In this document: one piece after another, positions 1 to 64,000 of the stretch
Position numbering within the stretch: position 1 is the first letter of the stretch
Layout: each line of letters begins with the position of its first letter
NCBI GenBank assembly: GCA_030650025.1
Contig: JAUSEN010000016.1
Location: forward strand, 9,428 to 73,427
Reading direction: 5' to 3'
Length of the DNA: 64,000 bases
DNA from: Candidatus Magasanikiibacteriota bacterium
GTDB lineage: Bacteria; Patescibacteriota; Patescibacteriia; Magasanikbacterales; GWA2-37-8
Position numbers and translations under genes: made by a program
The notes under the pieces: generated by a model
What the model was told of the DNA's origin: nothing
Databases searched by the model: none
The model's input: only the letters and a program-made list of their open reading frames with translations

Positions 1-315
1 TGGCAGGCCATTGACCGCGATCATGCCGTCATAAACATGGGTGCCGCGCGCGCCATGGAAAGGAGTGTCATCGGTTTGGTCAGGGGTCGAGGTATAAGCG
101 GTGATAACGCCTTTATAGATAGCGTCTGGCTTTGGCTCCACATTTAAAAGCCTGGCGCCGGGGTCTTCAGAGATAGTAGTTTCAGTAGTAGAGATATAGT
201 TTACGCTAGAATTAGCCAAACTATAGCCATGATCAGCGGCAATAACAAGCCCGGGCGCTAAAACCTCTAATATTAGCGTAAATATGGTAAAGTATTGAGA
301 TATTTTTTTGGTCAT
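1..315 (-). CDS. 3D-domain (MltA/YocH-like) cell-wall protein, 5'-partial at window edge
   Basis: Minus-strand ORF starting at ATG 315-313 and running off the window. Translation has a signal peptide and the ...GVITAYTSTPDQTDDTPFHGARGTHVYDGMIAVNGLP 3D-domain-like signature. Confidence 0.5.
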   Translation of the reverse strand, partial: MTKKISQYFTIFTLILEVLAPGLVIAADHGYSLANSSVNYISTTETTISEDPGARLLNVEPKPDAIYKGVITAYTSTPDQTDDTPFHGARGTHVYDGMIAVNGLP

Positions 316-481
316 ATTTTTGGTCTTTTTCACCTGCCTGCCGGTAGGCAGGCCTGAATAAAGCGGTGGTTGCAAACTAAAAAGATACTCGACTAGAGTA
401 TCTATTAAATTCGCAACGCATAAGTATACCATAAACAGCCCTTTTTGTCAAGAGTCCGCTGGTGCGTTATAATAGCGTTCT

Positions 482-3352
482 ATGAGATGGCTAGGATTAA
501 AAAGGCGTCCGGCGCGCCGTGTTTATGGCGCTATTGGCACGGGTGTTCCCCAATACAAACGCCGGTTTAAGGCGCCGCGTTTTAAAATTCCGTGGCGGCG
601 GCTTTTGGTTTTGGCTTCGGTGGCCGCGGCCTTTTGTTTTGTGTTTGGCACGGGCGTGGTTTTGTGGGTGAGCCGCGATTTGCCTGACCCTAATAAACTT
701 AAAGAGCGTCAAGTAGCGGAAAGCACTAAGATTTATGACCGCACGGGCACGCATCTTTTATATGAAGTTTACCAAGATCAAAAAAGAACGATTGTGCCGC
801 TCGACCAGATTTCGCCTTTGGTAGTGAAGGCGACAATCGCGGTGGAAGACAAATATTTTTACGAACACAGAGGAATTCGCTTGGTAAGCATCGCGCGGGC
901 GGCGTTTAATAATTTAATCGGCCGTAAGCAGGGCGCGGGCGGAGCCTCCACCATGACACAACAGCTGATTAAGAAAACCGTGGTAGGTGACGAACGCCGC
1001 GGGCTCTCGGGACTGGGCCGTAAAATTAAAGAAGCCATTTTAGCGATTCGTTTGGAACGTAAATATACTAAAGATCAAATTGTTCAGCTTTATTTGAACG
1101 AGATTCCATATGGCTCCACTAACTACGGCGTGGAAGCGGCGGCGCAAACCTATTTTCGCAAAAGCGCCAAAGACGTGACACTAGCGGAAGCCGCCACGCT
1201 CGCCGCCATGATTAACCGCCCGAGTTTTTATTTAAATAATCGAAATGCTTTACGCAATCGCCGCGATGTGGTTTTGCGGCTGATGCAAGAACAGGGGTAT
1301 ATAACTCTTGAGGAGAAAACCAGCGCGCAAAACGAGGCCTTGCGTTTATATAGCGGCGCTAATTTGAAAGATGCTCCGCACTTTGTTTTATATGTTAAAC
1401 AGCTGTTGGCCGACCAGTTTGGCGAAAGCGCGATTGACACCGGCGGCCTACGAGTAATTACCACGCTGGATTATGATAAGCAGAAATTAGCCGAGCAAAT
1501 TATTAAAGAACAAGGCGATAAGTACGCGAAAGAGTCTAACGCGGACAACGCGGCCTTAGTGGCGATAGACCCCCAGAGTGGGCAAATTCTGGCTTTAGTC
1601 GGCTCGCGCGATTATAACGACGATAAGATCGACGGCCAATTTAACGTGGCGGTGTCGGGGCGGCGCCAGCCGGGTTCAAGCTTTAAGCCTTTTGTTTATA
1701 CCTTGGCTTTTCAAAAAGGATATACGCCCGCGACCGTGGTGTATGATGTTCAGACTGACTTTGATTTACGGGATGGGAACCAGGTGTATAGCCCTAAAAA
1801 TTATGATGGGAAGGAACACGGCCTCGTGACATTTCGCTCGGCTTTGCAAGGGTCGCTTAATATTCCCGCGGTAAAAGTGCTGTATTTGGTGGGGCCGACC
1901 ACCACTATTGAGTTTGCCAAAAATTTTGGCTACACCACATTTGGTGATAGTAATTTGTATGGTTTGAGCTTGGTTTTGGGAGGAGCGGAAGTCAATTTAT
2001 TAGAACACACTAATGCTTACGCGACGCTCGCTAATAACGGCGGCCACTTCGCGCCCGAAGTAATTCTAAAAGTCACTAATGTTAAGGGCGAAGTTTTAAA
2101 AGAGTGGCAGGAGAGTGAACCGAGCATCGTAGTGGCGCCCGAGATCGCGGCCACGATTACTAATGTTTTAAGCGATGACGCGGCGCGGGGGTCTCTTTTT
2201 GGCACGCGCGGTAATTTAACTTTGCCAGATCGCGCTGTGGCCGCTAAAACCGGCACGACCAATGATAACAAAGACGCTTGGACGCTGGGGTATGTGCCGA
2301 GTTTGGCGGCGGGCGTTTGGGTTGGGAATACGGCTCCGAAGCCAATGAAAGGCGGAGGCAATGCTTTGGCTGGGAAGATTTGGAATTTATTTATGCGGGG
2401 GGCTTTGGCTTCCACGACGCCAGATCAATTTTTGGCGCCGCCAAGCAACGACGCGACTAAGCCAGCCTTGCGCGGGTATGTGGGCGGAATTAGGCTCCCG
2501 ATTAATAAAATCACAGGTAAGATTGCTATTTCTTCAACACCCGAGGCGCTTATTGAGGCGCGGATATATTTGCCCCAACATGATATTTTGCATTATGTGA
2601 ATAAAGATGACCCGCGTGGCCCGGTGCCGAGCGACCCATACCAGGATGGCCAATACCAGAATTGGGAGAATGCTTTGATTGATTGGGTGAGTCGAGAGGC
2701 GGGGAAGGGACGGCTTATGAGCCTGCAAGATCCGCCTACCGAGTATGATGACAGCACGGCCAATGAATTTTCGCCGACCATAAAAATTTTAGCGCCAACT
2801 AGTAACCAGGTGTTTAACAGCCGCCAGCTTAATATCAGTGTCGCGGCCGGGGCGCCGCGCGGAGTGGCGAGCGTAATTTATTCGCTTGATAGCCAAACCA
2901 TCGGCGAGTCTAAGCAGTACCCATTTAACTTGGATTATTACATGACGGCGTTGCCACCGGGCGAGCATGTGCTTAAAGCGGTCGCGACTGACGAAGAGGG
3001 CGCGGCCGGGAGCGACCAATTGAATTTTTATCTGCGCGCGGATTATGACACGCCGAACTTCGATTGGCTAGACCAGTCGCCGCTTAATTTGACAGCCGAG
3101 GATTTCCCTCGAGCGATGCTTTTGAAGCCATATCAGTGGGATAATATTAAAGATATTCAAATTTATTTAAAAACTGATATAACCGAGAGAGCTATTTTTA
3201 ATTTTAATCATGCCGAGGACAAGGTAGTGAATGGCCAGCTGATGTTTACTTGGCGCAAGAGCCCGGGGTTCGGGAGCCACACTTTGCGGGCGGTTTTGAC
3301 AGATAAAGACGGACGTAAGATTGAAAAGGTGCTCAATATTGAAGTGAAATAA
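482..3352 (+). CDS. class A penicillin-binding protein (transglycosylase/transpeptidase) with long C-terminal extension
   Basis: N-terminal TM segment; glycosyltransferase motifs (EDKYFYEHRGI, RKQGAGGASTMTQQL); transpeptidase SxxK (GSSFKPF) and KTG(T) motifs. About 250 aa of extra C-terminal Ig-like sequence. Confidence 0.9.
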   Translation: MRWLGLKRRPARRVYGAIGTGVPQYKRRFKAPRFKIPWRRLLVLASVAAAFCFVFGTGVVLWVSRDLPDPNKLKERQVAESTKIYDRTGTHLLYEVYQDQKRTIVPLDQISPLVVKATIAVEDKYFYEHRGIRLVSIARAAFNNLIGRKQGAGGASTMTQQLIKKTVVGDERRGLSGLGRKIKEAILAIRLERKYTKDQIVQLYLNEIPYGSTNYGVEAAAQTYFRKSAKDVTLAEAATLAAMINRPSFYLNNRNALRNRRDVVLRLMQEQGYITLEEKTSAQNEALRLYSGANLKDAPHFVLYVKQLLADQFGESAIDTGGLRVITTLDYDKQKLAEQIIKEQGDKYAKESNADNAALVAIDPQSGQILALVGSRDYNDDKIDGQFNVAVSGRRQPGSSFKPFVYTLAFQKGYTPATVVYDVQTDFDLRDGNQVYSPKNYDGKEHGLVTFRSALQGSLNIPAVKVLYLVGPTTTIEFAKNFGYTTFGDSNLYGLSLVLGGAEVNLLEHTNAYATLANNGGHFAPEVILKVTNVKGEVLKEWQESEPSIVVAPEIAATITNVLSDDAARGSLFGTRGNLTLPDRAVAAKTGTTNDNKDAWTLGYVPSLAAGVWVGNTAPKPMKGGGNALAGKIWNLFMRGALASTTPDQFLAPPSNDATKPALRGYVGGIRLPINKITGKIAISSTPEALIEARIYLPQHDILHYVNKDDPRGPVPSDPYQDGQYQNWENALIDWVSREAGKGRLMSLQDPPTEYDDSTANEFSPTIKILAPTSNQVFNSRQLNISVAAGAPRGVASVIYSLDSQTIGESKQYPFNLDYYMTALPPGEHVLKAVATDEEGAAGSDQLNFYLRADYDTPNFDWLDQSPLNLTAEDFPRAMLLKPYQWDNIKDIQIYLKTDITERAIFNFNHAEDKVVNGQLMFTWRKSPGFGSHTLRAVLTDKDGRKIEKVLNIEVK

Positions 3353-3595
3353 GAAATCGTTGGGTTTGGTAACGATCCATTGACAAAATGGGTATTTTAT
3401 GGTATGATAATGCGTTCGAAGGGTTGTTTTTAAGCCTTTCGAATGAAGCTGTAGTTCTTTACAATTTAGACAATTTGACCATTGAAATTAGCAGTTTTCC
3501 TACCGGGAACAAAGTTTTGTAATCATACAAATCTTTTTCCCCGGTAGGACTCGTCTTGAGTTCTCCGTGCGGCTTCCAGCAGGAGGAAGAACGTC

Positions 3596-4510
3596 ATGAC
3601 CAAGACCTGGTTTGAGGGATTCAGCAAGGCGGCCATCTTGGCCGCGACCCTGCTCGTGGGGTTCACGAGCGCGGGGTGCGAGGAGAGGAAGGCTTCTCTC
3701 CTCATCACCATGACCTTCGATCCGTCGGTCTCCGAGGAGACGAGGGTCGAGGTCCGGCAGGTTGGAACGGTTCTCCGCCTCGCCGTGTCCGGCGTCGAGG
3801 AGTTGGCCGGCGATGGCAAGCTCGAGAGCCAGTCGCTCGACACGGACAAGCAGACCCTCCGGTATCGCCCGCTCGTCCAGAGCGGTCGTCTCAACTTCCA
3901 TATGGTGTTTTACAGTGGAAGGGATGTCGCGGTCCCGCTGATCTTCGGGCGGGGAGCGGGCGACATCCAGGCCGGCATCGAAGTGCCGGTCGCGGTCGTC
4001 CTCTTCCCCTGTGCAGGGGATCAAACAAACTGCCCGGGGAAGATTCCGGACAAGAAGTGCACTCGTGACGACGAGTGCAACCCGGGCTTCTCCTGCGATG
4101 TGCCGAGCGGTCGGTGCCTGCAGAAGCAGGACCAGCCGGACGCGGCCGCGCCCGTCGACATGGCCACGCCGCCGGATCTCACCCCGATCCCGGATCTCCA
4201 GATCGAGATCGAGAAGGTCTTCCGGGTGATCAAGGCCGGATCCGCAGTATGTTGCGAGATCCGCGATGTCCGGGGCAATTGGCTCGAGGACATCAAGATC
4301 GCGGACGGAACCGAGATCAAAAACCCTAAGGCGAAGTACTGTTTTCCCTTCGCCAAGGGGCTCGACATCACCGGCCGGTGCAACTTGCCGGAGGCGGTCA
4401 TCGCCCTCGGCCAGGGGCGTGACGGGTGCGTCAAGAAGGGAGGTCGCATCGACACCCCCAGCTTCAACTGGACGGAGGGGGGGATCGCGGACGACTGCAG
4501 TCAGAAGTAG
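3596..4510 (+). CDS. Cys-rich lipoprotein, hypothetical, encoded in a high-GC island
   Basis: Lipobox LVGFTSAGC after a signal peptide; strong SD (caggaggaag) 6 nt upstream. GC of about 65% and GC3-rich codons, unlike the flanking genes. Confidence 0.55.
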   Translation: MTKTWFEGFSKAAILAATLLVGFTSAGCEERKASLLITMTFDPSVSEETRVEVRQVGTVLRLAVSGVEELAGDGKLESQSLDTDKQTLRYRPLVQSGRLNFHMVFYSGRDVAVPLIFGRGAGDIQAGIEVPVAVVLFPCAGDQTNCPGKIPDKKCTRDDECNPGFSCDVPSGRCLQKQDQPDAAAPVDMATPPDLTPIPDLQIEIEKVFRVIKAGSAVCCEIRDVRGNWLEDIKIADGTEIKNPKAKYCFPFAKGLDITGRCNLPEAVIALGQGRDGCVKKGGRIDTPSFNWTEGGIADDCSQK

Positions 4511-4654
4511 CTGGCCCGAACCGCCGCGGGCCGGTCGTAGTAGCCTTCTCGCCTAGTACGTACGAAGAGCGAGAAGACCCCCAAACCTCCTCGCTCCTTA
4601 TGCCCGCAAATATTGTGGTTATAAGGAGTGAGGTTTGGGTGGTAAATTCTAATA

Positions 4655-4690
4655 TTAAAATAACCCGCCTCATCGGCGGGTTATTTTAAT
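4655..4690. terminator. bidirectional intrinsic terminator (aacccgcc-tcat-cggcgggtt + T tract) after ruvB
   Basis: Perfect GC hairpin at 4662-4682 flanked by A and T tracts, lying between convergent genes. Confidence 0.55.
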
Positions 4691-4692
4691 AG

Positions 4693-5736
4693 TTATAATA
4701 GAGTTTGGGCTTGGGGAGCAGGAAAGCCGAGGTGCCGATACGCGGCCGGGGTAGCTTTGCGGCCGCGGGCCGTGCGCTCTAAAAAGCCCATTTGTAATAA
4801 AAATGGTTCGTAGACTGTTTCAATTGTGTCCATTTCTTCGCCAATGGCCGCGGCTAAGGTATTAAGGCCGACCGGGCCGCCCTGAAATTTTTCGATTAAG
4901 GTAGTAAGAAGGCGGCGGTCAATTTCGTCTAAACCAAATTCGTCCACGCCCAGCATACCAAAGGCCTCGCTGGCAATATTTTTAGTAATAGCTCCGGTGC
5001 CTTTAATATCCGCTACGTCACGAATACGTTTAAGAAGGCGGTTAGCAATCCGCGGAGTGCGGCGCGCGCGCGAGGCAATGGCGGCGGCCGCGTCCGGCTC
5101 CAGCGGGGATTGTAAAATTTGCGCGTTGCGGTGAATGATTTTTTCAATGTCAGGGGTTTCGTAAAAATTTAGGTGGTAAGTGTGGCCAAACCGATCGCGC
5201 AGAGGCCCGGAGAGGAGGGAGAGCTTCGTGGTAGCGCCAATAAGCGTAAAACGATTTAGGGGCATGCGGATTGTTCGGGCGGCCGGGCCTTTGCCTAAAA
5301 TAATATCAAGCGAATAATCTTCGAGCGCGGGGTATAGTATTTCTTCGATAGTTTTATTCAAACGGTGGATTTCGTCGATAAACAAAACCTCGCCTTCTTG
5401 GAGGTTAGAGAGAATGGCCGCGAGGTCGCCAATTTTTTCTAGGGCTGGCCCCGAGGTTACTTTAATTCCGGCTTGCATCTCGCGGGCAATAATGTGGGCG
5501 AGCGTGGTTTTGCCAAGGCCCGGGTTGCCGTAGAGAAGAACATGTTCCAGCGGTTCGGACCGTTTTTGGGCGGCGGCAATACTAATACCCAGATTTTGTT
5601 TAATCTGTTCTTGGCCCACAAAATCTTGGAGTTCGCGAGGGCGGAGGGTGACGTCTAAAATTAGCTCGTCAGATTGCTCGGCGGGTTCCACCACACGCTC
5701 CTCATTACTTTCTGGATTTTGATTTTCTTCAGTCAT
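4693..5736 (-). CDS. ruvB: Holliday junction branch migration helicase RuvB
   Basis: Walker A LLYGNPGLGKTTLAHIIA and RuvB-typical N and C domains across the full-length translation. Confidence 0.9.
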   Translation of the reverse strand: MTEENQNPESNEERVVEPAEQSDELILDVTLRPRELQDFVGQEQIKQNLGISIAAAQKRSEPLEHVLLYGNPGLGKTTLAHIIAREMQAGIKVTSGPALEKIGDLAAILSNLQEGEVLFIDEIHRLNKTIEEILYPALEDYSLDIILGKGPAARTIRMPLNRFTLIGATTKLSLLSGPLRDRFGHTYHLNFYETPDIEKIIHRNAQILQSPLEPDAAAAIASRARRTPRIANRLLKRIRDVADIKGTGAITKNIASEAFGMLGVDEFGLDEIDRRLLTTLIEKFQGGPVGLNTLAAAIGEEMDTIETVYEPFLLQMGFLERTARGRKATPAAYRHLGFPAPQAQTLL

Positions 5737-5834
5737 AAATGATATAGTAGTATCAGCTTAACAATAAAATGGTCTTTAGTAAAGATTCACAAGTGAGGCA
5801 GGCAATCGGTATTTGTTAATAAAAAAAAGAAAGT

Positions 5835-6311
5835 ATGAATTTATTTGAACAGCGTGACAACGAATACAGCCAATCGATTAATGCGGAAGGGAGGGAAAGG
5901 CAGGAAGAGCAAAAAGAAAAGCAGGCCGAAGAGGTCGAGAAAAAGATGGCCGCGCGCGAGCGCTTCGAGGTTACTGGCAAGGAAATCAAAAATACCAAAC
6001 AGCAAATCCAAAATATTATTGCCAATATGCAGCAGGTAGTTAAGGCGGTGGCAGCTATCCGGGCCCAGCTTAATATTGCCCACGACGAAGACGATATTCC
6101 CTCGGTCAAGCGCGACCAAGTGGCGCTTAAGGCCTTAGAAAAGAAATTATCGGGTTTGCGTAGCGAGCTGATTGGTTTACGCTCCGCGCTCTTGGCCGAG
6201 GAGTCTAAGGCCATAGCCGCTGCCCACCCGGCCCTTGAGGCCAGCGAGGTTATGCGCATAGCCGAGGGCCGTGTTACCGAGTTGTTTGCCCAGTTTGGTT
6301 TGGTGGAGTAA
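5835..6311 (+). CDS. hypothetical coiled-coil protein
   Basis: Charged, heptad-like composition in the 158-aa ORF; no recognizable catalytic motif. Confidence 0.4.
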   Translation: MNLFEQRDNEYSQSINAEGRERQEEQKEKQAEEVEKKMAARERFEVTGKEIKNTKQQIQNIIANMQQVVKAVAAIRAQLNIAHDEDDIPSVKRDQVALKALEKKLSGLRSELIGLRSALLAEESKAIAAAHPALEASEVMRIAEGRVTELFAQFGLVE

Positions 6312-6323
6312 AATATCAGTATT

Positions 6324-6515
6324 ATGAACCCTAATACTATTTATCATTGTGATGGCGGTTGCGCGGCGCTTGCGGCTGCGCCCACCACGTGTGCCTCGCC
6401 TGGCTGCCCGGGTTATGGCGAAGCACTTGGTGCGTATATACAATGCAGTCGGTGTGTAGCGGCCCACGAACGGGATCAAAAAATGCACTGGTGCGAACAG
6501 TGCGAACAAGTTTAA
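6324..6515 (+). CDS. small Cys-rich (zinc-ribbon-like) protein
   Basis: 63 aa with about 10 Cys arranged as CxxGC ... CxxC ... CxxC pairs. Confidence 0.35.
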   Translation: MNPNTIYHCDGGCAALAAAPTTCASPGCPGYGEALGAYIQCSRCVAAHERDQKMHWCEQCEQV

Positions 6516-6540
6516 TTTATACACTATCTTTGAGAAAAAT

Positions 6541-6579
6541 AAAAATTGGTCCCGACGTTGCATCGGGACCAATTTTTTG
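6541..6579. terminator. bidirectional intrinsic terminator
   Basis: aaaaattggtcccga-cgttgca-tcgggaccaatttttt: a 15-bp perfect stem with A tract 5' and T tract 3', sitting between the small ORF and the tRNA-Leu. Confidence 0.65.
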
Positions 6580-6581
6580 TG

Positions 6582-6663
6582 TGCCCAGAGCGGGGGTCGA
6601 ACCCGCATGCCTTACGGCACAGGATTTTAAGTCCTGCGTGTATACCAGTTTCACCACCTGGGC
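6582..6663 (-). tRNA. tRNA-Leu(UAA), type II
   Basis: Manual fold of the reverse complement: acceptor gcccagg/cctgggc, anticodon stem cagga/tcctg, loop cTTAAaa, long variable arm, T arm gggttcgacccc; CCA not encoded. Confidence 0.8.
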
Positions 6664-6672
6664 AAGTTTTAT

Positions 6673-7062
6673 TTAATTCAAATCGGGCCGACGTTTAATG
6701 GCCTTAGCGAGTTTTTTATCAAAGGTAATTACTGGATAGAAACTAGAGAGAAATAATAGGGCCGCGTCTACAAAGGATAAGCCCGGGTGGGGGGATTGAT
6801 AGTAGAATTTTACGAGTTTTGTGAATATTTCTTCATCCGCGCTCCAGAGACGCGCCCCCGTTGCATTCAACCCGCGCTCAATAAACAGATTAGCGGTGGC
6901 CTTGCCACGATTTTGCGTAAGCACGGTGCACACTTCCGCGATTACGAATTGAGGGAGAAATATATCGTCTTTTATATCAGCCACCGTAATTTCCGCGGCG
7001 CGGTGTTGTGAGTCTTCTTCGTTGAAGAGCGCTACCCAGACACTGGAATCAAGGATCGTCAT
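6673..7062 (-). CDS. vapC: PIN-domain toxin VapC
   Basis: 129 aa. N-terminal MTILDSSVWVA... is typical of PIN domains; acidic residues are spaced as in VapC; the ORF overlaps the upstream antitoxin gene by 4 bp. Confidence 0.75.
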   Translation of the reverse strand: MTILDSSVWVALFNEEDSQHRAAEITVADIKDDIFLPQFVIAEVCTVLTQNRGKATANLFIERGLNATGARLWSADEEIFTKLVKFYYQSPHPGLSFVDAALLFLSSFYPVITFDKKLAKAIKRRPDLN

Positions 7063-7298
7063 ACGCCGTAAACGATTTTATCTATATTTTTGCTCAAGTT
7101 TGGGTCGCCGCCCTTAAAACGGATGGCGAATAAATCGTTTAGGGTGTATTTTTTGCGGTTAGGCGTCGCCACTGGCTCAATGCGAAAAATCGGTTTGGAG
7201 TATTTTACAACCGTAAAAGATTGGCCGCGCGCCGTTGCCCGAGCAATGCCGTGCAGATCGCGATATAATTTTTTGACGCCGATGATGGTTGGTTCCAT
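7059..7298 (-). CDS. Phd/YefM-type antitoxin
   Basis: 79 aa; the pattern KKLYRDLHGIARATARGQSFTVVKYSKPIFRIEPV resembles Phd/YefM; it is translationally coupled to the PIN toxin. Confidence 0.6.
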   Translation of the reverse strand: MEPTIIGVKKLYRDLHGIARATARGQSFTVVKYSKPIFRIEPVATPNRKKYTLNDLFAIRFKGGDPNLSKNIDKIVYGV

Positions 7299-7478
7299 AA
7301 TAAGTAAGCTTGAAATTATAAAAAGGTTAAATTTAAGTCTAACTTTAGTTTAACTTATTATGTTATTATTGTCAACCCCCTCGATTTTGCTCGGGGTTGA
7401 CCTTGAGTGGAATCGAAAGGTCAAGGCCGAGCCTCTGGCTAATAGCCAGGCCGCGCTCCAATATGGTATACTGCTGGT

Positions 7479-9275
7479 ATGCATAATAGGGGGCAGAATG
7501 GTTTTAGCTTAGTTGAAGTCATCGTGGCGGTGGCCGTGTTTGTGCTGTTTGCTCTTGGGGTTTACGGCGCGATAAATAGTATTTTGGTGATAGCGCGCGA
7601 GTCGCGCCTTAAAGTTGCTGTGGCTGGCGTGTTAAGCCAGCAAATGGAAATAATTCGTAGCGTGCCATATGACAGCGTCGGGACAATTAATGGCCTACCG
7701 AGCGGGGTGCTTTCAGCTACTTCTACGATTACCGATGGCGGCTTGGTTTTTAATGTCATTACTACAGTTAGTTTTACGGATGATGCCTTTGATGGAACCG
7801 CGACCAGTACACCCGCTGACACCAACCCGGCGGATTATAAAGTGGTGACCGTGGCAGTTAGGTGCGCCTTTTGCGTAAGCCAACAGCCAGCGGTGGGGCG
7901 CACGTTCGTGGCTCCTCCGGTTTTCGAGGGAGCGCCCGAGACCGGGTCGCTCTTTATTCATGTGGTGGACGCGGAAGGCTGGCCAGTACCTGGCGCCAGC
8001 ATCAGTATCAGAAATGATTTTGTTAATCCGCCAGTCGCTGTTGACGCGGTGACGGACATGGACGGCTGGTATACGCTATTAAGCGCTCCGACCAGCACTC
8101 TTGGCTATAATATTACTACCACTAAAAGTGGTTATTCGCTGGATTATACAGCGGCCTCTTCTACAAACAACCCCGCGCCCACCAAATTGCCGGCCAGCGT
8201 TAGTGTGGGGGCGGCCACGACCATCAGTTTCGCGATTGATTTAACAGCGACTCTAAATGTTAAGACAGTGGACAATGTCTGCGCGGGGGTTAGCGCCGTG
8301 CCTTTTGCGCTCTCTGGCCAGAAGTTGATTGGTTCTTTGCCAATGGTTTATAAATTTTATCAAGATTTTACTACTGATGGCGGTGGCGACAAAACTTTCA
8401 GCGCGCTCGAGTGGGATAATTATTCCATAATGTTAAATAGCGCTAATTATGACGTGGCGGGCACGGTGCCGCTTCTGCCTTTCCCACTTTTACCGGGGGC
8501 AGCGCAGAACGCTACGGTCGTAGTGGCTCCGCATTCTAATAATTCTTTATTGGTAATTGTTAAGGACGCGGTAACGGGGTTGCCGTTGGCGGACGCCACG
8601 GCCAGGCTAACTAAGTCTGGTTACGACCAATCCCTAGTGACTGGCCTTGGGTTTGTGGGGCAAACGGATTGGTCGCTCGGGAGCGGGCAAGAAAGTTTTG
8701 CCAACGCGCAAAAATATTTTTCGGATAGCGGCAGCTTGAATGTGGCCGGATCACCGGGCGATGTGGTGCTTAAATCGAGCGGAAATAATTCTTTTTTATC
8801 GTCCGGGTGGCTCGAATCCTCTACGTTTGACGCGCATACCAGCGACATTGCTTACGCTCATTTATATATAACGCCCACGGCGCAACCGCATAAAGCGGGA
8901 GCGACCCCGCTTCAGTTTCAGCTGGCCACGAGCAATTCGAGCTCGCCGGCGGTGTGGAATTTTTTGGGTTCAGATGGTTCAGCCAATACTTTTTATACCG
9001 CTACGAATACGGTGATAACATCGCTCCACAACGACCAACGTTATTTGCGTTACCGCGCCTTTTTGTCCACTGTTGATAATAAGTATACGCCCATACTCTC
9101 GGATTTTTATTATACATTCACGAGCAGTTGTACGCCTCCGGGCCAGGCATTTTTTACTAATTTAGCGGCCGCCACCTACACTTTGACTGTTTCTAAAACC
9201 GGGTATCAAACTAACAGCGGCTCTTTGAATATAGTGGGCAATGGGCAGGCGGTAGTTAATTTATCGCCCAGCTAG
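7479..9275 (+). CDS. large type IV pilin-like protein (prepilin leader MHNRGQNG|FSLVEV)
   Basis: Class III signal peptide with G|FSLVEV and a hydrophobic alpha-1 helix, followed by about 560 aa of Thr/Ser-rich beta-rich sequence. An extended -10 (tggtatact) lies at about 7455-7463. Confidence 0.75.
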   Translation: MHNRGQNGFSLVEVIVAVAVFVLFALGVYGAINSILVIARESRLKVAVAGVLSQQMEIIRSVPYDSVGTINGLPSGVLSATSTITDGGLVFNVITTVSFTDDAFDGTATSTPADTNPADYKVVTVAVRCAFCVSQQPAVGRTFVAPPVFEGAPETGSLFIHVVDAEGWPVPGASISIRNDFVNPPVAVDAVTDMDGWYTLLSAPTSTLGYNITTTKSGYSLDYTAASSTNNPAPTKLPASVSVGAATTISFAIDLTATLNVKTVDNVCAGVSAVPFALSGQKLIGSLPMVYKFYQDFTTDGGGDKTFSALEWDNYSIMLNSANYDVAGTVPLLPFPLLPGAAQNATVVVAPHSNNSLLVIVKDAVTGLPLADATARLTKSGYDQSLVTGLGFVGQTDWSLGSGQESFANAQKYFSDSGSLNVAGSPGDVVLKSSGNNSFLSSGWLESSTFDAHTSDIAYAHLYITPTAQPHKAGATPLQFQLATSNSSSPAVWNFLGSDGSANTFYTATNTVITSLHNDQRYLRYRAFLSTVDNKYTPILSDFYYTFTSSCTPPGQAFFTNLAAATYTLTVSKTGYQTNSGSLNIVGNGQAVVNLSPS

Positions 9276-9343
9276 CAGCCGCGCTTCAAAGGTCGTTCGC
9301 GACATCGCGAGAGACACTGCGCGGCATGATTTTGTCAAATCAT

Positions 9344-9940
9344 ATGAAATCGAATCAGAGTGTCAGAGGATTTACTTTAATTGAGGTCATGGTGGCCGTG
9401 GCGATATCGGCTTTGTTTTTTAGCGCGGTGGCGGAGATTTTTTTGACAAGCTTTAAAACCGCCGGGCTGGTGAGCGATGAGCTCGAAGGCCAGAGTGGCG
9501 CGCGGCGCGCGGTGAATGATTTTGTGAGCCAATTTAGGCTGGCTTCATACTCGAGCGCGGGTGACTACCCCCTGAAGACAGCCAATATTAATGAAATTGT
9601 TTTTTACGCCAATATTGATAAAGATAACTTAATTGAAAAAGTGCGTTATTATTTAACGGACACTACTTTATACCGAGGGGTAACTAAACCGATTGGCAAT
9701 CCCTTGTCGTATGGGTCAGCGAGTGAAACAGCGGAGACATTGCTCGAGGGGGTGCGGCTGAATGGGAACCCTTTATTTACTTATTACCCGGCGGGTATTG
9801 CCGAGGCGCTAGTCCAGCCAGTTGATATCACGACCGTGCGCTTGGCGGGCATTTATTTGCGCGTGGATAAGAAGCCAACGGCGTCGCCGACAGCTTGGAG
9901 CGTGGCGGCCCGGGCGCAGATGCGGAATCTTAAAAATTAA
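9344..9940 (+). CDS. type IV prepilin/pseudopilin (start moved to ATG 9344: MKSNQSVRG|FTLIEV)
   Basis: A classical prepilin leader appears only if the start is taken at the CATATG ATG (9344). The track's upstream ATG at 9326 lies inside the conserved leader palindrome. Confidence 0.75.
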   Translation: MKSNQSVRGFTLIEVMVAVAISALFFSAVAEIFLTSFKTAGLVSDELEGQSGARRAVNDFVSQFRLASYSSAGDYPLKTANINEIVFYANIDKDNLIEKVRYYLTDTTLYRGVTKPIGNPLSYGSASETAETLLEGVRLNGNPLFTYYPAGIAEALVQPVDITTVRLAGIYLRVDKKPTASPTAWSVAARAQMRNLKN

Positions 9941-9950
9941 TGCTTGCTTT

Positions 9951-11339
9951 ATGAAATCAAGATTGGTTTTAAAAAATTTTATGAAGACAGCTCCCGGGAG
10001 CATTTTGTTGTACGTAATTGTTTTTGGAGCGTTGTCTTTTTCTTTTATTGTGATTGGCGTCGCGGGCTACGCGATTGGAGAGCACCGGGCGGGAGCGTAT
10101 CGGCAAAATAGCGAACTGGCCTTCCAAATCGCGGAAGCGGGGATAGAATATTATCGCTGGCATCTTAATCATGACCCCGAAGATTTTCAGGATGGTACTG
10201 GCGTAGCTGGGCCATATGTCCACGAATTTAAGAGCGGTGACGAGGTAATCGGCTACTACTCGCTTAATATTATTCCGCCCCAAGCGACTTCGTCAGTCAC
10301 GGTAGTGGAGTCCACGGGCTGGCTCGCGAGCCAGCCGCAAAGCAAACGCACTATTAGGGTTAAGCTCGGCAGTTCCAGTTTCACAGATCTGGCTAATTAC
10401 GCGTTTGTCGGCAACACGGATATTTGGGTCGGCAATGATACTATTATTAACGGGAGGATTCATTCAAATAACGGCATCCGTTTTGACGGCGTGGCCACGG
10501 CGCCGGTAACCAGCGCGGTCGCGAGCTACCAGTGCCAGCCAATCCACGGCGAAGGATGCCAAAACCAAACCAAGCCGGGCATCTGGGGGCAGGGCGGGCC
10601 ACAGTCGTTTTGGAAATTTCCCGTGGCGGCGAAAGATTTTAGCACCATCGCGTCGGACTTGGCCAATATTAAAAGTTTGGCTCAAGAGAGCGGCCTGTAC
10701 TTTTCCGCCTCGGGGCAACAAGGGTGGTATCTGCACTTTTTAACTAATGGGACATTCACCGCCGCCAAGGTGACAGCGACCGACTGTTACGCTGGCCAAG
10801 ATTTAGATGAGGAAATTGACTCGTGGTATTGCATTGACATTAAAACTACTGACACGGCCACCACTTATATTATACCTACCAGCAGTTATATTTTTGTGGA
10901 AGACACTGTTTTTGTAGATGGAGTGGTAAAGGGGCGAGTGACGATTGGGAGCGGGGCGGAGAAGTCTATTATTATAAACGATGATTTGACTTATGACGCT
11001 AAAGATGGAACCAACGCTATTGGGCTGATCGCTGATCAGCACGTGCTTTTGCCGCACGATAGCCCGGAAGATTTAGAAGTTAACGCGGTAATTTACGCGA
11101 AAAATGGGGCGGCGCGCCGCTATTATTACGCGGGCGATTTTAAGGATTCATTGCTTTTGTATGGTTCAGTAATTTCGGCTGGCACCTGGACCTGGAGCTG
11201 GATATCCAATGGCGGCGCGGTGGTGTCGGGGTACCGTTCCACCACGATAATTTATGACAGTAATTTGACCTATAATCCGCCGGGAGGGTTTTCTTTTGGC
11301 AAGGTCTATACGCCGCTATTCTGGGAAGAAGTGCGTTAA
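9951..11339 (+). CDS. PilX-like minor pilin / pilus-associated protein with N-terminal TM anchor
   Basis: The start is likely MKSRLVLKNFMKTAPGSILLYVIVFGALSF; the track ORF extends upstream into the preceding gene. Membership in the pilin cluster is the main argument. Confidence 0.5.
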   Translation: MKSRLVLKNFMKTAPGSILLYVIVFGALSFSFIVIGVAGYAIGEHRAGAYRQNSELAFQIAEAGIEYYRWHLNHDPEDFQDGTGVAGPYVHEFKSGDEVIGYYSLNIIPPQATSSVTVVESTGWLASQPQSKRTIRVKLGSSSFTDLANYAFVGNTDIWVGNDTIINGRIHSNNGIRFDGVATAPVTSAVASYQCQPIHGEGCQNQTKPGIWGQGGPQSFWKFPVAAKDFSTIASDLANIKSLAQESGLYFSASGQQGWYLHFLTNGTFTAAKVTATDCYAGQDLDEEIDSWYCIDIKTTDTATTYIIPTSSYIFVEDTVFVDGVVKGRVTIGSGAEKSIIINDDLTYDAKDGTNAIGLIADQHVLLPHDSPEDLEVNAVIYAKNGAARRYYYAGDFKDSLLLYGSVISAGTWTWSWISNGGAVVSGYRSTTIIYDSNLTYNPPGGFSFGKVYTPLFWEEVR

Positions 11340-12508
11340 ATGAGAGCGTTTAAAAATTTGTCTACGCTCATAACGCGCACATTTTTTTCTTGCCAGTCTA
11401 CATTTGGTGTTTCCACAATTTGATACAGAAAAGGAATTTTGAGACGTTGTTCAAAATAGTTCAAATTTTTAGATGGAGTGGTGTCGGATAATTTTACTTC
11501 TACCGCAAACCAGGGCTCACGATGGTGCGTAATTAAAAAATCAATTTCACGTCCGGCAACATCGCGCAAGAAAAATAATTCAACATTGTGGCCGTCGGCA
11601 TCTTTTAAATAATGTACGAATTTCAACAAATGCGAAGCGACAATATTTTCTAGCCGCGCCGCGCTGTTTTCTAAAACCGACCAATCCCATAAATATAGTT
11701 TAGGTTCTTTACGCAGACTTTTTATGGCGGTTGCTTGGTATGGATAAATGCGATAATGGTAGTAAAAACGTTCTAAAATTTCCACCCAGTGGGCGATAGT
11801 TTTGTGTGTTACCCCCAGATCTTCGCGCAAACTGTTAAGAGAAAAAAGCGCTCCTACTTTAGAAGGCAACAATTCGTTAAGAACCTGTAAGCTAGATAAA
11901 TCGCGAACTAATTCCACGTCGCGAATGTCATCTTCGATCAGACGATCCAAGCGTTCGTTCTGCCAACGCCGCAAATGGCGCTCATCTTTGGTAAATAAAG
12001 GTTCGGGGAATCCGCCCCATTTAAATAAACTATCATAAGCCGATCGAGAGTTGAGAGACGAAAAGCTAAGGCTCTTTCCGACAATGATGTTGGGAGTTAA
12101 ATTGAGCAGTTCGGCAATGGAAAAAGGGTGTAAGCGAAAATAATGGTAACGACCCATTAAGGAGTCGCCCCCGTGACGATACAAATCTAGGCGGGCGCTG
12201 CCGGTAATAAGTAAGGCATATTTTTGGTTGTTTGTGTCATACAGACCTTTTAAGTAATTTTTCCATTGGCGATATTTATGAAGTTCATCAAAAATAACGA
12301 GACGGGAATCGCCCATAAATTGTTGTTTTAATATTCTTTGACGGTCAGCACGGTTGTCCCAATTTAGATAATCGCTTGGTGTTAGGGCGTTGTTGCCAAT
12401 AGAATGGGCAAGCGTAGTTTTACCTACTTGTCGGGGGCCGCCCACAAATACCATTTTTTTGTCTAAATCATTGGCGATTATTTTTTCCAGATAGCGTTTT
12501 ATATGCAT
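11336..12508 (-). CDS. AAA+ ATPase (DUF4143-type)
   Basis: Walker A VFVGGPRQVGKTTLAH and overall architecture typical of the ATPase_AAA + DUF4143 family. Confidence 0.75.
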   Translation of the reverse strand: MHIKRYLEKIIANDLDKKMVFVGGPRQVGKTTLAHSIGNNALTPSDYLNWDNRADRQRILKQQFMGDSRLVIFDELHKYRQWKNYLKGLYDTNNQKYALLITGSARLDLYRHGGDSLMGRYHYFRLHPFSIAELLNLTPNIIVGKSLSFSSLNSRSAYDSLFKWGGFPEPLFTKDERHLRRWQNERLDRLIEDDIRDVELVRDLSSLQVLNELLPSKVGALFSLNSLREDLGVTHKTIAHWVEILERFYYHYRIYPYQATAIKSLRKEPKLYLWDWSVLENSAARLENIVASHLLKFVHYLKDADGHNVELFFLRDVAGREIDFLITHHREPWFAVEVKLSDTTPSKNLNYFEQRLKIPFLYQIVETPNVDWQEKNVRVMSVDKFLNALI

Positions 12509-12703
12509 AAGTTAGCGGAAATTTAGTTAAATACAAAGATATTATACCGAAGTATAAAAAGTTTGTCAAGTTTTTGTACTTTGGTAGAAAATGTTGATTC
12601 CATAATTCAGGTATAAAAATTGGTTGCTGACATTCCGGAATTTTGTTATACTAGTCTAAGAGGAACGGTATTTAAGTTTCGCCAATTTTTAAAAAAATGA
12701 GGT

Positions 12704-12742
12704 GGCTCCGCGCGAGCGGAGTGAATTTTTGACAAAATTCAT
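12704..12742 (+). promoter_or_regulatory. leader module: GC hairpin (ctccgc-GCGA-gcggag) + palindrome TGAATTTT-tgac-AAAATTCA abutting the galU start codon
   Basis: Seen in sequence; same architecture at five other start codons (findings). Confidence 0.6.
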
Positions 12743-13609
12743 ATGCAAATAGTCCGTAAAGCCGTGATTCCGGTGGCGGGGTTTGGTACCAGGTTCTTGC
12801 CGGTGACTAAAGCCAGCCCTAAAGAAATGCTCCCGGTGGTGGACAAGCCCGTGGTGCAATATGTGGTGGAGGAGCTGGTCGCGTCCGGAATTACGGATAT
12901 TATTTTGGTTACCGGCGCGAGTAAAAGGGCGGTGGAGGACCACTTTGATTATAATTTTGAACTGCAAGCCTGGTTAAAAAAACAAGGCAAGTTAAAAGAA
13001 GAGCAAGAAGTGCGCCACATTGCCGAGATGGCGAATTTTATTTATATCCGCCAAAAAGGGAACTATGGCAATGGCACGCCGTTAATTTGCGCGAAAGATG
13101 TGGTGGGGAACGAGCCGTTTGTTTATATTTGGGGAGATGAGTTTGTGGGAGCGAATCCGCCGAGAGTGAAACAATGCTTGGACGTTTTTTATAAATATGG
13201 CGACCCGGTGGTGGCGGGCGTGCGCGTGCCCAAAAAAGACGTTAGCAAATATGGAATTGTTGAGGTGACAAAATTGGAAAAGAATATATATCAAATTTTT
13301 TCTTTTATTGAAAAACCCACTCCGCGCGAGGCGCCCTCAAATTTGGCGGCTCTCGGCTGTTATATTTTAACGCCCGATGTTTTTGATAATATTAAAAATA
13401 TTAAACCTGGCAAAAGTGGCGAGGTGTGGATTGTGGATTTGGTCAGCCGGCTCATGAAAAAGCGTCCGTTTTACGCCTGCGAAATTGCCAACGGCACTTA
13501 CTATGACACAGGTTCTAAACTTGGTTGGTTAAAAGCGAACGTGGATTTTGCTTTGCGCGACCCGCAGTTAAAGACAGAGTTTAAAAAATATTTGCGAAGC
13601 GTGGTATGA
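12743..13609 (+). CDS. galU: UTP--glucose-1-phosphate uridylyltransferase
   Basis: N-terminal AVIPVAGFGTRFLPVTKASPKEMLPVVDKPVVQYVVEE is the GalU signature. Confidence 0.9.
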   Translation: MQIVRKAVIPVAGFGTRFLPVTKASPKEMLPVVDKPVVQYVVEELVASGITDIILVTGASKRAVEDHFDYNFELQAWLKKQGKLKEEQEVRHIAEMANFIYIRQKGNYGNGTPLICAKDVVGNEPFVYIWGDEFVGANPPRVKQCLDVFYKYGDPVVAGVRVPKKDVSKYGIVEVTKLEKNIYQIFSFIEKPTPREAPSNLAALGCYILTPDVFDNIKNIKPGKSGEVWIVDLVSRLMKKRPFYACEIANGTYYDTGSKLGWLKANVDFALRDPQLKTEFKKYLRSVV

Positions 13610-14997
13610 AAATGGGGAATCGATTTTTAGCGATATTTTTAATAGCAAGCATTTTCTTGACTCTCGGTTTTGGTTGTAAAGGTTTATCGACGGCCGAGGT
13701 CGCCGCGACTAAGCCGGTAACTTTGGAAATGTGGACGTCCTACGATGATGTGGACGCGCTCCAAGGTATTCTTACTAAATATAGAGCGCTCCGGCCTTAT
13801 TTAAAAGTCAACATTCGGCAAATGTCGCCGAGCGATATGTATACCCGTTTGGTAGAAGAGTTGGCCGAGGATCGCGGGCCGGATATAATCTCGATTAATA
13901 GCCGCACGCTCGGCCTATATGTAAGCAAGCTTTCGGCTCTGCCGCCTACCGCCAAGGACATAACGGTTTTAGTAGAAAAGGGAACGCTCGGAACCAACAC
14001 CACGGTGTCGGAACATACGGTGAATTTGCCAACCGCGGCCCAGATTGATGATAACTTTGTGCAGGCGGTGGGCAAAAGCGTGGTTCGGGGCGGGAGCGCT
14101 TACGGCCTGCCATTGTCTTTGGATACGATGGCGATTTATTATAATAAGGACTTGTTGGACCGCTCGGGCGTGCCCGAGCCGCCGAAGACTTGGGACGATT
14201 TCCAAGTGGCGGCCAAGAAAATTACTAAATATAACCGCGCCGACAACAGCATTATTCAGGCCGGAGCGGCCCTCGGCACTGGCAATAATGTCCCGAATAG
14301 CGATGATTTGCTTTATATTTTATTAAAACAGAGTGATATAGATTTTACCAGCCGCTCGGGCCAGGCGGTATTTAACATGCCGCCCTCTGGCAACCGCCGC
14401 GAAGAGCCGCCGGCAGTTTCGGTGATTAATTTCTACACGGATTTTGCCAACCCAGGGCGCGACACTTATAGCTGGAGCGAGAATATGCCGAACGCTCTCG
14501 ATGCCTTTGTAAACGGGCAGGTTGGCTTTTTCTTTGGGTTTAGCTATTATAACAGTATTATTCGGGGGCGGGCGCCACAGCTTAACTACCGAATTTTGCC
14601 GCTTTTGCAGTTGAACCCGGACAAACCAGTGAACGCGGCTAATTTCTCGATGCTCTCGGTGGTAAACAAGAGCAAAAATAAGGACGCGGCCTTTGCCTTG
14701 ATCCAGTACCTTACTTATTCCGAAGCCACTAAAGATTATTTAGCCGCTACCAAGCGGCCAACCGCCGTGCGCTCTTTAATCGCCGCCCAAAAAGAAGACG
14801 CTAGTTTGGAGCCGTTTGTGAGCCAGGTTTTGGTGGCCGAAAGCTGGTACACGGGCAGTAATTATTCGGCCGCGACCAAAGCGCTGGTTGATATGTTTCA
14901 CGAATGGCTCTTGCCGCCGCCCGATCCGAACCGCCCCGAGCAATGGCGGGGCGATGTCTTGAACCGCGCGGCCGCGAAAATTAACCAGACAATTTAA
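13606..14997 (+). CDS. ABC transporter extracellular solute-binding protein (family 1, sugar-type)
   Basis: Signal peptide/lipobox (LGFGCKG); size and composition fit family 1 SBPs. Confidence 0.65.
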   Translation: MKMGNRFLAIFLIASIFLTLGFGCKGLSTAEVAATKPVTLEMWTSYDDVDALQGILTKYRALRPYLKVNIRQMSPSDMYTRLVEELAEDRGPDIISINSRTLGLYVSKLSALPPTAKDITVLVEKGTLGTNTTVSEHTVNLPTAAQIDDNFVQAVGKSVVRGGSAYGLPLSLDTMAIYYNKDLLDRSGVPEPPKTWDDFQVAAKKITKYNRADNSIIQAGAALGTGNNVPNSDDLLYILLKQSDIDFTSRSGQAVFNMPPSGNRREEPPAVSVINFYTDFANPGRDTYSWSENMPNALDAFVNGQVGFFFGFSYYNSIIRGRAPQLNYRILPLLQLNPDKPVNAANFSMLSVVNKSKNKDAAFALIQYLTYSEATKDYLAATKRPTAVRSLIAAQKEDASLEPFVSQVLVAESWYTGSNYSAATKALVDMFHEWLLPPPDPNRPEQWRGDVLNRAAAKINQTI

Positions 14998-15012
14998 ATG
15001 CCATTAATTATA

Positions 15013-15136
15013 GATTCGTTGTCATTCCGACGACGAAGCCTGCCCGACACGCTGACGCGAGTCATGCGGGCGAGGAGGAATCTCTGTCATCATGACCGGA
15101 GAGAGATCTCTCCTGCGACGTCGAGATGACAAAATG
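15013..15136. repeat. structured ~115-bp intergenic repeat, copy 1
   Basis: A 69-nt stretch (tgtcattccgacgacgaagcctgcccgacacgctgacgcgagtcatgcgggcgaggaggaatctctgtc) is identical to 24433-24546, and the 3' arm ...gagagagatctctcctgcg.cgtcgagatgacaa is conserved; outer arms (gtcattccgacgacg / cgtcgtcgagatgac) are complementary. Confidence 0.65.
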
Positions 15137-15181
15137 GGTTAAATGTAATGCGGGATGATTTATTAAATTTTTCTTGGTGGT

Positions 15182-15871
15182 ATGAGTTTGAAAAAATTAT
15201 TACTAGGGGCGAGCCTCGGAATGATGGTGTTAAGTTTGGCAATGCCAACCGCTCCGGCTCTAGCTGATAACAAGTTTTGTTTTTGCGGAACTGATTTAAA
15301 AAAATTTCCGGAGACGGGCGATTTGAATGATTCGCAAAAATATAATTCTTGGTGCTTTCCTAACCAGATCCCCGAAGAAAAGTGCACGGCTACAATTTAT
15401 AAAGCCGAGGCACGGGCCCAGGCGCAGTTAGTGAAGTGCGACGTTTTTACGACGCAACAACAATGCAAACAGGCGGAAACAGACTGGAATACGGCATTTA
15501 CCATACTCTATAATTCGCGCCAGAACGAGGTTTTTAAAAATACGATGCAGGGGTCGGGCGGGCGAGCCTTGCCGGATTGCGTTTTGAAGGACGATTTGAC
15601 CGAAGACTGCCGCGATATCACGGTCTTGGTCGCTTTGGTAGTTAATTATGGGCGGGTAAGCCTTGGCATTATTGGGGCGTTTGCTTTGTGCTTTTTTATT
15701 TACGGCGGGTTTATTTTAATAATGTCGAGCGGCAACCCGGAAAAGGTTAAGAAAGGCACGGACACGATGCTGGCCGCGCTAATCGGCCTTTTTATCGCCT
15801 TTGTGGCTTACTTATTTATCCGCTTTTTGGGCACGGCCATTGGCATCAAAGAGCAATTTAGGTTGTTTTAG
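15182..15871 (+). CDS. VirB2/TrbC-like pilin-module protein, paralog 1 (signal peptide + Cys-containing ectodomain + 2-TM C-terminal module)
   Basis: C-terminal ...FIYGGFILIMSSGNPEKVKKGTDTMLAALIGLFIAFVAYLF matches the module shared by 11 paralogs in this window. Confidence 0.6.
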   Translation: MSLKKLLLGASLGMMVLSLAMPTAPALADNKFCFCGTDLKKFPETGDLNDSQKYNSWCFPNQIPEEKCTATIYKAEARAQAQLVKCDVFTTQQQCKQAETDWNTAFTILYNSRQNEVFKNTMQGSGGRALPDCVLKDDLTEDCRDITVLVALVVNYGRVSLGIIGAFALCFFIYGGFILIMSSGNPEKVKKGTDTMLAALIGLFIAFVAYLFIRFLGTAIGIKEQFRLF

Positions 15872-15875
15872 TTTT

Positions 15876-16868
15876 ATGATGAAGAAGTTTTTGATTTTAT
15901 TAGCGGTGCTAGGAGCTTTTTTATTATACCGGCCTTCTCCGGCGCAGGCGGCGGCGTGTGTTTGCGACCAAGGGGTACAAGAAGGAGTTCCAACAAATAA
16001 CTCTTGCCTTACCTTGACCCAGAAAGGCAATTTGACTGGTTGCAAATGGGTAGAGCAGGAGACAAATTATTGCGTTTGTAAAACCGTCATTGCCTCGCCA
16101 GACGGCCTTAATGATGCGTCGTGCACGCAAAAACTGTATTATGCAAGCGCATTTTACCAGGGGAGATTACTAGGAATAGCTTGCGACGCTGACTTTAACC
16201 CCGCCCTGCAAGTTGGCTGTGATGATTTTTGCGAATCCTTGGGGCCCAATTCTAAAAAAATATATTGCGGCAACGAAGCGGGGAAAGATGAAGTCGATAA
16301 TACGCCGATTAACCAAGCCAAGGGCTGTGCGCCCATTCACTGCTGGTGTGGCAACCCGGCTGGGTATTGCACGCACGATACCGTAAAGCCCAATGGCGGC
16401 AGTTTTTACGACAGACCTTCTTGCAATAAATATTGCGATGATAAAAATGTGAATGGCGAGACGGGGTGGAAGTCCACTCACTGGGATGATAAGTATACTA
16501 ATTATTATAAAATTCCGGTGTCTAATAACGGCTGTTTGTACGAGATCCCCCGGCCAAAAATTAGTCCTTATGATTTTACCGGTAATATAAAGCTGAACGC
16601 CATAAACTTAAACCCGCTTACCAAATTTCGCGGACCCCAGGATTTTCTCGGCAATGCTATTCGCGTAATTCTGTCTCTCATTGGCGCCTTGGTGTTGGTC
16701 ATGTATATTTATGGCGGGCTCCTCTGGATGACAGCGGCGGGCAATAGCGAACAAACCGGCAAAGCCAAACAGATTTTGGTGTGGTCCACGCTCGGGGTGG
16801 CGGTCATGCTCTCGAGCTATGTCTTGGTAACATTCTTGTTTAGAGACGTGCTTAAGTTAACGATTTAA
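15876..16868 (+). CDS. pilin-module paralog 2 with ~280-aa Cys-rich ectodomain
   Basis: Start reassigned to MMKKFLILLAVLG (15876). About 26 Cys in the ectodomain; C-terminal IYGGLLWMTAAGNSEQTGKAKQIL... module. Confidence 0.6.
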   Translation: MMKKFLILLAVLGAFLLYRPSPAQAAACVCDQGVQEGVPTNNSCLTLTQKGNLTGCKWVEQETNYCVCKTVIASPDGLNDASCTQKLYYASAFYQGRLLGIACDADFNPALQVGCDDFCESLGPNSKKIYCGNEAGKDEVDNTPINQAKGCAPIHCWCGNPAGYCTHDTVKPNGGSFYDRPSCNKYCDDKNVNGETGWKSTHWDDKYTNYYKIPVSNNGCLYEIPRPKISPYDFTGNIKLNAINLNPLTKFRGPQDFLGNAIRVILSLIGALVLVMYIYGGLLWMTAAGNSEQTGKAKQILVWSTLGVAVMLSSYVLVTFLFRDVLKLTI

Positions 16869-16870
16869 TT

Positions 16871-17785
16871 ATGAAGAAATTTTTGGTAGTAGCGGTGATG
16901 GCACTCGGCATAGCCGGAATTTGGGGCGTAGCGACTGCCCGCGCGCAAGTAGGCTGCGCGGATAACCGCGGGTGCGCGCCAGGCGATGTTTGTATTAATA
17001 ATGTTTGCAAACCGGCAGTGGCCGATGGCCAGGTGTGTGTTAACAGCCAAGAGTGTTTGTCGGGGCGGTGCGTGAGTGGAATTTGCAAATCACCGGGCCA
17101 AGTGGGCGAGGCCTGTACCGAGGATGGCGAGTGTGTTACGAACAATTGTTTTGACGGTTTGTGCGGCCAGAAAGCCGAATGCAACGCGGATGGTGATTGC
17201 GGCGCGGGGAGGACGTGCACGCAGAATAAGTGCGTGGAAACATTTTCGACCGAGCCGCCGGCTCCGCCTCCGTCAGGGGATAGTGGCGGGCTAAGCCAGT
17301 GCCAAGATGAAAAAGGCTGCCCGGCTGGGCAAGTCTGTGTTGACCATGTCTGCCGCGTGCCTGTGGGGACTTCTGATTCTGGCAAACCGGTAGTAAATAG
17401 GTATTGTTTAAAAGACGACATGTGCCAGCCGATGGATCCGGTGAACGGCTGCCCGGCTGGCTGGGCGCCTAAACCCAAGTGCCCCTGCCCGAATAGCGAC
17501 AGCGGCGCGGAGTGCATTCCGCTCGAGAATCCGCTCGCCGGCAACACCGTGGATATTTTTGGAATCTTCGGCCGGATCTTGCGCGTGGCGCTTGGCTTAA
17601 TTGGTTCCCTTACGCTTTTAATGCTGGTGTGGGGAGGGTTCCAATGGATGATGTCGGGCGGGAGCCCGGAGCGCATCAAGAAGGGTACGGACACGATGCT
17701 CTGGGCCGCGATTGGAGTGGTACTAGTATTCGCCAGCTATTTCATTTTGAGTAATTTTGTAGACTATTTAACTGGCGTTCAATAG
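16871..17785 (+). CDS. pilin-module paralog 3 with five tandem 4-Cys modules
   Basis: Repeats such as CADNRGCAPGDVCINNVC, CVNSQECLSGRCVSGIC and CTEDGECVTNNCFDGLC; C-terminal VWGGFQWMMSGGSPERIKKGTDTML module. Confidence 0.6.
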   Translation: MKKFLVVAVMALGIAGIWGVATARAQVGCADNRGCAPGDVCINNVCKPAVADGQVCVNSQECLSGRCVSGICKSPGQVGEACTEDGECVTNNCFDGLCGQKAECNADGDCGAGRTCTQNKCVETFSTEPPAPPPSGDSGGLSQCQDEKGCPAGQVCVDHVCRVPVGTSDSGKPVVNRYCLKDDMCQPMDPVNGCPAGWAPKPKCPCPNSDSGAECIPLENPLAGNTVDIFGIFGRILRVALGLIGSLTLLMLVWGGFQWMMSGGSPERIKKGTDTMLWAAIGVVLVFASYFILSNFVDYLTGVQ

Positions 17786-17790
17786 GAATT

Positions 17791-17801
17791 TGTGGTATAA
17801 T
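17791..17801 (+). promoter_or_regulatory. extended -10 promoter (tgtggtataat) for paralog 4
   Basis: TGnTATAAT lies about 55 nt upstream of the strong SD gggaggtga and ATG 17854. Confidence 0.4.
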
Positions 17802-17853
17802 AGATTTTAGCTATGTTGACGTTATTATTAAACATAGGAAGGGAGGTGACACT

Positions 17854-18252
17854 ATGATTAAAATGCAGAAATTTCTCGCTCCAATCATGATGTCTTTAAC
17901 ACTCGTTAGCGCCATGCCAGCGATCGCGGCGACAGACACTCTTAAGGATACGGATCTCTTACCGCCGAAGATAGGAGAAACGACCGGCCTTGGCACTGGT
18001 GATATCCGTTTGACCGTCGCGAAAATTATTCGCGTCGCTATGGGCCTCCTTGGTATCGTGGCCGTGGTTATTATCTTGATTGGCGGCTTTACTTGGATGA
18101 CCGCGGGCGGCAACGAAGAAAAGGTAGGCGAAGCCAAGAAATGGATTTTCGCCGGTATTATTGGTCTCGCGATTATTCTTTCCGCTTACGCGATTGCCAG
18201 CTTCGTTATTACGCAATTGGTGGACGCGACTACGCAAGCCGGAGTCATTTAG
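17854..18252 (+). CDS. pilin-module paralog 4 (short form)
   Basis: Signal peptide, short ectodomain, ILIGGFTWMTAGGNEEKVGEAKKWIFAGIIGLAIILSAYAIASFV. Confidence 0.65.
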   Translation: MIKMQKFLAPIMMSLTLVSAMPAIAATDTLKDTDLLPPKIGETTGLGTGDIRLTVAKIIRVAMGLLGIVAVVIILIGGFTWMTAGGNEEKVGEAKKWIFAGIIGLAIILSAYAIASFVITQLVDATTQAGVI

Positions 18253-18413
18253 TAGTCTCCAATTTATTAAGTTTCCATTGGTTAGCAGGGGGAGAAGAGA
18301 AACGACTAACTTGGTCAGCTTGCCAAGCCGAGCGCAGATAGAGATATATGCACTTCGCTTGGTAAGCTACCACCCCCTGCTCTGCCAATAAATTATTTTG
18401 AATTACGAACAGT

Positions 18414-18833
18414 ATGGCGAAAATATTTTTTAAAAAATCTGCTTGGGCGGGTATAGCGGCGGGCATCGCACTGCTCACAGCTTTAGTGGTTCCAGCAGAT
18501 TCAGCCAGGGCAATTTCGGATTTGGAATTGGGGCTGGATTATGGCACGTTTACCGGCTTAAGCTATAGCGACCCGAGAGCCGTGGCCGCGGCCATTATTC
18601 GGGTGGCTCTCGGGCTCCTCGGCACCGTGGCGTTAATAATTATTTTGATTGGCGGATATACTTGGATGACCGCGGGCGGCAACGAAGAAAAAGTAGAAGA
18701 AGCCAAAAAATGGATTAAAGCGGGCGTGATTGGCCTCGCGATTATACTTTCGGCTTTCGCGATTACCAGTTTTGTGGTGCAACAGTTGGTGCGAGCCACG
18801 CAAGAGGCGAGTAACGTAAATTTGGCGCAATAA
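18414..18833 (+). CDS. pilin-module paralog 5 (short form)
   Basis: ILIGGYTWMTAGGNEEKVEEAKKWIKAGVIGLAIILSAFAI; closely related to paralog 4. Confidence 0.65.
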   Translation: MAKIFFKKSAWAGIAAGIALLTALVVPADSARAISDLELGLDYGTFTGLSYSDPRAVAAAIIRVALGLLGTVALIIILIGGYTWMTAGGNEEKVEEAKKWIKAGVIGLAIILSAFAITSFVVQQLVRATQEASNVNLAQ

Positions 18834-18839
18834 TTTTTT

Positions 18840-19463
18840 ATGTTTAAAGTTAAAGCGTTAAGCGGAATTAGTGCCTTAATTTTAAGCTGGTCATTTTTAG
18901 TTCCCCTCCCGGCCTTGGCTGACAGCTATGGCATTAGCCAAACGGCAGACCAAGTAAACATTGAGAACCCAAATTTATTGCCAAAAACCGTGGCGGGAGA
19001 GTCCACGGTTCCAGAAGTTATTGGCGCGATTATTGGGTACGCACTGTCCCTCGTTGGCATAGTTTTTTTCGGCCTGATGCTTTACGCGGGCGTGCGCTGG
19101 ATGATTGCCATGGGCAACACGGAGGACGTGGAAAAGGCCAAGCAAACTTTGGAAGCGGCCGCCATTGGTTTAGTAATAGTTTTGGCGGCTTATGTTTTGA
19201 CTAGCGAGATATTTAAGGTTTTGAGCCCAGCCACCGCGCCGACGGATTCGGCGCAGTTAGACGCCAAGTTAGGGCAGAAATTAGGCGAGCCAGTCGATTG
19301 CACTAACGGCCAGAAGGAATTACTAGAGTCCGATGTGGATTGCGGGGGAATTTGCTCTAAGAAATGCGAAGCCGGAAAGCATTGTTCCGAAGGCAAGGAT
19401 TGCCTGTCCGGAGCTTGCCTCGCGTCTCGAGATCCAAACAATCCCGGTTTTATTTGCCAATAA
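18840..19463 (+). CDS. pilin-module paralog 6 with Cys-rich domain C-terminal to the TM hairpin
   Basis: [40 protein letters not shown] followed by [40 protein letters not shown]. Confidence 0.6.
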
Positions 19464-19481
19464 TTGTGAGTAGCGCTTTAT

Positions 19482-19886
19482 ATGATTATGATAAGAAAAG
19501 TTTTAAATAATATTTTTTTAACCGGGACGCTTTTGCTCTCTGGTTTAATTTTTACTAATTTTGTTTTTACTAATTTTGTTAGCGCGGTTGGTTTGTATGA
19601 CGCCGGCGGGAAGTTGGAACAGGCGGTCGGGGCGGATTCGCAGGTAGGTTTGCGCGGTGATTTAACCTCCACTATTACCACGGTAGTAACGGCAGTGTTA
19701 GCCGTTGTGGGCACAGTTTTTTTGCTTCTCACGATTTACGCTGGCATTCTTTGGATGACCGCGGCGGGTGCGGAAGACCAAATAGAAAAGGCGCAAAATA
19801 TAATTAAAGCCACGGTAATTGGTTTGTTTATAACCATGGGCGCGTACGCGATTACGGCTTTTGTGGGCGGGCGGTTAAGCGGCTAA
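19482..19886 (+). CDS. pilin-module paralog 7
   Basis: IYAGILWMTAAGAEDQIEKAQNIIKATVIGLFITMGAYAITAFV. Confidence 0.65.
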   Translation: MIMIRKVLNNIFLTGTLLLSGLIFTNFVFTNFVSAVGLYDAGGKLEQAVGADSQVGLRGDLTSTITTVVTAVLAVVGTVFLLLTIYAGILWMTAAGAEDQIEKAQNIIKATVIGLFITMGAYAITAFVGGRLSG

Positions 19887-19888
19887 GT

Positions 19889-20419
19889 ATGAGACGAGCC
19901 CAAGTAATTTTAATGCTGGTGGCGGTAGGCGGTATCACTTTTGGGGCGGTTACTTTTGGACAGGCTTTAGGGTTTCAGGATTCGGTTGGCCTGGTAACGA
20001 ACGCGGTGGGGCCAGCGACTAAGGTTGGTTTGGAAGGAAATTTAACCACGTCAATTGCGACAGCAGTTAAAATAGCGCTCGCCTTAGTCGGAACAATTTT
20101 TTTGGGTCTCACGGTTTACGCCGGGATTCTGTGGATGACGGCATCGGGAGCGGAAGACAAAATCGAAAAAGCGCAAGGCATAATTAAAGCCACGGTGATA
20201 GGCCTCGGCATCACTTTTGGAGCCTACGCGATTACAGCTTTTGTGGGCAGTAAATTAGGGGGCAGTGGCGCCCCTACCCCGAGCCAAGTTATTTCTTGCA
20301 CGGAAGCGCCCAATAATGGCAACTGCGTTACCGACAATGGCGCCCCTTGCCCGGGCGGCACCAAAGAAATCCAGGGGACTGATTGCGCCCCAGGCAAGCT
20401 CTGTTGCGCCCCGCTCTAA
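19889..20419 (+). CDS. pilin-module paralog 8 with short C-terminal Cys-rich tail
   Basis: VYAGILWMTASGAEDKIEKAQGIIKATVIGLGITFGAYAITAFV followed by ...CTEAPNNGNCVTDNGAPCPGG...CAPGKLCCAPL. Confidence 0.6.
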   Translation: MRRAQVILMLVAVGGITFGAVTFGQALGFQDSVGLVTNAVGPATKVGLEGNLTTSIATAVKIALALVGTIFLGLTVYAGILWMTASGAEDKIEKAQGIIKATVIGLGITFGAYAITAFVGSKLGGSGAPTPSQVISCTEAPNNGNCVTDNGAPCPGGTKEIQGTDCAPGKLCCAPL

Positions 20420-20451
20420 AAATGAAAAAATTATTTTAAATAGTAAAGGGT

Positions 20452-20958
20452 ATGATTAAAAATTTTTTAGTAAGTTTTATAATGATATTAGCCCTGATGC
20501 CCGGGGTCGCGTTGGCCGCGCCTAATATTGGTTTGGGTGAAGATGGGTTAGCGACAGGCGTCGCGGCGGGCGCGGGGTATGCCCCAGCCACGGACACGAC
20601 GCTGTCGGAATCGGTGGGTAAGGTCATTCGGGTGATTTTGTCCATGGTGGGAACAATTTTTCTGGCGCTAACGGTTTACGCCGGAATTCTGTGGATGACC
20701 GCGGCGGGAGCGGAAGACCAAATAGAAAAGGCGCAAAATATTATCAAGGCCGCGTCGCTTGGTTTAATAATCGTGATTGCCGCTTATGGCATAACCACTA
20801 TAGTGGTTGCGGCCATGACATTTGCCTCGCAACCAAATACCGGAGCAACTGTCGGGGGCAAGCCCAGCCAATCATTTTGGCAACAGCAAGGGCAGTATTG
20901 GCAAGACTGGGCTAACAATTGGAAAATTTCTACCAAGAGTATGTTTGGAATTAAATAG
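20452..20958 (+). CDS. pilin-module paralog 9
   Basis: VYAGILWMTAAGAEDQIEKAQNIIKAASLGLIIVIAAYGITTIV; about 85-90% nt identity to paralogs 7 and 8 across the module. Confidence 0.6.
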   Translation: MIKNFLVSFIMILALMPGVALAAPNIGLGEDGLATGVAAGAGYAPATDTTLSESVGKVIRVILSMVGTIFLALTVYAGILWMTAAGAEDQIEKAQNIIKAASLGLIIVIAAYGITTIVVAAMTFASQPNTGATVGGKPSQSFWQQQGQYWQDWANNWKISTKSMFGIK

Positions 20959-20962
20959 ATCG

Positions 20963-21052
20963 CGATTGCGCCGCGCTTCAAAGGACCCGCCCGCCTCGCT
21001 ACGCGAAGCGTTGCGGGCAGGCACTGCGCGGCACGATTTTGTTAAATCGCAT
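20963..21052 (+). promoter_or_regulatory. conserved structured 5' leader (variant B) ending in palindrome CGATTTTgttAAATCG + CATATG
   Basis: Shares gccgcgcttcaaagg...cactgcgcggca(c/t)gattt with leaders at 9278-9343 and 22911-22961; contains a nested GC palindrome homologous to 54606-54645. Confidence 0.55.
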
Positions 21053-21526
21053 ATGAAAAAACTTTTTGCGTATCAACTAGTGGCAGTATTCGTAGCGTTC
21101 CTCGCTTTGTCTTTTGTGGTAATAACCCCGGCGCGGGCGGAGGACACCAGCTCTGATATCCGGAAACAACTCGAGGCGGCGGGTGGCACGCAAGGCGCGA
21201 ATTATGGGGAAGCGGTTGACCCGCGAGTCACCGCGGCTTTGATTATTCGGGCGATGCTCGGCATGACTACGATTATTTTGATTATTTTAAATATTTACGC
21301 GGGAATCACTTGGATGACAGCCGGCGGAAACGAGGAAAAGGTGGACAAAGCCAAAACGACAATTAGAAATTCCACTATCGGACTGATTATTGTTTTGTCC
21401 GCTTACTCGATAACTGTTTTTGCCACTTACATCGCGCGGGGCCAGCAGTTTGGCCTCGGCGGCGGGCCTAACGCTTTATCGCGCGGTTTAGGCAATTTCT
21501 TCCAGTCGCGGCAGGGTCCGAATTAA
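21053..21526 (+). CDS. pilin-module paralog 10 (start moved to CATATG ATG 21053: MKKLFAYQLVAVFVAF...)
   Basis: The track ORF begins at 20822 but its first 77 aa are the translated GC-rich leader. A plausible signal peptide begins at 21053. C-terminal IYAGITWMTAGGNEEKVDKAKTTI module. Confidence 0.6.
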   Translation: MKKLFAYQLVAVFVAFLALSFVVITPARAEDTSSDIRKQLEAAGGTQGANYGEAVDPRVTAALIIRAMLGMTTIILIILNIYAGITWMTAGGNEEKVDKAKTTIRNSTIGLIIVLSAYSITVFATYIARGQQFGLGGGPNALSRGLGNFFQSRQGPN

Positions 21527-21554
21527 TTTAAGAAATAGAAAAGAGAGAAATTTT

Positions 21555-21590
21555 GATTTAAAAAAATGGCTCCCGAGAGTGGGAGCTTTT
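21555..21590. terminator. bidirectional intrinsic terminator (gctccc-gagagt-gggagc between A and T tracts)
   Basis: aaaaaaatggctcccgagagtgggagcttttttat. Confidence 0.6.
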
Positions 21591-21607
21591 TTATCAAGAT
21601 AACTAAA

Positions 21608-22315
21608 ATGCAGATTTCAGTAATTATACCAGCCTACAACGAAGAAAAAACTCTAGCCAAAACGCTGGAGTCTTTAATAAAGCAAACCACCGATCGCGCG
21701 TTTGAAGTGATTGTCGTAAATAACGCCTCGACGGATAAAACGAGAGTAGTCGCCGAGTTTTTTTTAGATAAATTAGATTTAAAAATAATAGACGAGCCGA
21801 ATAAAGGGCGCGGGGCGGCGCGAGCCGCCGGGTGCGCGTCTGCCGCCGGAGAAATTTTTTTATCAACGGACGCGGATACGATTTTGCCTAGCAATTGGAT
21901 TGATGTTTTGATAAAGCCAGTTCATTCCGGGGTGGTTGGCGTGACTGGTACCGCGAAAATAGAGGATTGTTCATTTTTTGTTAATATTTTTTTCAAACTT
22001 TTTCAACCGGCGTTAACTAAAATTTCGCGGTGGTTACTTGGCTATTATTGGCTGGCTGGTTTTAGCTCGAGCGTGACGAGGGGTGCGTACGAGAAAGCGG
22101 GCGGTTTTGACAAAGCGCTCAATTCTTTAGAAGATACGGACCTAGCGAGAAGAGTTTCTCGGCAGGGCAAAATTGTGTGTGTTTGGAATTGTCCGGTAGT
22201 CTTTTCTGGCCGGCGATTTAAAAAGGGGGTGTTGCGCGGGCTGTTATCGTACCTGCCGCCGTTTATTATGTTTTTGTTTAAGTCGCGGCGTGTTAATTTA
22301 TCAGATATTCGCTAG
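21608..22315 (+). CDS. family 2 glycosyltransferase
   Basis: MQISVIIPAYNEEKTL...VIVVNNASTDKT...DADT: GT2 signature. Confidence 0.75.
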   Translation: MQISVIIPAYNEEKTLAKTLESLIKQTTDRAFEVIVVNNASTDKTRVVAEFFLDKLDLKIIDEPNKGRGAARAAGCASAAGEIFLSTDADTILPSNWIDVLIKPVHSGVVGVTGTAKIEDCSFFVNIFFKLFQPALTKISRWLLGYYWLAGFSSSVTRGAYEKAGGFDKALNSLEDTDLARRVSRQGKIVCVWNCPVVFSGRRFKKGVLRGLLSYLPPFIMFLFKSRRVNLSDIR

Positions 22316-22506
22316 TATAAACCCTGCACCACAAGGGTGCAGGGCACCCTGAACTCTTGTAGTTCAGGGTGAACCGTAAAATGTAAGTTGATGATTAAAA
22401 TAGTTGGGTGCCCAATGGGAATTGTCTCCCTACGGGAGATCCCCCGTAGGGGGAAACCCATTTTGTACCAACTATAAAAAAAGTCGGATTGTTTATTATT
22501 GAATTG

Positions 22507-22580
22507 GGGTGCCCAATGGGAATTGAACCCATATTGTCGGTACCACAAACCGACGTAATAACCATTATACCATGGGCACC
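22507..22580 (-). tRNA. tRNA-His(GUG)
   Basis: Reverse complement folds as acceptor ggtgccc/gggcacc, anticodon stem tcggt/accga with loop ttGTGgt, T arm gggttcaattccc. Confidence 0.7.
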
Positions 22581-22638
22581 ATGAGTAAAATCCGCTCTAG
22601 TATAGCGCCAAAATTGCTTTTAGTCAATGTGAGGGAGT

Positions 22639-22712
22639 GTCTCCTCGAGAGGAATCGAACCTCTATACTTAGCTTAGAAGGCTAATGCTCTATCCATTGA
22701 GCTACGAGGAGA
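22639..22712 (-). tRNA. tRNA-Arg(UCU)
   Basis: Reverse complement: acceptor tctcctc/gaggaga, D arm gtagctcaatggatagagc, anticodon stem ttagc/gctaa with loop ctTCTaa, T arm gaggttcgattcctc. Confidence 0.75.
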
Positions 22713-22910
22713 AAAAATAGCTTATCCCGCCACAGCGGGACCCCGCCTCGCGGCGGTGGGAAGGCTACTGTTTTATCCGCTCCGACGCCCCGCTTTGCGG
22801 GGGTCGGAGCCCCGACTTTACGTCGGGGTTAAACTATGGGATCAAGTGGCTCTATGGTAATCAATTTGGCCTTAAAAATCAAGTTATGGTATAATTTAAG
22901 AGTAACTAAT

Positions 22911-22961
22911 ATTTGCGCCGCGCTTCAGAGGACGTTGCGCGGCATGATTTCGTCAAATCAT
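22911..22961 (+). promoter_or_regulatory. conserved structured 5' leader (variant C) with palindrome TGATTTcgtcAAATCA + CATATG, preceded by an extended -10 (tggtataat at ~22888)
   Basis: ttgcgccgcgcttcagaggacgttgcgcggcatgatttcgtcaaatcatATG. Confidence 0.55.
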
Positions 22962-23324
22962 ATGTACAAGAAGATAAAAGTACTGTCGACTGTTTTTATA
23001 ACTTTTTTGGTTACTTGGCCAATGACAGCCCTGGCGCAATATGGTTTGAACGAAGCGGCCGGGAAAATGGGGTTTGATAGAAGCAAGAATGTTTACGGAG
23101 TGATTAGCCTCGTGGTGGGGGCAGCGTTGGCGTTTACCGGACTAGTGTTTTTTGGAATGATGATGTACGCTGGTGTGCGCTGGATGACCGCGCGCGGCAA
23201 CGAAGATTTGGCAGAGAAGGCCAAACAAGCCCTCGCGAATTCTACGATTGGTTTTGTAATCGTGGCGCTTTCTTACGCCCTGACGCGGTTTGTGTTTGGA
23301 GCGCTTAATTTGCCGACATTTTAA
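22962..23324 (+). CDS. pilin-module paralog 11 (start moved to ATG 22962: MYKKIKVLSTVFITFLVTWPMTALA)
   Basis: C-terminal MYAGVRWMTARGNEDLAEKAKQALANSTIGFVIVALSYALTRFV; the track ORF starts upstream inside the leader. Confidence 0.6.
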   Translation: MYKKIKVLSTVFITFLVTWPMTALAQYGLNEAAGKMGFDRSKNVYGVISLVVGAALAFTGLVFFGMMMYAGVRWMTARGNEDLAEKAKQALANSTIGFVIVALSYALTRFVFGALNLPTF

Positions 23325-23492
23325 GTAGGGGTATGGTATATCATGCCCCTGGCTGTTGCTTGACAGAAATTCGGATTTAAGGTAGGCTGAAGCTATTATT
23401 TATCCTCGTCTAGACGAGCTTTTAAGCGCCAGACAAGGACCGGACGGCTTTGGGGGCATGCCCTGGGCTCGCTCGGTGAGAAATACGCATGT

Positions 23493-23858
23493 ATGTTAGA
23501 CAACAAAAAGAAGCAGGCAGTTATTAAAAAATATCAGACCCACGCCGGGGACACTGGCAGTAGCGAAGTGCAAATAGCGATTCTGTCCGCTGAAATTGAT
23601 GAATTGATTGGGCACTTAAAATTACATCCTAAAGATCATTCTTCCCGCCGCGGCCTGTTACGCAAAGTCTCTAGCCGCCGCAGTTTACTTCGATTTTTGA
23701 AAAAAGAAGATACCAAGAGTTACGATAATTTAATTAAAAAGTTAAAGCTTAAAGCGGCGCGCAATTTGGTAAAACCCGGCGCGACCGGAGTGGCCGCTGA
23801 AGAAGAGATAGTGGAAGAAGAATTGGCGGAGGAACCCCATGAGGAACATGCCAGTTAA
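23493..23858 (+). CDS. rpsO: 30S ribosomal protein S15 with acidic C-terminal extension
   Basis: [58 protein letters not shown] is the S15 core; about 35 extra acidic residues ([19 protein letters not shown]) at the C-terminus. Confidence 0.85.
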
Positions 23859-24432
23859 AACTACTCACCCCTTAAAACACCCCGACCAACGTGTTGGCGT
23901 GTTTATTGATGTGCAAAATATGTATTATAGCGCGCGGAATTTGTTCCACGCCAAGGTTAATTTTGGAAATATTGTTAAAGAGGCCACGGCGGGCCGCAAA
24001 TTGATTCGCGCGATCGCTTACGTGGTGCGCACCGAGAGCAAAGAAGAACAGCCTTTTTTTGACGCCCTATATAACTTAGGAATAGAAACGCGCGAGAAGC
24101 CGCTCCAGATTTTTTGGGGGGGAGAAAAGAAGGCGGATTGGGATGTGGGGCTCGCGGTAGATGCCATTCGGCTCGCCCCAATGGTGGACGCGATTGTAAT
24201 CGTGTCAGGGGACGGGGACTACGTTCCGTTGATGGAATATTTGCGTAATCAGGGTAAACAAGTAGAAGTGGCGGCGTTTGGCGAGACTACCTCGAGCAAG
24301 CTAATTGAGTCGGTCGATGATTTTATGGATTTGAGCGCCGAAAAAGGCAAATTTTTGATCGGCGATAGAAAACTAGCCACACGTCTATTCCGGCCGAATC
24401 CAAAGATGCCAGCGCCGGTGATTAAAAAATAA
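23839..24432 (+). CDS. NYN/LabA-like domain protein
   Basis: [12 protein letters not shown]...[12 protein letters not shown]...[13 protein letters not shown] matches NYN ribonuclease-like domains. The start overlaps the rpsO 3' end. Confidence 0.7.
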
Positions 24433-24546
24433 CTGTCATTCCGACGACGAAGCCTGCCCGACACGCTGACGCGAGTCATGCGGGCGAGGAGGAATCTCTG
24501 TCCGATTGACGAGAGAGATCTCTCCTGCGTCGTCGAGATGACAACA
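24433..24546. repeat. structured ~115-bp intergenic repeat, copy 2
   Basis: See copy 1 (15013-15136). It begins immediately after the NYN stop codon. Confidence 0.65.
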
Positions 24547-24645
24547 AAATAAAAAATTTATTCACGAAGTTTGGGCAAGGACACAGAGGCCATTCACTAG
24601 AATTGGTCTTCAGCTCTTGCCGGAACTTCGATAAATCAAGAACAT

Positions 24646-26847
24646 ATGGCTATTAGAAATTGGTCGCTTAATTGGGGCGGCCGGGAACTCACTGTTGAAG
24701 TGGGTCGGTTTGCTTTAAACACTAACGCCAGCTGTACGGTACGCTATGGCGATACGGTGATTTTAGCTACGGCCACGATAAGTAAAAAAGTTCGCGCGGG
24801 CTTAGACTTTTTCCCGCTGATGGTAAATTTTGAGGAAAAATTGTACGCCGCTGGCAAGATCAAGGGTTCGCGATTCATCAAACGGGAAGGCCGCCCGACT
24901 GATGAAGCGATTTTGTCCGGGCGTTTAGTGGACCGTTCAATTCGGCCCCTGTTTGACCAAGCAATCAGGAATGACGTGCAGGTTATTTTAACGGCTTTGT
25001 CGTATGACATTGAAAACGATCCGCAAGTGCCCGCTTTAATCGCGGCTTCGATCGCGCTGTCTATTTCTGATATTCCCTGGAACGGACCGATTGCGGGCGC
25101 GCGAATGGGCAAGATTAACGGTGAATGGAAATTTAACCCTGGCGTTACTGAACGGATCGCTGGTGAGGCAGATATAATTGTCGCTGGCACTCCAGAAAAA
25201 TTAATCATGGTGGAAGCTGGTACTAAAGAAATTCCGGATTCGGAAGTAGTTGTGGCCATGAAGCAGGGCGCCAAAGAAATGGCCCCGATGGTTGATTTTA
25301 TCAAGAAAATTGTTAAAGAAATGGGTAAAACTAAAATTGATATTAAAACGAATGGTGGTGAGACTGGTGAGAAAATTTTGGAGGTTGAAAAAGAAATACG
25401 CGCTTTTGTGGCCTCGCATGTGGATGATTGGATGTTTGACAACATCAAGCCTGGCAAACAAGAACGCGTGGCGATGGTAGAAAAATTTAGCAAAGCGATT
25501 GAAGCCATGCTGGCCGCTAAAGAGGGATTAGACGAGACTATTCCGGTGATTGTGCTCGGACGCGTCAAAACGTACGTGGAGGAGTTTATCTCGGCGCGTA
25601 TTTTAAAGAACGAACAGCGACTAGACGGTCGCAAGCTTTCCGATATCCGCCCTCTCACTATTGACGTTGGATTACTGCCTCGGACCCATGGCACGGGCTG
25701 TTTCCAGCGTGGCGACACGCAAGTGCTCTCGGTAGTTACGCTGGGCGCGCCGGGCGACGTGCAAACGATTGATACCATGGAAGAAGACGGCACCAAGCGT
25801 TACATGCACCACTATTCTGACACGCCCGCGACTTATGGCGAAACTGGTCCACTCCGGGGGCCGGGGAACCGCGCTATTGGGCACGGTGCTTTAGCCGAGC
25901 GTGCATTGGAGCCAGTTTTACCAGACGAAAATTCGTTTCCATATGCCATGCGCGTGGTTTCCGAAGTGTTTGGTTCTAATGGTTCGAGTTCAATGGCTTC
26001 GACCTGCGCTTCCACGCTCGCTTTAATGGACGCGGGGGTGCCGATTAAAAAACCGGTGGCGGGTATTGCCATGGGTTTGGCGAGCGGCGAGAATGGTAAA
26101 TTTAAAATTTTAACGGATTTACAAGATATCGAAGACGGACCGGGCGGCATGGACTTTAAAATTACCGGGACGCGGGACGGCGTTACCGCCATCCAAATGG
26201 ATACTAAAACCGCTGGTCTGTCTTGGGAGATTGTGGAAGAGACTTTTAAACAATCGCTGGCCGCGCGTCTCAAGATTTTGGACGCCATGAATGCTGTCTT
26301 GCCAGTGCCCCGAGCCGAACTTAGCAAATACGCCCCGCGTATTGAAACTATTATGATTAACCCGGACAAGATTCGTGACGTGATTGGCCCGGGCGGCAAG
26401 ATGATTAATAAAATTATCGCGGAATGCGGCGTGCAAATCGATATTGAAGACAGTGGGCGCGTTTGCGTTACTTCTACTGACCCGGTTGGCATGCAGAAGG
26501 CGATGCAGTGGGTTAAAGATTTAACTCACGAAATTACCGCGGGCGAGTTGTACGATGGCACGGTAGTACGTTTGGAAGATTTTGGCGCTTTTGTGCAGGT
26601 CTTGCCCGGGCAGGACGGCTTGGTGCATGTTTCGGAAATTGCTTGGGATCGCACTAACAAGCCTTCGGATGTTTTAAAACTTGGTGATAAAGTGAAAGTA
26701 GTGGTGAAAGAAATCGATGGCATGGGTCGCGTTAACCTCTCTATGAAGCAGTTATTACCGAAACCAGCTGGTTATGTGGATAGGCCCGCGTTTGAACGCC
26801 CACCCCGCAGTGGTGGTGGCGGGTTTCGCGGGGGACGCAGGCCGTAA
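24646..26847 (+). CDS. pnp: polyribonucleotide nucleotidyltransferase (PNPase)
   Basis: Two RNase PH-like domains, KH and S1 (GELYDGTVVRLEDFGAFV), Gly-rich C-terminal tail. Confidence 0.9.
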   Translation: MAIRNWSLNWGGRELTVEVGRFALNTNASCTVRYGDTVILATATISKKVRAGLDFFPLMVNFEEKLYAAGKIKGSRFIKREGRPTDEAILSGRLVDRSIRPLFDQAIRNDVQVILTALSYDIENDPQVPALIAASIALSISDIPWNGPIAGARMGKINGEWKFNPGVTERIAGEADIIVAGTPEKLIMVEAGTKEIPDSEVVVAMKQGAKEMAPMVDFIKKIVKEMGKTKIDIKTNGGETGEKILEVEKEIRAFVASHVDDWMFDNIKPGKQERVAMVEKFSKAIEAMLAAKEGLDETIPVIVLGRVKTYVEEFISARILKNEQRLDGRKLSDIRPLTIDVGLLPRTHGTGCFQRGDTQVLSVVTLGAPGDVQTIDTMEEDGTKRYMHHYSDTPATYGETGPLRGPGNRAIGHGALAERALEPVLPDENSFPYAMRVVSEVFGSNGSSSMASTCASTLALMDAGVPIKKPVAGIAMGLASGENGKFKILTDLQDIEDGPGGMDFKITGTRDGVTAIQMDTKTAGLSWEIVEETFKQSLAARLKILDAMNAVLPVPRAELSKYAPRIETIMINPDKIRDVIGPGGKMINKIIAECGVQIDIEDSGRVCVTSTDPVGMQKAMQWVKDLTHEITAGELYDGTVVRLEDFGAFVQVLPGQDGLVHVSEIAWDRTNKPSDVLKLGDKVKVVVKEIDGMGRVNLSMKQLLPKPAGYVDRPAFERPPRSGGGGFRGGRRP

Positions 26848-26965
26848 AAAGATTGATGTTTAATTTGTTGTAGAGATGCCCCAGTAGAGACGCCCCAGCG
26901 GGGCGTCTCTACGTTATCTGGCGGTTGATTTTCTGGTTTAATTATGGTTAAATAGCGCGGCAATT

Positions 26966-27047
26966 GGGCAAGTGGCGGAATTGGCATACGCGCATGGCTT
27001 AGGACCATGTCCCGTAAGGGTTGAGGGTTCGACTCCCTCCTTGCCCA
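26966..27047 (+). tRNA. tRNA-Leu(UAG), type II
   Basis: Acceptor gggcaag/cttgccc, anticodon stem catgg/ccatg with loop ctTAGga, long variable arm, T arm gagggttcgactccctc. Confidence 0.8.
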
Positions 27048-27235
27048 CAAACACACAAGATACGAGTTCGAGTCCCCGCCCGAAACGCCTCCGGCGTAGC
27101 CGGGGCGGGCGGGTCTCCCGCGGCACAAAAGCAATATATTGTCTAAGCACGAATAAATTGCTATAATAGACACAGGGTGCGCCAAGCGCGCTCATGTTAA
27201 TTCGCGATCTCTTTTAGAATATAAACAAATAGAAT

Positions 27236-27805
27236 ATGTACAAACAACTGCTTTTTTTGATGGCGGGAATAATTCTGGCCGGCGCCGGGTGCGGTGGCGG
27301 CGGCGCGCCCAATGTAGCCAGCCCTGGGGCGGAGGATGGGAGCGCGCCAATGGCCAGCAGCGCCGACCCTTGCGCCGCGCTTAAAACGGCCTCCGGGGAG
27401 GCCCTACTTACCCCCCCAGACGCGGCCCTGGCTCTCGGCGGCAATTGGTCGGAGCCGGCGAAATTCAATACTGACATCGGCTGCGCGTTCACTTTATCCA
27501 GCGACGAAATGCCCTCGGCCGCGTATCGTTTTCTGTTTGTCACGGTGAGCGTGGTGGAGTCGTTTATGTATGATGAAATAGTAAATACCAAACAGGGCAA
27601 AGTAGCCAATGTCGCCAATTACGAATATAAAGATGTGCCTAACCTGGGCGCGGAAGCTTTTTTCCAGCTTCCCACCGACAGCACTCGCGAATTTAGCACC
27701 CTGCTCTTCGTAAAAAAAGGCAACCGGATTATTTCCATTGGTAGCCGTTACGCCACCGAAGCGCAGATTATTAAACTCGGCCAAACCGCGACTAACCGGT
27801 GGTGA
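27236..27805 (+). CDS. hypothetical lipoprotein
   Basis: Lipobox LAGAGCGGGG after a signal peptide. Confidence 0.5.
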   Translation: MYKQLLFLMAGIILAGAGCGGGGAPNVASPGAEDGSAPMASSADPCAALKTASGEALLTPPDAALALGGNWSEPAKFNTDIGCAFTLSSDEMPSAAYRFLFVTVSVVESFMYDEIVNTKQGKVANVANYEYKDVPNLGAEAFFQLPTDSTREFSTLLFVKKGNRIISIGSRYATEAQIIKLGQTATNRW

Positions 27806-27849
27806 AGTCGCGGCTGTCTTTTTAAAGTTTTTTAATAAAGTAAAATCGT

Positions 27850-29796
27850 ATGCGGAATTTATTTTTGGTAAATTTTAACCAGTTGGCCCGGGCCATTATA
27901 GCGGCCATGGTGTTATTAGCGCCGATTAGCCCGGCCTTGGCCGTAGCGCCGTTTATGCCGCCGCCCATTAATTTAGCGCTGGTGCCCGGAGTCGGCGTGG
28001 TAACTTTGTCATGGAATCCGGGCGCTAATGGCACTGGAAATGAAGAAGCGTACGATATTCAGCAGTCCACTGATGGACAAAATTTTGTTGATATTGGAGT
28101 TGTTTTTAATACCGGGCAAAATAGTTATTCGCGCGCTGTTTCCGGATTAGCGTACGACACAGAATACTGGTTTAAAGTGGCGGGGTATCAACCACCTGGC
28201 ACTTATTCTGACTGGGTAGTAGCCGGGTCGGTTTCCACATTAATAGAAAATCCGGCGCCGCCAACTGCCAGCGGCCCCACTAATTCCACGCTTAATTTAA
28301 GCTTTTCCGCGCCAGCTAATAATCCGGCGACCGTTAAATATGGATTTTACAACATGACATTAGGATCCTATTTAAAGGAAGATGGTTCCGCCGCGAATCA
28401 GGAGAATGTGTTTTTAGCGGCTCCCAATGATCCGCGTTGGACTAATTTTAAGGCCATTGGTTTGTCACCGAATACGGCTTACCGATTTGAAGTTAAAGCG
28501 CAGGGCGCCAATACCGAGAGCTGGTCTGGCGACAGCGCGGCCGTACGCACTTTGGCCAATCCACCCACTAACCTGCAAGCGACCGCGGCCAGCGCCACTA
28601 GCGTTACGGTAAGCTGGGGGGGCGACGCGGTAACTTCTTACAACGTAAAAAATACCAGCACCGGCGCGGAATCGGGTTGGCGCACGGGCACGTCTTACGC
28701 TTTTACCAACCTCACTTGCAACACTAATTATAACTTTACCGTTCAAAGCCGCAACAGCGACAATGTCGCGGGCGCGGCCGTGGCAGTGTCCGGCACCACC
28801 GCGGCTTGCCCCGCAGAGCCGCCACCGGTCCAACCCACCTTGACCTCGGTCTCGGCCGCGGCCAATAGCAATACCAGTATTACCGTTAGTTGGAATGGCA
28901 CGGCCAGCAATTATTTTGTTCAGAATGCTACCGACGCTACCAATTCCGGCTGGATTAGCGGCAATTCTTATACTTTCAATAATTTAATTTGTAACACTAC
29001 CTATAACTTTACTGTTCAAGGCCGAAATACCGGCGGCACTTTGACAGCGCAGTTGTCGGTAACAGCGCAAACTAAGGCCTGTGGCTCGCCGCCTCCTTCT
29101 GCCACCACCACTACGCCTCCGCGGTTTCCTTTGCCAGCGACTTGCCCGGCCACGTTAGCACCCGGTAGTATGATTAAAGTGCGGGGCAAGCCTCCGATAT
29201 ATGTTTTAAATGCTCAATTTCAAGTGTTGCATTTTCCGAGCGGCGATGAATTTAAGAGCTGGAACGCGGATGATAAATACGGCGGCTATATATTAGTCGA
29301 AGAGAGCTGTTTCGATGATTTGCCACTGCCGTCAATTTTCCCGGTGGGTGTAAATTATCGGCCCGGGAGTTATGTGGTTAAAAAAAGTTCGTCCGACCAG
29401 CTTTACGCGGTATTGCCGAATGATTCTTTAGCTAAAATTACCGAGCGCGCCGCGCGCGATCTTTACGGCGCAAATTTTATCCCTAAAGTAATTGCTGATA
29501 TATCTTGGCTGAACTATATAAAAAGGGGGGTGGATATTACCGAAGCTAAAGCTCACGTGGGTATGCTGGTGCGCCAAAATGCCAAGAATTGGTATATCGA
29601 ACCTCATTTTAGTACGGGTCGCTTATGGTTGCGCGAAGTAACCGCGGCTGGTTTTACGGCCAACCGATTTAAATCCATTTTTATTAGAACAGTCCCGGCA
29701 ATCGCGGTGGCAGATTACCCTGTGGGCGCGCCAATTACCACTGATGAGTCTAGGATTAGTAACAGAATTTATATATACGTCCAGCCTCCCACATGA
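27850..29796 (+). CDS. secreted fibronectin type III repeat protein with unknown C-terminal domain
   Basis: Signal peptide; several FN3-like repeats (SWNPG..., TVSWGGD..., TVSWNGT...) with recurring CNTNYNFTVQ motifs. Confidence 0.6.
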   Translation: MRNLFLVNFNQLARAIIAAMVLLAPISPALAVAPFMPPPINLALVPGVGVVTLSWNPGANGTGNEEAYDIQQSTDGQNFVDIGVVFNTGQNSYSRAVSGLAYDTEYWFKVAGYQPPGTYSDWVVAGSVSTLIENPAPPTASGPTNSTLNLSFSAPANNPATVKYGFYNMTLGSYLKEDGSAANQENVFLAAPNDPRWTNFKAIGLSPNTAYRFEVKAQGANTESWSGDSAAVRTLANPPTNLQATAASATSVTVSWGGDAVTSYNVKNTSTGAESGWRTGTSYAFTNLTCNTNYNFTVQSRNSDNVAGAAVAVSGTTAACPAEPPPVQPTLTSVSAAANSNTSITVSWNGTASNYFVQNATDATNSGWISGNSYTFNNLICNTTYNFTVQGRNTGGTLTAQLSVTAQTKACGSPPPSATTTTPPRFPLPATCPATLAPGSMIKVRGKPPIYVLNAQFQVLHFPSGDEFKSWNADDKYGGYILVEESCFDDLPLPSIFPVGVNYRPGSYVVKKSSSDQLYAVLPNDSLAKITERAARDLYGANFIPKVIADISWLNYIKRGVDITEAKAHVGMLVRQNAKNWYIEPHFSTGRLWLREVTAAGFTANRFKSIFIRTVPAIAVADYPVGAPITTDESRISNRIYIYVQPPT

Positions 29797-30437
29797 AATT
29801 ATTTATAGACTCCGCTGTAATCAATGAAATCAAAACCGCCGTGAGCTGGGGGATGGTTGATGGCGTAACCACCAACCCGACTTTAATTATGCGGGCGGGT
29901 AAAGATTTTAAGACCACTATTTTAGAAATTTGTAAGATGGTTTCGGGCCCCGTGAGCGCAGAAACTATTTCGCCGGATGCTGAAGGCATGATTAGAGAGG
30001 GCCGGGAGTTTGCCAAGTGGCACAAAAATGTTTACGTAAAAGTGCCGTGCACGTCCGAGGGGCTTAAAGCCTGCCATGAATTAACTAAACTTGGAATAAA
30101 AGTAAATGTGACGTTGGTATTTTCGGCGAATCAGGTTTTGCTCGCGGCCAAGGCCGGAGCCGCGCTAATCTCACCCTTTGTGGGGCGTTTGGTAGACGCG
30201 GGTGAAGACGGCATGAAAATGATTCAAGAGGCAATGGCGATAATTAACAACTATCATTTTGCGGCGCGATTACTCGTGGCTTCGGTACGCGACACGCGCA
30301 TGGTAACAGACGCGGCCATACTCGGCGCGCACATTGCCACGGTGCCGTTTAAGGTGCTGGAGGCGATGTATAGACACCCGCTGACTGATAAGGGGATCCA
30401 AACTTTTTTAGAAGATTGGGCTAAAGCTAAGAAGTAA
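29793..30437 (+). CDS. transaldolase / fructose-6-phosphate aldolase family (short form)
   Basis: MKLFIDSAVINEIK...GVTTNPTLI and the KVP Schiff-base lysine region. Confidence 0.8.
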   Translation: MKLFIDSAVINEIKTAVSWGMVDGVTTNPTLIMRAGKDFKTTILEICKMVSGPVSAETISPDAEGMIREGREFAKWHKNVYVKVPCTSEGLKACHELTKLGIKVNVTLVFSANQVLLAAKAGAALISPFVGRLVDAGEDGMKMIQEAMAIINNYHFAARLLVASVRDTRMVTDAAILGAHIATVPFKVLEAMYRHPLTDKGIQTFLEDWAKAKK

Positions 30438-30500
30438 AAGCGCTGCAGGAGTTTAGTTTGAGTTAAGGTTTTTGATAAATGTTATCCCCATTTTACCCCC

Positions 30501-30529
30501 TTGACAGGGGAGTTTGGGTATAGTAAAAT
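30501..30529 (+). promoter_or_regulatory. near-consensus sigma70-type promoter (TTGACA-17-TAAAAT) embedded in a 9-bp inverted repeat, ~560 nt upstream of 23S
   Basis: ttgaca 30501-30506 and taaaat 30524-30529; flanking IR ccattttac (30488-96) / gtaaaatgg (30523-31). Confidence 0.5.
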
Positions 30530-32310
30530 GGTGCGTACCGCAAAAAGGTCGTTTTTTACGACCGCCACGTCCCCTGCACCAGAACGCTTCGCGTCCGGTT
30601 CAGGGCTTCGCAGTCTAGCTCTGGCTACTAGCGAAGCGCCACTCGGGACCTCTAGAAAATTGCGTAGCTTACACAAAAAACGATGTATATTGCTACAAAA
30701 TTTACTCGAGTTACTCCAAGTGGTTAAAAACCCCACCCATTTTATTGGGCCGCTTGGAAAAGCGGCTTTTATTATTTTGGTCGGCTCAGATCGGTGAGAC
30801 AGAGATTTCTCCCCGCTCTAGGCGGGTCGAAATGACAGTGCAGAGTGGACTGGCTGGTACTTTGACAATTCAGGCAAGCACCATGCACCACCATAAACCA
30901 CAAGGGTTTATGGCAAACAAGGGTGCATGGCTAAATAACCATGAACCACAAGGGTTCATGGCAAGATTAATGCTTATTTTAAACATCAAGGTCTGGTGTT
31001 TAAAATAATAAAGGGTAACTTCATAAACATGAATATTGTCATGAAAAATTATGAAGTCAACTCAACGTAAGCACCATTTGGTGTTTTCGTTGTGTGCAAT
31101 TTCAACAAGAGCATATGGTGGATGCCTAGACACTAAAAGATGAAGAAGGACGTTGCAAGGTGCGATAAGCCTCGGGGAGCTCCTAAGCAAGCTGTGATCC
31201 GGGGATTTCCGAATGGGGAAACCCGTTACAAAGAAATTTGTAACATCGTATACTGAATTCATAGGTGTACGAGGAAGACCTGGCGAAGTGAAACATCTCA
31301 GTAGCCAGAGGAAAATAAATCGAAGAGATTCCCTTAGTAGTGGCGAGCGAAAAGGGATCAGCCTAAACCTTATACATGTTGTTGCCGTAACAGATTGATC
31401 GCAAGGTTAATTATGAGCGGCAGTTTAAAGACGCAGGTCGTTGTGTATATGGTGTAATAAGACAATTACGCGTCCGCCCTGCGGCGGACGGTGAAAATGT
31501 GACTTTCCTAGTAGAACGCTCTGGAACGAGCGGCCGCAGAGGGTAAGAGCCCCGTACGCGAAAGGAGTCTATATAATCATGGTAGTTGTTCTTGAGTAGG
31601 GCGGAACTCGTGAAATTCCGTCTGAATTCGGGCCGACTATGGTCTAAGGCTAAATACTTTTAGTGATCGATAGTGGACTAGTACCACGAGGGAAAGGTGA
31701 AAAGTAGCCCGGTGAGGGCGATGAAATAGTATCTGAAACCATATGTTTACAAAGAGCGGAAGACCGGAGTACCCAGAATTATTCCCCCCTACGGGGGGAA
31801 TAATTCTGGGTCCTGGTCGACCGTGTTCCTATTGAAGAATGAGCCTGCGAGTGTGCTGTATGTCGTTGCTTAAACCCTTCTGGGGTGGAGGCATAGCGAA
31901 AGCGAGTCTTAACGGGCGTATATAATGGCATGCACATAACCCGAAACCGGGTGAGCTATCCATGACCAGGATGAACCCTTCCGAAAGGAAGGGGGAGGTC
32001 CGAACACACGAGCCGTGCAACACTCGGTGATGAGTTGTGGATGGGAGAGAAATTCTAATCGAACTCGGTGATAGCTGGTTCTCCTTGAAATAGTTTTAGG
32101 ACTAGCCTCGCGCGTTCCCTTTGGCGGTAGAGCACTGGATGAGACTCGGGTCCTTCGGGATACCAGTTTCAATCAAACTCCGAATGCCGAAGATTAAAAG
32201 CGCGGGAGTCAGACTGTGGGGGCTAAGCTCCATAGTCAAAAGGGAAACAGCCCTGATCGCCAGCTAAGGTCCCTAAATCCATATTAAGTGTGAAAGGTGG
32301 TGTTAACTCT

Positions 32311-32348
<38 letters not shown>

Positions 32349-33172
32349 TAAAGAAAGCGTAACAGCTCACTGGTCAAGAGTTTTCGCGCCGAAAATGTAC
32401 CGGGGCTAAATATGGTACCGAAGCTGCGAATTGGTAGATCCTCCGGGATTTACCTCTGGTAAAGGAGCGTTGGTAGCTGCGCTGAAGCCATAGCCGCGAG
32501 GCGTGGTGGAGTGCTACCAAGTGAGAATGCAGGCATGAGTAACAATAAGGGAAGTGAGAATCTTCCCCGCCGAAAATCCAAGGTTTCCTGGGCAACGAGA
32601 CTCGACCCAGGGTTAGTCGATCCTAAGGCCAGGCCGAAAGGCGTAACCGATGGAAGAGCAGGTTAATATTCCTGCACTTGGTATAGTTTGTTTGTTAGTG
32701 CGCATAGTGAAGCTGACAGCGTGTTTTGAATATACACGTTTCTTTACCCCGACGTGAAGTCGGGGCAGGGACGAAGATGAAGCCTTCGGGTGGAGTCAAC
32801 TGTCGGGGACGCTGTGCCTAGAAAAGCTAATAAACGTTAAGCTATATCAAACCGTACCGTAAACCGACACAGGTAGGTGAGTCGAGAAGACTAAGGCGTA
32901 CGAGAGAACCCTCTTTTAGGAACTCTGCAATACAGCGGCCGTAACTTAGGGATAAGGCCCGCCCCGATGTAAAAATCGGGGTTACAACAAAAGACGCACT
33001 GCGACTGTTTACCAAAAACACAGCTCCCTGCAAAAGCGCAAGCTGAAGTATAGGGAGTGATGCCTGGCCAGTGTCAGAACGTTAAGGCGAGAGGTTATCC
33101 GGTCATCCGACCGGAGAAGCCTTGAACTGAAGCGCTGATGAACGCCGGCGGTAACTATAACCGTCCTAAGGT

Positions 33173-33408
33173 AGCGGACTTGAGAAATCGAGCACGCTAG
33201 GATTGGGACGGATATAGCAAAAAGTAAACAATCATTAAAGATGAGCAGAGTCATCGAAATATTAACAGCCATTCAAAAAATGCTACCTTGCTTTGCAGTA
33301 ATGCAAAGAATAATCCGGTCATAGCTTATGAGAGACTATACGCTATGCTCCTCCGACGAAACTCGGAGGAAGAAGATTTAGTCCTTCGTCATTAAACAGG
33401 AAACGAAG
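33173..33408 (+). mobile_element. group I-like intron (ORF-less), inserted after the U of GGU|AGCG (E. coli ~L1931, helix 69/70 region)
   Basis: The conserved ccgtcctaaggt.agcgaaattccttgtcgg is interrupted by 236 nt; the 5' exon ends in U and the insert ends in G. Confidence 0.6.
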
Positions 33409-33430
33409 AGCGAAATTCCTTGTCGGGTAA

Positions 33431-33682
33431 ACCAAGAACTTGCCCCCTGGTCGAGTAATTGACCTTGAAGCAATAGCTGTATCGGTGGAACCCATAAAAA
33501 ATCGTGCAGATTAATTATGGGCAATACCGAGGGAAGTCCTCCCAAAATGGAGTGACCCCGTAGAGACTACACGCTGTCTCCCGAGTTATTCGGGATGAAG
33601 ATATAGTCCGATCCTGCCGAGTAATTGGCAGCCCTACGAAAATCAAAAATCTAAAATCATAAATCGAAAATTCGTAGATGGA
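33431..33682 (+). mobile_element. second 23S insertion (~252 nt) within GGGUAA|GUUCCGACC (E. coli ~L1951-1953); intron-like, ORF-less
   Basis: Conserved flanks gggtaa and gttccgacctgcacgaatgg are contiguous in E. coli; boundaries are uncertain by 1-2 nt. Confidence 0.55.
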
Positions 33683-34208
33683 GTTCCGACCTGCACGAAT
33701 GGCATAACGATAGTGCGACTGTCTCAAAGAGGGACTCGGTGAAATTGCAAGGAAGGTGAAGATGCCTTCTACCCGCAACTAGACGAAAAGACCCCGTGAA
33801 GCTTTACTACAGCTTGCTATTGGTATACGTGCACGTATGTTGAGCGTAGGTGGGACCCGCAAGGGGCCAATGAGACACCACCCTTATGTATATGTATGCC
33901 TAATCTCTGCCCGTGAATCCGGGGAGGGAGACAGTGGCTGGCGGGTAGTTTATCTGGGGCGGATGCCTCCTAAAATGTAACGGAGGCGTTTACAAAGGTA
34001 GGCTTAGCGCGGATGGAAATCGCGCTGGACGTGCAAACGCAAAAGCCTGCTTTACTGCAAGGGCTACAACCCGCGCAGTTGCGAAAGCAGAAGTTAGTGA
34101 ACCGACCATCCTATATAGGAAGGTGGAAGATCAACGGATAAAAGCTACTCCGGGGATAACAGGCTGATCGCGCCCAATAGTCCACATAGACGGCGCGGTT
34201 TGGCACCT

Positions 34209-34573
34209 TAAATTATCGGGGTGCATACAAAGTGATTTGTTTCCAAGTTTTTTCGTCTAAAACAATTATGTTAAGATAGAAATAGAGATTTAAATCGGCT
34301 TATAACGGTGAACCCGTCATCCCGCCTAAGGCGGGATCGGCAATACCGTGGGAAGTCGCCCATTAACTGTGGGTTGACCCCGTAACGACTGACCCGAAAG
34401 GGGAGACTCGGTTACAGTTAGTAATCGGGTAATACGCCGACTCTTATATTAATCAAACTGAGATCATGCGACTCACGCCCCGAGCAAGTCCCGAAAGGGA
34501 CAAGTCGAGGGGTCCGCTAACATCCAGTATAAGAAGAAGATATAGTCTGCCCCATACGAAAGTATGGAATCAT
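34209..34573 (+). mobile_element. third 23S insertion (~365 nt) in the peptidyl-transferase-centre strand GGCACC|U(A)CGAUGUCGG (E. coli ~L2500); intron-like, ORF-less
   Basis: tttggcacc ... tacgatgtcggctcatc flanks; no long ORF inside. Confidence 0.55.
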
Positions 34574-34636
34574 GTACGATGTCGGCTCATCGCATCCTGG
34601 GGGTGAAGAAGCTCCCAAGGGTTTGGCTGTTCGCCA

Positions 34637-34688
<52 letters not shown>

Positions 34689-35124
34689 CTATCTGTTGCG
34701 GGCGCAGAATGTTGCAAAGACTCTTCCCTAGTACGAGAGGACCGGGAAGAATAAACCTCTGGTGTGCGAGTTGTTCCGTCAGGAGCATTGCTCGGTAGCT
34801 ACGTTTAGCACGGATAAACGCTGAAAGCATCTAAGCGTGAAGCCGTCTTTAAGATTAACATTCGTTATAGACCCCTTGTAGATTACGAGGTTGATAGGCT
34901 CTACGTGTAAGCACAGTAATGTGTTGAGCGGAGGAGTACTAATCGGTCGAGCGCACAACGAAAGCATTAAGTGGTGCTCACCTCTTCGGTGAGTCTACGA
35001 GTTATGTTTGCCATGTCATTCGACATGGCCTTGCCTGAATTTAGTCATTGTAGTAAACTATTTTGAAAATTCCCCCGCCAAAAGCGGGATCAGCTCGCTA
35101 ACGCGAGCCGAAAAAAGAACTAAT

Positions 35125-35236
35125 GTCTTGGTGGCTTTAAGCGAAGGGGTCACACCCGATCCCATCCCGAACTCGGCAGTTAAGCCCTTCTGCGCTGATG
35201 ATAGCCCAAGTGGCAAAAGTAGGCCGCCGCCAGGAC
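35125..35236 (+). rRNA. 5S rRNA
   Basis: cccgatcccatcccgaactcggcagttaagc matches the 5S loop B/C consensus (cf. E. coli cccacctgaccccatgccgaactcagaagtgaaac); terminal helix gtcttggtggc / gccgccaggac. Confidence 0.8.
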
Positions 35237-35295
35237 ATTGGTTCTTTTTTTATTTGACGCTGGTTTTCTTGTGTGGTAGTGTAGTTTCATAAACT

Positions 35296-35895
35296 TTGCT
35301 TATGGTTATTAAAGAGAATGCTATAATGCCACAGAAGTCCAGAATAATAGTCATTGGAGGCACATATGGAGTAGGAAAAACCAGCGCCGCCCACCAGTTA
35401 TCGGCTGATTTAGATATTCGTCAGCGCGGCGGTCTTGATGTTATCACCGACACCATGAAGGCTTTTTTAAAAAATTCTAAGTTGGTAGCCAACCTTTCTC
35501 GGTTTGAGGACGTATCAAAACAGGCTTTAAAAAATAAATTACATCGGGAGAGCAAATTTATTAGCAAAGCGATTAATACGATTATAGGTATCGCTGACAA
35601 GACAGGCGAAAGTTTTATAATAGAAGGCGTCCAAATTTTGCCGGAGTTTTTGCCGCTAGATCGTGTCCAATACTGTGTATTGAAGGTTTCCGACAGTCGT
35701 GAGCATCAACAGCGGTTCGAGTCGCCGTCTTTAATGCGCTTCCGGCATTATAATAATGCTAACTTTGGAGTGGTAAAAAAGTTGGAAGAGGTAATTTTGA
35801 GCGCGGTTGAACAGTATAAAGCGCCGATATTCGATAATGTGGTTCCTCTTGAGCAAACAGTATTAAATATTCGTAAATATTTTAGTTTAGTTTAA
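35296..35895 (+). CDS. P-loop NTPase / small kinase-like protein
   Basis: Walker A IVIGGTYGVGKTSAAH; no further assignment possible. Confidence 0.45.
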   Translation: MLMVIKENAIMPQKSRIIVIGGTYGVGKTSAAHQLSADLDIRQRGGLDVITDTMKAFLKNSKLVANLSRFEDVSKQALKNKLHRESKFISKAINTIIGIADKTGESFIIEGVQILPEFLPLDRVQYCVLKVSDSREHQQRFESPSLMRFRHYNNANFGVVKKLEEVILSAVEQYKAPIFDNVVPLEQTVLNIRKYFSLV

Positions 35896-35928
35896 AAAAA
35901 GAGGACAAAATTTTTTTCTATTCAAGTT

Positions 35929-36585
35929 ATGTCTTCGGCCTTGGTGCAAAAAACAGCAGAATACGTAAAATTAAAACTTCATCATGAGCCATCCGGACAT
36001 GATTGGTATCATGTGAGGCGAGTTTGGCAAATGTCTCGTTTGCTACAAAAAGAAGAAGGTGGCGATTTAGAGCTAGTGGAACTGTCGGCGTTGTTACATA
36101 ATTTACGCGAACATGGCAACACGGCTTTTTATGAAGAAAAAGGGTCGCTCGCGCTTTTTGGCATGATGGATGTTTTAGGAATTGAGGAAGAGCTGAAACA
36201 AAAAATTTTACATGTGGTAGAGGATGGCAAATATCAGGGTGATGATACCAAAAAACCAATGACGATTGAGGGCATGATTCTGCAAGACGCCAACTGGCTC
36301 GATGCCTTGGGAGCGGTGGGAATTGCCCGGGCGTTCGCATCGGGCGGGTTTATTGGGAGGCCAATTTATGATCCTGATATTAAAGTTCGTAAACGAATGA
36401 ATAAGCAGTTATATCAACAAAAAAAGAAGGATACCACGAGTTTTAATTATCTATATGAAAAAGCTTTCCGAGTAGCGGAGATATTGAATACCACGACAGC
36501 CAAAAGGATAGGCGCGACCCGCATCGCATTTATGAAGAATTTTATAGAAGAATTTGTTAAAGAGTGGGAAGAAAAAGATCAGTAA
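35929..36585 (+). CDS. HD-domain phosphohydrolase
   Basis: H..HDWYHV... and downstream D residues typical of HD domains. Confidence 0.6.
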   Translation: MSSALVQKTAEYVKLKLHHEPSGHDWYHVRRVWQMSRLLQKEEGGDLELVELSALLHNLREHGNTAFYEEKGSLALFGMMDVLGIEEELKQKILHVVEDGKYQGDDTKKPMTIEGMILQDANWLDALGAVGIARAFASGGFIGRPIYDPDIKVRKRMNKQLYQQKKKDTTSFNYLYEKAFRVAEILNTTTAKRIGATRIAFMKNFIEEFVKEWEEKDQ

Positions 36586-36692
36586 AATTATATATTTCAC
36601 GCGGCTGGTCTCTTGACAAGCCGTATTTTTTTTGATACGTTCAGAATAGACGAACGGGACGTCAACCACAACCAACAACCCGGGAGGGCCAG

Positions 36693-37343
36693 ATGCGCAA
36701 AAAGCATAAAAAGCCCGAGCGGGGGCTGGTTCTGTGTTTTGACGGCCCTTCCGCCGCCGGGAAGGACCATGTGGTGAGGTACCTGCTTCGCCGCCACCCC
36801 GAATGGGTGTTCGTGCCGCGCTACACCACGCGGCCGCTGAAGCCCGGGGAGCGGAATGGGGTGGATTATCACTTCGTAGCGCCTGCCGAGTTCGCTCGTC
36901 TCAAAAAGACGGGCAGGCTCAAGGGCGTGCACCACTTTGACGGGAATTGGTACGGGGTGGATGTCCGCGAGATTGACCGCCACCTCGGCGCCAAGAAGCG
37001 CCGCACGGTGGTCGGGATCTTCGGCCGGTGCTCTCCGGCCGTACGCGAGGAGTTTGGCAAACGCGTTGGCAAACGCGCGGTGCTATTTTTCATCACCGCG
37101 TCGCCGGCAGTACTCGCCGAGCGCTTGCGTGAGCGAGGGGAGCTCACCGAGGGGCAGTTCCACACGCGCCTCGGAAATGCCGCGCGTCACATCAGTGAGG
37201 CGCAGGGGAAGTTCGACTACGTCGTGTCGACCGACCCTGATGCTCGCCCCCCGCCGCTCTTCATCGAGGCGGTGCTCCACAGCCTCGAAATCAAGCTCGG
37301 AATCAAGGTGGCGGGCCTTGATTTCAACAACAACGACGACTGA
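36693..37343 (+). CDS. gmk: guanylate kinase-like protein, compositionally foreign (high GC)
   Basis: GPSAAGKDHV (P-loop) ... TTRPLKPGERNGVDYHFV ... YGV: guanylate-kinase signature blocks. GC of about 62% against a background of about 45-50%. Confidence 0.65.
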   Translation: MRKKHKKPERGLVLCFDGPSAAGKDHVVRYLLRRHPEWVFVPRYTTRPLKPGERNGVDYHFVAPAEFARLKKTGRLKGVHHFDGNWYGVDVREIDRHLGAKKRRTVVGIFGRCSPAVREEFGKRVGKRAVLFFITASPAVLAERLRERGELTEGQFHTRLGNAARHISEAQGKFDYVVSTDPDARPPPLFIEAVLHSLEIKLGIKVAGLDFNNNDD

Positions 37344-37396
37344 TGCGTTCAGTCGTTAAGCAAGGAGGAGAACAACAGGCCGTCCTGCTGGTGTTG

Positions 37397-38008
37397 CTAA
37401 GGCAACTCCAGCAGGGAAGTACTGAATCCAGCAATAATATTTTTGATTGCCGGGTTGAGCATTTTTTCGGCTAGGATTTCTTCCCAAGAATACTCTTTAA
37501 AGTAGGCTACTTCTTGTAAATCCGGAGTCGGGGTGCCTTGGAATTCGCTATAAAATATATACCAATAGTGGTGGGGGGCGCCGCGGCGGCAAAGGTCATT
37601 TTCGGAAAGTCCTTCCCATAGTAGTTTATATTTTTCTAAAGTAAAACCAGTTTCTTGGGCAGTTTCTCGAAGCAAAGTCTGTTCGGGAGTTTCGTCTATA
37701 GTAACGTGGCCGGCAACATTGTCGATTACTTGAGGGAAGGTGCGTTTTTTCATGAGTAAAAATTTTCTGGTGGCGACATTGCGCAGTAAAACGCCAATGG
37801 TAAAATGCTGCATTTGCTCGCGATGCCAAACAGTTTTGGTGCGGTTGTCCAGGCGCAACTTTAGCCCATCGGTTTTATTGCATTGCAAACAATGAAATTG
37901 TATTTGGTCTGGCGTAATAATTTTGCGAGGGTTTGGCGCCAGGCAAAAATAGCAATAATCGCCATCGGCTAATTTGGCTAGATCTTTTTTTAGATGAATA
38001 GGATACAT
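37397..38008 (-). CDS. NUDIX hydrolase with N-terminal zinc-ribbon
   Basis: CYFC...CLQC zinc ribbon; Nudix box GHVTIDETPEQTLLRETAQETGF. Confidence 0.75.
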   Translation of the reverse strand: MYPIHLKKDLAKLADGDYCYFCLAPNPRKIITPDQIQFHCLQCNKTDGLKLRLDNRTKTVWHREQMQHFTIGVLLRNVATRKFLLMKKRTFPQVIDNVAGHVTIDETPEQTLLRETAQETGFTLEKYKLLWEGLSENDLCRRGAPHHYWYIFYSEFQGTPTPDLQEVAYFKEYSWEEILAEKMLNPAIKNIIAGFSTSLLELP

Positions 38009-38139
38009 AAGTAATTATACGTTACTCTTATTAGTTAAATAGATCAAGACTTGGCAATTTCGTAAGTTTGCGTTATAATGAATCGTCGATAGGTTTAATG
38101 GGTTTAATTGAAGCCTATTTTTTAATAAGTTGAGAATTT

Positions 38140-38676
38140 ATGAAGCAAGCTATTGCCAAAATTTACGCAAAAAACAAGCGCGAAGTTAAGATAAGTTGGG
38201 AAGAGGTGGAGAGGGCGACTTTGCGCATTGTGCATGCCATGCAGAGAGATAATTATAAGCCTGATATAATAATTTCCTTGGCGCGCTCAGGCTTAATCCC
38301 GGCCGCGATGATTAGTTATACGCTCGGCAATAAACAGTTGTATTTTATTAAAGCAGAATTAACCAAAACGCAACGCTCGGGGAAAGATCAGGATTTTTTA
38401 AGCCGTCCGGTATTAACGCAACGCATTAAGCGCAGTTTAAAAAACCATCGTCTGCTGGTGGTGGACGAAATGACAGTCTCGGGCGCGACCCTTGAACTTG
38501 TGAGCGAATATTTAAAAACTAAAAAACCAAAACAGGTAAAATACGCCGTGCTGTTTAAACAGCCCTGGTCGCATTTTAAGCCAGATTATTTTGGAAAGGT
38601 TTTGAAAGATTGGCCTCTCTACCCCTGGAAGGATTTGCGTAATAATATAAGAGATCCGCGGAGTTTGATTAAATAA
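38140..38676 (+). CDS. purine phosphoribosyltransferase-like protein
   Basis: PRPP-binding motif LLVVDEMTVSGATL. Confidence 0.65.
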   Translation: MKQAIAKIYAKNKREVKISWEEVERATLRIVHAMQRDNYKPDIIISLARSGLIPAAMISYTLGNKQLYFIKAELTKTQRSGKDQDFLSRPVLTQRIKRSLKNHRLLVVDEMTVSGATLELVSEYLKTKKPKQVKYAVLFKQPWSHFKPDYFGKVLKDWPLYPWKDLRNNIRDPRSLIK

Positions 38677-38735
38677 AAATAAAATGATATTGTATCTGTA
38701 GGGGCGGGGTTACCCCGCCCCTACGTTGTATATTT

Positions 38736-39686
38736 ATGGACCGAAATTTGGCTTTAGAATTCGTGCGGGTTACCGAAGCCGCCGCGATTGCCGCGGCTGG
38801 TTGGATTGGCCGTGGTGATGCCAAGGCCGCGGACCAAGCCGCCGTGGACGAAATGCGGGACCGGTTTAAATATGTGCCATTTCAGGGCGTTGTCGTGATT
38901 GGCGAAGGCGCTAAAGACGAAGCACCCGAGTTGTATGTTGGCGAAAAATTGGGAGACGGCACTGGTCCAGAGCTTGATATTGCCGTAGATCCGCTTGAAT
39001 GTACCGACAGTGTCGCTAATGGCCGGCCGAATGCTATGGCCGTGATCGCGACTGGCAAAAAAGGATCGTTGTTTCATGCGCCCGATACATACATGAATAA
39101 AATTGCCTGCGGCCCTCAAGCCCGCGGAGTTATTGATTTAGACGCGAGCGTGGAAGAAAATATTGGCCGCGTGGCCGAAAAATTAGAAAAATCCATCTCG
39201 GATATGGTATTAATTGCTTTGGACAGGCCTTATAATCAAGAAATAATTGAAGAAGTGCGGCGACTAGGCGCGCGTATACGATTGATTCCGGATGGCGATG
39301 TAGCGGGGGCGATTGCCACCTGCCTGCCAGATTCGGGTATTGATTTATTAATCCAAAAAGGCGCTTCAGCCGAAGGGGTACTCGCGGCCGTGGCGATTAA
39401 AGCTCTCGGTGGAGATTTCCAGGGCCGCTTGGCGCCTAAAAACGACGAGCACCTGGCGCGCGTCAAGGCCATGGGCATAACCGATGTTAATAAAAAATTA
39501 CTGCTCGAAGATTTAGCCGCGGGCGACGACCTGACATTTACCGCCACGGGCGTTATCGATGGCCCGCTTTTGAAGGGCGTGCGGTATACAAGCAATTATT
39601 GCCTAACCCATTCTGTGGTTATCCGGGCTAAAAGCGGAACCGTGCGATTTTTAGAAACGCAACATCGTTTAAAAAATAATTTTTGA
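38736..39686 (+). CDS. glpX: fructose-1,6-bisphosphatase class II
   Basis: MDRNLALEFVRVTEAAAIAAAGWIGRGDAKAADQAAVDEMR is the GlpX N-terminal signature. Confidence 0.85.
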   Translation: MDRNLALEFVRVTEAAAIAAAGWIGRGDAKAADQAAVDEMRDRFKYVPFQGVVVIGEGAKDEAPELYVGEKLGDGTGPELDIAVDPLECTDSVANGRPNAMAVIATGKKGSLFHAPDTYMNKIACGPQARGVIDLDASVEENIGRVAEKLEKSISDMVLIALDRPYNQEIIEEVRRLGARIRLIPDGDVAGAIATCLPDSGIDLLIQKGASAEGVLAAVAIKALGGDFQGRLAPKNDEHLARVKAMGITDVNKKLLLEDLAAGDDLTFTATGVIDGPLLKGVRYTSNYCLTHSVVIRAKSGTVRFLETQHRLKNNF

Positions 39687-40429
39687 TGAGTATGGCAGGT
39701 GAAAGAGACGATGTTTATCCGTTTCCACAGACAGCAGAATTTGAGATGGCGAAAAGAAAGTTTTTTTCTGATTTTGCTCTAGCGCACTTGTCTCAATTTA
39801 GAATTCATCAGAGCGGGGGAATTTTAGGAAAAGAAAATAGAGATTGGCGAAATATTTCCGAGCACTGTTTGGTAGAGGCTGTAGCGGCTGATACTATCGC
39901 CGCGGCAACTGGCGCGAATCGAGAAATTTTGGTTGCCGCGGCTCTCCTACACGACTGGTTCAAACGAAGAGAAATAGAACGGACGTGCGCTACTAATCCA
40001 GCACAAATGGGGGCGAGTTTGGCGGACATAGAAAAAGCCGATCGGGTAGCGTTAGAGAAATTTGGGGTGGCCCCGGTGGTAATTGATTTGGCCCATGCTA
40101 ACATCTTAGCGGCAGGGGACGCAGAATATCTCGGAAGCCGAACACTTGAAGAAAAAATAATGCACTGGATAGATTTGTCGACCCAAGATACTTTAGTAGT
40201 TGATTTTCGAGAACGGGTGCAAGCGGCCGAGCAAAAAGATGCTTACCGGGCATGGTCCGAGTCACTGCGTCCCCAATACGGCGGAAAAAGTCTTTCCGAA
40301 ATTGATATTGCAGTGGCTGCCCAAGAACAAGCAGAAATAGAACGTCTTTTAAATATCCCAGACGGGGCTCTCGTTACTTGGATTCGTAGTCAAATTGAAA
40401 ATAAAATTGCCAATAAATTAAAAAAATAA
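39683..40429 (+). CDS. HD-domain protein
   Basis: LLHDWFKR HD motif. Confidence 0.5.
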   Translation: MMSMAGERDDVYPFPQTAEFEMAKRKFFSDFALAHLSQFRIHQSGGILGKENRDWRNISEHCLVEAVAADTIAAATGANREILVAAALLHDWFKRREIERTCATNPAQMGASLADIEKADRVALEKFGVAPVVIDLAHANILAAGDAEYLGSRTLEEKIMHWIDLSTQDTLVVDFRERVQAAEQKDAYRAWSESLRPQYGGKSLSEIDIAVAAQEQAEIERLLNIPDGALVTWIRSQIENKIANKLKK

Positions 40430-40433
40430 AAAT

Positions 40434-40928
40434 ATGTCCGAAAAGAAAGGCCCAAGAGGTAAAATACCAGTTGAAGATAACCCTCGCAAAAAGGTAATAA
40501 ATTACTCGGTTCATGAGGGAGGAACGATAGAAGTTTCACAGATAGATTTTTCTAATCCCGCAGAAATTTTAAAATTAAAACCTAAAAATTCAGTATTACC
40601 TGACCAAACGTGGATTTTATTGGTCGGATTTAAAGGAATTGTCGGCGCCTGGGTTAAGGATTTTCGCGCCTACGCCACGGCACAAGAGCGCACCAGTTCA
40701 AAATTACCTGGCGGGGTAGTTGATCTAGGGGAAGTCGGTCAGCAATTTTTCGATCAGGCTGGCCGTGACTATAAAGTGTATGTTCGCTTAGTAAGAGATA
40801 GTGTGGTAAAAGATAGTAGTTTTTTTGATGATGTTACTAAGCTTGGACTATTCGGCCAATGGTTTGTCGGATCGGGGGTTAGCCCTAGTCGGATGAAAGA
40901 AATACTTATTGAACATGTAAACTCTTAA
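40434..40928 (+). CDS. hypothetical protein
   Basis: ORF only; sits in an operon-like run with neighbours. Confidence 0.4.
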
Positions 40929-40933
40929 TTTTT

Positions 40934-42013
40934 ATGTCAAAAATCTACACAACAATTCAAGATCAACTCGGCGTTGACGCGGAAAATTTGCTTGGCTTTA
41001 CCAATCCCAAAATTTCTAAAAGTCGGCTTTCTCTGCCCAGCCCGCAGTTTATAGAAAAAGTTTTTAGTGAGTCTGATCGATCGGCAAAAGTCGCGGCCAA
41101 TCTTAAAAAAATGCGTAACCATGGCCGGCTTAAGGGTACTGGCTATGTTTCTATTTTGCCGGTGGACCAGGGCATCGAGCATTCGGCCGGCGCGAGTTTT
41201 GCTAAAAATCCTGACTATTTTGACCCGGAAAATATTGTAAAGTTAGCAGTAGAGGGTGGGTGTAATGCGATGGCCTCAACGCTCGGTGTTTTAGGCATGG
41301 TGAGCAAAAAATATGCTGCGAAGATTCCATTTATCGTAAAATTAAATCACAACGATTTTTTGCGCTACCCAAACGACTACGATCAAACCATGTTTGGCTC
41401 GGTACAACAAGCGTATGACATGGGGGCCGTGGGTGTCGGTGCCACTATATATTTTGGTTCGCTCGAATCAAAACGCCAAATTCAAGAAGTAAGCGTGGCT
41501 TTTGCCGAAGCGCATAAAAAAGGCATGTTTACAGTACTGTGGTGCTATTTGCGTAATAATGGTTTTAAGGTTAATAGCGTGGATTACCACGATTCCGCAG
41601 ATTTAACCGGCCAAGCTAATCATATCGGCGCCACGATTGAAGCTGATATTGTAAAACAAAAATTGCCAGTAAAAAATGGCGGATACAAAGCTTTGAACGA
41701 AGGCGACAAAAAGTTTGGAAAATTTAGTGAAAAAATGTATACGGATTTATGCTCCGACCACCCAATTGATCTCTGTCGCTATCAGGTTATTAATGGTTTT
41801 GCTGGCCGCGTGGGGCTGATTAATTCAGGCGGCGAGAGCGGCGGGGCATCGGACTTGGCCGAAGCGGTTAAAACCGCGGTTATTAACAAGCGCGCCGGCG
41901 GTATGGGACTTATTGTGGGGCGCAAGTCGTTCCAAAAATCTCTCAAAGAAGGTATCCAAATTTTAAATGCCGTACAAGATGTGTATTTATGTAAAGAAGT
42001 GACGGTCGCTTAA
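40934..42013 (+). CDS. class I fructose-bisphosphate aldolase, archaeal-type (DhnA family)
   Basis: [13 protein letters not shown]...FIVKLNHND...Schiff-base lysine context, typical of DhnA/FbaB. Confidence 0.7.
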
Positions 42014-42014
42014 T

Positions 42015-43037
42015 ATGAAACCAATCCGTCTCGCCATCAATGGATTCGGCCGCATGGGGCGTATTTTAACCCGCGTGATTTGGAATAATTCTAATTTTGA
42101 GTTAGTGGCCGTTAATAGCCGTTCGGATGCGGATATTTATGCTCATCTTTTAAAATACGACTCTATTTATGGGCCGTGGGAACACGAAGTTGGTTTTAAA
42201 GAGAATGACGCTTTAACTGTGGATGGAAAAAAAATTAAACTATTTCATGAACAAGAGATTGGCGGATCTCTGTGGAGAGAAAGTAATGTTGATGTGGTGA
42301 TAGAATCTACTGGAGTTTTTCGCGATCGGGCTTCGAGCGAGCAGCACCTCGCGGCCGGAGCCAAGTATGTGGTGATTTCGGCCCCAGCCAAAGACGAAGA
42401 TATCACCATGATTTATGGTATTAACCACGAATTGTTTAACCCGAGCAAACATAAAATAATCTCGGCGGCCTCGTGCACCACCACTTGCTTAGCGCCAGTG
42501 GTAAAGATTTTGCATGAGAATTTTAAAATTAAACACGGCACAGTTATCACCACTCACGCCTATACCAACGACCAGCATTTGGTAGATAACCCGCACAAAG
42601 ACAAAAGTTTTCGGCGTTCTCGCGCGGCCGCGATTTCAATCGTTCCAACTTCTACCGGAGCGGCCAAAGCGATTGGCAAAGTTATCCCGGAATTAAATCA
42701 CAAATTAGATGGCAATGCTTTGCGTGTGCCGGTGACCGTGCCGTCGATTTTAAGTTTTGTAGCCGAAGTCGAGAAGCCAACCACGATGGAAGAGGTGAAT
42801 AAGGTTTTTACAGCCGCCGCGCAGAACGCTCCGGATCGGTTGGCAGTTTCGGATATTGGTCTTGTTTCGGTGGACTATATCCGCTCGCCATTTGGCGCCA
42901 CGGTGGATACGCTCTCTACCCTTGTCACTAATGGCACCCAAGTGTTCGTGCAAGCCTGGTATGACAATGAGTGGGGGTATGTAACACAGCTCGCGAAACT
43001 TGTAGAATATATGGGCAAGGAGATTATTAAAAGCTAA
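42015..43037 (+). CDS. gap: glyceraldehyde-3-phosphate dehydrogenase
   Basis: NGFGRMGR NAD-binding fold and ASCTTTCLAP active-site Cys motif. Confidence 0.9.
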   Translation: MKPIRLAINGFGRMGRILTRVIWNNSNFELVAVNSRSDADIYAHLLKYDSIYGPWEHEVGFKENDALTVDGKKIKLFHEQEIGGSLWRESNVDVVIESTGVFRDRASSEQHLAAGAKYVVISAPAKDEDITMIYGINHELFNPSKHKIISAASCTTTCLAPVVKILHENFKIKHGTVITTHAYTNDQHLVDNPHKDKSFRRSRAAAISIVPTSTGAAKAIGKVIPELNHKLDGNALRVPVTVPSILSFVAEVEKPTTMEEVNKVFTAAAQNAPDRLAVSDIGLVSVDYIRSPFGATVDTLSTLVTNGTQVFVQAWYDNEWGYVTQLAKLVEYMGKEIIKS

Positions 43038-43148
43038 TTTGTAGTAAAAAAGGCTAAGTAAAGCCAGAACAGTGGTTTATCCACAGGTAGCTGTCAGAAA
43101 AAAATTGACAGCTATTTTGTTCTATGTTATGCTTAAATTAGCAAAAAT

Positions 43149-43883
43149 ATGGATATTTCTTTTTTTAAGAAATTGGGATTTTCTGACAAAGATGCCATGG
43201 TTTATATGGCACTTTTGGCGCTGGGGCCGTCGTCAGTGCGCAATTTGGCTAAAAAGGTGGAATTAAATCGCGGAACGGTTTATGAAATTTTGAAGAGCCT
43301 TAAAGAGCAGAAGCTGGTAACTTATTACGAAAAAGAAGCTAAACAATTTTTTGTAGCCGAGGATCCTATTAAACTGGAAGAATTGCTAGCTAGGCAGGAA
43401 GGAGAGCTGAATGATGTAAAGTCTAAGCTAAAAGGCGTGGTGTCCGAATTAAAGGCGGTTTATGACAAAGGCGGAGCGCGACCGGTGGCTCGCTATTATG
43501 AAAAAGGGGAAATCAAGAAAATTTTGGAGCATGTATTAGATATTTGCGAGGTGACAGAAGAGACGCAGTACCGGGTGTATTCGGATTCGAATATAACTGA
43601 ATATTTATATGAAGGGTTTCAAAGTTTTAGTGACGCGCGCGTCGCCAAGGGTATCGCGGTAAAGGCGATCGCCAGTGGGAGCGGCGGGGCGCTCCGCGGT
43701 TTAGATGAGCGCAAGTTTTTTACTGTTAAAAGCCAGAAGCCAACGTACATATTAATTTATCCAGGGCACACGGCCTATATTTCGCTCGACTCGGCCAACG
43801 AACTGGTTGGAGTGGTGATTGAGAATGACGGTATTTTTGAAATGCAGAAAAGTATTTTTGATGAGCTTTGGAAGAATTTGTAA
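43149..43883 (+). CDS. TrmB-family transcriptional regulator
   Basis: N-terminal wHTH LGFSDKDAMVYMALLALGPSSVRNLAKKVELNRGTVYEILKSLKEQKLV plus a coiled-coil and sugar-binding-like C-terminal domain. Confidence 0.75.
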   Translation: MDISFFKKLGFSDKDAMVYMALLALGPSSVRNLAKKVELNRGTVYEILKSLKEQKLVTYYEKEAKQFFVAEDPIKLEELLARQEGELNDVKSKLKGVVSELKAVYDKGGARPVARYYEKGEIKKILEHVLDICEVTEETQYRVYSDSNITEYLYEGFQSFSDARVAKGIAVKAIASGSGGALRGLDERKFFTVKSQKPTYILIYPGHTAYISLDSANELVGVVIENDGIFEMQKSIFDELWKNL

Positions 43884-43896
43884 CATAGATTACGCA

Positions 43897-44532
43897 GATT
43901 TTATGTTTATTATAGATTTCGATGATACGTTGTTTGATACACGCCCAAAGTTTATAGAGGCGAGGTTTGCGGCGGTAGCGACGCTTGGAGTAACTCGAGA
44001 ACAATACGATATTGCGCGCAACGGATTAAATAAAAATGGCAATTATACAACTAGGCGGCATGCCTACGAAATCGCGAAATTTGATTTTGATGAAGAAAAA
44101 GTTTGTTTAGCCCTCGATTCGGTTTTGGATTCAGAAAAATTACGCAGTTTTTTATTTGCTGATGCATCATATTTTTTAGAAAGCTTAAAAAAGTTAGAGC
44201 AACCGTTAGTTCTGTTAAGCCTGGGAGACGAGGAATTTCAAGCCTGTAAAGTACAGGGGGCAGGAATAGAGAAATATTTCGATAGAATATTTTATGTAAA
44301 TGATACGAAAAAACACGTAGTGCGAGAATTGCTTAGAGCCATCTCGGACGCAAAAGTATGGTTTGTGAATGACAGAGTAGAACAAACCAAAGAGTTGGCA
44401 GAAATGTTTCCGCGCTTAGTGCCGGTACTAAAACAGTCGGCGCGAGATAGTGAGGAGGATTATAAGTTAAGTGGTATTCCATATTTTAAGACTCTGACTG
44501 AAATTTATGACTATATTAAAGCGCAATCCTAG
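43897..44532 (+). CDS. HAD-superfamily hydrolase
   Basis: Motif I FIIDFDDTLFDT. The start was chosen at the first ATG that does not overlap the upstream gene; the track ORF starts at 43819. Confidence 0.55.
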   Translation, partial: DFMFIIDFDDTLFDTRPKFIEARFAAVATLGVTREQYDIARNGLNKNGNYTTRRHAYEIAKFDFDEEKVCLALDSVLDSEKLRSFLFADASYFLESLKKLEQPLVLLSLGDEEFQACKVQGAGIEKYFDRIFYVNDTKKHVVRELLRAISDAKVWFVNDRVEQTKELAEMFPRLVPVLKQSARDSEEDYKLSGIPYFKTLTEIYDYIKAQS

Positions 44533-45280
44533 TAATGTCGCGACGGTAATATTGGCCGCAGGGGAAGGCAGGCGGATGCAAAGCGCTTTGCCCAAAGTTA
44601 TGCATGAGCTTAGTAGGAAGCCGTTGATTGAATATGTGGTAAAGGCGGCAGAAGATTCTGGCGTGGCCGGGAGTTTAGTAGTAGTAGCGAGCGCAACAGG
44701 GCAGGCAGTGCAGGATTATTTAGGAGAGCGGGTAAGTTATGTGGTGCAGTCGCAGCAGCTTGGTACCGGGCACGCGGTAGCGGCTACGGAAGATTTTTTT
44801 AAAGAGCAATCAGACGAAATAGAAAGTATGGTGGTGCTTTATGGCGACATGCCATTTATCTCGCCCCAGTCGATTAAGCGTTTGACGGGAGAGCATATTG
44901 CTAAGCGCAATGTGCTAACCGTGATGACTGCCACGGTGCCAAATTTTGAGGGTACTAACAGCCAGTTTAAAGATTTTGGTAGGATCGTAAGGAATAGTAG
45001 GGGAGAGATTGAGAAGATTGTTGAGTATAAAGACGCGAGCGTGGCAGAAAAAAATATTGGTGAGGTAAATACTGGATTTTTCTGTTTTGACGCGCCGTGG
45101 CTTTGGTCGCATCTAAAGTTAATTAGGAACTCCAATGACCAGGGCGAATATTATTTGACGGATTTAGTGGGGCTCGCGATTCAAGGCGGGTATCCCATTA
45201 GCACAGTTTTGGTGGAAGTTAGCGAAGCGATTGGGGTTAATACCAAAGAGCAGTTAGAAAGATTGCATGTTATTAATTAA
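44507..45280 (+). CDS. sugar-1-phosphate nucleotidyltransferase (GlmU N-terminal-domain-like, no acetyltransferase domain)
   Basis: VILAAGEGRRMQSALPKVMHEL... nucleotidyltransferase fold; the left-handed beta-helix is absent. Confidence 0.7.
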   Translation: MTILKRNPSNVATVILAAGEGRRMQSALPKVMHELSRKPLIEYVVKAAEDSGVAGSLVVVASATGQAVQDYLGERVSYVVQSQQLGTGHAVAATEDFFKEQSDEIESMVVLYGDMPFISPQSIKRLTGEHIAKRNVLTVMTATVPNFEGTNSQFKDFGRIVRNSRGEIEKIVEYKDASVAEKNIGEVNTGFFCFDAPWLWSHLKLIRNSNDQGEYYLTDLVGLAIQGGYPISTVLVEVSEAIGVNTKEQLERLHVIN

Positions 45281-45287
45281 GTAAATT

Positions 45288-45326
45288 CGCTCCACGCGAG
45301 TGGAGTGATTTTCTGAGGAAAATCAT
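45288..45326 (+). promoter_or_regulatory. leader module: hairpin ctccac-GCGA-gtggag + palindrome TGATTTT-ctgagg-AAAATCA abutting the glmS start codon
   Basis: It begins 8 nt after the upstream stop codon and ends at CATATG. Confidence 0.6.
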
Positions 45327-47168
45327 ATGTGTGGAATTGTTGGGTACATTGGAAAAAAACAGGCGTTACCGATTTTGCTTAATGGCTTGAAGCGTTTGGA
45401 ATACCGAGGGTATGATTCCGCGGGCGTGGCAGTATTAAATGAGGGGTTGTTTCAGACTACGCGATCGGTCGGTAAGATCGATAATTTGGTGGCAAAAATG
45501 CAAGATGAAAAAATAGGTGGGGCGAGCGGAATAAACGGGACGATGGGAATCGCTCACACCCGCTGGGCTACGCATGGCGGTGTTACCGAGGAAAATGCCC
45601 ATCCGCATAAGGATTGCACGGGTAATTTGATGATTGTGCATAATGGTATTATAGAAAATTATCGCGAACTTAAAGAAGATCTTGGTAAAAAACATGAATT
45701 TAAATCGCAGACTGATACGGAAGTGCTGGCGCATTTAATTGAGTCTTTATATAAAGGCGATTTACGGCTGGCAGTGGAAGCCGCTCTGGCTAAGGTGCGC
45801 GGGACATATGGATTGGTAGCTATGCATGCCAGCGAGCCCACAAAAATAGTAGCGGCGCGTTTGGGGAGCCCGCTCGTGGTGGGAGTGGGCGATAAAGAAT
45901 ACTATGTAGCTTCCGACACTTCGCCAATGCTGGCGCACACGCAGCAAGTGATTTTTTTAGATGATGGCGAAATCGCGGAAATTAGCGAACACGGGGTGCA
46001 GATTTATAATTTGGCTGATGAGAGGCTGAATAAACCAAGTGAAAAAATTGATTGGGACGAAACTACGGCCGAGCGGCAAGGGCATGACCACTTTATGCTT
46101 AAAGAAATTTTGGACCAGCCCACGGTTATTAAAGATGCTTTGCGCGGCCGTTTGGTAGAGAGCGATGGCACGGCTCGTCTCGGCGGCCTCAACATGACCG
46201 AGGAAGAAATGCACAAGATTAAGAGGGTGATATTGATCGCGTGTGGGACAGCGAGTTATGCCGCTCTCGTCGGTAAATATGCCTTTGAACGTTTAGCGGG
46301 GTTACCGACTACCGTAGAAATTGCCAGTGAATTTCGCTACAGCGACCCGGTGATAGATAATCACACTTTGGTTTTTGGCATCTCACAGTCTGGGGAAACC
46401 GCTGATACGCTCGCGGCCTTGCGCGAAGCCAAACGCAAGGGCGCGTTTGTGCGTGGTATTGTTAATGTGGTAGGTTCGACAATCGCTCGCGAAACTGATG
46501 GCGGCACCTATATTCACGCGGGGCCAGAATTGGCGGTCGCTTCGACAAAAGCGTTTATGAATATGATAGGCGTTTTGCTGATGTACGCGTTGCAGTTTGG
46601 GCGAGTAAATCGCCTGGCTGTGGCCACGGGCCAGCGTTTAGTTAAAGCCATGCTCCAGATTTCGGGAAAGATGAAGCAGACGCTCGAGTTAAGCGATCAA
46701 ATTAAAATTCTCGCCAAAAAATATTCTGGTTATAAAAATTATTTTTTCTTGGGGCGAGGAGTTAATTACCCGGTAGCTTTGGAAGGGTCTCTGAAACTTA
46801 AAGAATGTTCATATATTCATAGCGAAGCTTACCCGGGAGGGGAAATGAAGCATGGGCCAATCGCGCTTTTGTCGCCGGATTTCCCGGTGATGGCGATTAT
46901 GACCAAAAACCAGCTCTACGATAAAATGCGCAGCAATGTTGAAGAGATTAAGGCGCGTCAGGCGCCGCTGATAATTATAGCGACCGAGGGGGATGATAAG
47001 GCCAAAGAGCTCTCTGAAGATGTAATATATGTTCCTGCCACGATGGAGCTTTTAGAGCCGTTAATTAATACGATCCCGCTCCAGCTGTTTGCTTACCACA
47101 CCGCAGTAATGCTCGGGCGCGATGTTGACCGCCCGCGCAATTTAGCAAAGAGCGTGACTGTTGAGTAA
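45327..47168 (+). CDS. glmS: glutamine--fructose-6-phosphate aminotransferase
   Basis: MCGIVGY N-terminal nucleophile and two SIS domains; the C-terminus ends ...SVTVE. Confidence 0.9.
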   Translation: MCGIVGYIGKKQALPILLNGLKRLEYRGYDSAGVAVLNEGLFQTTRSVGKIDNLVAKMQDEKIGGASGINGTMGIAHTRWATHGGVTEENAHPHKDCTGNLMIVHNGIIENYRELKEDLGKKHEFKSQTDTEVLAHLIESLYKGDLRLAVEAALAKVRGTYGLVAMHASEPTKIVAARLGSPLVVGVGDKEYYVASDTSPMLAHTQQVIFLDDGEIAEISEHGVQIYNLADERLNKPSEKIDWDETTAERQGHDHFMLKEILDQPTVIKDALRGRLVESDGTARLGGLNMTEEEMHKIKRVILIACGTASYAALVGKYAFERLAGLPTTVEIASEFRYSDPVIDNHTLVFGISQSGETADTLAALREAKRKGAFVRGIVNVVGSTIARETDGGTYIHAGPELAVASTKAFMNMIGVLLMYALQFGRVNRLAVATGQRLVKAMLQISGKMKQTLELSDQIKILAKKYSGYKNYFFLGRGVNYPVALEGSLKLKECSYIHSEAYPGGEMKHGPIALLSPDFPVMAIMTKNQLYDKMRSNVEEIKARQAPLIIIATEGDDKAKELSEDVIYVPATMELLEPLINTIPLQLFAYHTAVMLGRDVDRPRNLAKSVTVE

Positions 47169-47194
47169 TTAATTATTATGAGTGAGCTTTTTTT

Positions 47195-47848
47195 ATGAAA
47201 TTTTCGGCAGTAATTTTTGACCTCGACGGCGTTTTGATTGACAGTGAATTGCACTGGTTTCGCGAGGAGATGAAATTTTTGAAACAGTTTAATATCCAGC
47301 TTAAGCCGGCGGACGCGTTTAAACTAAGCGGCAAAAGTTTGTATGAGGTGGCTGGCATTTTAAAAGCAGAGCATGGATTACTCGCGCCGATTGATGATTT
47401 GCTGGGGCAAAAAAAAGCTATGGCTGACAAAATTTACCGCTTTAATGCCAGAAAAATGCGCGGAGTGGATAAGTTACTAAAGGTTTTAGAGAAAAATGAA
47501 TATAAAATAGCGATTGCGTCGGGCTCGGCGTTAAAACGCGTTAAAATGATTGTGGAGAGATTTGGTTGGAAAAAGTATTTTGACAAATTAGTGTCCACGG
47601 AGCAAGTTAACTTGCTGGGGAAACCGGATCCGGCCATATATCGTTACGCGGCTATGAGTTTAAAAGTTAAGCCAGAAAATTGTTTGGTATTTGAAGATTC
47701 TTTAAATGGAGTATATGCGGCTCATGGCGCTGGCATGCAATGTGTGGGAGTGCCAGATGCCAGGTGGAGCTGGGGCGATTTTTCAGAGGCCGATTTGGTA
47801 ATAGATTCGTTAGCCGATAAAAAGTTGTTTAATTTTTTGGGGTTATGA
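47195..47848 (+). CDS. HAD hydrolase (beta-phosphoglucomutase-like)
   Basis: AVIFDLDGVLIDSE motif I. Confidence 0.65.
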   Translation: MKFSAVIFDLDGVLIDSELHWFREEMKFLKQFNIQLKPADAFKLSGKSLYEVAGILKAEHGLLAPIDDLLGQKKAMADKIYRFNARKMRGVDKLLKVLEKNEYKIAIASGSALKRVKMIVERFGWKKYFDKLVSTEQVNLLGKPDPAIYRYAAMSLKVKPENCLVFEDSLNGVYAAHGAGMQCVGVPDARWSWGDFSEADLVIDSLADKKLFNFLGL

Positions 47849-48837
47849 AAAAAAATAAATTAAAAGTCGTGGCGGTGGGGGGAGGAAATGGCAGTGCGAT
47901 TGTGCTTGAGGCCTTAAAAAATTACGCTGATCGTTTGGAAATTTCGGCGGTGATTTCGGTAAGCGACTCGGGCGGCTCGAGCGGAGAATTACGGCGCCAG
48001 TTTAAATTGCCGCCGCCGGGCGATATTTTGCGCGCGGTTTTGGGTTTGTCACCTTATGATTACCGCTTATTAAAAAAGATTTTTTATGGCAATCGTTTTG
48101 AACACTTGAAAAAATTTAAAGTCAAAGGCGCCGTGCGCGGTTTAAAAGGGCATAATTTAGGCAACTTATTTTTGATGATGTTAGCAAATGCCGAAGGGGA
48201 CTACTTAAACGCTATTAGAGCTTTGGAAAAAGCGGTAGCAGCGCAAGGTCATGTTTACCCTGTATCCCTAGAATTAACTGATTTAGGAGTAGAATTAGCA
48301 AACGGCAGAGCGGTTATTGGCGAAGGCAATATTGATCGGCCGAACTATAGTAGAAAATTAAAAATTGAAAAAGCATTTTTAAAGCCACTTGTTAAAGTTT
48401 ATAAACAAGCGGAGCAGGTACTTAAGAGTGCGGATGTAATTATTTTTTGCCCGGGCAGTTTATACTGCAGTGTAATCGCCGCGCTTTTGCCCAGAGGTGT
48501 TAAAGAGGCGATAGCGAGAAATGGGAGAGCGAAGTTAGTCTATATTCCGGGCGATGCTTATGAGATTAATGGCGAGACGGGCCCAGAGAAATTGAGCGAA
48601 TTTGTTAGCCAAATTGAACAGTATTTACCGCGCGCCCTTGATGTAGTAATGTACAATGACTGCGAATTAAGTGGACGCCTAAAAAAACGTTATAAAGAAA
48701 AGAAATGGGCGCAGTTTAAGAAAGATCCTGAGGATATAAAAGGCAAAAAGTTGGTGAGCGGAGATTTTGAGAAAGAAGCAGGTGGCTTGAGCAGTGCCAA
48801 GCTCGCACCTATGCTTAAAAAAATAATTTTTGTATGA
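47845..48837 (+). CDS. CofD/YvcK-family (UPF0052, gluconeogenesis-factor-like) protein
   Basis: VVAVGGGNGSAIVL...VSDSGGSSGELRR signature. Confidence 0.7.
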   Translation: MKKNKLKVVAVGGGNGSAIVLEALKNYADRLEISAVISVSDSGGSSGELRRQFKLPPPGDILRAVLGLSPYDYRLLKKIFYGNRFEHLKKFKVKGAVRGLKGHNLGNLFLMMLANAEGDYLNAIRALEKAVAAQGHVYPVSLELTDLGVELANGRAVIGEGNIDRPNYSRKLKIEKAFLKPLVKVYKQAEQVLKSADVIIFCPGSLYCSVIAALLPRGVKEAIARNGRAKLVYIPGDAYEINGETGPEKLSEFVSQIEQYLPRALDVVMYNDCELSGRLKKRYKEKKWAQFKKDPEDIKGKKLVSGDFEKEAGGLSSAKLAPMLKKIIFV

Positions 48838-49196
48838 ATATTAAGAAAGACATAATAAAAGACAGTTTGATGGTAAAGATAACAGTGACAGAAGAGGGCC
48901 AAGAAGCGGGGCGGTGCTTTGTATATATTTTGCATAATGATTTGCACGCCGAGCCGTTTGCGTATTTAGAGGATGTATTTGTTGCCGAGAAATTTAGAGG
49001 CCAAAAAATTGGGACTAAATTGGTGGAACTGGCTGTGGAAGAGGCGAAAAGCCGGGGGTGTTATAAAATGATTTTTACAACTCGCCATGCTAAGCCCGAA
49101 GTGCAGGAGTGGTATAAAAAATTGGGATTTAAAGATTGGGGAACAGAATTTAGGATGGATTTAAAATCAGACTCGAAAATATTGACGAAAGATTAA
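48834..49196 (+). CDS. GNAT-family N-acetyltransferase
   Basis: VAEKFRGQKIGTKLV acetyl-CoA-binding motif. Confidence 0.6.
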   Translation: MNIKKDIIKDSLMVKITVTEEGQEAGRCFVYILHNDLHAEPFAYLEDVFVAEKFRGQKIGTKLVELAVEEAKSRGCYKMIFTTRHAKPEVQEWYKKLGFKDWGTEFRMDLKSDSKILTKD

Positions 49197-49197
49197 T

Positions 49198-50397
49198 ATG
49201 AATCTGTACGAATTTGAGGGAAAAAATTTATTGGCTAAACATGGAATTAAAACGCCGCGAGGCGTGGTGGTTCGGCGTGGGGATGATTTTGTTAGTAAGT
49301 ATAATGAATTAGTGAAATTGGGAATTAAAGACGTGGTGGTGAAGGCCCAAGTTTTGAGCGGTAAGCGTGGTAAAAATAATGGGATTAAATTTTGTGATAA
49401 TGGCGAGGAGGTAAAAAAGGCATGTGAGGAATTATTTACTTTAAATATTCGAGGGCAGTATGTGGCGGCTATATTAATTGAAGAAAAATTAGCCATTGCG
49501 GAAGAACATTATATTTCGATTGTTTATGATACTAACAAAAAACAGCCGTGTTTAATTTATAGTAAACAGGGAGGGATGGATATTGAGGATGTGGCAGAGG
49601 AGAAGATTGAGAAAGTGTGGTTGGATATTAGGGAAGAAAATGTCGTTGGCGTAGAGACGTTGCACGCAACGTCTCTACCGATTGATGAATTATGGAAATT
49701 ATTTTTAAACGAAGATACCCGGCAAGTAGAAATTAATCCGCTCGTGAAAACCAAATCTGGCGAATGGGTCGCGGCGGACGCAAAAATCGCGATTGATGAT
49801 GATGCTTTTTTTAGACACCCCTCGGCAAGCTCGGGGCCTTCGGTAACTGATTGGACCAAATTTGAGCCGCGGACAATGCTGGGGCGCCTGCCGACAAGCC
49901 GGGAAATTGCCGTCAAGAAAATTGATGAAGGCGAAAAATATTACCAAGGCACAGCCGGGAAGTATATTGAGCTCGACGGTGATATCGCGATGATTTTAAA
50001 CGGGGGTGGAGCGAGTATCGCCAATATGGACGCCCTAGCTCAAGTGGGACTCAAAGCTGCTAATTACACGGAATATTCCGGTAATCCACCGAGAGAAAAA
50101 GTCGCGGCGTTGGCGCGCATTGTACTATCTAAACCTGGTCTCAAGGGCCTTTGGATGTGTGGGGTAGTAGCCAATTTTACTAACATTAAAGAAACGTTTT
50201 TAGGGATTTGCGATGCCCTCGATGAAATTAAGCCGACTTACCCAATTGTCGTCCGGCGCGACGGCACGGAGAGTGCCGCGGGGTTCGCATTATTAGAAGA
50301 ATGCGCCAAGCGTAATAATTTGAATATTAAAATGTTTAAAAAGGAAACCGGCATGAGTGCCACGGCGCAAATTTTGGCGGAGATGATAGAAAAATAA
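49198..50397 (+). CDS. SucC-like ATP-grasp subunit (succinyl-CoA synthetase beta / citryl-CoA synthetase large subunit-like)
   Basis: MNLYEFEGKNLLAKHGI... ATP-grasp N-domain and the ...DGDIAMILNGGGASIANMD ligase-CoA motif. Confidence 0.7.
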   Translation: MNLYEFEGKNLLAKHGIKTPRGVVVRRGDDFVSKYNELVKLGIKDVVVKAQVLSGKRGKNNGIKFCDNGEEVKKACEELFTLNIRGQYVAAILIEEKLAIAEEHYISIVYDTNKKQPCLIYSKQGGMDIEDVAEEKIEKVWLDIREENVVGVETLHATSLPIDELWKLFLNEDTRQVEINPLVKTKSGEWVAADAKIAIDDDAFFRHPSASSGPSVTDWTKFEPRTMLGRLPTSREIAVKKIDEGEKYYQGTAGKYIELDGDIAMILNGGGASIANMDALAQVGLKAANYTEYSGNPPREKVAALARIVLSKPGLKGLWMCGVVANFTNIKETFLGICDALDEIKPTYPIVVRRDGTESAAGFALLEECAKRNNLNIKMFKKETGMSATAQILAEMIEK

Positions 50398-50406
50398 TAA
50401 TCAACT

Positions 50407-51297
50407 ATGTCTATCTTGATAGATAAAAACACAAAAGTAGTAGTCCAAGGCATGACTGGCAAAGAAGGCCAGAAAGGCGCCAAAGCCATGCTGGATTATA
50501 ATACCACTGTTTTATGCGGAGTAACGCCGAACAAAGGTGGGCAAGAAGTGGAAGGAAAGCCGATTTTTAATTCAGTAGGAGAAGCTAAAGCGCAGTGGCC
50601 GGATTTAAATACCAGCGTTATTTATGTGCCGCCGTTTGCGGCTAAAGCCGCGATTTTGGAAGCGATTGAAGCGGGGGTAGCGTTAATAAATGTGTTTACC
50701 GAGAGAATTCCCATTAAAGACACGGCGTATTGTTTGGCGGCGTCTCAGGAGAAGGGGGCGAGAGTGCTCGGACCAAGTTCGTTAGGCGTGATTAACCCAG
50801 GAATTGGGAGATTAGGAGTGGTCGGAGGGCCATTAGTTAATGAAATTTTTCAGCCTGGGAGTATTGGCGTGGTCTCGCGTTCGGGCGGAATGACCAATGA
50901 ACTCTCTTGGAGTTTGAGGCAGGCAGGTTTAGGGCAGAGTGCGGCGGTGCACGTGGGCGGCGATTTGCTTATGGGCACAACGTATGCGGATGTTTTGCGC
51001 CTGTTTGAGAAAGATGCCAACACCAAGGGCGTGATTATTTTTGGAGAACACGGCGGCAGTTATGAATTTGAAATTGTGGAGGCGATACAAAAGAAAGAAT
51101 ACACCAAGCCGCTCGCCATTTTTATCGGCGGTAAATTTGCCAGCAGCCTCCCGGAAGGCATGAATATTGGCCACGCCGGCGCGATTGTGGAGCGCGGCAA
51201 GGGCGCGGCGGAAAAGGCCGCTGCTTTGGCTACAGTGGGAGTAATGATCGCGGAGCAATACGAAGATTTGGTTAATTTGATTAAACCTTATGCCTGA
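50407..51297 (+). CDS. SucD-like CoA-binding subunit (alpha)
   Basis: VVVQGMTGKEGQKGA CoA-binding Rossmann fold; SRSGGMTNE and GHAGAI (phospho-His) regions. Confidence 0.7.
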   Translation: MSILIDKNTKVVVQGMTGKEGQKGAKAMLDYNTTVLCGVTPNKGGQEVEGKPIFNSVGEAKAQWPDLNTSVIYVPPFAAKAAILEAIEAGVALINVFTERIPIKDTAYCLAASQEKGARVLGPSSLGVINPGIGRLGVVGGPLVNEIFQPGSIGVVSRSGGMTNELSWSLRQAGLGQSAAVHVGGDLLMGTTYADVLRLFEKDANTKGVIIFGEHGGSYEFEIVEAIQKKEYTKPLAIFIGGKFASSLPEGMNIGHAGAIVERGKGAAEKAAALATVGVMIAEQYEDLVNLIKPYA

Positions 51298-51631
51298 TTT
51301 AAACCAAATGACGAGCACAATTCAACAGGCGGAAGAGGCCATTGCTAAAGTTTCTAGTACAGCTGGGGCGATAAATGATGCTTATGTAAAAACCAAAAAT
51401 GTGATAGAGCAGGGTAGGCGTTATTATGATGTGTTTAAGAGTTGGGTGGAAAAATTTCAGGAGTGGTTGGAAAAACTTGAGCCCTATATTACGCCGGTAA
51501 AAAATTTCTGGCTAAAAATTAGCAATAATAACGAACCGAAACGGGTACTAGTCATCGTTTTGGTGGTAGTGGTGGTAATTGTTTTATGGAAATTGCGTAA
51601 TTTACGCGCGGGGCAAAAATTTGACCGATAG
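51290..51631 (+). CDS. hypothetical protein with C-terminal TM helix
   Basis: ORF with a hydrophobic C-terminal segment (VLVIVLVVVVVIVLW). Confidence 0.4.
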   Translation: MPDLNQMTSTIQQAEEAIAKVSSTAGAINDAYVKTKNVIEQGRRYYDVFKSWVEKFQEWLEKLEPYITPVKNFWLKISNNNEPKRVLVIVLVVVVVIVLWKLRNLRAGQKFDR

Positions 51632-51634
51632 TTT

Positions 51635-52462
51635 ATGAAGAAAAACCAAATGAAAAAATTTAGAAAAGGTGAACGAAACGCGCTCGGAATGACAGCTGAC
51701 CAGAGCTCTGTAATACGTAATACGGCTTGGGAAAAATCCAGCCGCTGGTACGATAAGCTGGTGGGTGAGGGCGGGCATTATTACCATGAGCATGTAATAC
51801 TCCCGGCAGTTTTAGCTATTTTTAAACTCCAGAACGGCGACAGTGTTTTAGATATTGGCTCGGGCCAGGGGGTGCTCGCCCGTATTCTGCCAAGAGGCAT
51901 TTCGTATGTTGGGGTGGACGCGTCGCTCTCTCTCACTAAAGTGGCGTCGGCAAAAAATAAAAACCCAGAGCACCGGTACGTGTGTGCCGACGCTGGCAAG
52001 ACTCTTCCGGTAGCGAAAAAAGATTTTACGCACGCGGCGATTATTTTGGCTTTACAGAATATGGAGAACCCGGGTAGTGTGCTCAAAAACACTGCCGTGC
52101 ATCTTAAAGGCGGAGCAAAATTAGTGATTGTTCTTAATCACCCGGCCTTTCGGATTCCGCGCCAGAGCGGGTGGGATGTTAACCCCAAGAATAATATCCA
52201 ATACCGCTGGATAAATCGTTATTTAAGTCCCATGAAAATTCCGCTCAATATGCACCCGGGGAAAAGTAATACCGAGTTAACCTGGAGTTTCCACGAGCCG
52301 ATTTCGGCATACGCGAAATTTTTGAAAGAAGCCGGGTTTGTGATTGAAAATATTGAAGAGTGGAGCTCGGATAAAACCAGTACGAGCCGCGAAAAAAAAC
52401 GCGAGGACCGGGCGCGGGCGGAAATCCCGCTGTTTATGTGCGTGGTGGCTATCAAAAAATAA
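51635..52462 (+). CDS. class I SAM-dependent methyltransferase
   Basis: Motif I VLDIGSGQGVLA. Confidence 0.6.
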   Translation: MKKNQMKKFRKGERNALGMTADQSSVIRNTAWEKSSRWYDKLVGEGGHYYHEHVILPAVLAIFKLQNGDSVLDIGSGQGVLARILPRGISYVGVDASLSLTKVASAKNKNPEHRYVCADAGKTLPVAKKDFTHAAIILALQNMENPGSVLKNTAVHLKGGAKLVIVLNHPAFRIPRQSGWDVNPKNNIQYRWINRYLSPMKIPLNMHPGKSNTELTWSFHEPISAYAKFLKEAGFVIENIEEWSSDKTSTSREKKREDRARAEIPLFMCVVAIKK

Positions 52463-52484
52463 TTATTTATTATAACTTTTCGAT

Positions 52485-53219
52485 ATGACGATAAAATTTA
52501 AAACAGCTATTTCTAATGTTAACGCCGGCGATGAGGTGGTGCGGGGAGAAAATTTAAAAAATTTAATAGTAGCCAAAACATTTACCGAAGTTATTTTTTT
52601 GATTTTACGGGGTGTGATGCCAACGTCAGAAGAAGTTCAGATGCTGAACGCGGTATTAGTAAGTATGATTGACCATGGGCCCGGGGTGAGCTCGGCTTTA
52701 ACGGCGCGGGTGGTTCAGTCCGCGGGGAATGATTTGCATACGGGGGTGGCCGCGGGAATGCTAGCTTTGGGAGGGAATAGGCATGGCGGAGCGCTCGGCG
52801 GCGCGGCTAAATTTTTTCAGGAAAATTTTGAGACTCAAGACTTGCCTGGGTTATTAAAAAATTTAAAAGACAAGAAAATTCGTGTGCCGGGGTATGGGCA
52901 TAAAGTTTTGGCGCATGATAACAGAACCGACGTGCTTTTTGGAGTAGCCAAAGAAACAGGTTTTTTTGGAAAATATTCTGAATTTGCTAATACAGTGCAT
53001 GAAGAAATTAATAAAATAGCTTCGAAAAAATTGCCGTTGAATATGGACGGGGCGAACGCGGCGATTCTGTCTGACATGGGTTTTGATTGGCGTTTAATAA
53101 CGGGATTTTTCTTAATTGGCCGCACCCCAGGCCTCGTGGCGCAAGTCTACGAGGAAATGCAGAGCGGGGAGGGTATCAGACGGTTAGAAGAGAGTGAGAT
53201 AGAGTATTTGGGAAGTTAG
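52485..53219 (+). CDS. citrate-synthase-like catalytic-domain protein (citryl-CoA lyase-like, short form)
   Basis: VPGYGHKVLAHDNRTDVLF resembles the citrate synthase GxGHxVY(K)xxDPR active-site block; the whole protein is only 244 aa. Confidence 0.55.
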   Translation: MTIKFKTAISNVNAGDEVVRGENLKNLIVAKTFTEVIFLILRGVMPTSEEVQMLNAVLVSMIDHGPGVSSALTARVVQSAGNDLHTGVAAGMLALGGNRHGGALGGAAKFFQENFETQDLPGLLKNLKDKKIRVPGYGHKVLAHDNRTDVLFGVAKETGFFGKYSEFANTVHEEINKIASKKLPLNMDGANAAILSDMGFDWRLITGFFLIGRTPGLVAQVYEEMQSGEGIRRLEESEIEYLGS

Positions 53220-53253
53220 GCTTTTGCAGGCAACGCGTAATTTAAATAGAGCA

Positions 53254-54090
53254 TTATTCTTTTTCGGCGTATATTACCGCGTAGCGTGAGAGAAATTTTA
53301 AAAAGGGAAAAATTTTGAGAAGTTTTTCGTCCCCGCGCTGCAAGGCGCGGTTCATTTTTTGTTTGCCAGTTTCTAAGTCTGGTTCGCGCTTAAAAAAAAT
53401 CTTGGTTAAAAACAAAAATAGCGGTTTTATTTTGTAAATAAAGGGGCTAAAGATTCGGTAGGGAATAAAAATGGTGTGAGTAAAGATTGTTGCGATTAGC
53501 CGCAAGTCGTCAATTAGTAAAATTCTTTCGGTGGGGGTTTCCTGCCTAATAGGGTAGAGCTTAGTAAAAAGTTTGGAGACGCGAATATTTTGGATGGTTT
53601 TGGAAAAGGCCAAAGGTTCGATAGCGATTAATTTTCCGCCTGGTTTTAACACACGTTTAAATTCGTTGAGGGCCAGGTCTACTTCCAGGTGGTGGAGCGA
53701 AACATTAATGAATACAATGTCAAAAAAGTTATCCTCAAACGGGGTGTGTTCAGCAGGGCAGGCATAAAAATGTGTTTGGGCAGTGGTATTATTGGTACGG
53801 GATCTAGCCTCGGCAATTTTGATGCTTTCGTCGCTGATGTCAAGGCCATAAACTTCAGCGCCGTTTTTGGCCAGCCAAACGCTTAGTTCGCCATTGCCAC
53901 AGCCAATTTCCAAAATCTTTTTGCCGTTAACATTTTACAAAAATTTTTTAGCGCCGTCCAACAAGTCTCCGCTGTAAGTGCCAAAGGGCGGCACGTTTTT
54001 GTCGACCAACAGAGGTTTACCGTCCCATTTTTCGTGGACAATAGCGTTGAAACAGTCGCGTTCGATATTTTGTTTTGAGCTGTAAGACAT
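53254..54090 (-). pseudogene. class I SAM methyltransferase (UbiE/SmtA-like) interrupted by an in-frame TAA (53935-53937)
   Basis: MSYSSKQN...GAKKFL - TAA - NVNGKKILEIGCGNGELS... are in one frame; motif I spans the junction. The track calls only the part downstream of the stop (53254-53913). Confidence 0.55.
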
Positions 54091-54191
54091 ATCTTAGCCA
54101 GTTTAGCATATTTGAGGCGGTTGGCAAAGCCAGCGCGATTAGGGCCGAGCCCCTTCATTTTTATTTATAAAAATGATAGTATCTAGGTATT

Positions 54192-55277
54192 ATGCAATAC
54201 CAAATTTTAGAAGTAAACCCAGTTTCCGGTTATGAATTGTTAGATTCGGGTGATGGCGAAAAATTAGAGCGCTATGGCGATGTTGTAGTTGTACGGCCAG
54301 ACCCACAGGCCTTATGGCGCAAGAAGCTGCCGGAGAGCGAGTGGCAAAAAGCCAACGCTTATTTTAAACCCCGCATCACCATAAACCACAAGGGTTTATG
54401 GCAAACAAGGGTGCAGGGCGAGCGTGATAGTAAGAGCGCAGAGTGGCAGACGCGCAGCGAGATTCCAGCACGGTGGCCAATTGAATTTGGGGGTTTAAAG
54501 TTTTGGATTAAACTTTCGGCTTTTAAGCATACGGGGTTATTTCCGGAACAGCTTCCGAATTGGGTTTGGCTGCAAGAAAAAATACGATTGGCGAGACCCC
54601 ACCCCCGCCCGACTTCGCTACGGCGAAGCCGTTGCGGGCGGGCTGCCCTCCCCTTTGCGAAGGGGATGGGAAGCGATACCCCCTCTGTCGCAACGGAGGG
54701 GGAAGGGGGAGGACTGGCGCGCGTTTTAAATTTATTTGGCTATACCGGTGGGGCGACGCTCGCTTGCGCGCAGGCTGGCGCCAGTGTTGTCCATGTGGAT
54801 GCTAGCAAGTCCGCCATTGGATGGGGGAGGGATAACGCGGTGCTTTCCGGCTTAGATAAAAAACCAATTCGTTGGATACTAGACGATGCCGCGACGTTTG
54901 TGCGTCGCGAAATTAAGCGCGGCAACAAATATGATGGCATCATTATGGATCCGCCGGCTTTTGGACACGGACCTAACCGAGAACTTTGGAAAATAGAAGA
55001 TCATTTTTTACCGCTTCTTGAGGATTGTAAAAAAATATTAAGCAGAGAGCCTCTGTTTTTTTTGGTGAATGGCTATGCCTCGGGGTATTCGGCCGTGGCT
55101 TATGAAAATAGTTTAGGTGATTTGTTAAAACACACCCCCCGGCCCCCTCTTGTTAGAGGGGGAGGCGAAAAAGATAATCTAGGAAATATAGAAATTGGTG
55201 AATTGACGATTGCCGAGAGCGGGAGTGGCAGAATTTTGCCAGCTGGTATTTTCGCGCGCTGGAGCGCCCCGCAGTAA
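54192..55277 (+). CDS. RlmI/RlmK-like SAM-dependent rRNA methyltransferase carrying in-frame palindromic insertions
   Basis: NLFGYTGGATLACAQAGA...VDASKSAI (motif I) and DPPAFG (motif IV). GC-rich low-complexity inserts at 54377-54418, 54593-54718 and 55131-55168. Confidence 0.65.
   Translation: MQYQILEVNPVSGYELLDSGDGEKLERYGDVVVVRPDPQALWRKKLPESEWQKANAYFKPRITINHKGLWQTRVQGERDSKSAEWQTRSEIPARWPIEFGGLKFWIKLSAFKHTGLFPEQLPNWVWLQEKIRLARPHPRPTSLRRSRCGRAALPFAKGMGSDTPSVATEGEGGGLARVLNLFGYTGGATLACAQAGASVVHVDASKSAIGWGRDNAVLSGLDKKPIRWILDDAATFVRREIKRGNKYDGIIMDPPAFGHGPNRELWKIEDHFLPLLEDCKKILSREPLFFLVNGYASGYSAVAYENSLGDLLKHTPRPPLVRGGGEKDNLGNIEIGELTIAESGSGRILPAGIFARWSAPQ
54593..54718. repeat. nested GC-rich palindromic mini-element (in-frame inside CDS)
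   Basis: gagaccccaccc...ccctcccctttgcgaagggga.gggaa...ccccctc.gtcgcaacggagggggaagggggagg; related to 61947-62033 and 20985-21020. Confidence 0.65.
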
Positions 55278-55298
55278 GTTTGTTTCGAACAGAGATTT

Positions 55299-56369
55299 AT
55301 GGAGATGGTTATCCAAGAGCGATTAGTGAGCCGCGAGCACAATAATTTTAACATCTTGCGCCTGTTGGCCGCGGTGGGTGTTATTATTACGCACGCCTAC
55401 GCGCTCCTTGGGCTACCTCAATTCGATTGGCTTAAACGCACGAGCCTGGGGCTAATTTCATTTAGCAAATTGGGCGTGTACGTGTTTTTTGTTATCAGCG
55501 GGTTTTTAGTTACCCGCAGCCTTGAAAACAGCGCTACAATTAAGTCATTTTTTTGGAAACGATTTTTGCGAATTTTTCCGGCCATGGTAGTAGTAATTGG
55601 TTTGGCCGTGTTTGTGTTAGGCCCGCTGGTCACCGAGGCACCGCTGGGGGATTATTTTACGAGTCTTGAGACGTATCGGTATTTGGGGGGGTCGTTCCTG
55701 TATTTTATAACCTATTCGCTTCCCGGTGTTTTTTTAAATAACCCATATCCGGGGGCAGTTAACGGGTCGCTGTGGACTTTGCCGTATGAATGGGCGTGCT
55801 ATTGTTTGCTCGCGTGCCTCGCCCCGCTTATTAGAAAGCGCAGTTTTATATGGCTCGCCGGTATTGCCGCGGCGTGTATGGCAACGCGCACGCTCCTGGG
55901 GCACTACCAGGTGTTTTTGGTAGTTCCATTTGTAAGCATCGACACGCGCGAGCTCCTTTTATTTGCTTTTTTATTTTTTTGGGGCGCGGCCGCTGGATAC
56001 GTGGCTTCATATATTCGATATAATTTTTTGGCTGTTTGCCTCGCGCTTGTAGCCTTGGGTGGGTTGTTATTTTTTCACAAGAAACTCGCTTCGTATTGGC
56101 TCCTTATTATTTTGCCCTTTATTACTGTTTGGCTCGCGGCCATTCCCCTGCCCGCGGTCATCCGCCGCTGGTTTAACCAGGCCGATTTTTCTTATGGCAT
56201 GTATATCTACGCCTTTCCAGTGGCGCAGCTTTTGGTATATAGCTACCGCGGCTTTACGGTTACCACTTTTGCTCTTGCTACTATTTTTGCCACGTTGCCG
56301 TTGGCCATGCTGTCGTGGTACTTGGTCGAAAAACCCGCGCTGGCTTTAAAAAAATTTCCCCCCATATAG
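55299..56369 (+). CDS. acyltransferase family 3 (OafA-like) membrane protein
   Basis: NILRLLAAVGVIITHAY and about 10 TM helices. Confidence 0.75.
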   Translation: MEMVIQERLVSREHNNFNILRLLAAVGVIITHAYALLGLPQFDWLKRTSLGLISFSKLGVYVFFVISGFLVTRSLENSATIKSFFWKRFLRIFPAMVVVIGLAVFVLGPLVTEAPLGDYFTSLETYRYLGGSFLYFITYSLPGVFLNNPYPGAVNGSLWTLPYEWACYCLLACLAPLIRKRSFIWLAGIAAACMATRTLLGHYQVFLVVPFVSIDTRELLLFAFLFFWGAAAGYVASYIRYNFLAVCLALVALGGLLFFHKKLASYWLLIILPFITVWLAAIPLPAVIRRWFNQADFSYGMYIYAFPVAQLLVYSYRGFTVTTFALATIFATLPLAMLSWYLVEKPALALKKFPPI

Positions 56370-56370
56370 T

Positions 56371-57063
56371 ATGGCGCTAACGGTTTTATACGAAGATAAC
56401 CATTTAATCGCGGTTTTTAAACCGGCGGGGGTTTTAGTGCAGGGAGATAAAACTGGAGATGCCACCTTGATGGACGAAGTCAAGTATTATTTAAAACAAA
56501 AATACCATAAAACCGGCAAAGTTTTTTTGGGGCTCATTCACCGGCTCGATCGGCCGGTCGCGGGCGTAGTGTTATTTGCTAAAACCAGTAAAGGGGCCAG
56601 CCGCCTTAGCGAGCAATTCAGAAATCATACCGTAGAAAAAATATACGAAGCCTTAGTTGAGGGAGTGCCACCTCAAGGACAAGGGCAGTTAGTGCATTTT
56701 TTAAAAAAAGATAAAGAGGGGAACGTTACCACGGTTTATGATAATTTTGTGCCTGGTAGCCAACGGGCGGAATTGCAGTATGAAGTTTTAGATGAAAAAA
56801 TGGTTGGGCCAGTAGGGAACACGCCCCAGGCGCGTTCCCTACTGCGAATTAAATTAGGTACGGGCCGAAGCCACCAGATTCGCGCGCAACTCGCCAAAAT
56901 TGGCTGTCCGATTGTCGGCGATGTTAAGTATGGTGCAAGTTCGGCTTTAGAGGATAAAGCCATTGCCCTGACTGCCGCGTCTCTGATATTTGATACGGCC
57001 ACCGGAGAGAAAAGGGTTACCGTGCGTGTGGATAGTTTTCTAGACAAAGCCTTCACACCGTGA
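56371..57063 (+). CDS. RluA-family pseudouridine synthase
   Basis: HRLDRPVAGVVLFAKT catalytic Asp motif. Confidence 0.8.
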   Translation: MALTVLYEDNHLIAVFKPAGVLVQGDKTGDATLMDEVKYYLKQKYHKTGKVFLGLIHRLDRPVAGVVLFAKTSKGASRLSEQFRNHTVEKIYEALVEGVPPQGQGQLVHFLKKDKEGNVTTVYDNFVPGSQRAELQYEVLDEKMVGPVGNTPQARSLLRIKLGTGRSHQIRAQLAKIGCPIVGDVKYGASSALEDKAIALTAASLIFDTATGEKRVTVRVDSFLDKAFTP

Positions 57064-57116
57064 TAACCTGACAAAGTATTCAATTTTACTTATTTTTTTA
57101 ACTCATTTTTAATTAA

Positions 57117-57155
57117 CGTCCCGACGTACGTCGGGACATGATTTCGTAAAATCAT
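57117..57155 (+). promoter_or_regulatory. leader module: hairpin gtcccgac-gta-cgtcgggac + palindrome TGATTTcgtaAAATCA abutting the start codon
   Basis: Ends at CATATG 57153-57158. Confidence 0.55.
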
Positions 57156-58304
57156 ATGCGAAAGCTTAAGTTTTTGGGGGCAATGGCAGCAGGTTTGGCG
57201 CTTTTCGGCGCCGGGTGTTCTTTTACTCCGCCAGGAGAGAAGTCTGTTACAGAGGGTAGCTATGTCCCTAAAACAGCTGATACTAGCCCAATTAAAATTG
57301 GTTGGGTGGGGCCTTTGACAGGGGACGCGGCGAGTGTTGGTAAAGACGCGTTGACAGCGGCGCAGTTGGCAGTGGAGGAAGTGAATGCCGCGGGCGGCAT
57401 TAACGGGCGAATGCTTGAACTTGTGGCCGAAGACGGCAAATGTAATCCTAAAGACGCGGCTACGGCAGGGAATAAGCTTATTAATGTAGACAAAGTCCCG
57501 GCGATTGTGGGGACGGCGTGTTCAGGCGAGATGATGGCAATTGCGCCAACTGCCGAACAGAATAAAACAATTATGGTGGGTTACTGCGCTTCGGCTCCGA
57601 CGGTCAGCGCGGCGGGTGATTATATCTTTCGCACGTATCCGTCCGATGTTCTGCAATCCAAATTTGTCGCTGAATATGTTTATAATACTCTTGGCAAGAA
57701 GAAAGTGGCCACGCTTGCCGTCCTCGGCGATTGGGGGACTGGCCTTAAGAACGGCTTTGAACAGCGCTTTAAAGAATTAGGCGGAGAAGTTGTTTCTTCT
57801 CAAGACTATGTGCAGGAAAGTCGCGATTTACGCACACAGTTGACTAAAGCCAAGGACAGCCAGCCCGAGATTTTATTTTTTGTCGGATACACAGAAGCTT
57901 CGATTGCTGGTTTAAAACAAGCTAAAGAGCTCGGCCTTAATGTATCGATAATTGGCGGCGATGCCTGGGATGACACCAAGATTCATGCTAATTCTTTTGC
58001 CGAGGGCATTATGTACAGTGTCGGGGCCGCGCCCCAGTATGACCTGGCCTGGGTAGAAAAATTAAAACAGAAGGGCGCTACCACCAATGTCTGCGTGCCT
58101 CGTTCGTATGACAACGTCAAACTCCTGGCAGAAATTATGAAACGGACTGGGACGGACACTGCTAAAATTAAAGACGAGCTGTACAAGGTGCAAGGTTATC
58201 AAGGAATTGGTGGCATAGTAAATATGGACAGCAACGGTGACAATACTTCTGCCCAGTTCCAAATTAAAGTAGTTAAGAACGGCAAAGCCGAAGCGGCAAA
58301 ATAA
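57156..58304 (+). CDS. branched-chain amino acid ABC transporter substrate-binding lipoprotein (LivJ/LivK family)
   Basis: Lipobox FGAGCS; IKIGWVGPLTGDAASVGKD...INGRMLELVAEDGKC. Confidence 0.8.
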   Translation: MRKLKFLGAMAAGLALFGAGCSFTPPGEKSVTEGSYVPKTADTSPIKIGWVGPLTGDAASVGKDALTAAQLAVEEVNAAGGINGRMLELVAEDGKCNPKDAATAGNKLINVDKVPAIVGTACSGEMMAIAPTAEQNKTIMVGYCASAPTVSAAGDYIFRTYPSDVLQSKFVAEYVYNTLGKKKVATLAVLGDWGTGLKNGFEQRFKELGGEVVSSQDYVQESRDLRTQLTKAKDSQPEILFFVGYTEASIAGLKQAKELGLNVSIIGGDAWDDTKIHANSFAEGIMYSVGAAPQYDLAWVEKLKQKGATTNVCVPRSYDNVKLLAEIMKRTGTDTAKIKDELYKVQGYQGIGGIVNMDSNGDNTSAQFQIKVVKNGKAEAAK

Positions 58305-58381
58305 AAATTGCTTAATCAGAGTCTTCAAGCGGGCGCCCCGCGCCACAGGCACGGGGCGCCCGTTCTGTAAATTGGCGTAAT

Positions 58382-59287
58382 ATGGAAATCGCCAGTGCCG
58401 CAATTTTGCCCCAGCTCATAGTCAACGGCCTGATAGCCGGGGCAATGTATTCTCTTACGGCCGCAGGGTTCTCGCTGGTGTACGCGACGAATCGTTTTTT
58501 GAATTTGGCACACGGTGGCATAATGATGGTGGGGGCGTACCTCGTGTATACGTTTTTTAATCTGGCTGGTTTAAATTTTTACGCGGCGAGCTTTTTGGCA
58601 GTGATTTGCACCAGCCTGTTTGGGGGATTTTTGTTTGTAAGCGTTTATCGGCCGCTCCGCCAGAAAAAAGCGGCCAATATGGTAATGCTTATCGCCGCCG
58701 CTGGCTTAGCAATACTCTTAGAAGCGCTCGTTACCTTAATTTTTGGCACTGACGTTAAACAGCTGAATTTTATCAGCGTGCAAGAGGGGTGGCATATCGC
58801 CGGGGCGATTATTACTCCGCTCCAGCTTGTCGTGATGGCAGTATCGGCCGTTCTTTTGGTGAGTTTCGCGGTTTTTATGAAGTATAGCTCTTGGGGCAAA
58901 TTAATCCGCGCTGTTGCCGATAATGCTGATTTAGCGCGCACCACCGGTATTAACCCTTACGCTGTGCAATTATGGAGTTTTGTGATCGCGTGCGCCATCG
59001 CGAGCGTAGCCGGAATTTTAATCGGCCTGGAGCGCAATATCGAGCCGCGCATGGGCTTGGGCTTCGCGCTGGTTAGTTTTGCTAGCACGGTAGTAGGCGG
59101 CATGGGTTCGCTCCCCGGGGCAATACTCGGGAGTTATTTGATAGGGCTAGCAGAAAATGTCGGTCAGTGGATTCTGCCTTCTGGCTATAAAGAAGCTATT
59201 TGGCTTGTGATGCTGTTTTTGTTTTTACTTATCCGCCCGAGCGGAATTTTTGGCACGGAGCAAGGGGTGCGGCAAACAAAATTATGA
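58382..59287 (+). CDS. livH: branched-chain amino acid ABC permease
   Basis: LivH-like TM protein in operon context. Confidence 0.7.
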   Translation: MEIASAAILPQLIVNGLIAGAMYSLTAAGFSLVYATNRFLNLAHGGIMMVGAYLVYTFFNLAGLNFYAASFLAVICTSLFGGFLFVSVYRPLRQKKAANMVMLIAAAGLAILLEALVTLIFGTDVKQLNFISVQEGWHIAGAIITPLQLVVMAVSAVLLVSFAVFMKYSSWGKLIRAVADNADLARTTGINPYAVQLWSFVIACAIASVAGILIGLERNIEPRMGLGFALVSFASTVVGGMGSLPGAILGSYLIGLAENVGQWILPSGYKEAIWLVMLFLFLLIRPSGIFGTEQGVRQTKL

Positions 59288-60156
59288 GCGCGTATTTTTC
59301 TCAAATTTTGATACTCATTTGTATTTATGCGATTGTCGCTGGCAGTTTGAATTTGGCGTTTGGCTATACCGGCCTTGTAAACTTGGGGCACATCGCATTT
59401 TTTGGGTTGGGAGCCTATACCTCGGCGATTTTGACCGTTGAGTATCAGGTGCCGTTTATGGCAGCTTTTTTTGCCGCGGGGGCAGTGGCCGGTGTCTTTG
59501 GCTGGGTTATTACTGCCATCACGAGCCGCCTCAAGGGTGATTATTTTGCGCTGGCCGCGCTGGCCTTTAATTTTTTAGCGGTGGCTGTTTTTTTGAATTG
59601 GATTTCGTTCACTCACGGCCCCTTGGGAATCGCGGGAGTTCCGCGCCCCCAGATTTTCGGCTTAAAAATTTTAAGCCCCGAGGGCTATGCCGCGTTCGCA
59701 TTTTTGGTGATGGCGGCCGTGTTTCTTTTTATGCGTCGGCTTACCGCTTCGCGCTACGGCCGAGTTTTGGAGGCAGTGCGCGATGACGCTTTAGGCGCCG
59801 AAGCGCTCGGCAAAAATGTTTTTCGCCTCAAGTGCCAGTGCTTGGTAGCTTCCACGTTTTGCGCCGGATTGGCCGGGTCATTGTTCGCTCACTTTATTCA
59901 ATTTATCGATCCGTACTCGTTTTATCTGCCAGACCTTATCGTGGCGCTTACCATTTTGATTGTCGGCGGCCTGGCTTCGCTTAAGGGCTCACTAGCTGGA
60001 GCACTCATTATTATAATTATCCCGGAATTGCTCCGATTCTTGCCGATCCCAGATCATGTGGTCGGACCCTTGCGGCAAGCCGTATACAGCGCTATCTTAA
60101 TCGGAATTTTGCTCGTGCGGCCACGTGGGATTTTTGGCAAAGTTGACTTGGAATAG
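59284..60156 (+). CDS. livM: branched-chain amino acid ABC permease
   Basis: Start moved to ATG 59284 (MSAYFSQIL...), overlapping the livH stop by 4 nt. Confidence 0.65.
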   Translation: MSAYFSQILILICIYAIVAGSLNLAFGYTGLVNLGHIAFFGLGAYTSAILTVEYQVPFMAAFFAAGAVAGVFGWVITAITSRLKGDYFALAALAFNFLAVAVFLNWISFTHGPLGIAGVPRPQIFGLKILSPEGYAAFAFLVMAAVFLFMRRLTASRYGRVLEAVRDDALGAEALGKNVFRLKCQCLVASTFCAGLAGSLFAHFIQFIDPYSFYLPDLIVALTILIVGGLASLKGSLAGALIIIIIPELLRFLPIPDHVVGPLRQAVYSAILIGILLVRPRGIFGKVDLE

Positions 60157-60228
60157 CACAGATTACCTGCCCGCAATGCTTCGCATAGCGAGGCGGGCGG
60201 GCGCAGATTCATTTGGATTAAACAGATT

Positions 60229-60957
60229 ATGTTACAGATTGAAAATATCACTAAGAATTTTGGCGGCGTGGAGGCTATCAAAGGTTCTGATTTTAGCGTA
60301 GTCGAAGGACGCACCACGGCGTTGATTGGCCCAAACGGTGCCGGTAAAACAACTTTATTTGATATTATCAGCGGGTTTGTGAGGCCAGACACTGGCCGGG
60401 TGATTTTCGCTGGCGAGGAGTTAAATAAATTACAACCATTTCAGAGAGCGAACCTTGGCATCAGCCGTACGTTTCAGCAGGTAAGATTATTTCGTTATTT
60501 GACTATCATGGATCATCTCATAATGTCCGAAGATAGTTTTGACACTAAGTTTTGGCGCAATATTTTTAAGCGGCCGCGCGTGGAGCGCAGTAAATATGAG
60601 GCGGTGCTTGAGCAGTTTGGCATCGAACGGACGTTAGATACAGTCGTTTCTGATCTTAGTTATGGCCAACGTAAACTTCTTCAGATCGCTATGGCGCTCC
60701 GCCGGCCGCACAAGCTTTTAATGCTCGATGAGCCGGTAGCGGGTGTTAATAGCGTGGTCCAAGCCAAAATTGAAAATTTGTTGCTTGATTTAAAATCTAA
60801 GGGCGAGACAATTTTATTGATTGACCATGATATGAATTTTGTACGGCGATTGGCTGATCATGTCATTGCCCTAGATGCGGGGGTAGTGATTGTCGACGGG
60901 ACTCCGGAACAAGTGCTAAATGACTCGCGAGTTTTAGAAGCTTATTTGGGAGTATGA
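60229..60957 (+). CDS. livG: ABC transporter ATP-binding protein
   Basis: Walker A GPNGAGKTT, signature LSYGQRKLL, Walker B LLMLDEP. Confidence 0.8.
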   Translation: MLQIENITKNFGGVEAIKGSDFSVVEGRTTALIGPNGAGKTTLFDIISGFVRPDTGRVIFAGEELNKLQPFQRANLGISRTFQQVRLFRYLTIMDHLIMSEDSFDTKFWRNIFKRPRVERSKYEAVLEQFGIERTLDTVVSDLSYGQRKLLQIAMALRRPHKLLMLDEPVAGVNSVVQAKIENLLLDLKSKGETILLIDHDMNFVRRLADHVIALDAGVVIVDGTPEQVLNDSRVLEAYLGV

Positions 60958-60993
60958 TGTTTATTTACGGAACAACAATTTTCTCGCTAACTG

Positions 60994-61725
60994 TTGTTCC
61001 GTAAATTATATATGCTAAAAATAACAAATTTAAATGCCGGCTATGCGGATTTACCTGTTTTAAAAGAGGTAAATTTGGAATTACAACCCGCTACCATGTC
61101 AGTGTTGATGGGTCCGAATGGCGCTGGGAAGTCCACGCTTTTGAAGTCGGTTTTTAATTTGACCAATATTACCAGCGGGCAAATTTATTTTGAAGGCGTT
61201 GAGATTACTGGTTGGCCGGCGCACAAGTTGCTATCATTAGGAATCGCGTATGTAGCCCAAGGAAAGATTAATTTTAGTTCCATGACCGTGCGCGAAAATT
61301 TGATGCTCGGCGCGCATTTTATAAAAAATAAAATGGAATGTCAGGAACGCTTGGTAAAAATTTATGAACAGTTCCCAATGCTTTTAGAAAAAGAAGGCGC
61401 TTTGGCCTTTACGCTTTCGGGCGGGCAGCAGCAGATGCTTGCGATCGGCCGGGCGTTGATGAGCGCCCCGCGGTTGCTTTTGCTCGACGAGCCTTCGCTT
61501 GGGCTCGCGCCTAAATTGGTGAAAGAAGTGTTTGCTAAAGTCAGAGCCATTAAAGATATTTTTGGCGCGACAGTTTTAATCGTGGAGCATAACTTAAAAA
61601 GTTTAATGGAAGTGGCGGATTATGGGTATATTTTGGTGCAGGGTCAAATTGTCGCTCATGATAAATGTAGTATTTTAAAAAATCTGCCTATCATGAAAGA
61701 TGTGTTTGTGGGTAAATTAGATTAG
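60994..61725 (+). CDS. livF: ABC transporter ATP-binding protein
   Basis: GPNGAGKST, LSGGQQQML, LLLLDEP. Confidence 0.8.
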   Translation: MFRKLYMLKITNLNAGYADLPVLKEVNLELQPATMSVLMGPNGAGKSTLLKSVFNLTNITSGQIYFEGVEITGWPAHKLLSLGIAYVAQGKINFSSMTVRENLMLGAHFIKNKMECQERLVKIYEQFPMLLEKEGALAFTLSGGQQQMLAIGRALMSAPRLLLLDEPSLGLAPKLVKEVFAKVRAIKDIFGATVLIVEHNLKSLMEVADYGYILVQGQIVAHDKCSILKNLPIMKDVFVGKLD

Positions 61726-61744
61726 AAGTCGGATAAGTTTTTTT

Positions 61745-63085
61745 ATGCTTAAACAAATTGTTGACTTACACGTACACTCAAAATACTCGCGCGCTTGTTC
61801 GCCGCAGTTGGATCTGCCGAATATCGCCGCGGCTTGTAATAAGAAAGGGATAGATATTATCGCGACGGGCGATTTTACGCACCCGGCCTGGTTTAAACGC
61901 CTCGAAGAAAATTTGGAAGAAACGAGTGAAGGGGTGTATGAATTGCGAGACCCCACCCTCGCCCTCCCCTTTGCGAAGGGGAGGGAAATTGTCGCCCCCC
62001 TCCTTAGCAAAGGAGGGGGTAGGGGGAGGTCTCACGTACGTTTTGTGCTCGGGACGGAAATTTCTTGCATTTATTCTCATAAAGACAAGACCCGCCGCCT
62101 GCATTTGTTAATTTTTGCGCCTAATTTAGAGGCAGTAAGAAAATTTAATGCCGAGTTAGAGAAGAGAGGGGTGAATTTAAAGGCTGATGGGCGGCCGATA
62201 ATGGGTTTGAGCGGTAAAGAGATTGTGCAGATTTGTTTAGATATAGATAAAAATATGTGGGTGGTGCCGGCCCATGCCTGGACACCGTGGTTTGCGGTAT
62301 TTGGGTCTAAATCTGGGTATGATTCGCTGGAAGAATGTTTTGAAGAGTTAACGCCACATATTACCGCCATTGAAACTGGCTTGTCGAGCGATCCTACTAT
62401 GAATCGCCGGTTGTCTAGGCTTGATAATATTACTCTCATTTCTAATTCGGACGCTCATAGTTTGGAAAAGTTAGGCCGAGAGGCGAATATTTTGCAGTTT
62501 AATGATGAGGAGAGTCTCACGTATGCAGAATTAAAGAGAATTATTACCACCGGGGACAGAAAAAAATTTTTAAACACGATAGAATTTTATCCGGAAGAGG
62601 GAAAATATTATGCTGATGGCCATGCGGATTGCAAAATTAGCCTGACACCAGAAGAGGCCATAACCAATAAATTAAAATGCCCTAAGTGCCAGCGCCCACT
62701 AACAGTAGGCGTCTTGCACCGTGTAGTAGCGCTCGCCGATAGAGATGAGAAGGAAATACCCAAAAACAAGTTTATTCCGCACCAATACGCGGTGCCATTA
62801 CTCGAAATTATCGCGGGAGCGTTTAGGGTGGGAGTGGCCAGTAAAAAAGTAAGAGCGGAATATGAGAGTTTAATAAAAAAATTGGGCGCAGAATTTGATA
62901 TCTTGTTGAATATTCCGATTGATAAGATTGAGGGGGCGGTAAGTAATAAAAACATCGCGTTCGGCATACAGAATATGCGGGCGGGGAAGGTAGCGGTAAA
63001 ACCAGGGTACGATGGTATTTTTGGCGTGGTTGACGTGTTCTCTGACAAAAAATATCATCGGCCGGTGCAGACTAGCCTGCTTTAG
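61745..63085 (+). CDS. PHP-domain protein (TIGR00375-like; possibly endonuclease-Q-like) with 29-codon in-frame palindromic insertion
   Basis: VDLHVHSKYS...GDFTHP PHP motifs and CPKC zinc-finger-like motif; insert PTLALPFAKGREIVAPLLSKGGGRGRSHV encoded by 61947-62033. Confidence 0.6.
   Translation: MLKQIVDLHVHSKYSRACSPQLDLPNIAAACNKKGIDIIATGDFTHPAWFKRLEENLEETSEGVYELRDPTLALPFAKGREIVAPLLSKGGGRGRSHVRFVLGTEISCIYSHKDKTRRLHLLIFAPNLEAVRKFNAELEKRGVNLKADGRPIMGLSGKEIVQICLDIDKNMWVVPAHAWTPWFAVFGSKSGYDSLEECFEELTPHITAIETGLSSDPTMNRRLSRLDNITLISNSDAHSLEKLGREANILQFNDEESLTYAELKRIITTGDRKKFLNTIEFYPEEGKYYADGHADCKISLTPEEAITNKLKCPKCQRPLTVGVLHRVVALADRDEKEIPKNKFIPHQYAVPLLEIIAGAFRVGVASKKVRAEYESLIKKLGAEFDILLNIPIDKIEGAVSNKNIAFGIQNMRAGKVAVKPGYDGIFGVVDVFSDKKYHRPVQTSLL
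61947..62033. repeat. GC-rich palindromic mini-element with terminal inverted repeats gagacc/ggtctc, 87 bp, in-frame in CDS
   Basis: gagaccccaccctcgccctcccctttgcgaaggggagggaaattgtcgcccccctccttagcaaaggagggggtagggggaggtctc. Confidence 0.7.
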
Positions 63086-63099
63086 CAGAGCGATTGCTT

Positions 63100-63150
63100 C
63101 GTAATTTTTTTTCATAAAAAAACCCTGAACCACATAGGATTCAGGGTTAG
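63100..63150. terminator. bidirectional intrinsic terminator (ccctgaa...ttcaggg hairpin between T and A tracts)
   Basis: ttttttttcataaaaaaaccctgaaccacataggattcagggtt. Confidence 0.55.
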
Positions 63151-63164
63151 TTTAAGAGAGAAGT

Positions 63165-63227
63165 TTATTTCTTCTTCTTTTTTCCAGCCTTCTTCTTGCC
63201 CTTCTTGGCGGCTTTTTTCTTGGCCAT
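63165..63227 (-). CDS. 20-aa polylysine micro-ORF MAKKKAAKKGKKKAGKKKKK with strong SD
   Basis: aagggaggtg lies 5 nt upstream of the ATG (minus strand) and the terminator hairpin is immediately downstream; not in the ORF track because it is under the length cutoff. Confidence 0.45.
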   Translation of the reverse strand: MAKKKAAKKGKKKAGKKKKK

Positions 63228-63465
63228 ATGTGGCACCTCCCTTCGAACTTGTTTTATGAGAAACAAGCTTGATTAAATTTTTTTTCTACTCGCGAGTGAG
63301 AGAAAAAATTTTAAAAAAGAATTTTTCCCGACAAGCATCGAGGATAAATTCTTTTCACGACCCTTAGATATAGTATATATGGTGCACGTAAAATGTAAAT
63401 AGAAAAGAGGAGAGTTATGCACACCCCTACGCTAAAGCTTCGGGATGCAAGCAGCTCAAGAATTT

Positions 63466-63538
63466 GTGTCTCCATGAGGAATTGAACCTCAATTACAGGC
63501 TTCGGAGGCCTGTGTTTTATCCGTTAAACTATGGAGAC
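63466..63538 (-). tRNA. tRNA-Arg(CCG)
   Basis: Reverse complement: acceptor gtctcca/tggagac, D stem gttt/aaac, anticodon stem caggc/gcctg with loop ctCCGaa, T arm tgaggttcaattcctca. Confidence 0.8.
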
Positions 63539-63784
63539 CTTATTTAAAAAATCCCTAATCTGTTGTCGCAGTAATCTTTTGCCTTCTGTCGTTTTTAAAA
63601 ATTTTTCTCTCCTTTCTGCATCGGATTTTTCTAGGTAGCATTCATAATGAACTAACATTGGCATTTTATTTTTAGTCGAAGCAACTCTATCCTGTTTATG
63701 TTGGTTCACACGTTTAGCCAAGTCAGCAGTTGACCCTTTGTATAAATCGCCATTTTTTAATAATAGAATATATGTATAATACAT
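63524..63784 (-). CDS. GIY-YIG nuclease-family small protein
   Basis: YYTYILLLKNGDLYKGSTADLAKRVNQH matches GIY-x10-YIG. The 3' end overlaps tRNA-Arg by ~15 nt, so the true C-terminus may be shorter. Confidence 0.7.
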   Translation of the reverse strand: MYYTYILLLKNGDLYKGSTADLAKRVNQHKQDRVASTKNKMPMLVHYECYLEKSDAERREKFLKTTEGKRLLRQQIRDFLNKVSIV

Positions 63785-64000
63785 ATTGTGGTTAACTTCG
63801 CCCAGTCATTCGACTGGGCGCCCGGTCGTATGACCGGGCGGAGGCCGGTATCCTATCCGTTGAACGACGAGGACTAAACTAAACGCCGCACAGCGCGCAG
63901 CGCCTCGTATATCCTATACTGGAGAGGGGAAATAATCAAGTCAAAAGTCCCGGGCTTTTCTGCTGTATAGCCACCAAAATTAATTTTAAACCGGGTCACA

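What the first reader, a model, noticed from the sequence alone, without database searches (positions are those of the whole stretch)
20963..21055. Leader variant B carries a nested GC palindrome that is homologous to a segment inserted inside a methyltransferase ORF (54606-54645)
In the leader of paralog 10, the segment cccgcccgcctcgctacgcgaagcgttgcgggcagg (about 20985-21020) is a hairpin-within-hairpin. It is clearly related to ccccgcccgacttcgctacggcgaagccgttgcgggcggg, which lies in-frame in the RlmI-like gene. The track ORF 20822-21526 translates this leader as 77 aa of Arg/Ala-rich sequence, which is almost certainly not coding. This links the leader hairpins to the mobile palindromic element family.
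Basis: seen in the sequence. Interest (0 to 1): 0.55.

Follow-up and report, generated by a model that had tools for sequence, protein, structure and literature searches.

The report
Tiny mobile palindrome nested in leader
The GC-rich hairpin in front of this pilin gene is one copy of a sharply bounded 36-base palindromic element that also sits in frame inside genes and recurs almost unchanged in uncultured bacteria assigned to several phyla, and I found no description of it in what I could search.

Summary
Bases 20986-21021 are a 36-bp palindromic unit. It is 34/36 identical to an inverted copy at 60166-60201, between two ABC-transporter genes. It is clearly related (local score 52; shuffles 16.8±2.5) to a 39-bp copy at 54604-54642, in frame in an intact RlmI-like methyltransferase. 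The closest orthologue of that gene lacks the copy.

The 77-aa N-terminal extension is not coding: none of the 120 listed homologues (128-213 aa) aligns to it.

The unit sits in the apical loop of a recurring two-hairpin leader. A paralogous leader at 22913-22964 is the empty version. Orthologous loci have no leader at all.

Consensus: CCCGCCYGCA-TCGCTAYGCGAAGCRT-TGCGGGCRGG, with unrelated flanks. Source records are labelled CPR, Verrucomicrobiota, Lentisphaerae and others. About 45% of copies lie inside long ORFs, including rpoA, S9 and IleRS.

Two overlapping inner hairpins covary. A subset of copies has flanking direct repeats of 5-13 nt.

Best reading: a small non-autonomous mobile palindrome, here tolerated in a leader hairpin. 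What mobilises it is unknown. An association with small GIY-YIG nuclease genes beside tRNA genes is a lead only.

The parts
20959..21052 (+). Intergenic leader between the stop of pilin paralogue 9 (TAG 20956-20958) and ATG 21053 of paralogue 10. It is one of four copies of a two-hairpin leader module in the window.
   Evidence: (repeat families D6 and D20). Orthologous loci have only 12, 11 or -14 nt here.
20968..20976 (+). 5' arm (GCGCCGCGC) of the outer GC hairpin of the leader
   Evidence: folds. The same arm occurs in the leaders at 9275-9346 and 22913-22964.
20986..21021 (+). Unit A: a 36-bp palindromic element inserted in the apical loop of the leader hairpin
   Evidence: The paralogous leader at 22913-22964 has ACGT at this position.
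21026..21032 (+). 3' arm (GCGCGGC) of the outer GC hairpin
21034..21049 (+). Proximal AU-rich hairpin CGATTT-TGTT-AAATCG just before the start codon. One base pair is changed on both sides relative to ATGATTT-NNNN-AAATCAT in the other leaders.
21053..21526 (+). Pilin paralogue 10, 157 aa, with a signal peptide starting MKKLFAYQLVAV. This is the real gene.
   Evidence: Pfam PF18895 T4SS_pilin. NCBI calls a 157-aa product and the listed homologues are 128-213 aa.
20822..21052 (+). Spurious N-terminal extension of the mechanical ORF 20822-21526. It overlaps paralogue 9 and reads through the leader.
   Evidence: no listed homologue covers more than 68% of the 234-aa query.
54604..54642 (+). Unit B: a 39-bp variant with three 1-nt insertions that lengthen both inner hairpins. 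It is in frame and encodes PRPTSLRRSRCGR.
   Evidence: Absent from the closest orthologue L120. It lies in the gene's large insert (about residues 134-176), which the AlphaFold2 model leaves without secondary structure; residues 142-172 have pLDDT below 50.
54192..55277 (+). RlmI-like class I SAM-dependent methyltransferase, 361 aa against about 290 aa for typical orthologues. It is intact and carries several palindrome-derived inserts.
60166..60201 (-). Unit C: 34/36 identical to A and in the opposite orientation, lying between the livM-like and livG-like genes. It is flanked by CAGATT...CAGATT.
27074..27113 (-). Unit D: a diverged 40-bp relative (CCCGCCCGCC-CCGGCTACGCCGGAGGCGT-TTCGGGCGGGG) that keeps both inner hairpins. 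It lies downstream of tRNA-Leu.
   Evidence: (E = 0.0015)
22913..22964 (+). Leader L3: the 'empty' version of the same leader (loop TTCAGAGGACGT), ahead of another T4SS_pilin gene (ATG 22962). A TATAAT box lies about 20 nt upstream of it.
9275..9346 (+). Leader L1: the same module with a different 22-nt hairpin at the same loop position, ahead of a prepilin-type (N_methyl) gene
57117..57158 (+). Leader L4: a different GC hairpin followed by the same AU hairpin, ahead of a periplasmic binding protein gene
63524..63784 (-). Small (86-aa) GIY-YIG nuclease gene. It is a candidate partner for the palindromes, as a lead only.
   Evidence: Pfam PF01541, E = 4.8e-12; context

Best explanation
The nested palindrome at 20986-21021 is one copy of a small, non-autonomous, selfish palindromic DNA element.

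Anatomy. The unit is 36 bp: two 10-bp inverted arms (CCCGCCYGCA / TGCGGGCRGG) around a 16-nt core. The core can form either of two overlapping 4-bp mini-hairpins, TCGC-TAY-GCGA or AYGC-GAA-GCRT. As a result each DNA strand, read 5' to 3', shows the same shape.

Behaviour. The unit copies itself to new places at the DNA level and in either orientation. Copies persist where a 12-codon, stop-free, hydrophilic insert or an extra hairpin does no harm. Such places are intergenic spacers, loops of existing hairpins, and flexible linkers or surface loops of proteins.

In this window it landed in three places:
- the apical loop of a leader hairpin ahead of a pilin gene (A);
- an intercistronic spacer of a transporter operon (C);
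- as a 39-bp variant, an already insert-rich loop of a methyltransferase, just before SAM-binding motif I (B).

Effect in the leader. The unit leaves the base of the pre-existing stem intact and roughly doubles the predicted stability of the hairpin (-20.5 to -45 kcal/mol). The most likely consequence is neutral to mildly modulatory, through mRNA stability or read-through from the upstream paralogue.

Shown: homology, sharp boundaries, insertion relative to orthologues and paralogues, in-frame occurrence, covariation, and flanking direct repeats.
Inferred: the copy-and-insert mechanism and any regulatory effect.
Unknown: the enzyme responsible.
For: Repeat family within the window.
- A and C are 34/36 identical, in opposite orientation, at unrelated loci. 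Both share the minority base C at position 10, which only 8 of 123 outside copies have.
- A and B score 52 against shuffles of 16.8 ± 2.5.

Discrete unit.
- In 123 copies from other genomes the information content is 1.2-2.0 bits at nearly every position from 1 to 36 (about 0.8-1.0 at the four covarying sites) and falls to 0.2 bits or less at positions 0 and 37.
A second scan anchored only on the arms gave at least 120 metagenome loci.

Insertion events.
- The closest methyltransferase orthologue lacks B but keeps the neighbouring hairpins.
- The paralogous leader L3 lacks A at the same loop position.
- Orthologous pilin loci have spacers of 12, 11 and -14 nt.
- Twelve-residue inserts (PARNASHSDAGG and similar) sit in the rpoA linker and the S9 N-terminus, and are absent from orthologues. 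IleRS carries three such unit-derived inserts.
- Flanking direct repeats of 6 nt or more within 2 nt of the junction occur in 11 of 212 copies, against 0.7 expected (maximum 4 in 200 permutations). Their lengths are 5-13 nt.

DNA-level element rather than a strand-specific RNA.
- Of the 55 copies inside long ORFs, 23 are on the same strand as the ORF and 32 on the opposite strand.
- Five of the six reading frames of the unit are free of stops.

Constrained structure, measured on the arm-anchored set where the core was free to vary.
- Hairpin 1: 81% of cells paired; pair 11-21 is A-U in 15 and U-A in 14 sequences.
- Hairpin 2: 85% paired; pair 16-26 is A-U 17, G-C 5, U-A 3.
- For both hairpins, none of 500 shuffles reached the observed values, and both far exceed the slid controls.
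- The centred palindrome is only 64% paired.
- B and D keep both hairpins despite indels.

Tolerated position in the protein. B falls in the insert between helix 118-133 and strand 177-181, which the AlphaFold2 model leaves without secondary structure; residues 142-172 have pLDDT below 50.
Against: - No autonomous parent element or transposase with matching ends was found. Apart from small GIY-YIG genes, no protein family recurs near the units.
- Only about 5-9% of copies show flanking direct repeats, and their length varies. The insertion chemistry is therefore unclear, and the repeats could reflect microhomology rather than staggered cuts.
- Near-identity of a 36-bp selfish sequence across phyla is hard to explain by vertical descent. 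It requires either frequent horizontal transfer or strong constraint from a shared factor, and neither is shown.
- No presence/absence polymorphism between near-identical strains was available, so current mobility is not demonstrated.
- Phylum labels come from MAG record titles and were not checked independently.
Confidence: 0.8

Rival explanations
1. The hairpin is a functional part of the leader. It could be a transcription attenuator or terminator between paralogues 9 and 10, or a 5'-stabiliser selected for pilin expression. Its resemblance to the methyltransferase segment would then be incidental, or the unit would have been co-opted.
For: - The unit extends a conserved leader hairpin and more than doubles its predicted stability.
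- The stem is followed by ATTTTGTT.
- The leader module precedes four secreted or surface-protein genes.
Against: - Leaders L1, L3 and L4 work with other apical sequences or with none.
- Orthologous loci have no leader at all.
- The same unit occurs inverted, inside ORFs, and in unrelated genes and phyla.
- The unit has no conserved T-run of its own.
- Co-option in this one place cannot be excluded.
Confidence: 0.12
2. The units are made or moved by free-standing GIY-YIG endonucleases that home into tRNA and tmRNA genes. The palindromes would be the ends, footprints or recognition structures of those cassettes, and the solo copies would be their MITE-like derivatives. This would parallel the RAYT-REP partnership.
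For: - GIY-YIG ORFs occur in 18 of 243 loci. In 9-10 of those a unit lies within 0-130 nt of the ORF, where roughly 3% would be expected by chance.
- The contexts recur: tRNA-Val (L011, L015, L222), tRNA-Gln (L109, L195), and smpB (L060, L174).
- At the same site in an orphan tRNA-Gln fragment, the unit is present in opposite orientation and as a different allele in two genomes.
- In the window a GIY-YIG gene (63524-63784) sits between a truncated and a complete tRNA-Arg(CCG), next to two GC hairpins.
Against: - Only about 4% of units are near such a gene.
- The orthologous contexts reduce the number of independent observations to about five.
- Orphan tRNA fragments are non-essential DNA, where any insert would survive.
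- The hairpins next to the window's own GIY-YIG gene belong to a different sequence family.
- There is no biochemical evidence.
Confidence: 0.2
3. The similar hairpins arose independently, as convergent GC-rich terminator-like stems, and are not homologous copies.
For: The window is full of GC-rich palindromes belonging to many sequence families.
Against: - A and C are 34/36 identical.
- A pattern with 21 specified bases found at least 119 loci, against my rough estimate (not computed with a tool) of about one chance match in 596 Gb.
- The boundaries are sharp, and the core is shared as well as the stems.
Confidence: 0.01
4. The 234-aa ORF 20822-21526 is real, and the palindrome encodes part of an Arg/Ala-rich N-terminal domain.
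For: The frame is open across the leader.
Against: - No listed homologue covers more than 68% of the 234-aa query; the listed homologues are 128-213 aa, and NCBI annotates 157 aa.
- The extension overlaps paralogue 9 by 137 nt in another frame.
- A signal peptide starts at the ATG at 21053.
- The unit is stop-free in five of six frames regardless of context.
Confidence: 0.01

Closest known systems
Rickettsia palindromic elements (RPE; Ogata et al. 2000, from my own knowledge; mentioned in papers listed)
   Same: A selfish palindromic repeat found both between genes and in frame inside intact, conserved protein genes. It adds a hydrophilic peptide at tolerated sites and occurs in small genomes of host-dependent bacteria.
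   Different: - RPEs are about 100-150 bp and are confined to Rickettsia.
- This unit is 36-39 bp, with no expected sequence relation (not tested).
- It is found in records from several phyla and shows two overlapping covarying mini-hairpins.
REP / REPIN elements mobilised by RAYT transposases (PMC3116915, PMC3733652)
   Same: A 20-40-bp imperfect palindrome in many dispersed copies, which may depend on a trans-acting nuclease. It is often nested in or near other hairpins.
   Different: - It has no GTAG or CGTC tag; the ends are CCCG...CGGG.
- About 45% of copies are inside ORFs rather than extragenic.
- Copies are mostly single rather than inverted doublets.
- No Y1 transposase recurs nearby; the only recurring neighbour is a small GIY-YIG gene.
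Small dispersed repeats (SDR) of heterocyst-forming cyanobacteria (Elhai et al. 2008 Genome Res 18:1484; cited in PMC3116915; content recalled from my own knowledge, paper not held)
   Same: Very small (tens of bp) mobile repeats with no known transposase. They are found nested in other repeats and revealed by comparison with orthologous sites that lack them.
   Different: The sequences and host range differ. The SDR families are lineage-restricted, whereas this unit is almost identical across phyla.
Bacterial MITEs (review PMC10969869)
   Same: Terminal inverted repeats, non-autonomous, with flanking direct repeats in some copies.
   Different: - At 36 bp it is far below the usual 50-500 bp.
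- No parent IS with matching ends was found.
- The direct repeats vary in length (5-13 nt) and are detectable in only a minority of copies.
GC clusters of yeast mitochondrial DNA (from my own knowledge)
   Same: Short GC-rich palindromes spreading in an AT-richer genome, sometimes in frame in genes.
   Different: Those occur in organelles, have unrelated sequences, and have a characteristic target.

Membership tests
REP/REPIN (RAYT-associated) | Imperfect palindrome of 20-40 bp in many dispersed copies | tested here: met
   36-39 bp; 4 copies in 64 kb; more than 230 loci elsewhere
REP/REPIN (RAYT-associated) | Conserved GTAG or CGTC tetranucleotide at one end (PMC3733652 abstract) | tested here: not met
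   The unit starts CCCG and ends RGG, and no GTAG or CGTC lies at or next to either end. Other palindromes in the window do carry GTAG...CTAC.
REP/REPIN (RAYT-associated) | Extragenic location | tested here: not met
   55 of 124 copies lie at least 40 codons deep inside long ORFs. Units sit in frame in the methyltransferase, rpoA, S9 and IleRS.
REP/REPIN (RAYT-associated) | Linked Y1 (RAYT) transposase gene flanked by the repeats | tested here: inconclusive
   All-against-all clustering of ORFs from 243 loci found no recurrent family near units except small GIY-YIG genes. No dedicated Y1_Tnp profile search was run, and whole genomes were not available.
Rickettsia palindromic elements | In-frame insertion in intact protein genes at tolerated sites | tested here: met
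Rickettsia palindromic elements | Length of about 100-150 bp and membership of the RPE sequence families of Rickettsia | tested here: not met
   The unit is 36-39 bp. Hosts are labelled CPR, Verrucomicrobiota and others. Sequence comparison with RPE consensus sequences was not done.
MITE | Terminal inverted repeats | tested here: met
   The 10-bp arms CCCGCCYGCA / TGCGGGCRGG
MITE | Target-site duplication of fixed length | tested here: inconclusive
   Direct repeats of 5-13 nt flank 11-18 of 212 copies, well above chance. They are variable in length and absent from most copies.
MITE | Autonomous IS with the same ends | tested here: not met
   None was seen in the window or in 243 loci. There were no matches in plasmid or phage collections.
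Intrinsic terminator | GC hairpin directly followed by a T-run | tested here: not met
   There is no base preference after position 36 of the unit. The scan did not call a terminator at 20960-21045. The composite leader hairpin is followed by ATTTTGTT, but that stretch is the 5' arm of the next hairpin.
CRISPR repeat | Regularly spaced array of identical repeats | tested here: not met
   Copies are solitary. The only Rfam CRISPR hit had E = 9.
Known RNA family (Rfam 15) | Match at or above the gathering score | tested here: not met
   No family matched at 20940-21070 or 22880-22975.

The most novel reading that the evidence does not exclude
The 36-bp unit belongs to a cross-phylum superfamily of mini-palindromes, defined by shared 10-bp arms and interchangeable double-hairpin cores. 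On this reading the units are moved in trans by free-standing GIY-YIG homing-type endonucleases that target tRNA and tmRNA genes. That would be a nuclease-palindrome partnership comparable to RAYT-REP but not described before. It would be able to write 12-codon inserts into essential genes and to spread between phyla.
Probability: 0.15. Interest if true: 0.85.

Novelty: new variant of a known kind. Interest (0 to 1): 0.62.

Why it matters
Gene calling. Gene callers and readers should not translate this leader. The 36-mer is stop-free in five of six frames and will keep producing false Arg/Ala-rich extensions and small 'hypothetical proteins' in genomes of CPR bacteria and Verrucomicrobiota.

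Biology. This is a sharply bounded 36-bp sequence that is nearly identical in bacteria labelled as different phyla. It sits in frame in RNA polymerase alpha, ribosomal protein S9, an aminoacyl-tRNA synthetase and an rRNA methyltransferase. It is far smaller than the bacterial MITEs described in the literature, and no transposase is known for it.

Open questions it makes testable:
- how such a small element is copied;
- why its two overlapping hairpins are conserved;
- how it crosses phylum boundaries.

Use. Its presence or absence could also serve as a fine-scale marker of strain history in uncultured lineages.

Tried and rejected
- Rfam. No family matched at gathering score over the whole window other than rRNA, tRNA and a group I intron. 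Permissive searches of the leader gave only sub-threshold noise: mraW RNA at E = 0.012 on the wrong strand and a CRISPR repeat at E = 9.
- Literature. The exact 14-mers, six encoded peptides, and CPR combined with REP or MITE terms returned nothing relevant. The Elhai 2008 paper is not held.
- Vectors. The PLSDB plasmids and the GenBank phage collection gave no match to either main allele. IMG/VR gave 3 contigs. A phage or plasmid vector is therefore not supported.
- Recurrent neighbouring genes. Clustering 5,180 ORFs from 243 loci gave only housekeeping clusters and the GIY-YIG family.
- Preference for loops of larger hairpins. The signal is weak: 5.7% of copies have flanks with 7 or more complementary bases, against 2.8% in permutations. 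The nested context of copy A is therefore not the rule.
- The centred full-length palindrome as the conserved structure. This was rejected in favour of two offset hairpins.
- Strain-level empty site for copy C. The livG-like product is not on record.
- CpG-deamination reading. The four differences between the two main alleles are all C-to-T or G-to-A changes at CpG sites. I judged this the ordinary route to compensatory changes in GC stems rather than evidence of methylation.
Full report
**What is in the window.**

The window comes from a Candidatus Magasanikbacteria (CPR) metagenome-assembled genome. The methyltransferase product is 100% identical to an NCBI protein on a 130,414-bp contig.

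Between the stop codon of one T4SS_pilin paralogue (TAG 20956-20958) and the ATG at 21053 of the next lies a 94-nt spacer. Its centre, 20986-21021, reads CCCGCCCGCCTCGCTACGCGAAGCGTTGCGGGCAGG. It is enclosed by a second stem, GCGCCGCGC (20968-20976) paired with GCGCGGC (21026-21032). The region folds as a hairpin within a hairpin at -45 kcal/mol.

**The homology is real.**

It aligns with the leader unit at 35 of 40 columns with three single-base gaps. The score is 52, against 16.8 ± 2.5 (maximum 27) for 500 shuffles.

Two more copies exist:
- 60166-60201 on the minus strand is 34/36 identical to the leader copy. It lies between livM-like and livG-like genes.
- 27074-27113 on the minus strand is a diverged relative downstream of tRNA-Leu.

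**The long ORF is not a gene.**

A search with the 234-aa translation of 20822-21523 returned 128 homologues. The 120 listed are 128-213 aa long and cover at most 68% of the query, which fits matches confined to its C-terminal 157 aa. NCBI's own call for this genome is 157 aa. The extension also overlaps the upstream paralogue, and a signal peptide begins at ATG 21053.

**The copy in the methyltransferase is an insertion.**

The protein is 361 aa, whereas typical orthologues are about 290 aa. All invariant columns are retained, so the gene is intact.

At the DNA level the closest orthologue (L120) shares the two hairpins that follow the unit but lacks the 39-nt unit itself.

An AlphaFold2 model (pTM 0.81) places the unit inside the gene's large insert, between helix 118-133 and strand 177-181, the VLNLF strand of SAM motif I. 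The model assigns no secondary structure there, and residues 142-172 have pLDDT below 50.

**The leader is a repeated module, and the unit sits in its loop.**

Repeat finding showed that both flanks of the unit recur elsewhere in the window (families D6 and D20). Four genes are preceded by the same architecture, a GC-rich hairpin followed directly by the AU hairpin ATGATTT-NNNN-AAATCAT and then ATG:
- 9275-9346, before a prepilin-type gene;
- 20962-21055;
- 22913-22964, before another T4SS_pilin gene;
- 57117-57158, before a periplasmic binding protein.

The leader at 22913 has GCCGCGC-TTCAGAGGACGT-TGCGCGGC, which is the same stem with no insert. The leader at 9275 has a different 22-nt hairpin at the same loop position.

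The leader under study has A plus the 36-mer at that position. Removing the 36-mer in silico changes the predicted energy from -45 to -20.5 kcal/mol and leaves the stem base intact.

In the syntenic loci of the three nearest orthologues, the two pilin genes are separated by 12, 11 or -14 nt. The whole leader is therefore a gain in this lineage.

**The unit outside the window.**

The 119 record titles divide as follows:

| Label in record title | Loci |
|---|---|
| CPR / Patescibacteria (including one single-cell genome) | 56 |
| Verrucomicrobiota (including contigs over 1 Mb) | 35 |
| Lentisphaerae (all from one genome) | 6 |
| Kiritimatiellia | 2 |
| 'Gammaproteobacteria' MAGs | 8 |
| 'Bdellovibrionales' MAGs | 4 |
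| Terriglobales | 1 |
| Margulisiibacteriota | 1 |
| Unclassified | 6 |

Aligning 123 copies with their flanks shows an exact 36-bp unit. The information content is 1.2-2.0 bits at nearly every position from 1 to 36 (about 0.8-1.0 at the four covarying sites) and 0.2 bits or less at positions 0 and 37. The consensus is CCCGCCYGCA TCGCTAYGCGAAGCRT TGCGGGCRGG.

The two main alleles are CCCGCCTGCATCGCTATGCGAAGCATTGCGGGCAGG (35 copies) and CCCGCCCGCATCGCTACGCGAAGCGTTGCGGGCGGG (17 copies).

The two near-identical window copies share C at position 10, which only 8 of the 123 outside copies have. That suggests copying within the genome.

**Copies in coding regions.**

Of 124 copies, 55 lie at least 40 codons deep in long ORFs, on either strand relative to the ORF. 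The unit is 12 codons long and has no stop in five of its six frames.

Frame use is skewed. In 43 of the 55 the unit starts on a codon boundary. The commonest reading is PARNAS(H/R)SDAGG.

Examples checked against orthologues that lack the insert are the interdomain linker of RNA polymerase alpha and the N-terminus of ribosomal protein S9. An isoleucyl-tRNA synthetase-like protein carries three such inserts, two of them in tandem.

**Structure.**

A second scan was anchored only on the two 10-nt arms, so the core was free to vary. It gave at least 120 metagenome loci and several core classes.

On the 35 distinct 36-mers, two overlapping hairpins are both maintained:

| Structure | Cells paired | Varying pair | Shuffles reaching observed value |
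|---|---|---|---|
| Hairpin 1: 11-14 with 18-21 | 81% | 11-21: A-U 15, U-A 14 | 0 of 500 |
| Hairpin 2: 16-19 with 23-26 | 85% | 16-26: A-U 17, G-C 5, U-A 3 | 0 of 500 |
| Centred palindrome | 64% | - | (shuffled mean 61%) |

Both hairpins also far exceed the slid controls.

The 19- and 20-nt cores, and window copies B and D, keep both hairpins with 5-bp stems.

Because of the two-fold layout, each strand read 5' to 3' shows arm, mini-hairpin, 5 nt, arm.

The second hairpin contains GCGAAGC. From my own knowledge, this heptamer forms an unusually stable DNA mini-hairpin (Hirao and colleagues).

**Signs of insertion.**

Short direct repeats flank a minority of copies. Eleven of 212 have 6 nt or more within 2 nt of the junction, against 0.7 expected and a maximum of 4 in 200 permutations. 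Lengths run from 5 to 13 nt. Copy C has CAGATT on both sides.

Nesting inside larger hairpins, as in copy A, is only weakly enriched: 5.7% against 2.8%.

**What moves it?**

No transposase recurs near the units. The only recurring neighbour is a small GIY-YIG gene. It is present in 18 of 243 loci, and in 9-10 of those it lies within 0-130 nt of a unit.

These cassettes sit beside tRNA or tmRNA-linked genes, with a duplicated tRNA fragment that is interrupted by the unit:
- tRNA-Val, between the variable loop and the T-stem;
- tRNA-Gln, in the D-loop. In two genomes the unit is at the same site but in opposite orientation and as a different allele.

The window has its own 86-aa GIY-YIG gene (Pfam PF01541, E = 4.8e-12). 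Its 3' end overlaps tRNA-Arg(CCG), and it is preceded by a truncated tRNA-Arg(CCG) 5' half and two other GC hairpins.

This is a lead, not a demonstration. Orphan gene fragments would accumulate any insert, and the independent contexts number about five.

**Comparison with known elements, and verdict.**

The element behaves like Rickettsia palindromic elements, REP/REPINs, cyanobacterial small dispersed repeats and MITEs. It fails a defining feature of each:
- length and host range for RPEs;
- the GTAG or CGTC tag and extragenic location for REPs;
- size, a fixed target duplication and a parent IS for MITEs.

Rfam, plasmid, phage and literature searches found nothing that names it.

I therefore file it as a new variant of a known kind, small selfish palindromes.

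Noticed in passing
window 9275-9346, 20962-21055, 22913-22964, 57117-57158; also L198 (minus strand, about 4050-4135): A conserved two-hairpin leader: a GC hairpin followed directly by ATGATTT-NNNN-AAATCAT and the start codon. It precedes four genes for secreted or surface proteins (two T4SS_pilin genes, one N_methyl pilin-like gene, one periplasmic binding protein). One base pair of the AU stem is changed on both sides in the 21034-21049 copy. There is no Rfam match. The module is absent from orthologous pilin loci, so it looks like a portable 5'-UTR cassette.
   Followed up: partly
window 63466-63873 (minus strand): An 86-aa GIY-YIG gene (63524-63784) whose 3' end overlaps a complete tRNA-Arg(CCG) (63466-63538). 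It is preceded by the 5' half of another tRNA-Arg(CCG), cut right after the anticodon, and by two GC hairpins (CCGCCCGGTCATACGACCGGGCG and CGCCCAGTCGAATGACTGGGCG). It resembles a free-standing homing-endonuclease cassette in a tRNA gene.
   Followed up: partly
L011 1280-1690, L015 370-770, L222, L109 800-1300, L195 100-500: In Verrucomicrobiota, Margulisiibacteriota and unassigned metagenome contigs, small GIY-YIG genes are flanked by a complete tRNA (Val or Gln) and a duplicated tRNA fragment. The fragment is interrupted at a fixed point by the 36-mer. L109 and L195 carry the unit at the same site in opposite orientation.
   Followed up: partly
window 22403-22480: A partial duplicate of the 3' end of tRNA-His (the real gene is at 22505-22579, minus strand). 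It is interrupted in the T-loop by two small hairpins, TCTCCCTACGGGAGA and TCCCCCGTAGGGGGA.
   Followed up: no
window 54368-54419, 54649-54705, about 55140-55170; 30880-30964; 22318-22370: The methyltransferase carries at least four other palindrome-derived in-frame inserts. The first (54368-54419) is 92% identical to a repeat just upstream of the 23S rRNA gene (30880-30931) and related to 22318-22347. Many orthologues have unrelated inserts at the same three sites.
   Followed up: partly
window 15000-15110 and 24414-24524: Two copies (85% identical) of a roughly 110-bp composite palindrome (GTCATTCCGACGACGAAGC ... GCGTCGTCGAGATGAC), each downstream of a gene. Each contains a nested unit with related arms, CCTGCCCGACACGCTGACGCGAGTCATGCGGGCGAGG.
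   Followed up: no
window 26884-26912, 38698-38724, 49651-49678: Perfect palindromes that begin GTAG and end CTAC, which is REP-like tagging. The third lies in frame inside ORF 49198-50397 and encodes GVETLHATSLP. By eye that ORF is a succinyl-CoA synthetase beta-like protein; this was not tested.
   Followed up: no
window 31093-34959: The 23S rRNA gene spans 3,867 nt against a 2,925-nt model. It contains a group I intron (33419-33631) and further insertions.
   Followed up: no
L134, L149, L168, L171, L181, L190, L194, L203, L217, L231: A 39-nt class with the same arms but a mirror-repeat core: CCCGCCCGCA-TTCCTCCCCAGACCCCTCC-TGCGGGCGGG. There are 23 copies in the metagenome scan. They often come as two copies near contig ends, with conserved flanks (gaaaggttcaaaa ... 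aagaaagccgaggc).
   Followed up: no
L005, L036, L067, L087, L100, L110 (Lentisphaerae GWF2_57_35): In this genome the 36-mer is the core of a longer repeated palindrome (agcccgtcttcgc...gggagaagccgggcc). The unit can evidently be carried inside larger repeats.
   Followed up: no
Genome-contig loci L001-L119: Units inside ORFs are strongly biased to begin on a codon boundary (43 of 55). The favoured reading is PARNAS(H/R)SDAGG. This could reflect either selection on the peptide or a preference at insertion.
   Followed up: partly

What the first reader, a model, noticed from the sequence alone, without database searches (positions are those of the whole stretch)
30881..30961. Expandable nested palindrome family with an invariant CC-ACAA-GG loop: copies in the rRNA leader, after a CDS and inside a CDS
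ccatgcacc[accataaacc-ACAA-gggtttatgg]caaacaa-gggtgcatgg is a hairpin nested inside a hairpin, followed by a second unit ccatgaacc-ACAA-gggttcatgg. The outer pair without the inner unit occurs at 22322-22344 (ccctgcacc-ACAA-gggtgcaggg). At 54377-54418 the inner unit plus caaacaagggtgcaggg lies in-frame in the RlmI-like ORF, a 41-nt near-identical match to the rRNA leader. Stems covary while the loop stays fixed, which suggests selection on hairpin structure (a DNA cruciform or RNA element) and mobility or templated copying.
Basis: seen in the sequence. Interest (0 to 1): 0.55.

Follow-up and report, generated by a model that had tools for sequence, protein, structure and literature searches.

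The report
Mobile mini-hairpin repeats linked to GIY-YIG
A 23-base hairpin-forming DNA module has been copied to several places in this Magasanikbacteria (candidate phyla radiation) genome, including inside another copy and in frame inside a gene, and in related genomes the same module sits beside a tiny GIY-YIG nuclease gene lodged at tRNA genes, which suggests a selfish hairpin/nuclease partnership that I could not find described.

Summary
The window holds four perfect hairpins with a 9-bp stem and a 5-nt loop ACAAG, two interrupted "outer" units each carrying an inner unit in its loop, and an abutting partner hairpin with the complementary loop CTTGT.

All 19 aligned homologs lack this sequence, though two carry unrelated inserts at the site.

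A scan of species-representative genomes found more than 117 further copies in Patescibacteria, Planctomycetota/Brocadiales, Nitrospirales and other groups. Their unconstrained stem positions are overwhelmingly complementary.

The module typically occurs as a "double hairpin": two abutting hairpins with similar stems and complementary loops. It usually sits in the loop of another hairpin, such as a tRNA D-, anticodon or T-loop, an rRNA helix tip, a GTAG-type REP, or another module.

In candidate phyla radiation genomes, double hairpins mark the boundary of cassettes built around an ~85-aa GIY-YIG nuclease gene next to a tRNA gene. Each cassette has a displaced partial copy of that tRNA. The window has one complete cassette and two ORF-less remnants, all with other hairpin families.

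Best reading: a REP/REPIN-like, non-autonomous mobile hairpin family. Mobilisation by the GIY-YIG nuclease is inferred, not shown. No Rfam family matches, and I found no description in the literature searched.

The parts
30882..30930 (+). Nested composite. The outer unit ccatgcacc...ggtgcatgg has its ACAAG loop interrupted by a 27-nt insert, which is the inner unit plus 4 flanking bases.
   Evidence: the DNA fold reproduces the nesting.
30891..30913 (+). Inner unit ccataaacc-ACAAG-ggtttatgg, with a CAA tail.
30939..30961 (+). Single unit ccatgaacc-ACAAG-ggttcatgg with a CAAG tail. The same 23-mer is the first hairpin of the double hairpin in L010, L017, L077, L087 and L102, and it also occurs in L021.
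22322..22371 (-). Double hairpin. Read on the - strand (the strand of the neighbouring tRNA genes), H1 is caccctgaact-ACAAG-agttcagggtg (22371-22345) and H2 is ccctgcacc-CTTGT-ggtgcaggg (22344-22322). It lies between the glycosyltransferase stop codon (22315) and the tRNA-His cassette remnant.
54369..54422 (+). 54-nt in-frame insertion (18 aa, PRITINHKGLWQTRVQGE) in the class I SAM-dependent methyltransferase CDS (54192-55277). It consists of a nested composite (outer unit decayed to 7 of 9 pairs, inner unit at 54379-54401) plus cgag.
30572..30614 (+). Probable degenerate member. Arms ccctgcacc / ggttcaggg enclose a small inner hairpin in place of the loop.
   Evidence: read by eye and not tested statistically.
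63123..63146 (+). Variant unit ccctgaacc-ACATAG-gattcaggg (8 of 9 pairs), downstream of the CDS 61745-63085.
63799..63840 (-). Double hairpin of a second family: cgcccggtc-ATAC-gaccgggcg and cgcccagtc-GAAT-gactgggcg, sharing a 2-nt CG. It sits in the anticodon loop of a displaced tRNA-Arg(CCG) 5' half.
63841..63874 (-). Displaced 5' half of a tRNA-Arg(CCG)-like gene, roughly 75% identical by eye to the intact gene. It ends at the anticodon.
63524..63784 (-). 86-aa GIY-YIG nuclease ORF. Its 3' end overlaps the start of the intact tRNA-Arg(CCG) gene (63466-63538).
   Evidence: PF01541, E = 4.8e-12; UPF0213 structures 1zg2 and 1ywl.
22404..22472 (-). ORF-less cassette remnant: a partial 3' copy of tRNA-His with a double hairpin (22425-22454, tccccc-TAC-ggggga / tctccc-GTA-gggaga) in its T-loop. 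It lies just downstream of the intact tRNA-His gene.
22716..22843 (-). ORF-less cassette remnant: a tRNA-Arg-like 5' half with a double hairpin in the D-loop (22780-22828, second hairpin itself nested) and a hairpin pair in the anticodon loop (about 22725-22759). It directly abuts the intact tRNA-Arg(TCT) gene.
35010..35029 (+). Solo hairpin of the second family (gccatgtc-ATTC-gacatggc) in the 23S-5S spacer. It abuts the 3' strand of the putative processing stem.
30867..30878 (+). 5' strand of a putative 23S leader/trailer stem (AATTCAGGCAAG), complementary to 35030-35041. The ACAAG cluster starts 3 nt after it.
   Evidence: A 12-nt perfect match is expected about 0.004 times by chance for these two regions.

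Best explanation
The ACAAG hairpins are copies of a small, non-autonomous, palindromic mobile DNA module. It has a 9-bp stem CCnTGnACC/GGTnCAnGG, a 5-nt loop, and often a 3' CAA/CAG tail. It is of the same general kind as REP/REPIN elements.

Its full form is a double hairpin: two abutting hairpins with near-identical stems and complementary loops, so the second is an inverted copy of the first.

Copies are added without a detectable target-site duplication. They go preferentially into the single-stranded tip of an existing hairpin-forming sequence. This is what produces the hairpin-in-hairpin nesting, the insertions in tRNA D-, anticodon and T-loops, and the insertions at rRNA helix tips. In coding DNA only in-frame, tolerated insertions survive, such as the 54-nt insert in the methyltransferase gene.

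Composites, once formed, are copied as units. That explains the 40-of-41 match between the 23S leader copy and the genic copy.

In candidate phyla radiation genomes, and in at least one planctomycete lineage, the double hairpin is physically coupled to an ~85-aa GIY-YIG nuclease gene of the UPF0213 type. The hairpin lies at the boundary of a cassette that sits at a tRNA gene and keeps that gene intact by duplicating part of it.

I infer that this nuclease nicks or cuts hairpin tips, and that repair copies the module (or the whole cassette) into the break. On this reading the window's ACAAG copies are solo and nested offshoots of such a system.

Shown here: the existence of the family, its covariation, filled versus empty sites, nesting, loop targeting, and the physical association with GIY-YIG/tRNA cassettes.

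Inferred: that the GIY-YIG protein is the mobilising enzyme, and that insertion goes through break repair.
For: Repetition and structure
- Statistics and fold.
- The window has 33 perfect hairpins against 5.9 in shuffles.

Filled versus empty sites
- The 54-nt insert sequence is absent from all 19 aligned homologs. 17 of them have a gap across the inserted residues.
- In partial tRNA copies, the 46-nt double hairpin sits exactly between GGTA and GAC(G/A)C, compared with the intact paralog next door, with no duplication (L017, L051, L046, L077).

Family beyond the window
- More than 117 loci. 53 of 118 units have all three free stem pairs Watson-Crick, against 6.3 in shuffles.
- 37 of 98 palindromic units carry a CAA/CAG tail.

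Insertion into hairpin loops
- Nesting occurs in the window and in L101/L109/L117. 13 of 117 units lie in a close outer palindrome, against 3.4 in controls.
- ACAAG units sit inside GTAG-type REP stems in Planctomycetota.
- A 41-nt hairpin is inserted exactly in a terminal loop of 23S.
- Tsurumaki 2024 (PMC11270868) reports that insertion sequences in candidate phyla radiation rRNA genes lie mostly at the top or base of stem-loops.

GIY-YIG link
- ACAAG-family double hairpins lie between a displaced tRNA-Leu fragment and a GIY-YIG ORF in L081 and L087. They also lie next to the ORF in L010, L203, L205 and L207.
- A double hairpin with CCATGCACC and GTGAACC stems lies about 30 nt upstream of the homologous ORF in Planctomycetota (L209-L211).
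- In 80 metagenome loci of the window-type GIY-YIG, 69 have a same-strand tRNA directly adjacent. 44 of 50 have hairpins upstream.
- Where placed, the double hairpins sit in the T-loop (21), anticodon loop (8) or D-loop (3) of a partial copy of that same tRNA. The mirror-image arrangement exists when the tRNA is upstream of the ORF.
- Hairpin family tracks the GIY-YIG group. 0 of 80 window-type loci have CCnTGnACC hairpins, while 60 have the other family types that the search pattern covered, mostly GTC/GAC. 6 of 8 L081-type loci have CCnTGnACC hairpins.
- The protein carries a GIY-YIG domain (PF01541). Its closest solved structures are UPF0213 proteins, with a weak match to the structure-specific nuclease SLX1.
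Against: - No nuclease activity or target has been shown.
- The window's only GIY-YIG gene is paired with a different hairpin family. No GIY-YIG gene of the ACAAG-associated group lies in these 64 kb.
- Protein identity does not sharply predict hairpin family. L156 is 64% identical to the L081 group yet carries GTC/GAC hairpins. Strict cognate recognition is therefore unproven, and simple co-inheritance within one cassette would give the same correlation.
- Pseudo-tRNA arms next to the cassettes may merely be tolerant hairpin loops that any loop-seeking element would colonise.
- GIY-YIG enzymes form no covalent DNA intermediate, so they cannot transpose DNA in the way HUH enzymes do. A repair step has to be assumed.
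- Genomes rich in ACAAG hairpins (the Planctomycetota MAGs JACQVQ01 and MHYW01, and Nitrospirales) could not be checked for the nuclease.
- 24 of 65 cassettes had no clean double hairpin by my strict criteria, although several of these have degenerate ones by eye.
Confidence: 0.55

Rival explanations
1. They are a REP family mobilised, like classical REPs/REPINs, by a HUH tyrosine transposase (RAYT or IS200/IS605-like) acting on single-stranded hairpins at the replication fork. On this reading the GIY-YIG neighbourhood is incidental.
For: - The format matches: 9-bp stem, 5-nt loop, a short 3' tail, inverted doublets, clusters, occasional intragenic copies and insertion inside other palindromes. 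All are described for REPs (Di Nocera 2013, PMC3733652).
- No target duplication is seen.
- GTAG-headed REPs coexist in the window (26884, 38698, 49651).
- GTAG-type REPs enclose ACAAG units in Planctomycetota.
Against: - The units carry neither the GTAG nor the CGTC head that defines the two REP superfamilies.
- All-against-all clustering of ORFs from the 117 fetched genome loci surfaced no transposase-like family. The only widely shared neighbours identified were two-component system proteins.
- The recurrent neighbour that is specific to the hairpins is a GIY-YIG gene.
- Presence of a RAYT elsewhere in these genomes was not tested.
Confidence: 0.17
2. No dedicated enzyme is involved. The hairpins arise and spread through replication template switching (quasi-palindrome correction, fold-back synthesis) and ectopic gene conversion between similar hairpins.
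For: - Stems change on both arms together, which is what palindrome correction produces.
- Double hairpins are inverted copies of one hairpin.
- Tandem arrays of fragment + hairpin units exist (L022/L051, L194).
- The CAAG-like tail resembles the loop sequence, as fold-back copying could give.
- Many unrelated hairpin families coexist in the window.
Against: - Identical 23-mers and an identical 41-nt composite occur at unrelated loci and in different phyla.
- Insertions land precisely at loop tips.
- The hairpins are coupled to one particular gene family in two phyla. Passive slippage alone does not predict this.
Confidence: 0.15
3. They are host-selected functional structures at their present sites, such as RNA processing or stability signals, terminators, or binding sites for a conserved protein, rather than selfish insertions.
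For: - Within the window all ACAAG loops read in the sense direction of the local transcript.
- One cluster lies just inside the putative 23S processing stem, and another family's hairpin abuts the opposite strand.
- The core ACCACAAGGGT is conserved across phyla.
Against: - There is no T-run after the hairpins.
- One copy sits in frame in a protein, at a site where 17 of 19 homologs have nothing.
- Copies occur in both orientations inside long ORFs elsewhere (16 sense, 11 antisense).
- No Rfam family matches.
- Copies lie in pseudo-tRNA fragments.
- Co-option of individual copies is not excluded.
Confidence: 0.08

Closest known systems
REP / REPIN elements with RAYT transposases (Bertels & Rainey 2011, PMC3116915; Di Nocera 2013, PMC3733652)
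   Same: - Short (about 20-25 nt) hairpin-forming repeats with covarying stems.
- Short unpaired tails.
- Singlets, inverted doublets and clusters.
- Distribution across several phyla.
- Occasional in-frame genic copies.
- Insertion inside other palindromes.
- A master copy sitting next to a nuclease gene, comparable to a REPtron.
   Different: - No GTAG or CGTC head.
- The two hairpins of a doublet abut directly, whereas by my recollection REPIN doublets have a spacer between the two REPs.
- Strong preference for hairpin loops, including tRNA and rRNA loops.
- The associated gene is a GIY-YIG nuclease, not a HUH tyrosine transposase.
Rickettsia palindromic elements (RPE; Ogata et al. 2000, from my own knowledge; mentioned in PMC3733652)
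   Same: Selfish palindromic DNA inserted in frame in protein-coding genes, and also in RNA genes, of a reduced genome.
   Different: By my recollection RPEs are about 100-150 bp. Here the unit is 23 nt, or 46-50 nt as a doublet or nested composite. Sequence similarity was not tested. No nuclease partner is known to me for RPEs.
Mitochondrial double-hairpin elements, GC clusters and repetitive hairpin-forming elements (Allomyces double-hairpin elements, Paquin et al. 2000, from my own knowledge; yeast GC clusters PMC4478555; sponge hairpin-forming elements PMC2800124; titles and abstracts seen)
   Same: Tiny mobile elements, in some cases folding into two adjacent hairpins. From my own recollection of that literature, they invade intergenic DNA, rRNA variable regions and coding sequence and can nest.
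   Different: Those are organellar, with unrelated sequences and no mobilising enzyme known to me. Here the elements are bacterial and tied to a specific nuclease gene and to tRNA genes.
Free-standing GIY-YIG homing endonucleases, e.g. phage T4 SegB in the tRNA gene cluster (PMC2330249), and GIY-YIG-bearing non-intron insertions in candidate phyla radiation rRNA genes (Tsurumaki 2024, PMC11270868)
   Same: A GIY-YIG gene lodged among or inside stable-RNA genes. The cassette architecture would allow homing by double-strand-break repair, with the tRNA sequence serving as homology arms.
   Different: - The protein here is only the ~85-aa catalytic domain (UPF0213 type). By my recollection, SegB and I-TevI also carry a DNA-binding domain, which is absent here.
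- The cassette duplicates part of the tRNA.
- The cassette carries a double hairpin at its boundary.
- The hairpin also disperses on its own.
Very small dispersed repeats of cyanobacteria (Elhai et al. 2008, from my own knowledge; not retrieved)
   Same: By my recollection: repeats of about 20-27 nt, found nested within one another and inside genes.
   Different: A different phylum and different sequences. No associated nuclease or tRNA cassette has been reported, to my knowledge.

Membership tests
REP/REPIN-RAYT | Short (20-40 nt) imperfect palindrome present in many copies per genome | tested here: met
   23-nt units: 4 perfect units plus 2 interrupted ones, a partner hairpin and a variant in 64 kb.
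REP/REPIN-RAYT | Conserved GTAG (or CGTC) tetranucleotide at one end | tested here: not met
   The 5' flanks are heterogeneous, and units start with CC and end with GG. The only conserved flank is a 3' CAA/CAG tail, in 37 of 98 units. Definition from PMC3733652.
REP/REPIN-RAYT | Inverted doublets as the mobile unit | tested here: met
   Abutting H1/H2 pairs with complementary loops (ACAAG/CTTGT, ATCC/GGAT, TAC/GTA) in the window and in many loci.
REP/REPIN-RAYT | A cognate RAYT (HUH Y1 transposase) gene flanked by the repeats | not tested
   Only 64 kb of the source genome and 8-kb pieces of others were available. ORF clustering of those pieces surfaced no transposase-like family, but no HMM search for Y1 transposases was run.
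MITE | Terminal inverted repeats plus a target-site duplication | tested here: not met
   Filled versus empty tRNA sites show clean insertion with no duplication (GGTA|46 nt|GAC). For the second family, at most an ambiguous 2-nt CG.
Free-standing GIY-YIG homing endonuclease cassette | ORF with a GIY-YIG catalytic domain | tested here: met
   PF01541: E = 4.8e-12 (window ORF), 7.8e-17 (L081), 1.9e-14 (L087). UPF0213 structures 1zg2 and 1ywl.
Free-standing GIY-YIG homing endonuclease cassette | Consistent insertion next to or within a conserved host gene that supplies homology for repair | tested here: met
   69 of 80 loci have a same-strand tRNA abutting the ORF, with a partial duplicate of that tRNA on the other side.
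Free-standing GIY-YIG homing endonuclease cassette | Site-specific cleavage of the cassette-less allele, and presence/absence polymorphism between close relatives | not testable with these tools
   This needs biochemistry and genomes at strain level.
Structured RNA family (Rfam), tRNA or group I intron | Match to a curated covariance model | tested here: not met
   No hit at the hairpins at gathering or E-value thresholds. Only chance-level matches were returned, with E about 0.2.
CRISPR array | Regularly spaced identical repeats separated by unique spacers | tested here: not met
   Contexts in Nitrospirales and other loci that looked repeat-like are irregular mosaics of different hairpins.

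The most novel reading that the evidence does not exclude
These double hairpins and the ~85-aa UPF0213-type GIY-YIG proteins form a two-part selfish system, analogous to REPIN/RAYT but built on a different nuclease fold. The nuclease cuts the tips of extruded or single-stranded hairpins. These include tRNA-gene arms, rRNA helix tips and other hairpin modules. Repair then pastes in the hairpin module or the whole cassette.

Master copies persist at tRNA genes through a duplicative, homing-like insertion that rebuilds an intact tRNA. The system has crossed phylum boundaries (Patescibacteria and Planctomycetota). It would explain many of the short, uncharacterised insertions in candidate phyla radiation rRNA, tRNA-flanking and protein-coding sequences.
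Probability: 0.3. Interest if true: 0.85.

Novelty: new variant of a known kind. Interest (0 to 1): 0.68.

Why it matters
Small palindromic repeats are among the least understood mobile DNAs in bacteria. Only the REP/RAYT pair has an identified enzyme.

- This is a new sequence family with an unusually clear insertion rule: into hairpin loops. It spans several phyla.
- It has a recurrent physical link to a tiny GIY-YIG nuclease of previously unknown function (UPF0213). That makes a mobilisation mechanism directly testable in vitro.
- It offers an explanation for the many short non-intron insertions reported in candidate phyla radiation rRNA genes.
- It would explain peptide insertions in candidate phyla radiation proteins, where three hairpin-derived inserts lengthen this one methyltransferase by about 70 aa.
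- It would explain the pseudo-tRNA fragments that flank tRNA genes in these reduced genomes.
- It matters for annotation: inflated ORFs, false tRNA fragments, and contig breaks.

Tried and rejected
- QMITE elements of Coxiella. I first suspected Coxiella because of the 23S intron, but QMITEs are 150-400 bp with direct repeats and the organism is a Magasanikbacteria MAG.
- Full-text search for the core sequence on both strands returned only unrelated primers.
- Rfam at gathering and permissive thresholds, on the window and on 8 loci, returned nothing at the hairpins.
- CRISPR-like arrays in Nitrospirales and the BMS3Bbin08 MAG were rejected on irregular context.
- Viral origin: only 4 matches in IMG/VR. 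By my rough estimate that is at or below chance.
- A shared neighbouring transposase: clustering ORFs from the 117 genome loci gave only two-component kinases and regulators as widely shared families, which are uninformative. The small GIY-YIG cluster (L010, L081, L087) was in that output but I only recognised it later.
- Orientation bias inside ORFs: 16 sense against 11 antisense, so no clear bias.
- Exact look-up of the methyltransferase gene in the contig index failed, so I could not reach the rest of the source contig.
- Strict one-to-one pairing of GIY-YIG subgroup and hairpin family is only partly supported.
- A literature search for small dispersed repeats of cyanobacteria did not retrieve the paper I remembered.
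- I did not annotate all 64 genes of the window with Pfam. The first roughly 30 kb (genes up to about position 29800) were only read by eye.
Full report
**1. The observation**

The hairpin geometry needs one correction. The stem is 9 bp and the loop is the five bases ACAAG, because the left arm ends in CC and the right arm begins at the second G of GGG.

Four perfect units exist:
- 22322-22344: CCCTGCACC stem
- 30891-30913 and 54379-54401: CCATAAACC stem
- 30939-30961: CCATGAACC stem

Two further outer units are interrupted by the CCATAAACC unit:
- 30882-30930: CCATGCACC ... GGTGCATGG
- 54369-54418: CCCCGCATC ... GGTGCAGGG, with 7 of 9 positions pairing

The 41-nt stretches starting at 30889 and 54377 differ at a single base. 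The 9-mer CCACAAGGG occurs four times against 0.31 expected. As single-stranded DNA, 30876-30966 folds into the nested hairpin plus the second hairpin, with z = -7.7.

First, the 22322 unit is directly followed by a second hairpin, caccctgaact-CTTGT-agttcagggtg (22345-22371). Its stem is a variant of the same family and its loop is the reverse complement of ACAAG. Second, there is a variant at 63123-63146. Third, there is a probable decayed member at 30572-30614.

**2. The organism and the genic copy**

The window is from a Candidatus Magasanikbacteria MAG. The 361-aa methyltransferase is 100% identical to an NCBI protein of that name. Other features fit the candidate phyla radiation: a 23S-5S unit without 16S, a group I intron in 23S, and type IV secretion system (T4SS) pilin genes.

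Homologs of the methyltransferase are typically 287-295 aa. In an alignment of 20 sequences, residues 60-77 of the window protein (PRITINHKGLWQTRVQGE) are encoded by 54369-54422, which is 54 nt. That stretch is the nested composite plus cgag. It falls between ...AYFK and RDSKS..., where 17 of the 19 other sequences have a gap across the inserted residues. The other two carry unrelated inserts.

So this is a multiple-of-3 insertion at a variable surface site, not native sequence.

The same gene has two more hairpin-derived inserts of other families: 54596-54715 (itself nested) and 55132-55170. P0002 shares the LPFAKG-type insert, and P0054 has a different insert at the third site.

**3. The window is full of short hairpins**

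Perfect hairpins with a stem of at least 8 bp and a loop of 3-7 nt number 33, against a mean of 5.9 (range 1-9) in 20 dinucleotide shuffles. They include:
- GTAG-headed REPs at 26884, 38698 and 49651 (the last inside a CDS);
- a hairpin pair in the CDS 61745-63085;
- several hairpins inside 23S.

The ACAAG family is therefore one of several hairpin families in this genome.

**4. The family outside the window**

I scanned one genome per species with CCNTNNACCACAAGGGTNNANGG, leaving three stem pairs free.

- Of 118 units, 53 have all three free pairs Watson-Crick. Uniform expectation is 1.8. Shuffles that keep column composition give a mean of 6.3 and a maximum of 16.
- One pair occurs as A-T 32, C-G 32, T-A 27 and G-C 3. 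That is true covariation.

Genomes with several loci each:
- Magasanikbacteria: LBSX01, JACRFW01, JAHFHV01
- Two Planctomycetota MAGs: JACQVQ01 with 11 loci, MHYW01 with 7
- Brocadiales
- Nitrospirales and the BMS3Bbin08 MAG
- Candidate division FCPU426
- Omnitrophota

The window's 22322 unit is the commonest 23-mer in the scan (15 copies). The 30939 unit is the second commonest (9 copies).

Other observations:
- 37 of 98 palindromic units are followed by CAA or CAG. This is a short tail of the kind described for REPs.
- Viral contigs gave only 4 hits.
- Rfam gave nothing.
- Repeat-like contexts in Nitrospirales are irregular mosaics, not CRISPR arrays.
- Inside long ORFs both orientations occur.

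**5. Two rules: double hairpins, and insertion into hairpin loops**

In candidate phyla radiation loci the unit is usually the first half of a 46-nt double hairpin. An example is CCATGAACC-ACAAG-GGTTCATGG followed directly by CCGTGCACC-CCTGT-GGTGCACGG. The second hairpin has a slightly different stem and a loop complementary, or nearly so, to the first. The same format holds for unrelated sequence families in the window: TAC/GTA, ATAC/GAAT and GTAAA.

These elements sit inside the loops of other hairpin-forming sequences:
- inside another unit, in the window and in L101/L109/L117;
- inside GTAG-type REP stems, in the Planctomycetota loci L040, L053 and L084;
- inside a GAGACGCC stem in candidate division FCPU426 (L013, L029);
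- in tRNA D-, anticodon and T-loops;
- for a 41-nt hairpin of another family, exactly in a terminal loop of 23S.

13 of 117 units have a close outer palindrome, against 3.4 in controls.

Comparing a hairpin-bearing partial tRNA copy with the intact gene beside it gives exact filled and empty sites. The pattern is ...GGTA | 46 nt | GAC..., with no target duplication (L017, L051, L046, L077).

**6. The GIY-YIG / tRNA cassettes**

In L081 and L087 the ACAAG double hairpin lies in a defined arrangement: a displaced 5' fragment of tRNA-Leu(CAA), then the double hairpin, then an 80-84-aa ORF, then the intact tRNA-Leu. The ORF is a GIY-YIG nuclease (PF01541). Its closest solved structures are UPF0213 proteins, and it has a weak match to SLX1.

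Relatives of that ORF carry hairpins of the same stem family next to the gene:
- L203 (77% identity)
- L205/L206 (64%)
- L207 (62%)
- L010

In L203 and L205/L206 the neighbouring tRNA is tRNA-Leu. In L010 it is tRNA-Lys, and L207 has no tRNA nearby.

A 56%-identical gene in Planctomycetota (Hypogeohydataceae, L209-L211) has the double hairpin agCCATGCACC-acgttg-GGTGCATGGct / GTGAACC-cgatgt-GGTTCAC about 30 nt upstream, without a tRNA. CCATGCACC is the stem of the window's outer unit.

The window has its own homolog at 63784-63524 on the - strand. On that strand, from 5' to 3', the order is:
1. a tRNA-Arg(CCG)-like 5' half (63874-63841);
2. a double hairpin of the GTC/GAC family in its anticodon loop (63840-63799);
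3. the ORF;
4. the intact tRNA-Arg(CCG) (63538-63466).

I scanned metagenomes with an alignment of these proteins and kept 80 loci.
- 54 have a same-strand tRNA starting within about 150 nt after the stop codon, mostly within 30 nt. Another 15 have a tRNA ending 0-24 nt before the start codon, most within 11 nt.
- 44 of 50 have perfect hairpins upstream.
- With strict criteria, 41 of 65 have a clean double hairpin. It lies in the T-loop (21), anticodon loop (8) or D-loop (3) of a partial copy of the same tRNA, with 9 unplaced.
- When the tRNA is upstream, the arrangement is the mirror image: tRNA, ORF, then the T-arm with the double hairpin in its loop, then the duplicated 3' end.

ORF-less versions exist in L017, L022/L051 (as a tandem array), L046, L077 and L102. 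The window has two: 22404-22472 (tRNA-His 3' part, double hairpin in the T-loop) and 22716-22843 (tRNA-Arg 5' half, double hairpins in the D- and anticodon loops).

Hairpin family follows the nuclease group. None of 80 window-type loci has CCnTGnACC hairpins, while 60 have the other family types that the search pattern covered, mostly GTC/GAC. 6 of 8 L081-type loci have CCnTGnACC hairpins. Protein identity is not a sharp predictor, however.

**7. The rRNA context**

The cluster at 30881-30961 lies 132-212 nt before the 23S 5' end. The 12 bases just before it, AATTCAGGCAAG (30867-30878), are perfectly complementary to 35030-35041 in the 23S-5S spacer. About 0.004 such matches are expected by chance. 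This is a plausible processing stem, so the cluster is probably part of the pre-rRNA leader.

A solo hairpin of the GTC/GAC family (35010-35029) abuts the other strand of that stem. Another lies inside the 23S gene (about 33097-33114).

Upstream there is a strong promoter-like site (30501-30529) and a terminator-like hairpin (30747-30768). These bound a transcribed-looking stretch of about 240 nt that has no Rfam match.

**8. Mechanism**

Shown:
- A repeated, covarying hairpin module exists.
- It has been added at sites that are empty in orthologs or paralogs.
- It leaves no target duplication.
- It prefers hairpin tips.
- It occurs as inverted doublets.
- It propagates as composites.
- It is physically coupled to a GIY-YIG gene in two phyla.

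Inferred: the GIY-YIG protein is a bare catalytic domain related to structure-specific nucleases. I infer that it cuts hairpin tips and that repair copies the module or the cassette into the break.

The cassette architecture fits homing by break repair. The displaced tRNA part and the intact tRNA would provide the two homology arms, and the double hairpin would disrupt the loop of the displaced copy. I give this about even odds.

The rivals:
- A HUH/RAYT-type enzyme as for classical REPs. The format fits, but the GTAG/CGTC head is absent and no such gene was seen.
- Enzyme-free template switching and gene conversion.
- Host-selected structural elements.

**9. Comparison with what is known**

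The closest match is REP/REPIN. The defining head motif is not met, and the partner enzyme, if my inference is right, is of a different fold.

Other resemblances are Rickettsia palindromic elements (in-frame genic insertion), mitochondrial double-hairpin elements and GC clusters (format and invasiveness), and T4 SegB (a GIY-YIG gene among tRNA genes).

Tsurumaki et al. 2024 noted three relevant things in candidate phyla radiation rRNA genes: GIY-YIG genes in non-intron insertions, many short uncharacterised insertions, and placement of most insertions at the top or base of stem-loops. They did not describe the hairpin modules or the tRNA cassettes.

Searches for GIY-YIG together with tRNA-gene and hairpin terms, candidate phyla radiation, or palindromic-repeat terms found no such description. 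Absence from this library is not proof of novelty.

**10. Limits**

- Only 64 kb of the source genome and short pieces of other genomes were available.
- The 80 metagenome loci were the best matches to the window's protein, so they are not a random sample.
- Taxon labels of some MAGs are doubtful. Several loci labelled "uncultured Gammaproteobacteria" look like candidate phyla radiation genomes.
- No experiment supports the nuclease role.

Noticed in passing
window 63466-63874 (- strand): A complete cassette: a displaced tRNA-Arg(CCG) 5' half, a double hairpin in its anticodon loop, an 86-aa GIY-YIG ORF, and the intact tRNA-Arg(CCG) overlapping the ORF's 3' end. The same architecture recurs in most of 80 metagenome loci.
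   Followed up: yes
window 22404-22472 and 22716-22843 (- strand): Pseudo-tRNA fragments (a tRNA-His 3' part and a tRNA-Arg 5' half) flank the intact tRNA-His and tRNA-Arg(TCT) genes. Each carries double hairpins in tRNA loop positions. They look like ORF-less remnants of the cassettes.
   Followed up: partly
window 31771-31811 (in 23S), 33097-33114 (in 23S), 35010-35029 (23S-5S spacer): Hairpin insertions in the rRNA unit. The 41-nt one (19-bp stem) sits exactly in a terminal loop of a 23S helix according to the Rfam alignment. The other two belong to the GTC/GAC family that accompanies the window's GIY-YIG gene.
   Followed up: partly
window 31093-34959, 33419-33631: The 23S gene is 3867 nt against a 2925-nt model, has a group I intron, and has no 16S gene upstream. 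This unlinked, insertion-rich rRNA gene is typical of the candidate phyla radiation. Insertions other than the intron and the hairpins were not mapped.
   Followed up: no
window 30867-30878 and 35030-35041: A 12-nt perfect complementarity brackets the 23S gene. It is a likely pre-rRNA processing stem. Hairpin modules sit immediately inside both strands.
   Followed up: partly
window 30501-30770: A near-consensus promoter-like site (TTGACA-17-TAAAAT) is followed about 220 nt later by a terminator-like hairpin with a T-run. The ORFs in between have no Pfam hit, and the stretch has no Rfam match. It may be an unannotated small RNA gene, and it contains a decayed hairpin-family member.
   Followed up: partly
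window 26884-26912, 38698-38724, 49651-49678: GTAG-headed perfect palindromes (GTAGAGACGCCCC..., GTAGGGGCGGGG..., GTAGAGACGTTG...). These look like classical GTAG-type REPs in a candidate phyla radiation genome. The third lies inside the CDS 49198-50397.
   Followed up: no
window 54596-54715, 55132-55170, 61962-62019: Other GC-rich hairpin families are inserted in frame in coding sequence: two more in the methyltransferase gene, and a hairpin pair in the CDS 61745-63085. They give peptides such as LPFAKGMG. Some methyltransferase homologs show similar peptides at the same sites.
   Followed up: partly
L019, L054, L058, L072, L082, L096 (Streptomyces); L036, L066 (Gordonia): The same hairpin core lies within a longer perfect palindrome (AGCTCCGGT-CCCTGAACC-ACAAG-GGTTCAGGG-ACCGGAGCT). 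In Streptomyces assemblies it sits mostly at contig ends, which suggests a multi-copy element of its own there.
   Followed up: no
window 17854-21526 and 22836-23324: A run of small paralogous genes encodes secreted or membrane proteins with a shared ...MTAGGNEEK... motif. One further paralog matched Pfam T4SS_pilin (PF18895).
   Followed up: no
L022/L051 and L194: Tandem arrays of [tRNA 5' fragment + double hairpin + spacer] units, or of single hairpins, lie upstream of a tRNA gene. This would fit repeated rounds of cutting and repair at one site.
   Followed up: no

What the first reader, a model, noticed from the sequence alone, without database searches (positions are those of the whole stretch)
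33173..34573. Three ORF-less group-I-like insertions in the 23S rRNA (helix 69-71 region twice, peptidyl-transferase centre once)
Contiguous universally conserved 23S strings are interrupted by 236, ~252 and ~365 nt (E. coli-equivalent positions ~1931, ~1951-1953 and ~2500). These are known hot spots for group I introns; none of the inserts has room for a homing endonuclease. The first has the canonical exon-U/intron-terminal-G boundaries; the other two boundaries are ambiguous by 1-2 nt. Unspliced, they would disrupt the decoding-site bridge B2a and the PTC, so they must be removed.
Basis: partly seen in the sequence, partly recalled or inferred. Interest (0 to 1): 0.5.

Follow-up and report, generated by a model that had tools for sequence, protein, structure and literature searches.

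The report
Three rRNA introns, one missing its core
The 23S rRNA gene of this uncultured CPR (Patescibacteria) bacterium is split by three small, protein-less group I introns, which is common in that group. [quoted passage not shown]

Summary
Aligned to E. coli rrlH, the 23S gene (31093-34959) carries inserts of 236, 252 and 368 nt after positions 1931, 1951 and 2500. None holds an ORF longer than 35 aa.

Each insert has an internal guide sequence complementary to its spliced exon junction, which fixes the boundaries:
- I1: 33173-33408
- I2: 33429-33680
- I3: 34209-34576

I2 is a canonical group I intron (Rfam 56 bits, U.G wobble, terminal G). The "ambiguous" base is G1952, a substitution also present in intron-less relatives.

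I3 has a complete core (Rfam 40 bits, E 5e-8). It ends in A, whereas 8 of 8 other L2500 introns end in G.

I1 gets no Rfam hit. It belongs to a CPR L1931 intron family but lacks P4-P6: 74 profile positions correspond to 4 nt. Its splice-site U pairs with A instead of G.

The same deletion plus G-to-A change occurs in 7 other genomes or contigs, in two separate clades. The remaining helices still covary.

The nearest 23S genes are Ca. Magasanikbacteria MAGs. ORF-less group I introns in CPR 23S genes are already well documented. The P4-P6-less form appears to be a new variant. Splicing itself could not be tested.

The parts
31093..34959 (+). 23S rRNA gene (3867 nt) carrying the three introns. 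The 5S rRNA follows at 35127-35235. There is no 16S in the window.
   Evidence: Rfam LSU_rRNA_bacteria 2275 bits and 5S 76 bits.
33173..33408 (+). I1: L1931 group I-derived mini-intron, 236 nt, lacking P4-P6. It ends in omega-G at 33408.
   Evidence: MAFFT versus E. coli. An nhmmer profile of 10 full-length family introns hits 33185-33326 (hmm 15-120, E 8.5e-12) and 33331-33404 (hmm 195-259, E 3.9e-10), so hmm positions 121-194 correspond to 4 nt. Alignment A1 shows the gap. No Rfam hit.
33173..33198 (+). I1 hairpin A: AGCG/CGCU plus CUUGA-GAAA-UCGAG. It starts at intron position +1.
   Evidence: Coordinates. The hairpin is present with different sequences in all family members.
33200..33316 (+). 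I1 P2 helix, GGAUUG (33200-05) with UAAUCC (33311-16). It encloses the variable region, the guide sequence and P2.1.
   Evidence: GGAUU:AAUCC alternates with GGACU:AGUCC and UAACU:AGUUA across relatives (sequences).
33281..33290 (+). I1 internal guide sequence UGCU-ACCUUG. ACCUUG pairs with the 5' exon UAAGGU (33167-72, P1, with a U1931-A pair). UGCU pairs with the 3' exon AGCG (33409-12, P10).
   Evidence: P1 pairing and IGS position; the P10 pairing UGCU:AGCG (including one G.U) was read by eye from the sequence. The GCU[G/A]CCU motif is conserved in the family.
33291..33308 (+). I1 P2.1 hairpin, CUUUGCA-GUAA-UGCAAAG (GNRA loop).
   Evidence: All 7 pairs show compensatory changes among the 8 deletion-type introns.
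33320..33347 (+). I1 P3 (CAUAGC 33320-25 with GCUAUG 33342-47), with only the linker UUAUGAGA (33326-33) before the P7 5' strand GACUA (33334-38). The P4-P6 domain would normally lie here.
   Evidence: (the distance from P3 to P7 is 4-5 nt, against 62-76 nt in full-length relatives).
33349..33407 (+). I1 P8 (33349-70), J8/7 AGAAGAUU (33371-78), P7 3' strand UAGUC (33379-83), and P9 hairpin (33385-33407) with an AGGAA loop.
33409..33428 (+). 20-nt mini-exon, E. coli 1932-1951 (AGCGAAAUUCCUUGUCGGGU), between I1 and I2.
33429..33680 (+). I2: canonical L1951 group I intron, 252 nt.
- P1 33425-30/33440-45 (U1951.G)
- P10 33436-41/33681-86
- P2 33449-64
- P3 33473-77/33573-77
- P4 33482-87/33525-30
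- P5 33491-95/33517-21
- P6 33531-59
- P7 33565-69/33604-08
- P8 33579-95
- P9 33614-31
- P9.1 33634-77
- omega-G 33680
   Evidence: Rfam Intron_gpI 56.0 bits, above the gathering score of 50. Helices. Boundary from intron-less relatives reading GGGU|GAGUUCC.
34209..34576 (+). I3: L2500 group I intron, 368 nt.
- P1 34203-08/34219-24 (U2500.G)
- P10 34215-18/34577-80
- P2 34227-40
- P3 34295-99/34436-40
- P4 34305-10/34344-49
- P5a 34321-35
- P6 34350-81
- P7 34387-91/34543-47
- P7.1 34393-402
- P7.2 34406-30
- extended P8 34442-534
- P9 34552-67
- the last base is A34576 (omega-A)
   Evidence: Rfam Intron_gpI 40.3 bits, E 5.5e-8. Helices. The eight other L2500 introns all end in G.

Best explanation
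The window carries the 23S-5S rRNA genes of a CPR/Patescibacteria bacterium close to Ca. Magasanikbacteria. Three ORF-less group I introns interrupt the 23S gene at L1931, L1951 and L2500.

Each intron has an internal guide sequence that is a continuous complement of its ligated exon junction (P1 plus P10). The most likely fate is therefore removal from the pre-rRNA by guanosine-initiated, two-step group I splicing, which restores GGU|AGCG, GGGU|GAGUUCC and GGCACCU|CGAUG.

- I2 is a standard self-splicing ribozyme.
- I3 has a full core of IA-like architecture (it has P7.1 and P7.2). A terminal A replaces omega-G, so exon ligation is probably slower but still possible.
- I1 is a natural miniature. 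It keeps P1/P10, P2, P2.1, P3, P7 (the G-binding helix), P8, J8/7, P9 and omega-G, but it has lost P4-P6 and with it J4/5. In well-studied group I ribozymes J4/5 is the receptor for the splice-site G.U wobble (from my own knowledge, not from a paper read here). In step with that loss, the wobble G has become A.

I infer that I1 is still excised through its P3-P9 catalytic half, probably with help from a host factor or from its own large 5' domain.

Shown here: the anatomy, the homology, the deletion and the covariation. Inferred: that splicing occurs, and how autonomous it is.
For: Inserts and exact sites:
- Positions.
- Rfam hits for I2 and I3.
- Complete helix sets with all standard pairs.

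I1 homology and the deletion:
- The nhmmer profile of full-length relatives hits I1 in two pieces (E 8.5e-12 and 3.9e-10), skipping hmm positions 121-194.
- Alignment A1 shows the same gap.
- Rfam recognises the full-length relatives L155, L127 and L119 (58-61 bits) but not the deletion forms.

The deletion form is not an assembly accident:
- It occurs in 8 independent assemblies (WIN, L167, L131, L173-176, L178).
- These fall in two separate clades.

The remaining helices are under structural constraint:
- 98.8% of cells are paired, 10 pairs show compensatory changes, and 0 of 500 shuffles reach this.
- Hairpins are conserved with different sequences.

Guide sequence and terminal base:
- The guide sequence has A in all 8 deletion forms and in L168, which has no P5/J4-5. 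It has G in every full-length member whose guide sequence was detected.
- All 8 deletion forms end in G.

Mobility and background:
- Presence and absence of L1951 and L2500 introns varies among the closest relatives, which fits mobile introns rather than expansion segments.
- 82% of CPR 23S genes carry insertions, and 222 ORF-less group I introns were counted in CPR 23S genes (PMC11270868).
- A review states that the catalytic centre lies in the P3-P7 domain, with P4-P6 acting as a scaffold (PMC6257700).
Against: - No RNA data are available, so splicing of none of the three is shown.
[quoted passage not shown] From my own knowledge of solved ribozyme structures, the junctions lost with it also contribute to the active site. 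I1 may therefore be catalytically dead on its own.
- A U-A pair at the cleavage site and an omega-A are both known, from work on the Tetrahymena ribozyme (my own knowledge, not verified here), to impair splicing steps.
- The deletion-type sequences from the metagenome were retrieved with a pattern that required the P7 and J8/7 motifs. Their conservation of those motifs is therefore partly an ascertainment effect.
- A precedent exists for an unspliced L1931 intron (title of Everett 1999, seen).
Confidence: 0.7

Rival explanations
1. I1 is a catalytically dead relic that cannot self-splice. It is removed by a host or trans-acting factor, as proposed for the degenerate group I introns of lichen rDNA. 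Alternatively it is cut out by RNases without ligation, leaving a fragmented 23S rRNA. I2 and I3 self-splice normally.
For: - I1 has lost P4-P6 and the G.U wobble and gets no Rfam hit.
- Lichen rDNA group I introns are about 100 nt shorter than those of other fungi and fail to self-splice in vitro, yet they are absent from mature rRNA (PMC8527467).
- CPR rRNA genes also hold insertions thought to be RNase III-type IVSs (PMC11270868).
Against: - The guide sequence, the G-binding helix P7, J8/7 and omega-G are all retained in two deeply diverged deletion clades, and the helices covary. A substrate that is merely cut by a protein would not need these.
- The ends of I1 do not pair with each other in the minimum-free-energy fold, unlike RNase III IVS stems.
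- CPR genomes are small, and no candidate factor has been identified.
Confidence: 0.2
2. I1 is not removed at all. It stays in the mature 23S rRNA as a tolerated insertion at the base of H69-H71, as reported for the Simkania L1931 intron.
For: - The title of Everett et al. 1999 reads 'An unspliced group I intron in 23S rRNA...' (reference list), and that intron is at the same site.
- Loss of a core domain is what relaxed selection on catalysis would produce.
Against: - A 10-nt guide sequence that still matches both exons perfectly, conserved between clades that are only about 56-60% identical overall, argues against neutral decay.
- So does the convergent G-to-A change, which preserves pairing.
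- Position 1931 lies in domain IV at the subunit interface (established ribosome structure; my inference).
- All 8 deletion forms keep omega-G.
Confidence: 0.08
3. The oddities (omega-A in I3, the deletion in I1) are assembly or sequencing errors, or this is a pseudogene copy of the 23S gene.
For: The sequence evidently comes from a metagenome assembly. The omega-A rests on a single base in a single sequence.
Against: - The I1 deletion is shared with 7 independent assemblies.
- The exons score 2275 bits against the LSU model, with all universal strings intact.
- CPR genomes usually hold a single 23S copy (PMC11270868).
- As extracted with fuzzy-matched exon anchors, a non-G terminal base also occurs in six full-length family members; for L155 the boundary is ambiguous and a terminal G is possible.
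Confidence: 0.03

Closest known systems
Group I introns in CPR/Patescibacteria 23S rRNA genes (Brown et al. 2015, as cited in PMC9698310; Tsurumaki et al. 2024, PMC11270868)
   Same: Same host group and same gene. Sites 1931 and 1952(=1951) are named in that survey. Many of those introns are ORF-less (222 counted), and multiple introns per gene are usual.
   Different: That survey classified introns with the Rfam model, so an I1-type element would fall among its 'uncharacterized' short insertions. A P4-P6-less form is not described there. Site 2500 is not named in the text I read.
Coxiella burnetii 23S rRNA introns Cbu.L1917 and Cbu.L1951 (Raghavan et al. 2007; title seen, paper not held)
   Same: Two group I introns flank a very short exon in the H69-H71 region (34 nt there, 20 nt here). 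One element lacks the canonical omega-G, as I3 does here.
   Different: The sites differ (1917/1951 there, 1931/1951 here). Here the non-G terminus is in the L2500 intron. Whether the Coxiella introns keep P4-P6 could not be checked, because the paper is not held.
L1931 introns of Simkania and Thermotoga (Everett 1999; Nesbo & Doolittle 2003; titles seen)
   Same: Same insertion site after U1931. The Thermotoga title reports active self-splicing, and the Simkania title reports an unspliced intron.
   Different: From memory, not verified here: those introns are about 650-750 nt long and encode LAGLIDADG endonucleases. I1 is 236 nt, has no ORF and lacks P4-P6.
Degenerate group I introns of lichen-fungal nuclear rDNA (PMC8527467 and references therein)
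   Same: rRNA-gene group I introns that have lost about 100 nt needed for catalysis, yet remain foldable and are absent from mature rRNA.
   Different: They are eukaryotic and nuclear, and are thought to depend on an evolved host machinery. Here the host is a bacterium with a reduced genome, and the loss is a clean excision of one whole domain.
The engineered view that the catalytic centre of the Tetrahymena ribozyme lies in the P3-P7 domain, with P4-P6 as scaffold (reviewed in PMC6257700)
   Same: I1 has the architecture implied by that view: P1, P3, P7, P8, P9 and peripheral elements, without P4-P6.
   Different: That picture comes from laboratory constructs. I1-type introns are natural and evolutionarily maintained. 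Their activity is unknown.

Membership tests
Group I intron (Rfam RF00028) | Covariance-model score at or above the gathering threshold (50 bits) | tested here: inconclusive
   I2 scores 56.0 bits and passes. I3 scores 40.3 bits (E 5.5e-8), below threshold. I1 gets no hit at E<=10, even on a 261-nt slice.
Group I intron | P1 formed by the 5' exon and an internal guide sequence, with a U.G wobble at the cleavage site, and P10 formed with the 3' exon | tested here: inconclusive
   I2 (U1951.G33443, implied by the P1 coordinates) and I3 (U2500.G34219) meet this. I1 has P1 and P10, but U1931 pairs with A33285, a U-A pair.
Group I intron | P3-P7 pseudoknot with the G-binding P7, P8, and the J8/7 consensus (AAGAUAUAGUC) | tested here: met
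   All three introns have it. The motif recurs in 89 viral and 81 bacterial loci.
Group I intron | P4-P5-P6 domain, described as universally conserved (PMC6257700) | tested here: not met
   This row is for I1 only. P3 is followed after 8 nt by P7, and hmm positions 121-194 are absent. I2 and I3 do have P4-P6.
Group I intron | Terminal guanosine (omega-G) | tested here: inconclusive
   I1 ends in G33408 and I2 in G33680, so both meet it. I3 ends in A34576 and does not.
Group I intron | GTP-dependent self-splicing | not testable with these tools
   This needs in vitro transcription and splicing assays, or RNA-seq.
CPR L1931 intron family (defined here from the loci) | 5' hairpin starting at +1, GGAYUGGGAC motif, distal guide sequence GCU[G/A]CCU, P2.1 GNRA hairpin, P9 loop AGGAA | tested here: met
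   Alignment A1. nhmmer E 8.5e-12 and 3.9e-10. Element-by-element listing.
Homing-endonuclease-carrying mobile intron | An intron-encoded LAGLIDADG or GIY-YIG ORF | tested here: not met
   The longest ORF wholly inside an insert is 35 aa. Relatives carry 600-840-nt versions at the same sites.
RNase III-processed 23S intervening sequence (IVS) | Insertion at the helix 25 or helix 45 sites, with a long stem formed by the two ends of the insert | tested here: not met
   The sites are 1931, 1951 and 2500. The termini of I1 do not pair in the minimum-free-energy fold. A separate hairpin near Ec554 does look IVS-like.
Group II intron | Match to Rfam group II domains | tested here: not met
   There is no such hit in 31000-35300 at E<=10.

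The most novel reading that the evidence does not exclude
I1 and its seven relatives are a natural class of P4-P6-less group I ribozymes that still splice out of an essential, probably single-copy rRNA. They would use only the P3-P9 half plus a pseudoknotted 5' domain. The class arose at least twice in CPR bacteria. Each time the splice-site G.U wobble was converted to U-A once its J4/5 receptor was gone.
Probability: 0.4. Interest if true: 0.7.

Novelty: new variant of a known kind. Interest (0 to 1): 0.5.

Why it matters
Group I introns in CPR rRNA genes are already documented, so two of the three inserts are ordinary.

The first one would matter to ribozyme biology. [quoted passage not shown] Here nature has removed it cleanly, at least twice, in a gene the cell cannot do without.

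At the same time the guide sequence, the G-binding helix, J8/7 and omega-G remain conserved, and the splice-site wobble G has changed to A. From my own knowledge of group I ribozymes, J4/5 is the receptor for that wobble pair, so its loss and the G-to-A change look linked.

This gives a directly testable natural system for three questions:
- Is the P3-P9 half sufficient for splicing in vivo?
- What replaces the scaffold?
- Do J4/5 and the wobble pair co-evolve?

It also suggests that part of the 'uncharacterized' insertions in CPR rRNA surveys may be truncated group I introns missed by the Rfam model.

Tried and rejected
- **Rfam on I1 alone:** no hit at E<=10. Identification had to come from relatives.
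- **A proximal guide sequence for I1:** my first manual models placed P1 in the 5' hairpin (33172-33201) and paired P3' with UAUAGC at 33213-18. I rejected both. In relatives the P3 partner that covaries is CAUAGC at 33320-25, and the conserved exon complement is at 33281-90.
- **Reading I2 as inserted after A1952 or A1953:** rejected. Intron-less relatives have G at 1952, and the U.G wobble is at U1951.
- **Using G34574 as the terminal G of I3:** rejected. It would leave two extra nucleotides (UA) in the peptidyl-transferase loop, and P10 (AUCG:CGAU) fixes the junction at 34576|34577.
- **Trans-supply of P4-P6 by a sibling rRNA intron:** made less likely. Locus L175 has a deletion-type L1931 intron and no other Rfam-detectable group I intron in its 23S gene.
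- **The look-up of encoding contigs with the upstream transaldolase:** it returned only a 3.9-kb contig that stops before the 23S gene.
- **One metagenome hit (L177):** a false positive, a full-length 395-nt intron.
- **Papers not held:** Raghavan 2007 and Everett 1999. Only their titles are cited.
- **Literature search for natural introns 'lacking P4-P6':** it found nothing. This shows only that the held library lacks such a phrase, not that such introns are unknown.
Full report
**1. What is there**

Rfam finds one bacterial LSU rRNA at 31093-34959 (+), followed by a 5S rRNA at 35127-35235. There is no SSU rRNA anywhere in the 64-kb window. The gene is 3867 nt against a 2925-position model.

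A global MAFFT alignment to E. coli K-12 rrlH (locus L001) puts three large insertions in the gene:
- after E. coli 1931: 33173-33408, 236 nt
- after 1951/1952: 252 nt
- after 2500: 34209-34576, 368 nt

Two smaller expansions lie near Ec275 and Ec554. No ORF lying wholly within an insert exceeds 35 aa. Two details need correcting: the third insert is 368 nt and ends at 34576, and the second is exactly 33429-33680.

**2. Which organism**

I scanned one genome per bacterial species for a J8/7 motif followed at 10-40 nt by the 3' exon of site 1931. This returned 81 loci.

The 23S exons of the window are closest to MAGs labelled Candidatus Magasanikbacteria and to other Patescibacteria. L167, L155, L127, L168 and L119 are 77-92% identical over two exon segments. 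The transaldolase gene upstream of the 23S is syntenic in L167 and L168. The window is therefore from a CPR bacterium.

For this group, a survey found insertions in 82% of 23S genes. Of those insertions, 45% were classed as group I by Rfam, and 222 ORF-less group I introns were counted. Recurrent sites include 1917, 1931 and 1952. 23S genes are usually single-copy (PMC11270868). Reviews attribute the first report, with metatranscriptomic support for excision, to Brown et al. 2015 (PMC9698310).

**3. I2 (33429-33680)**

Rfam Intron_gpI scores 56.0 bits, above the gathering score of 50. All helices P1-P9.1 can be written with standard pairs.

The guide sequence GAACUUGCCC (33436-45) is complementary to GGGU|GAGUUC, with U1951 in a U.G wobble.

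Intron-less relatives (L155, L168, L106, L114, L132, L163) read GGGUGAGUUCC contiguously. Six of the eighteen L1951 introns listed, all from the window's closest relatives (the window included), are followed by GAGUUCC. So G1952 is a lineage substitution in the H71 loop. I2 is a fully canonical L1951 intron ending in G33680.

**4. I3 (34209-34576)**

Rfam scores 40.3 bits (E 5.5e-8), below gathering. The Rfam alignment starts 40 nt into the insert, so it misses the real P1.

By hand, the set P1, P2, P3, P4, P5a, P6, P7, P7.1, P7.2, an extended P8, and P9 is complete. P5 itself was identified only by eye and was not checked by script. P7.1 and P7.2 are the peripheral elements of IA-type introns such as Twort (PMC6257700). 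The subgroup assignment is my inference.

The guide sequence AUCG-GGGUGC complements GCACCU|CGAU. This places the splice junction exactly at U2500|C2501, with a U.G wobble.

The last intron base is then A34576. The eight other bacterial L2500 introns in the fetched loci all end in G. A bacterial rRNA intron that 'lacks the canonical omegaG' has been reported in Coxiella (title of Raghavan et al. 2007; the paper is not held). This rests on one base in one assembly and needs read-level confirmation.

**5. I1 (33173-33408)**

Rfam gives nothing, even at E<=10 on the isolated slice. Yet the 3' third carries GAGACUAUACGCUAUGC-hairpin-GAAGAUUUAGUCC. This is the P7-P3'-P8-J8/7-P7' signature, which also recovers 89 viral-contig introns.

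The short L1931 introns of CPR relatives form a family with these features:
- a hairpin starting at intron position +1
- a GGAYUGGGAC motif
- a guide sequence GCU[G/A]CCU lying about 90-110 nt downstream of the 5' splice site
- a 7-bp GNRA hairpin (P2.1)
- a helix GGAYU:ARUCC that encloses the guide sequence
- then P3, P4-P6, P7, P8 and P9

The full-length members L155, L127 and L119 are recognised by Rfam at 58-61 bits.

In the window, P3 (CAUAGC, 33320-25) is followed after 8 nt by P7 (GACUA, 33334-38). The multiple alignment shows a gap of about 70 columns where relatives have AUAUGCUGGGAA...CAAUCAGCAGGGAAG...CCCCUCA.

I built an nhmmer profile from ten full-length relatives, excluding the window and every deletion form. 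It hits I1 in two pieces:
- hmm 15-120 at 33185-33326, E 8.5e-12
- hmm 195-259 at 33331-33404, E 3.9e-10

The 74 positions of P4-P6 and J6/7 thus correspond to 4 nt. The same profile matches I2 straight through its P4-P6.

I1 is therefore a group I intron from which the P4-P6 domain has been excised. This explains the Rfam miss.

Its guide sequence UGCU-ACCUUG (33281-90) complements UAAGGU|AGCG. That resolves the 4-nt AGCG boundary ambiguity in favour of U1931|A1932 with omega-G33408.

**6. The deletion form is recurrent and constrained**

The same architecture is present in L167 (Magasanikbacteria) and L131 (Nomurabacteria). A scan of metagenome contigs found five more (L173-176 and L178, 200-223 nt).

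A neighbour-joining tree on the shared parts places them in two separate clades:
- (WIN, L167), sister to L168, which keeps P4 and P6 but has only a loop in place of P5/J4-5. This group is nested among the full-length L155, L150 and L119.
- (L131, L173-176, L178), sister to a clade of full-length introns.

Every helix that remains (hairpin A, P2.1, P3, P8, P9) is kept, with different sequences.

On the MAFFT alignment of the eight deletion forms, P2.1, P3, P7 and the base of P8 give the following:
- 98.8% of cells are paired.
- 10 of 21 pairs show compensatory changes.
- The covariation score is 0.371, against 0.179 in shuffles.
- 0 of 500 shuffles reach the observed value.
- Structures slid by 1-3 columns give only 29-42% pairing.

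All eight deletion forms end in G.

All eight, plus L168, have A in the guide sequence opposite U1931. Every full-length member with a detected guide sequence has G. The metagenome pattern allowed either base at that position. In the well-studied group I ribozymes, J4/5 recognises the splice-site G.U wobble (established knowledge from my own memory, not checked in a paper here). Its loss, followed twice by a G-to-A change that keeps the pair, is the pattern expected if P1 pairing is still selected but wobble recognition is not.

Caveat: the five metagenome sequences were retrieved with a pattern that required the P7 and J8/7 motifs. Conservation of those motifs in them is partly built in. The guide sequence and the P7 5' strand of WIN, L167 and L131 were not part of the pattern that found them.

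**7. How it most likely works**

For I2, the standard group I pathway is well supported by anatomy. For I3, it is the same pathway with a weakened second step.

For I1, I think excision through the retained P3-P9 half is most likely. That half contains the catalytic centre according to the reviewed literature (PMC6257700). The lost scaffold would be replaced by a host factor or by the intron's large 5' domain.

The rivals are these:
- A dead relic removed by other machinery. Lichen rDNA is the analogy: its degenerate group I introns are about 100 nt shorter, fail to self-splice in vitro, yet are absent from mature rRNA (PMC8527467).
- Excision without ligation.
- Outright retention, as the title of Everett et al. 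1999 reports for the Simkania L1931 intron.

Rescue by the P4-P6 of a neighbouring intron is less likely. L175 has a deletion-type intron but no other Rfam-detectable intron in its 23S gene. None of these alternatives can be settled without RNA data.

**8. Mobility**

The closest relatives differ in intron content:
- L155 and L168 have only an L1931 intron.
- L167 and L127 have L1931 plus a roughly 710-720-nt L1951 intron of a different type.
- L119 has short introns at both sites.
- L2500 introns occur in 8 other loci, none of them among the Magasanikbacteria-labelled MAGs closest to the window.

Versions of 600-840 nt at the same sites are long enough to carry endonuclease genes. This patchiness supports mobile introns rather than expansion segments. 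It also makes the ORF-less copies in the window look like endonuclease-free descendants.

**9. Verdict**

The inserts are real and group-I-derived, and in a CPR genome that is expected. The boundaries are now exact.

What goes beyond the known picture is that I1 belongs to a recurrent, structurally constrained, P4-P6-less form of the L1931 intron with a U-A splice-site pair. I found no such form described in the papers I could search.

I rate the finding as a new variant of a known kind, with interest 0.5.

Noticed in passing
window 31371-31491: A 121-nt expansion of the 23S gene after E. coli position ~275. It folds well (z -3.7). It is shared at 71-77% identity with relatives L167, L127, L150 and L119, so it is a lineage-specific expansion rather than an intron.
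   Followed up: partly
window 31783-31818 (fold of 31775-31825): A 36-nt insertion after E. coli ~554, which I take to be the helix 25 region. It forms a perfect 15-bp hairpin (AGAAUUAUUCCCCCC/GGGGGGAAUAAUUCU, z -5.2). From memory, helix 25 is a known site of RNase III-processed 23S intervening sequences.
   Followed up: partly
window 1-64000: No 16S rRNA gene lies within 31 kb upstream or 29 kb downstream of the 23S-5S pair, so the rRNA genes are unlinked. The 23S is flanked by a transaldolase/FSA gene (29793-30437) and a small AAA/kinase-like ORF (35296-35895).
   Followed up: partly
L175 3239-3314 (inside its 23S gene, 1913-5475): A tRNA-Cys(GCA) gene (Rfam 65 bits, also called by ARAGORN) lies on the same strand inside the span of a CPR 23S rRNA gene. 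This suggests a 23S gene split by an internal spacer that carries a tRNA.
   Followed up: partly
L155, L138, L162, L114, L102 (terminal A) and L127 (terminal C): 3' ends of their L1931 introns: As extracted with fuzzy-matched exon anchors, six full-length members of the CPR L1931 family end in A or C instead of the canonical G, directly after the P9 stem. For L155 the boundary is ambiguous and a terminal G is possible. A non-G terminal base may therefore be common in CPR rRNA introns.
   Followed up: partly
window 33397-33403 (I1 P9 loop CAGGAAA) and 33415-33422 (3' exon AUUCCUUG): The P9 loop motif AGGAA is conserved across the whole L1931 family and is complementary to UUCCU in the 3' exon (E. 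coli 1940-1944). This could be an extra exon-binding contact beyond P10. It cannot be tested by covariation because the exon is invariant.
   Followed up: no
window 33167-33316: The topology is unusual. The guide sequence of the L1931 family lies about 110 nt downstream of the 5' splice site, inside the domain closed by the covarying helix GGAYU:ARUCC. P1 and this P2 helix therefore cross, forming a pseudoknot.
   Followed up: partly
window 33681 (E. coli 1952): The H71 loop reads UGAGU instead of the usual UAAGU. The A1952G substitution is shared by 13 of the 82 sequences compared (81 fetched loci plus the window), with or without an L1951 intron.
   Followed up: yes
Viral contigs L003-L091: The motif AGACUANACGC...GAAGAUNUAGUC (P7-P3'-P8-J8/7) matches 89 phage or viral contigs. 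Some share a 22-nt identical stretch with I1 (GAGAGACUAUACGCUAUGCUCC), pointing to a common pool of intron cores in phages and CPR rRNA genes.
   Followed up: partly
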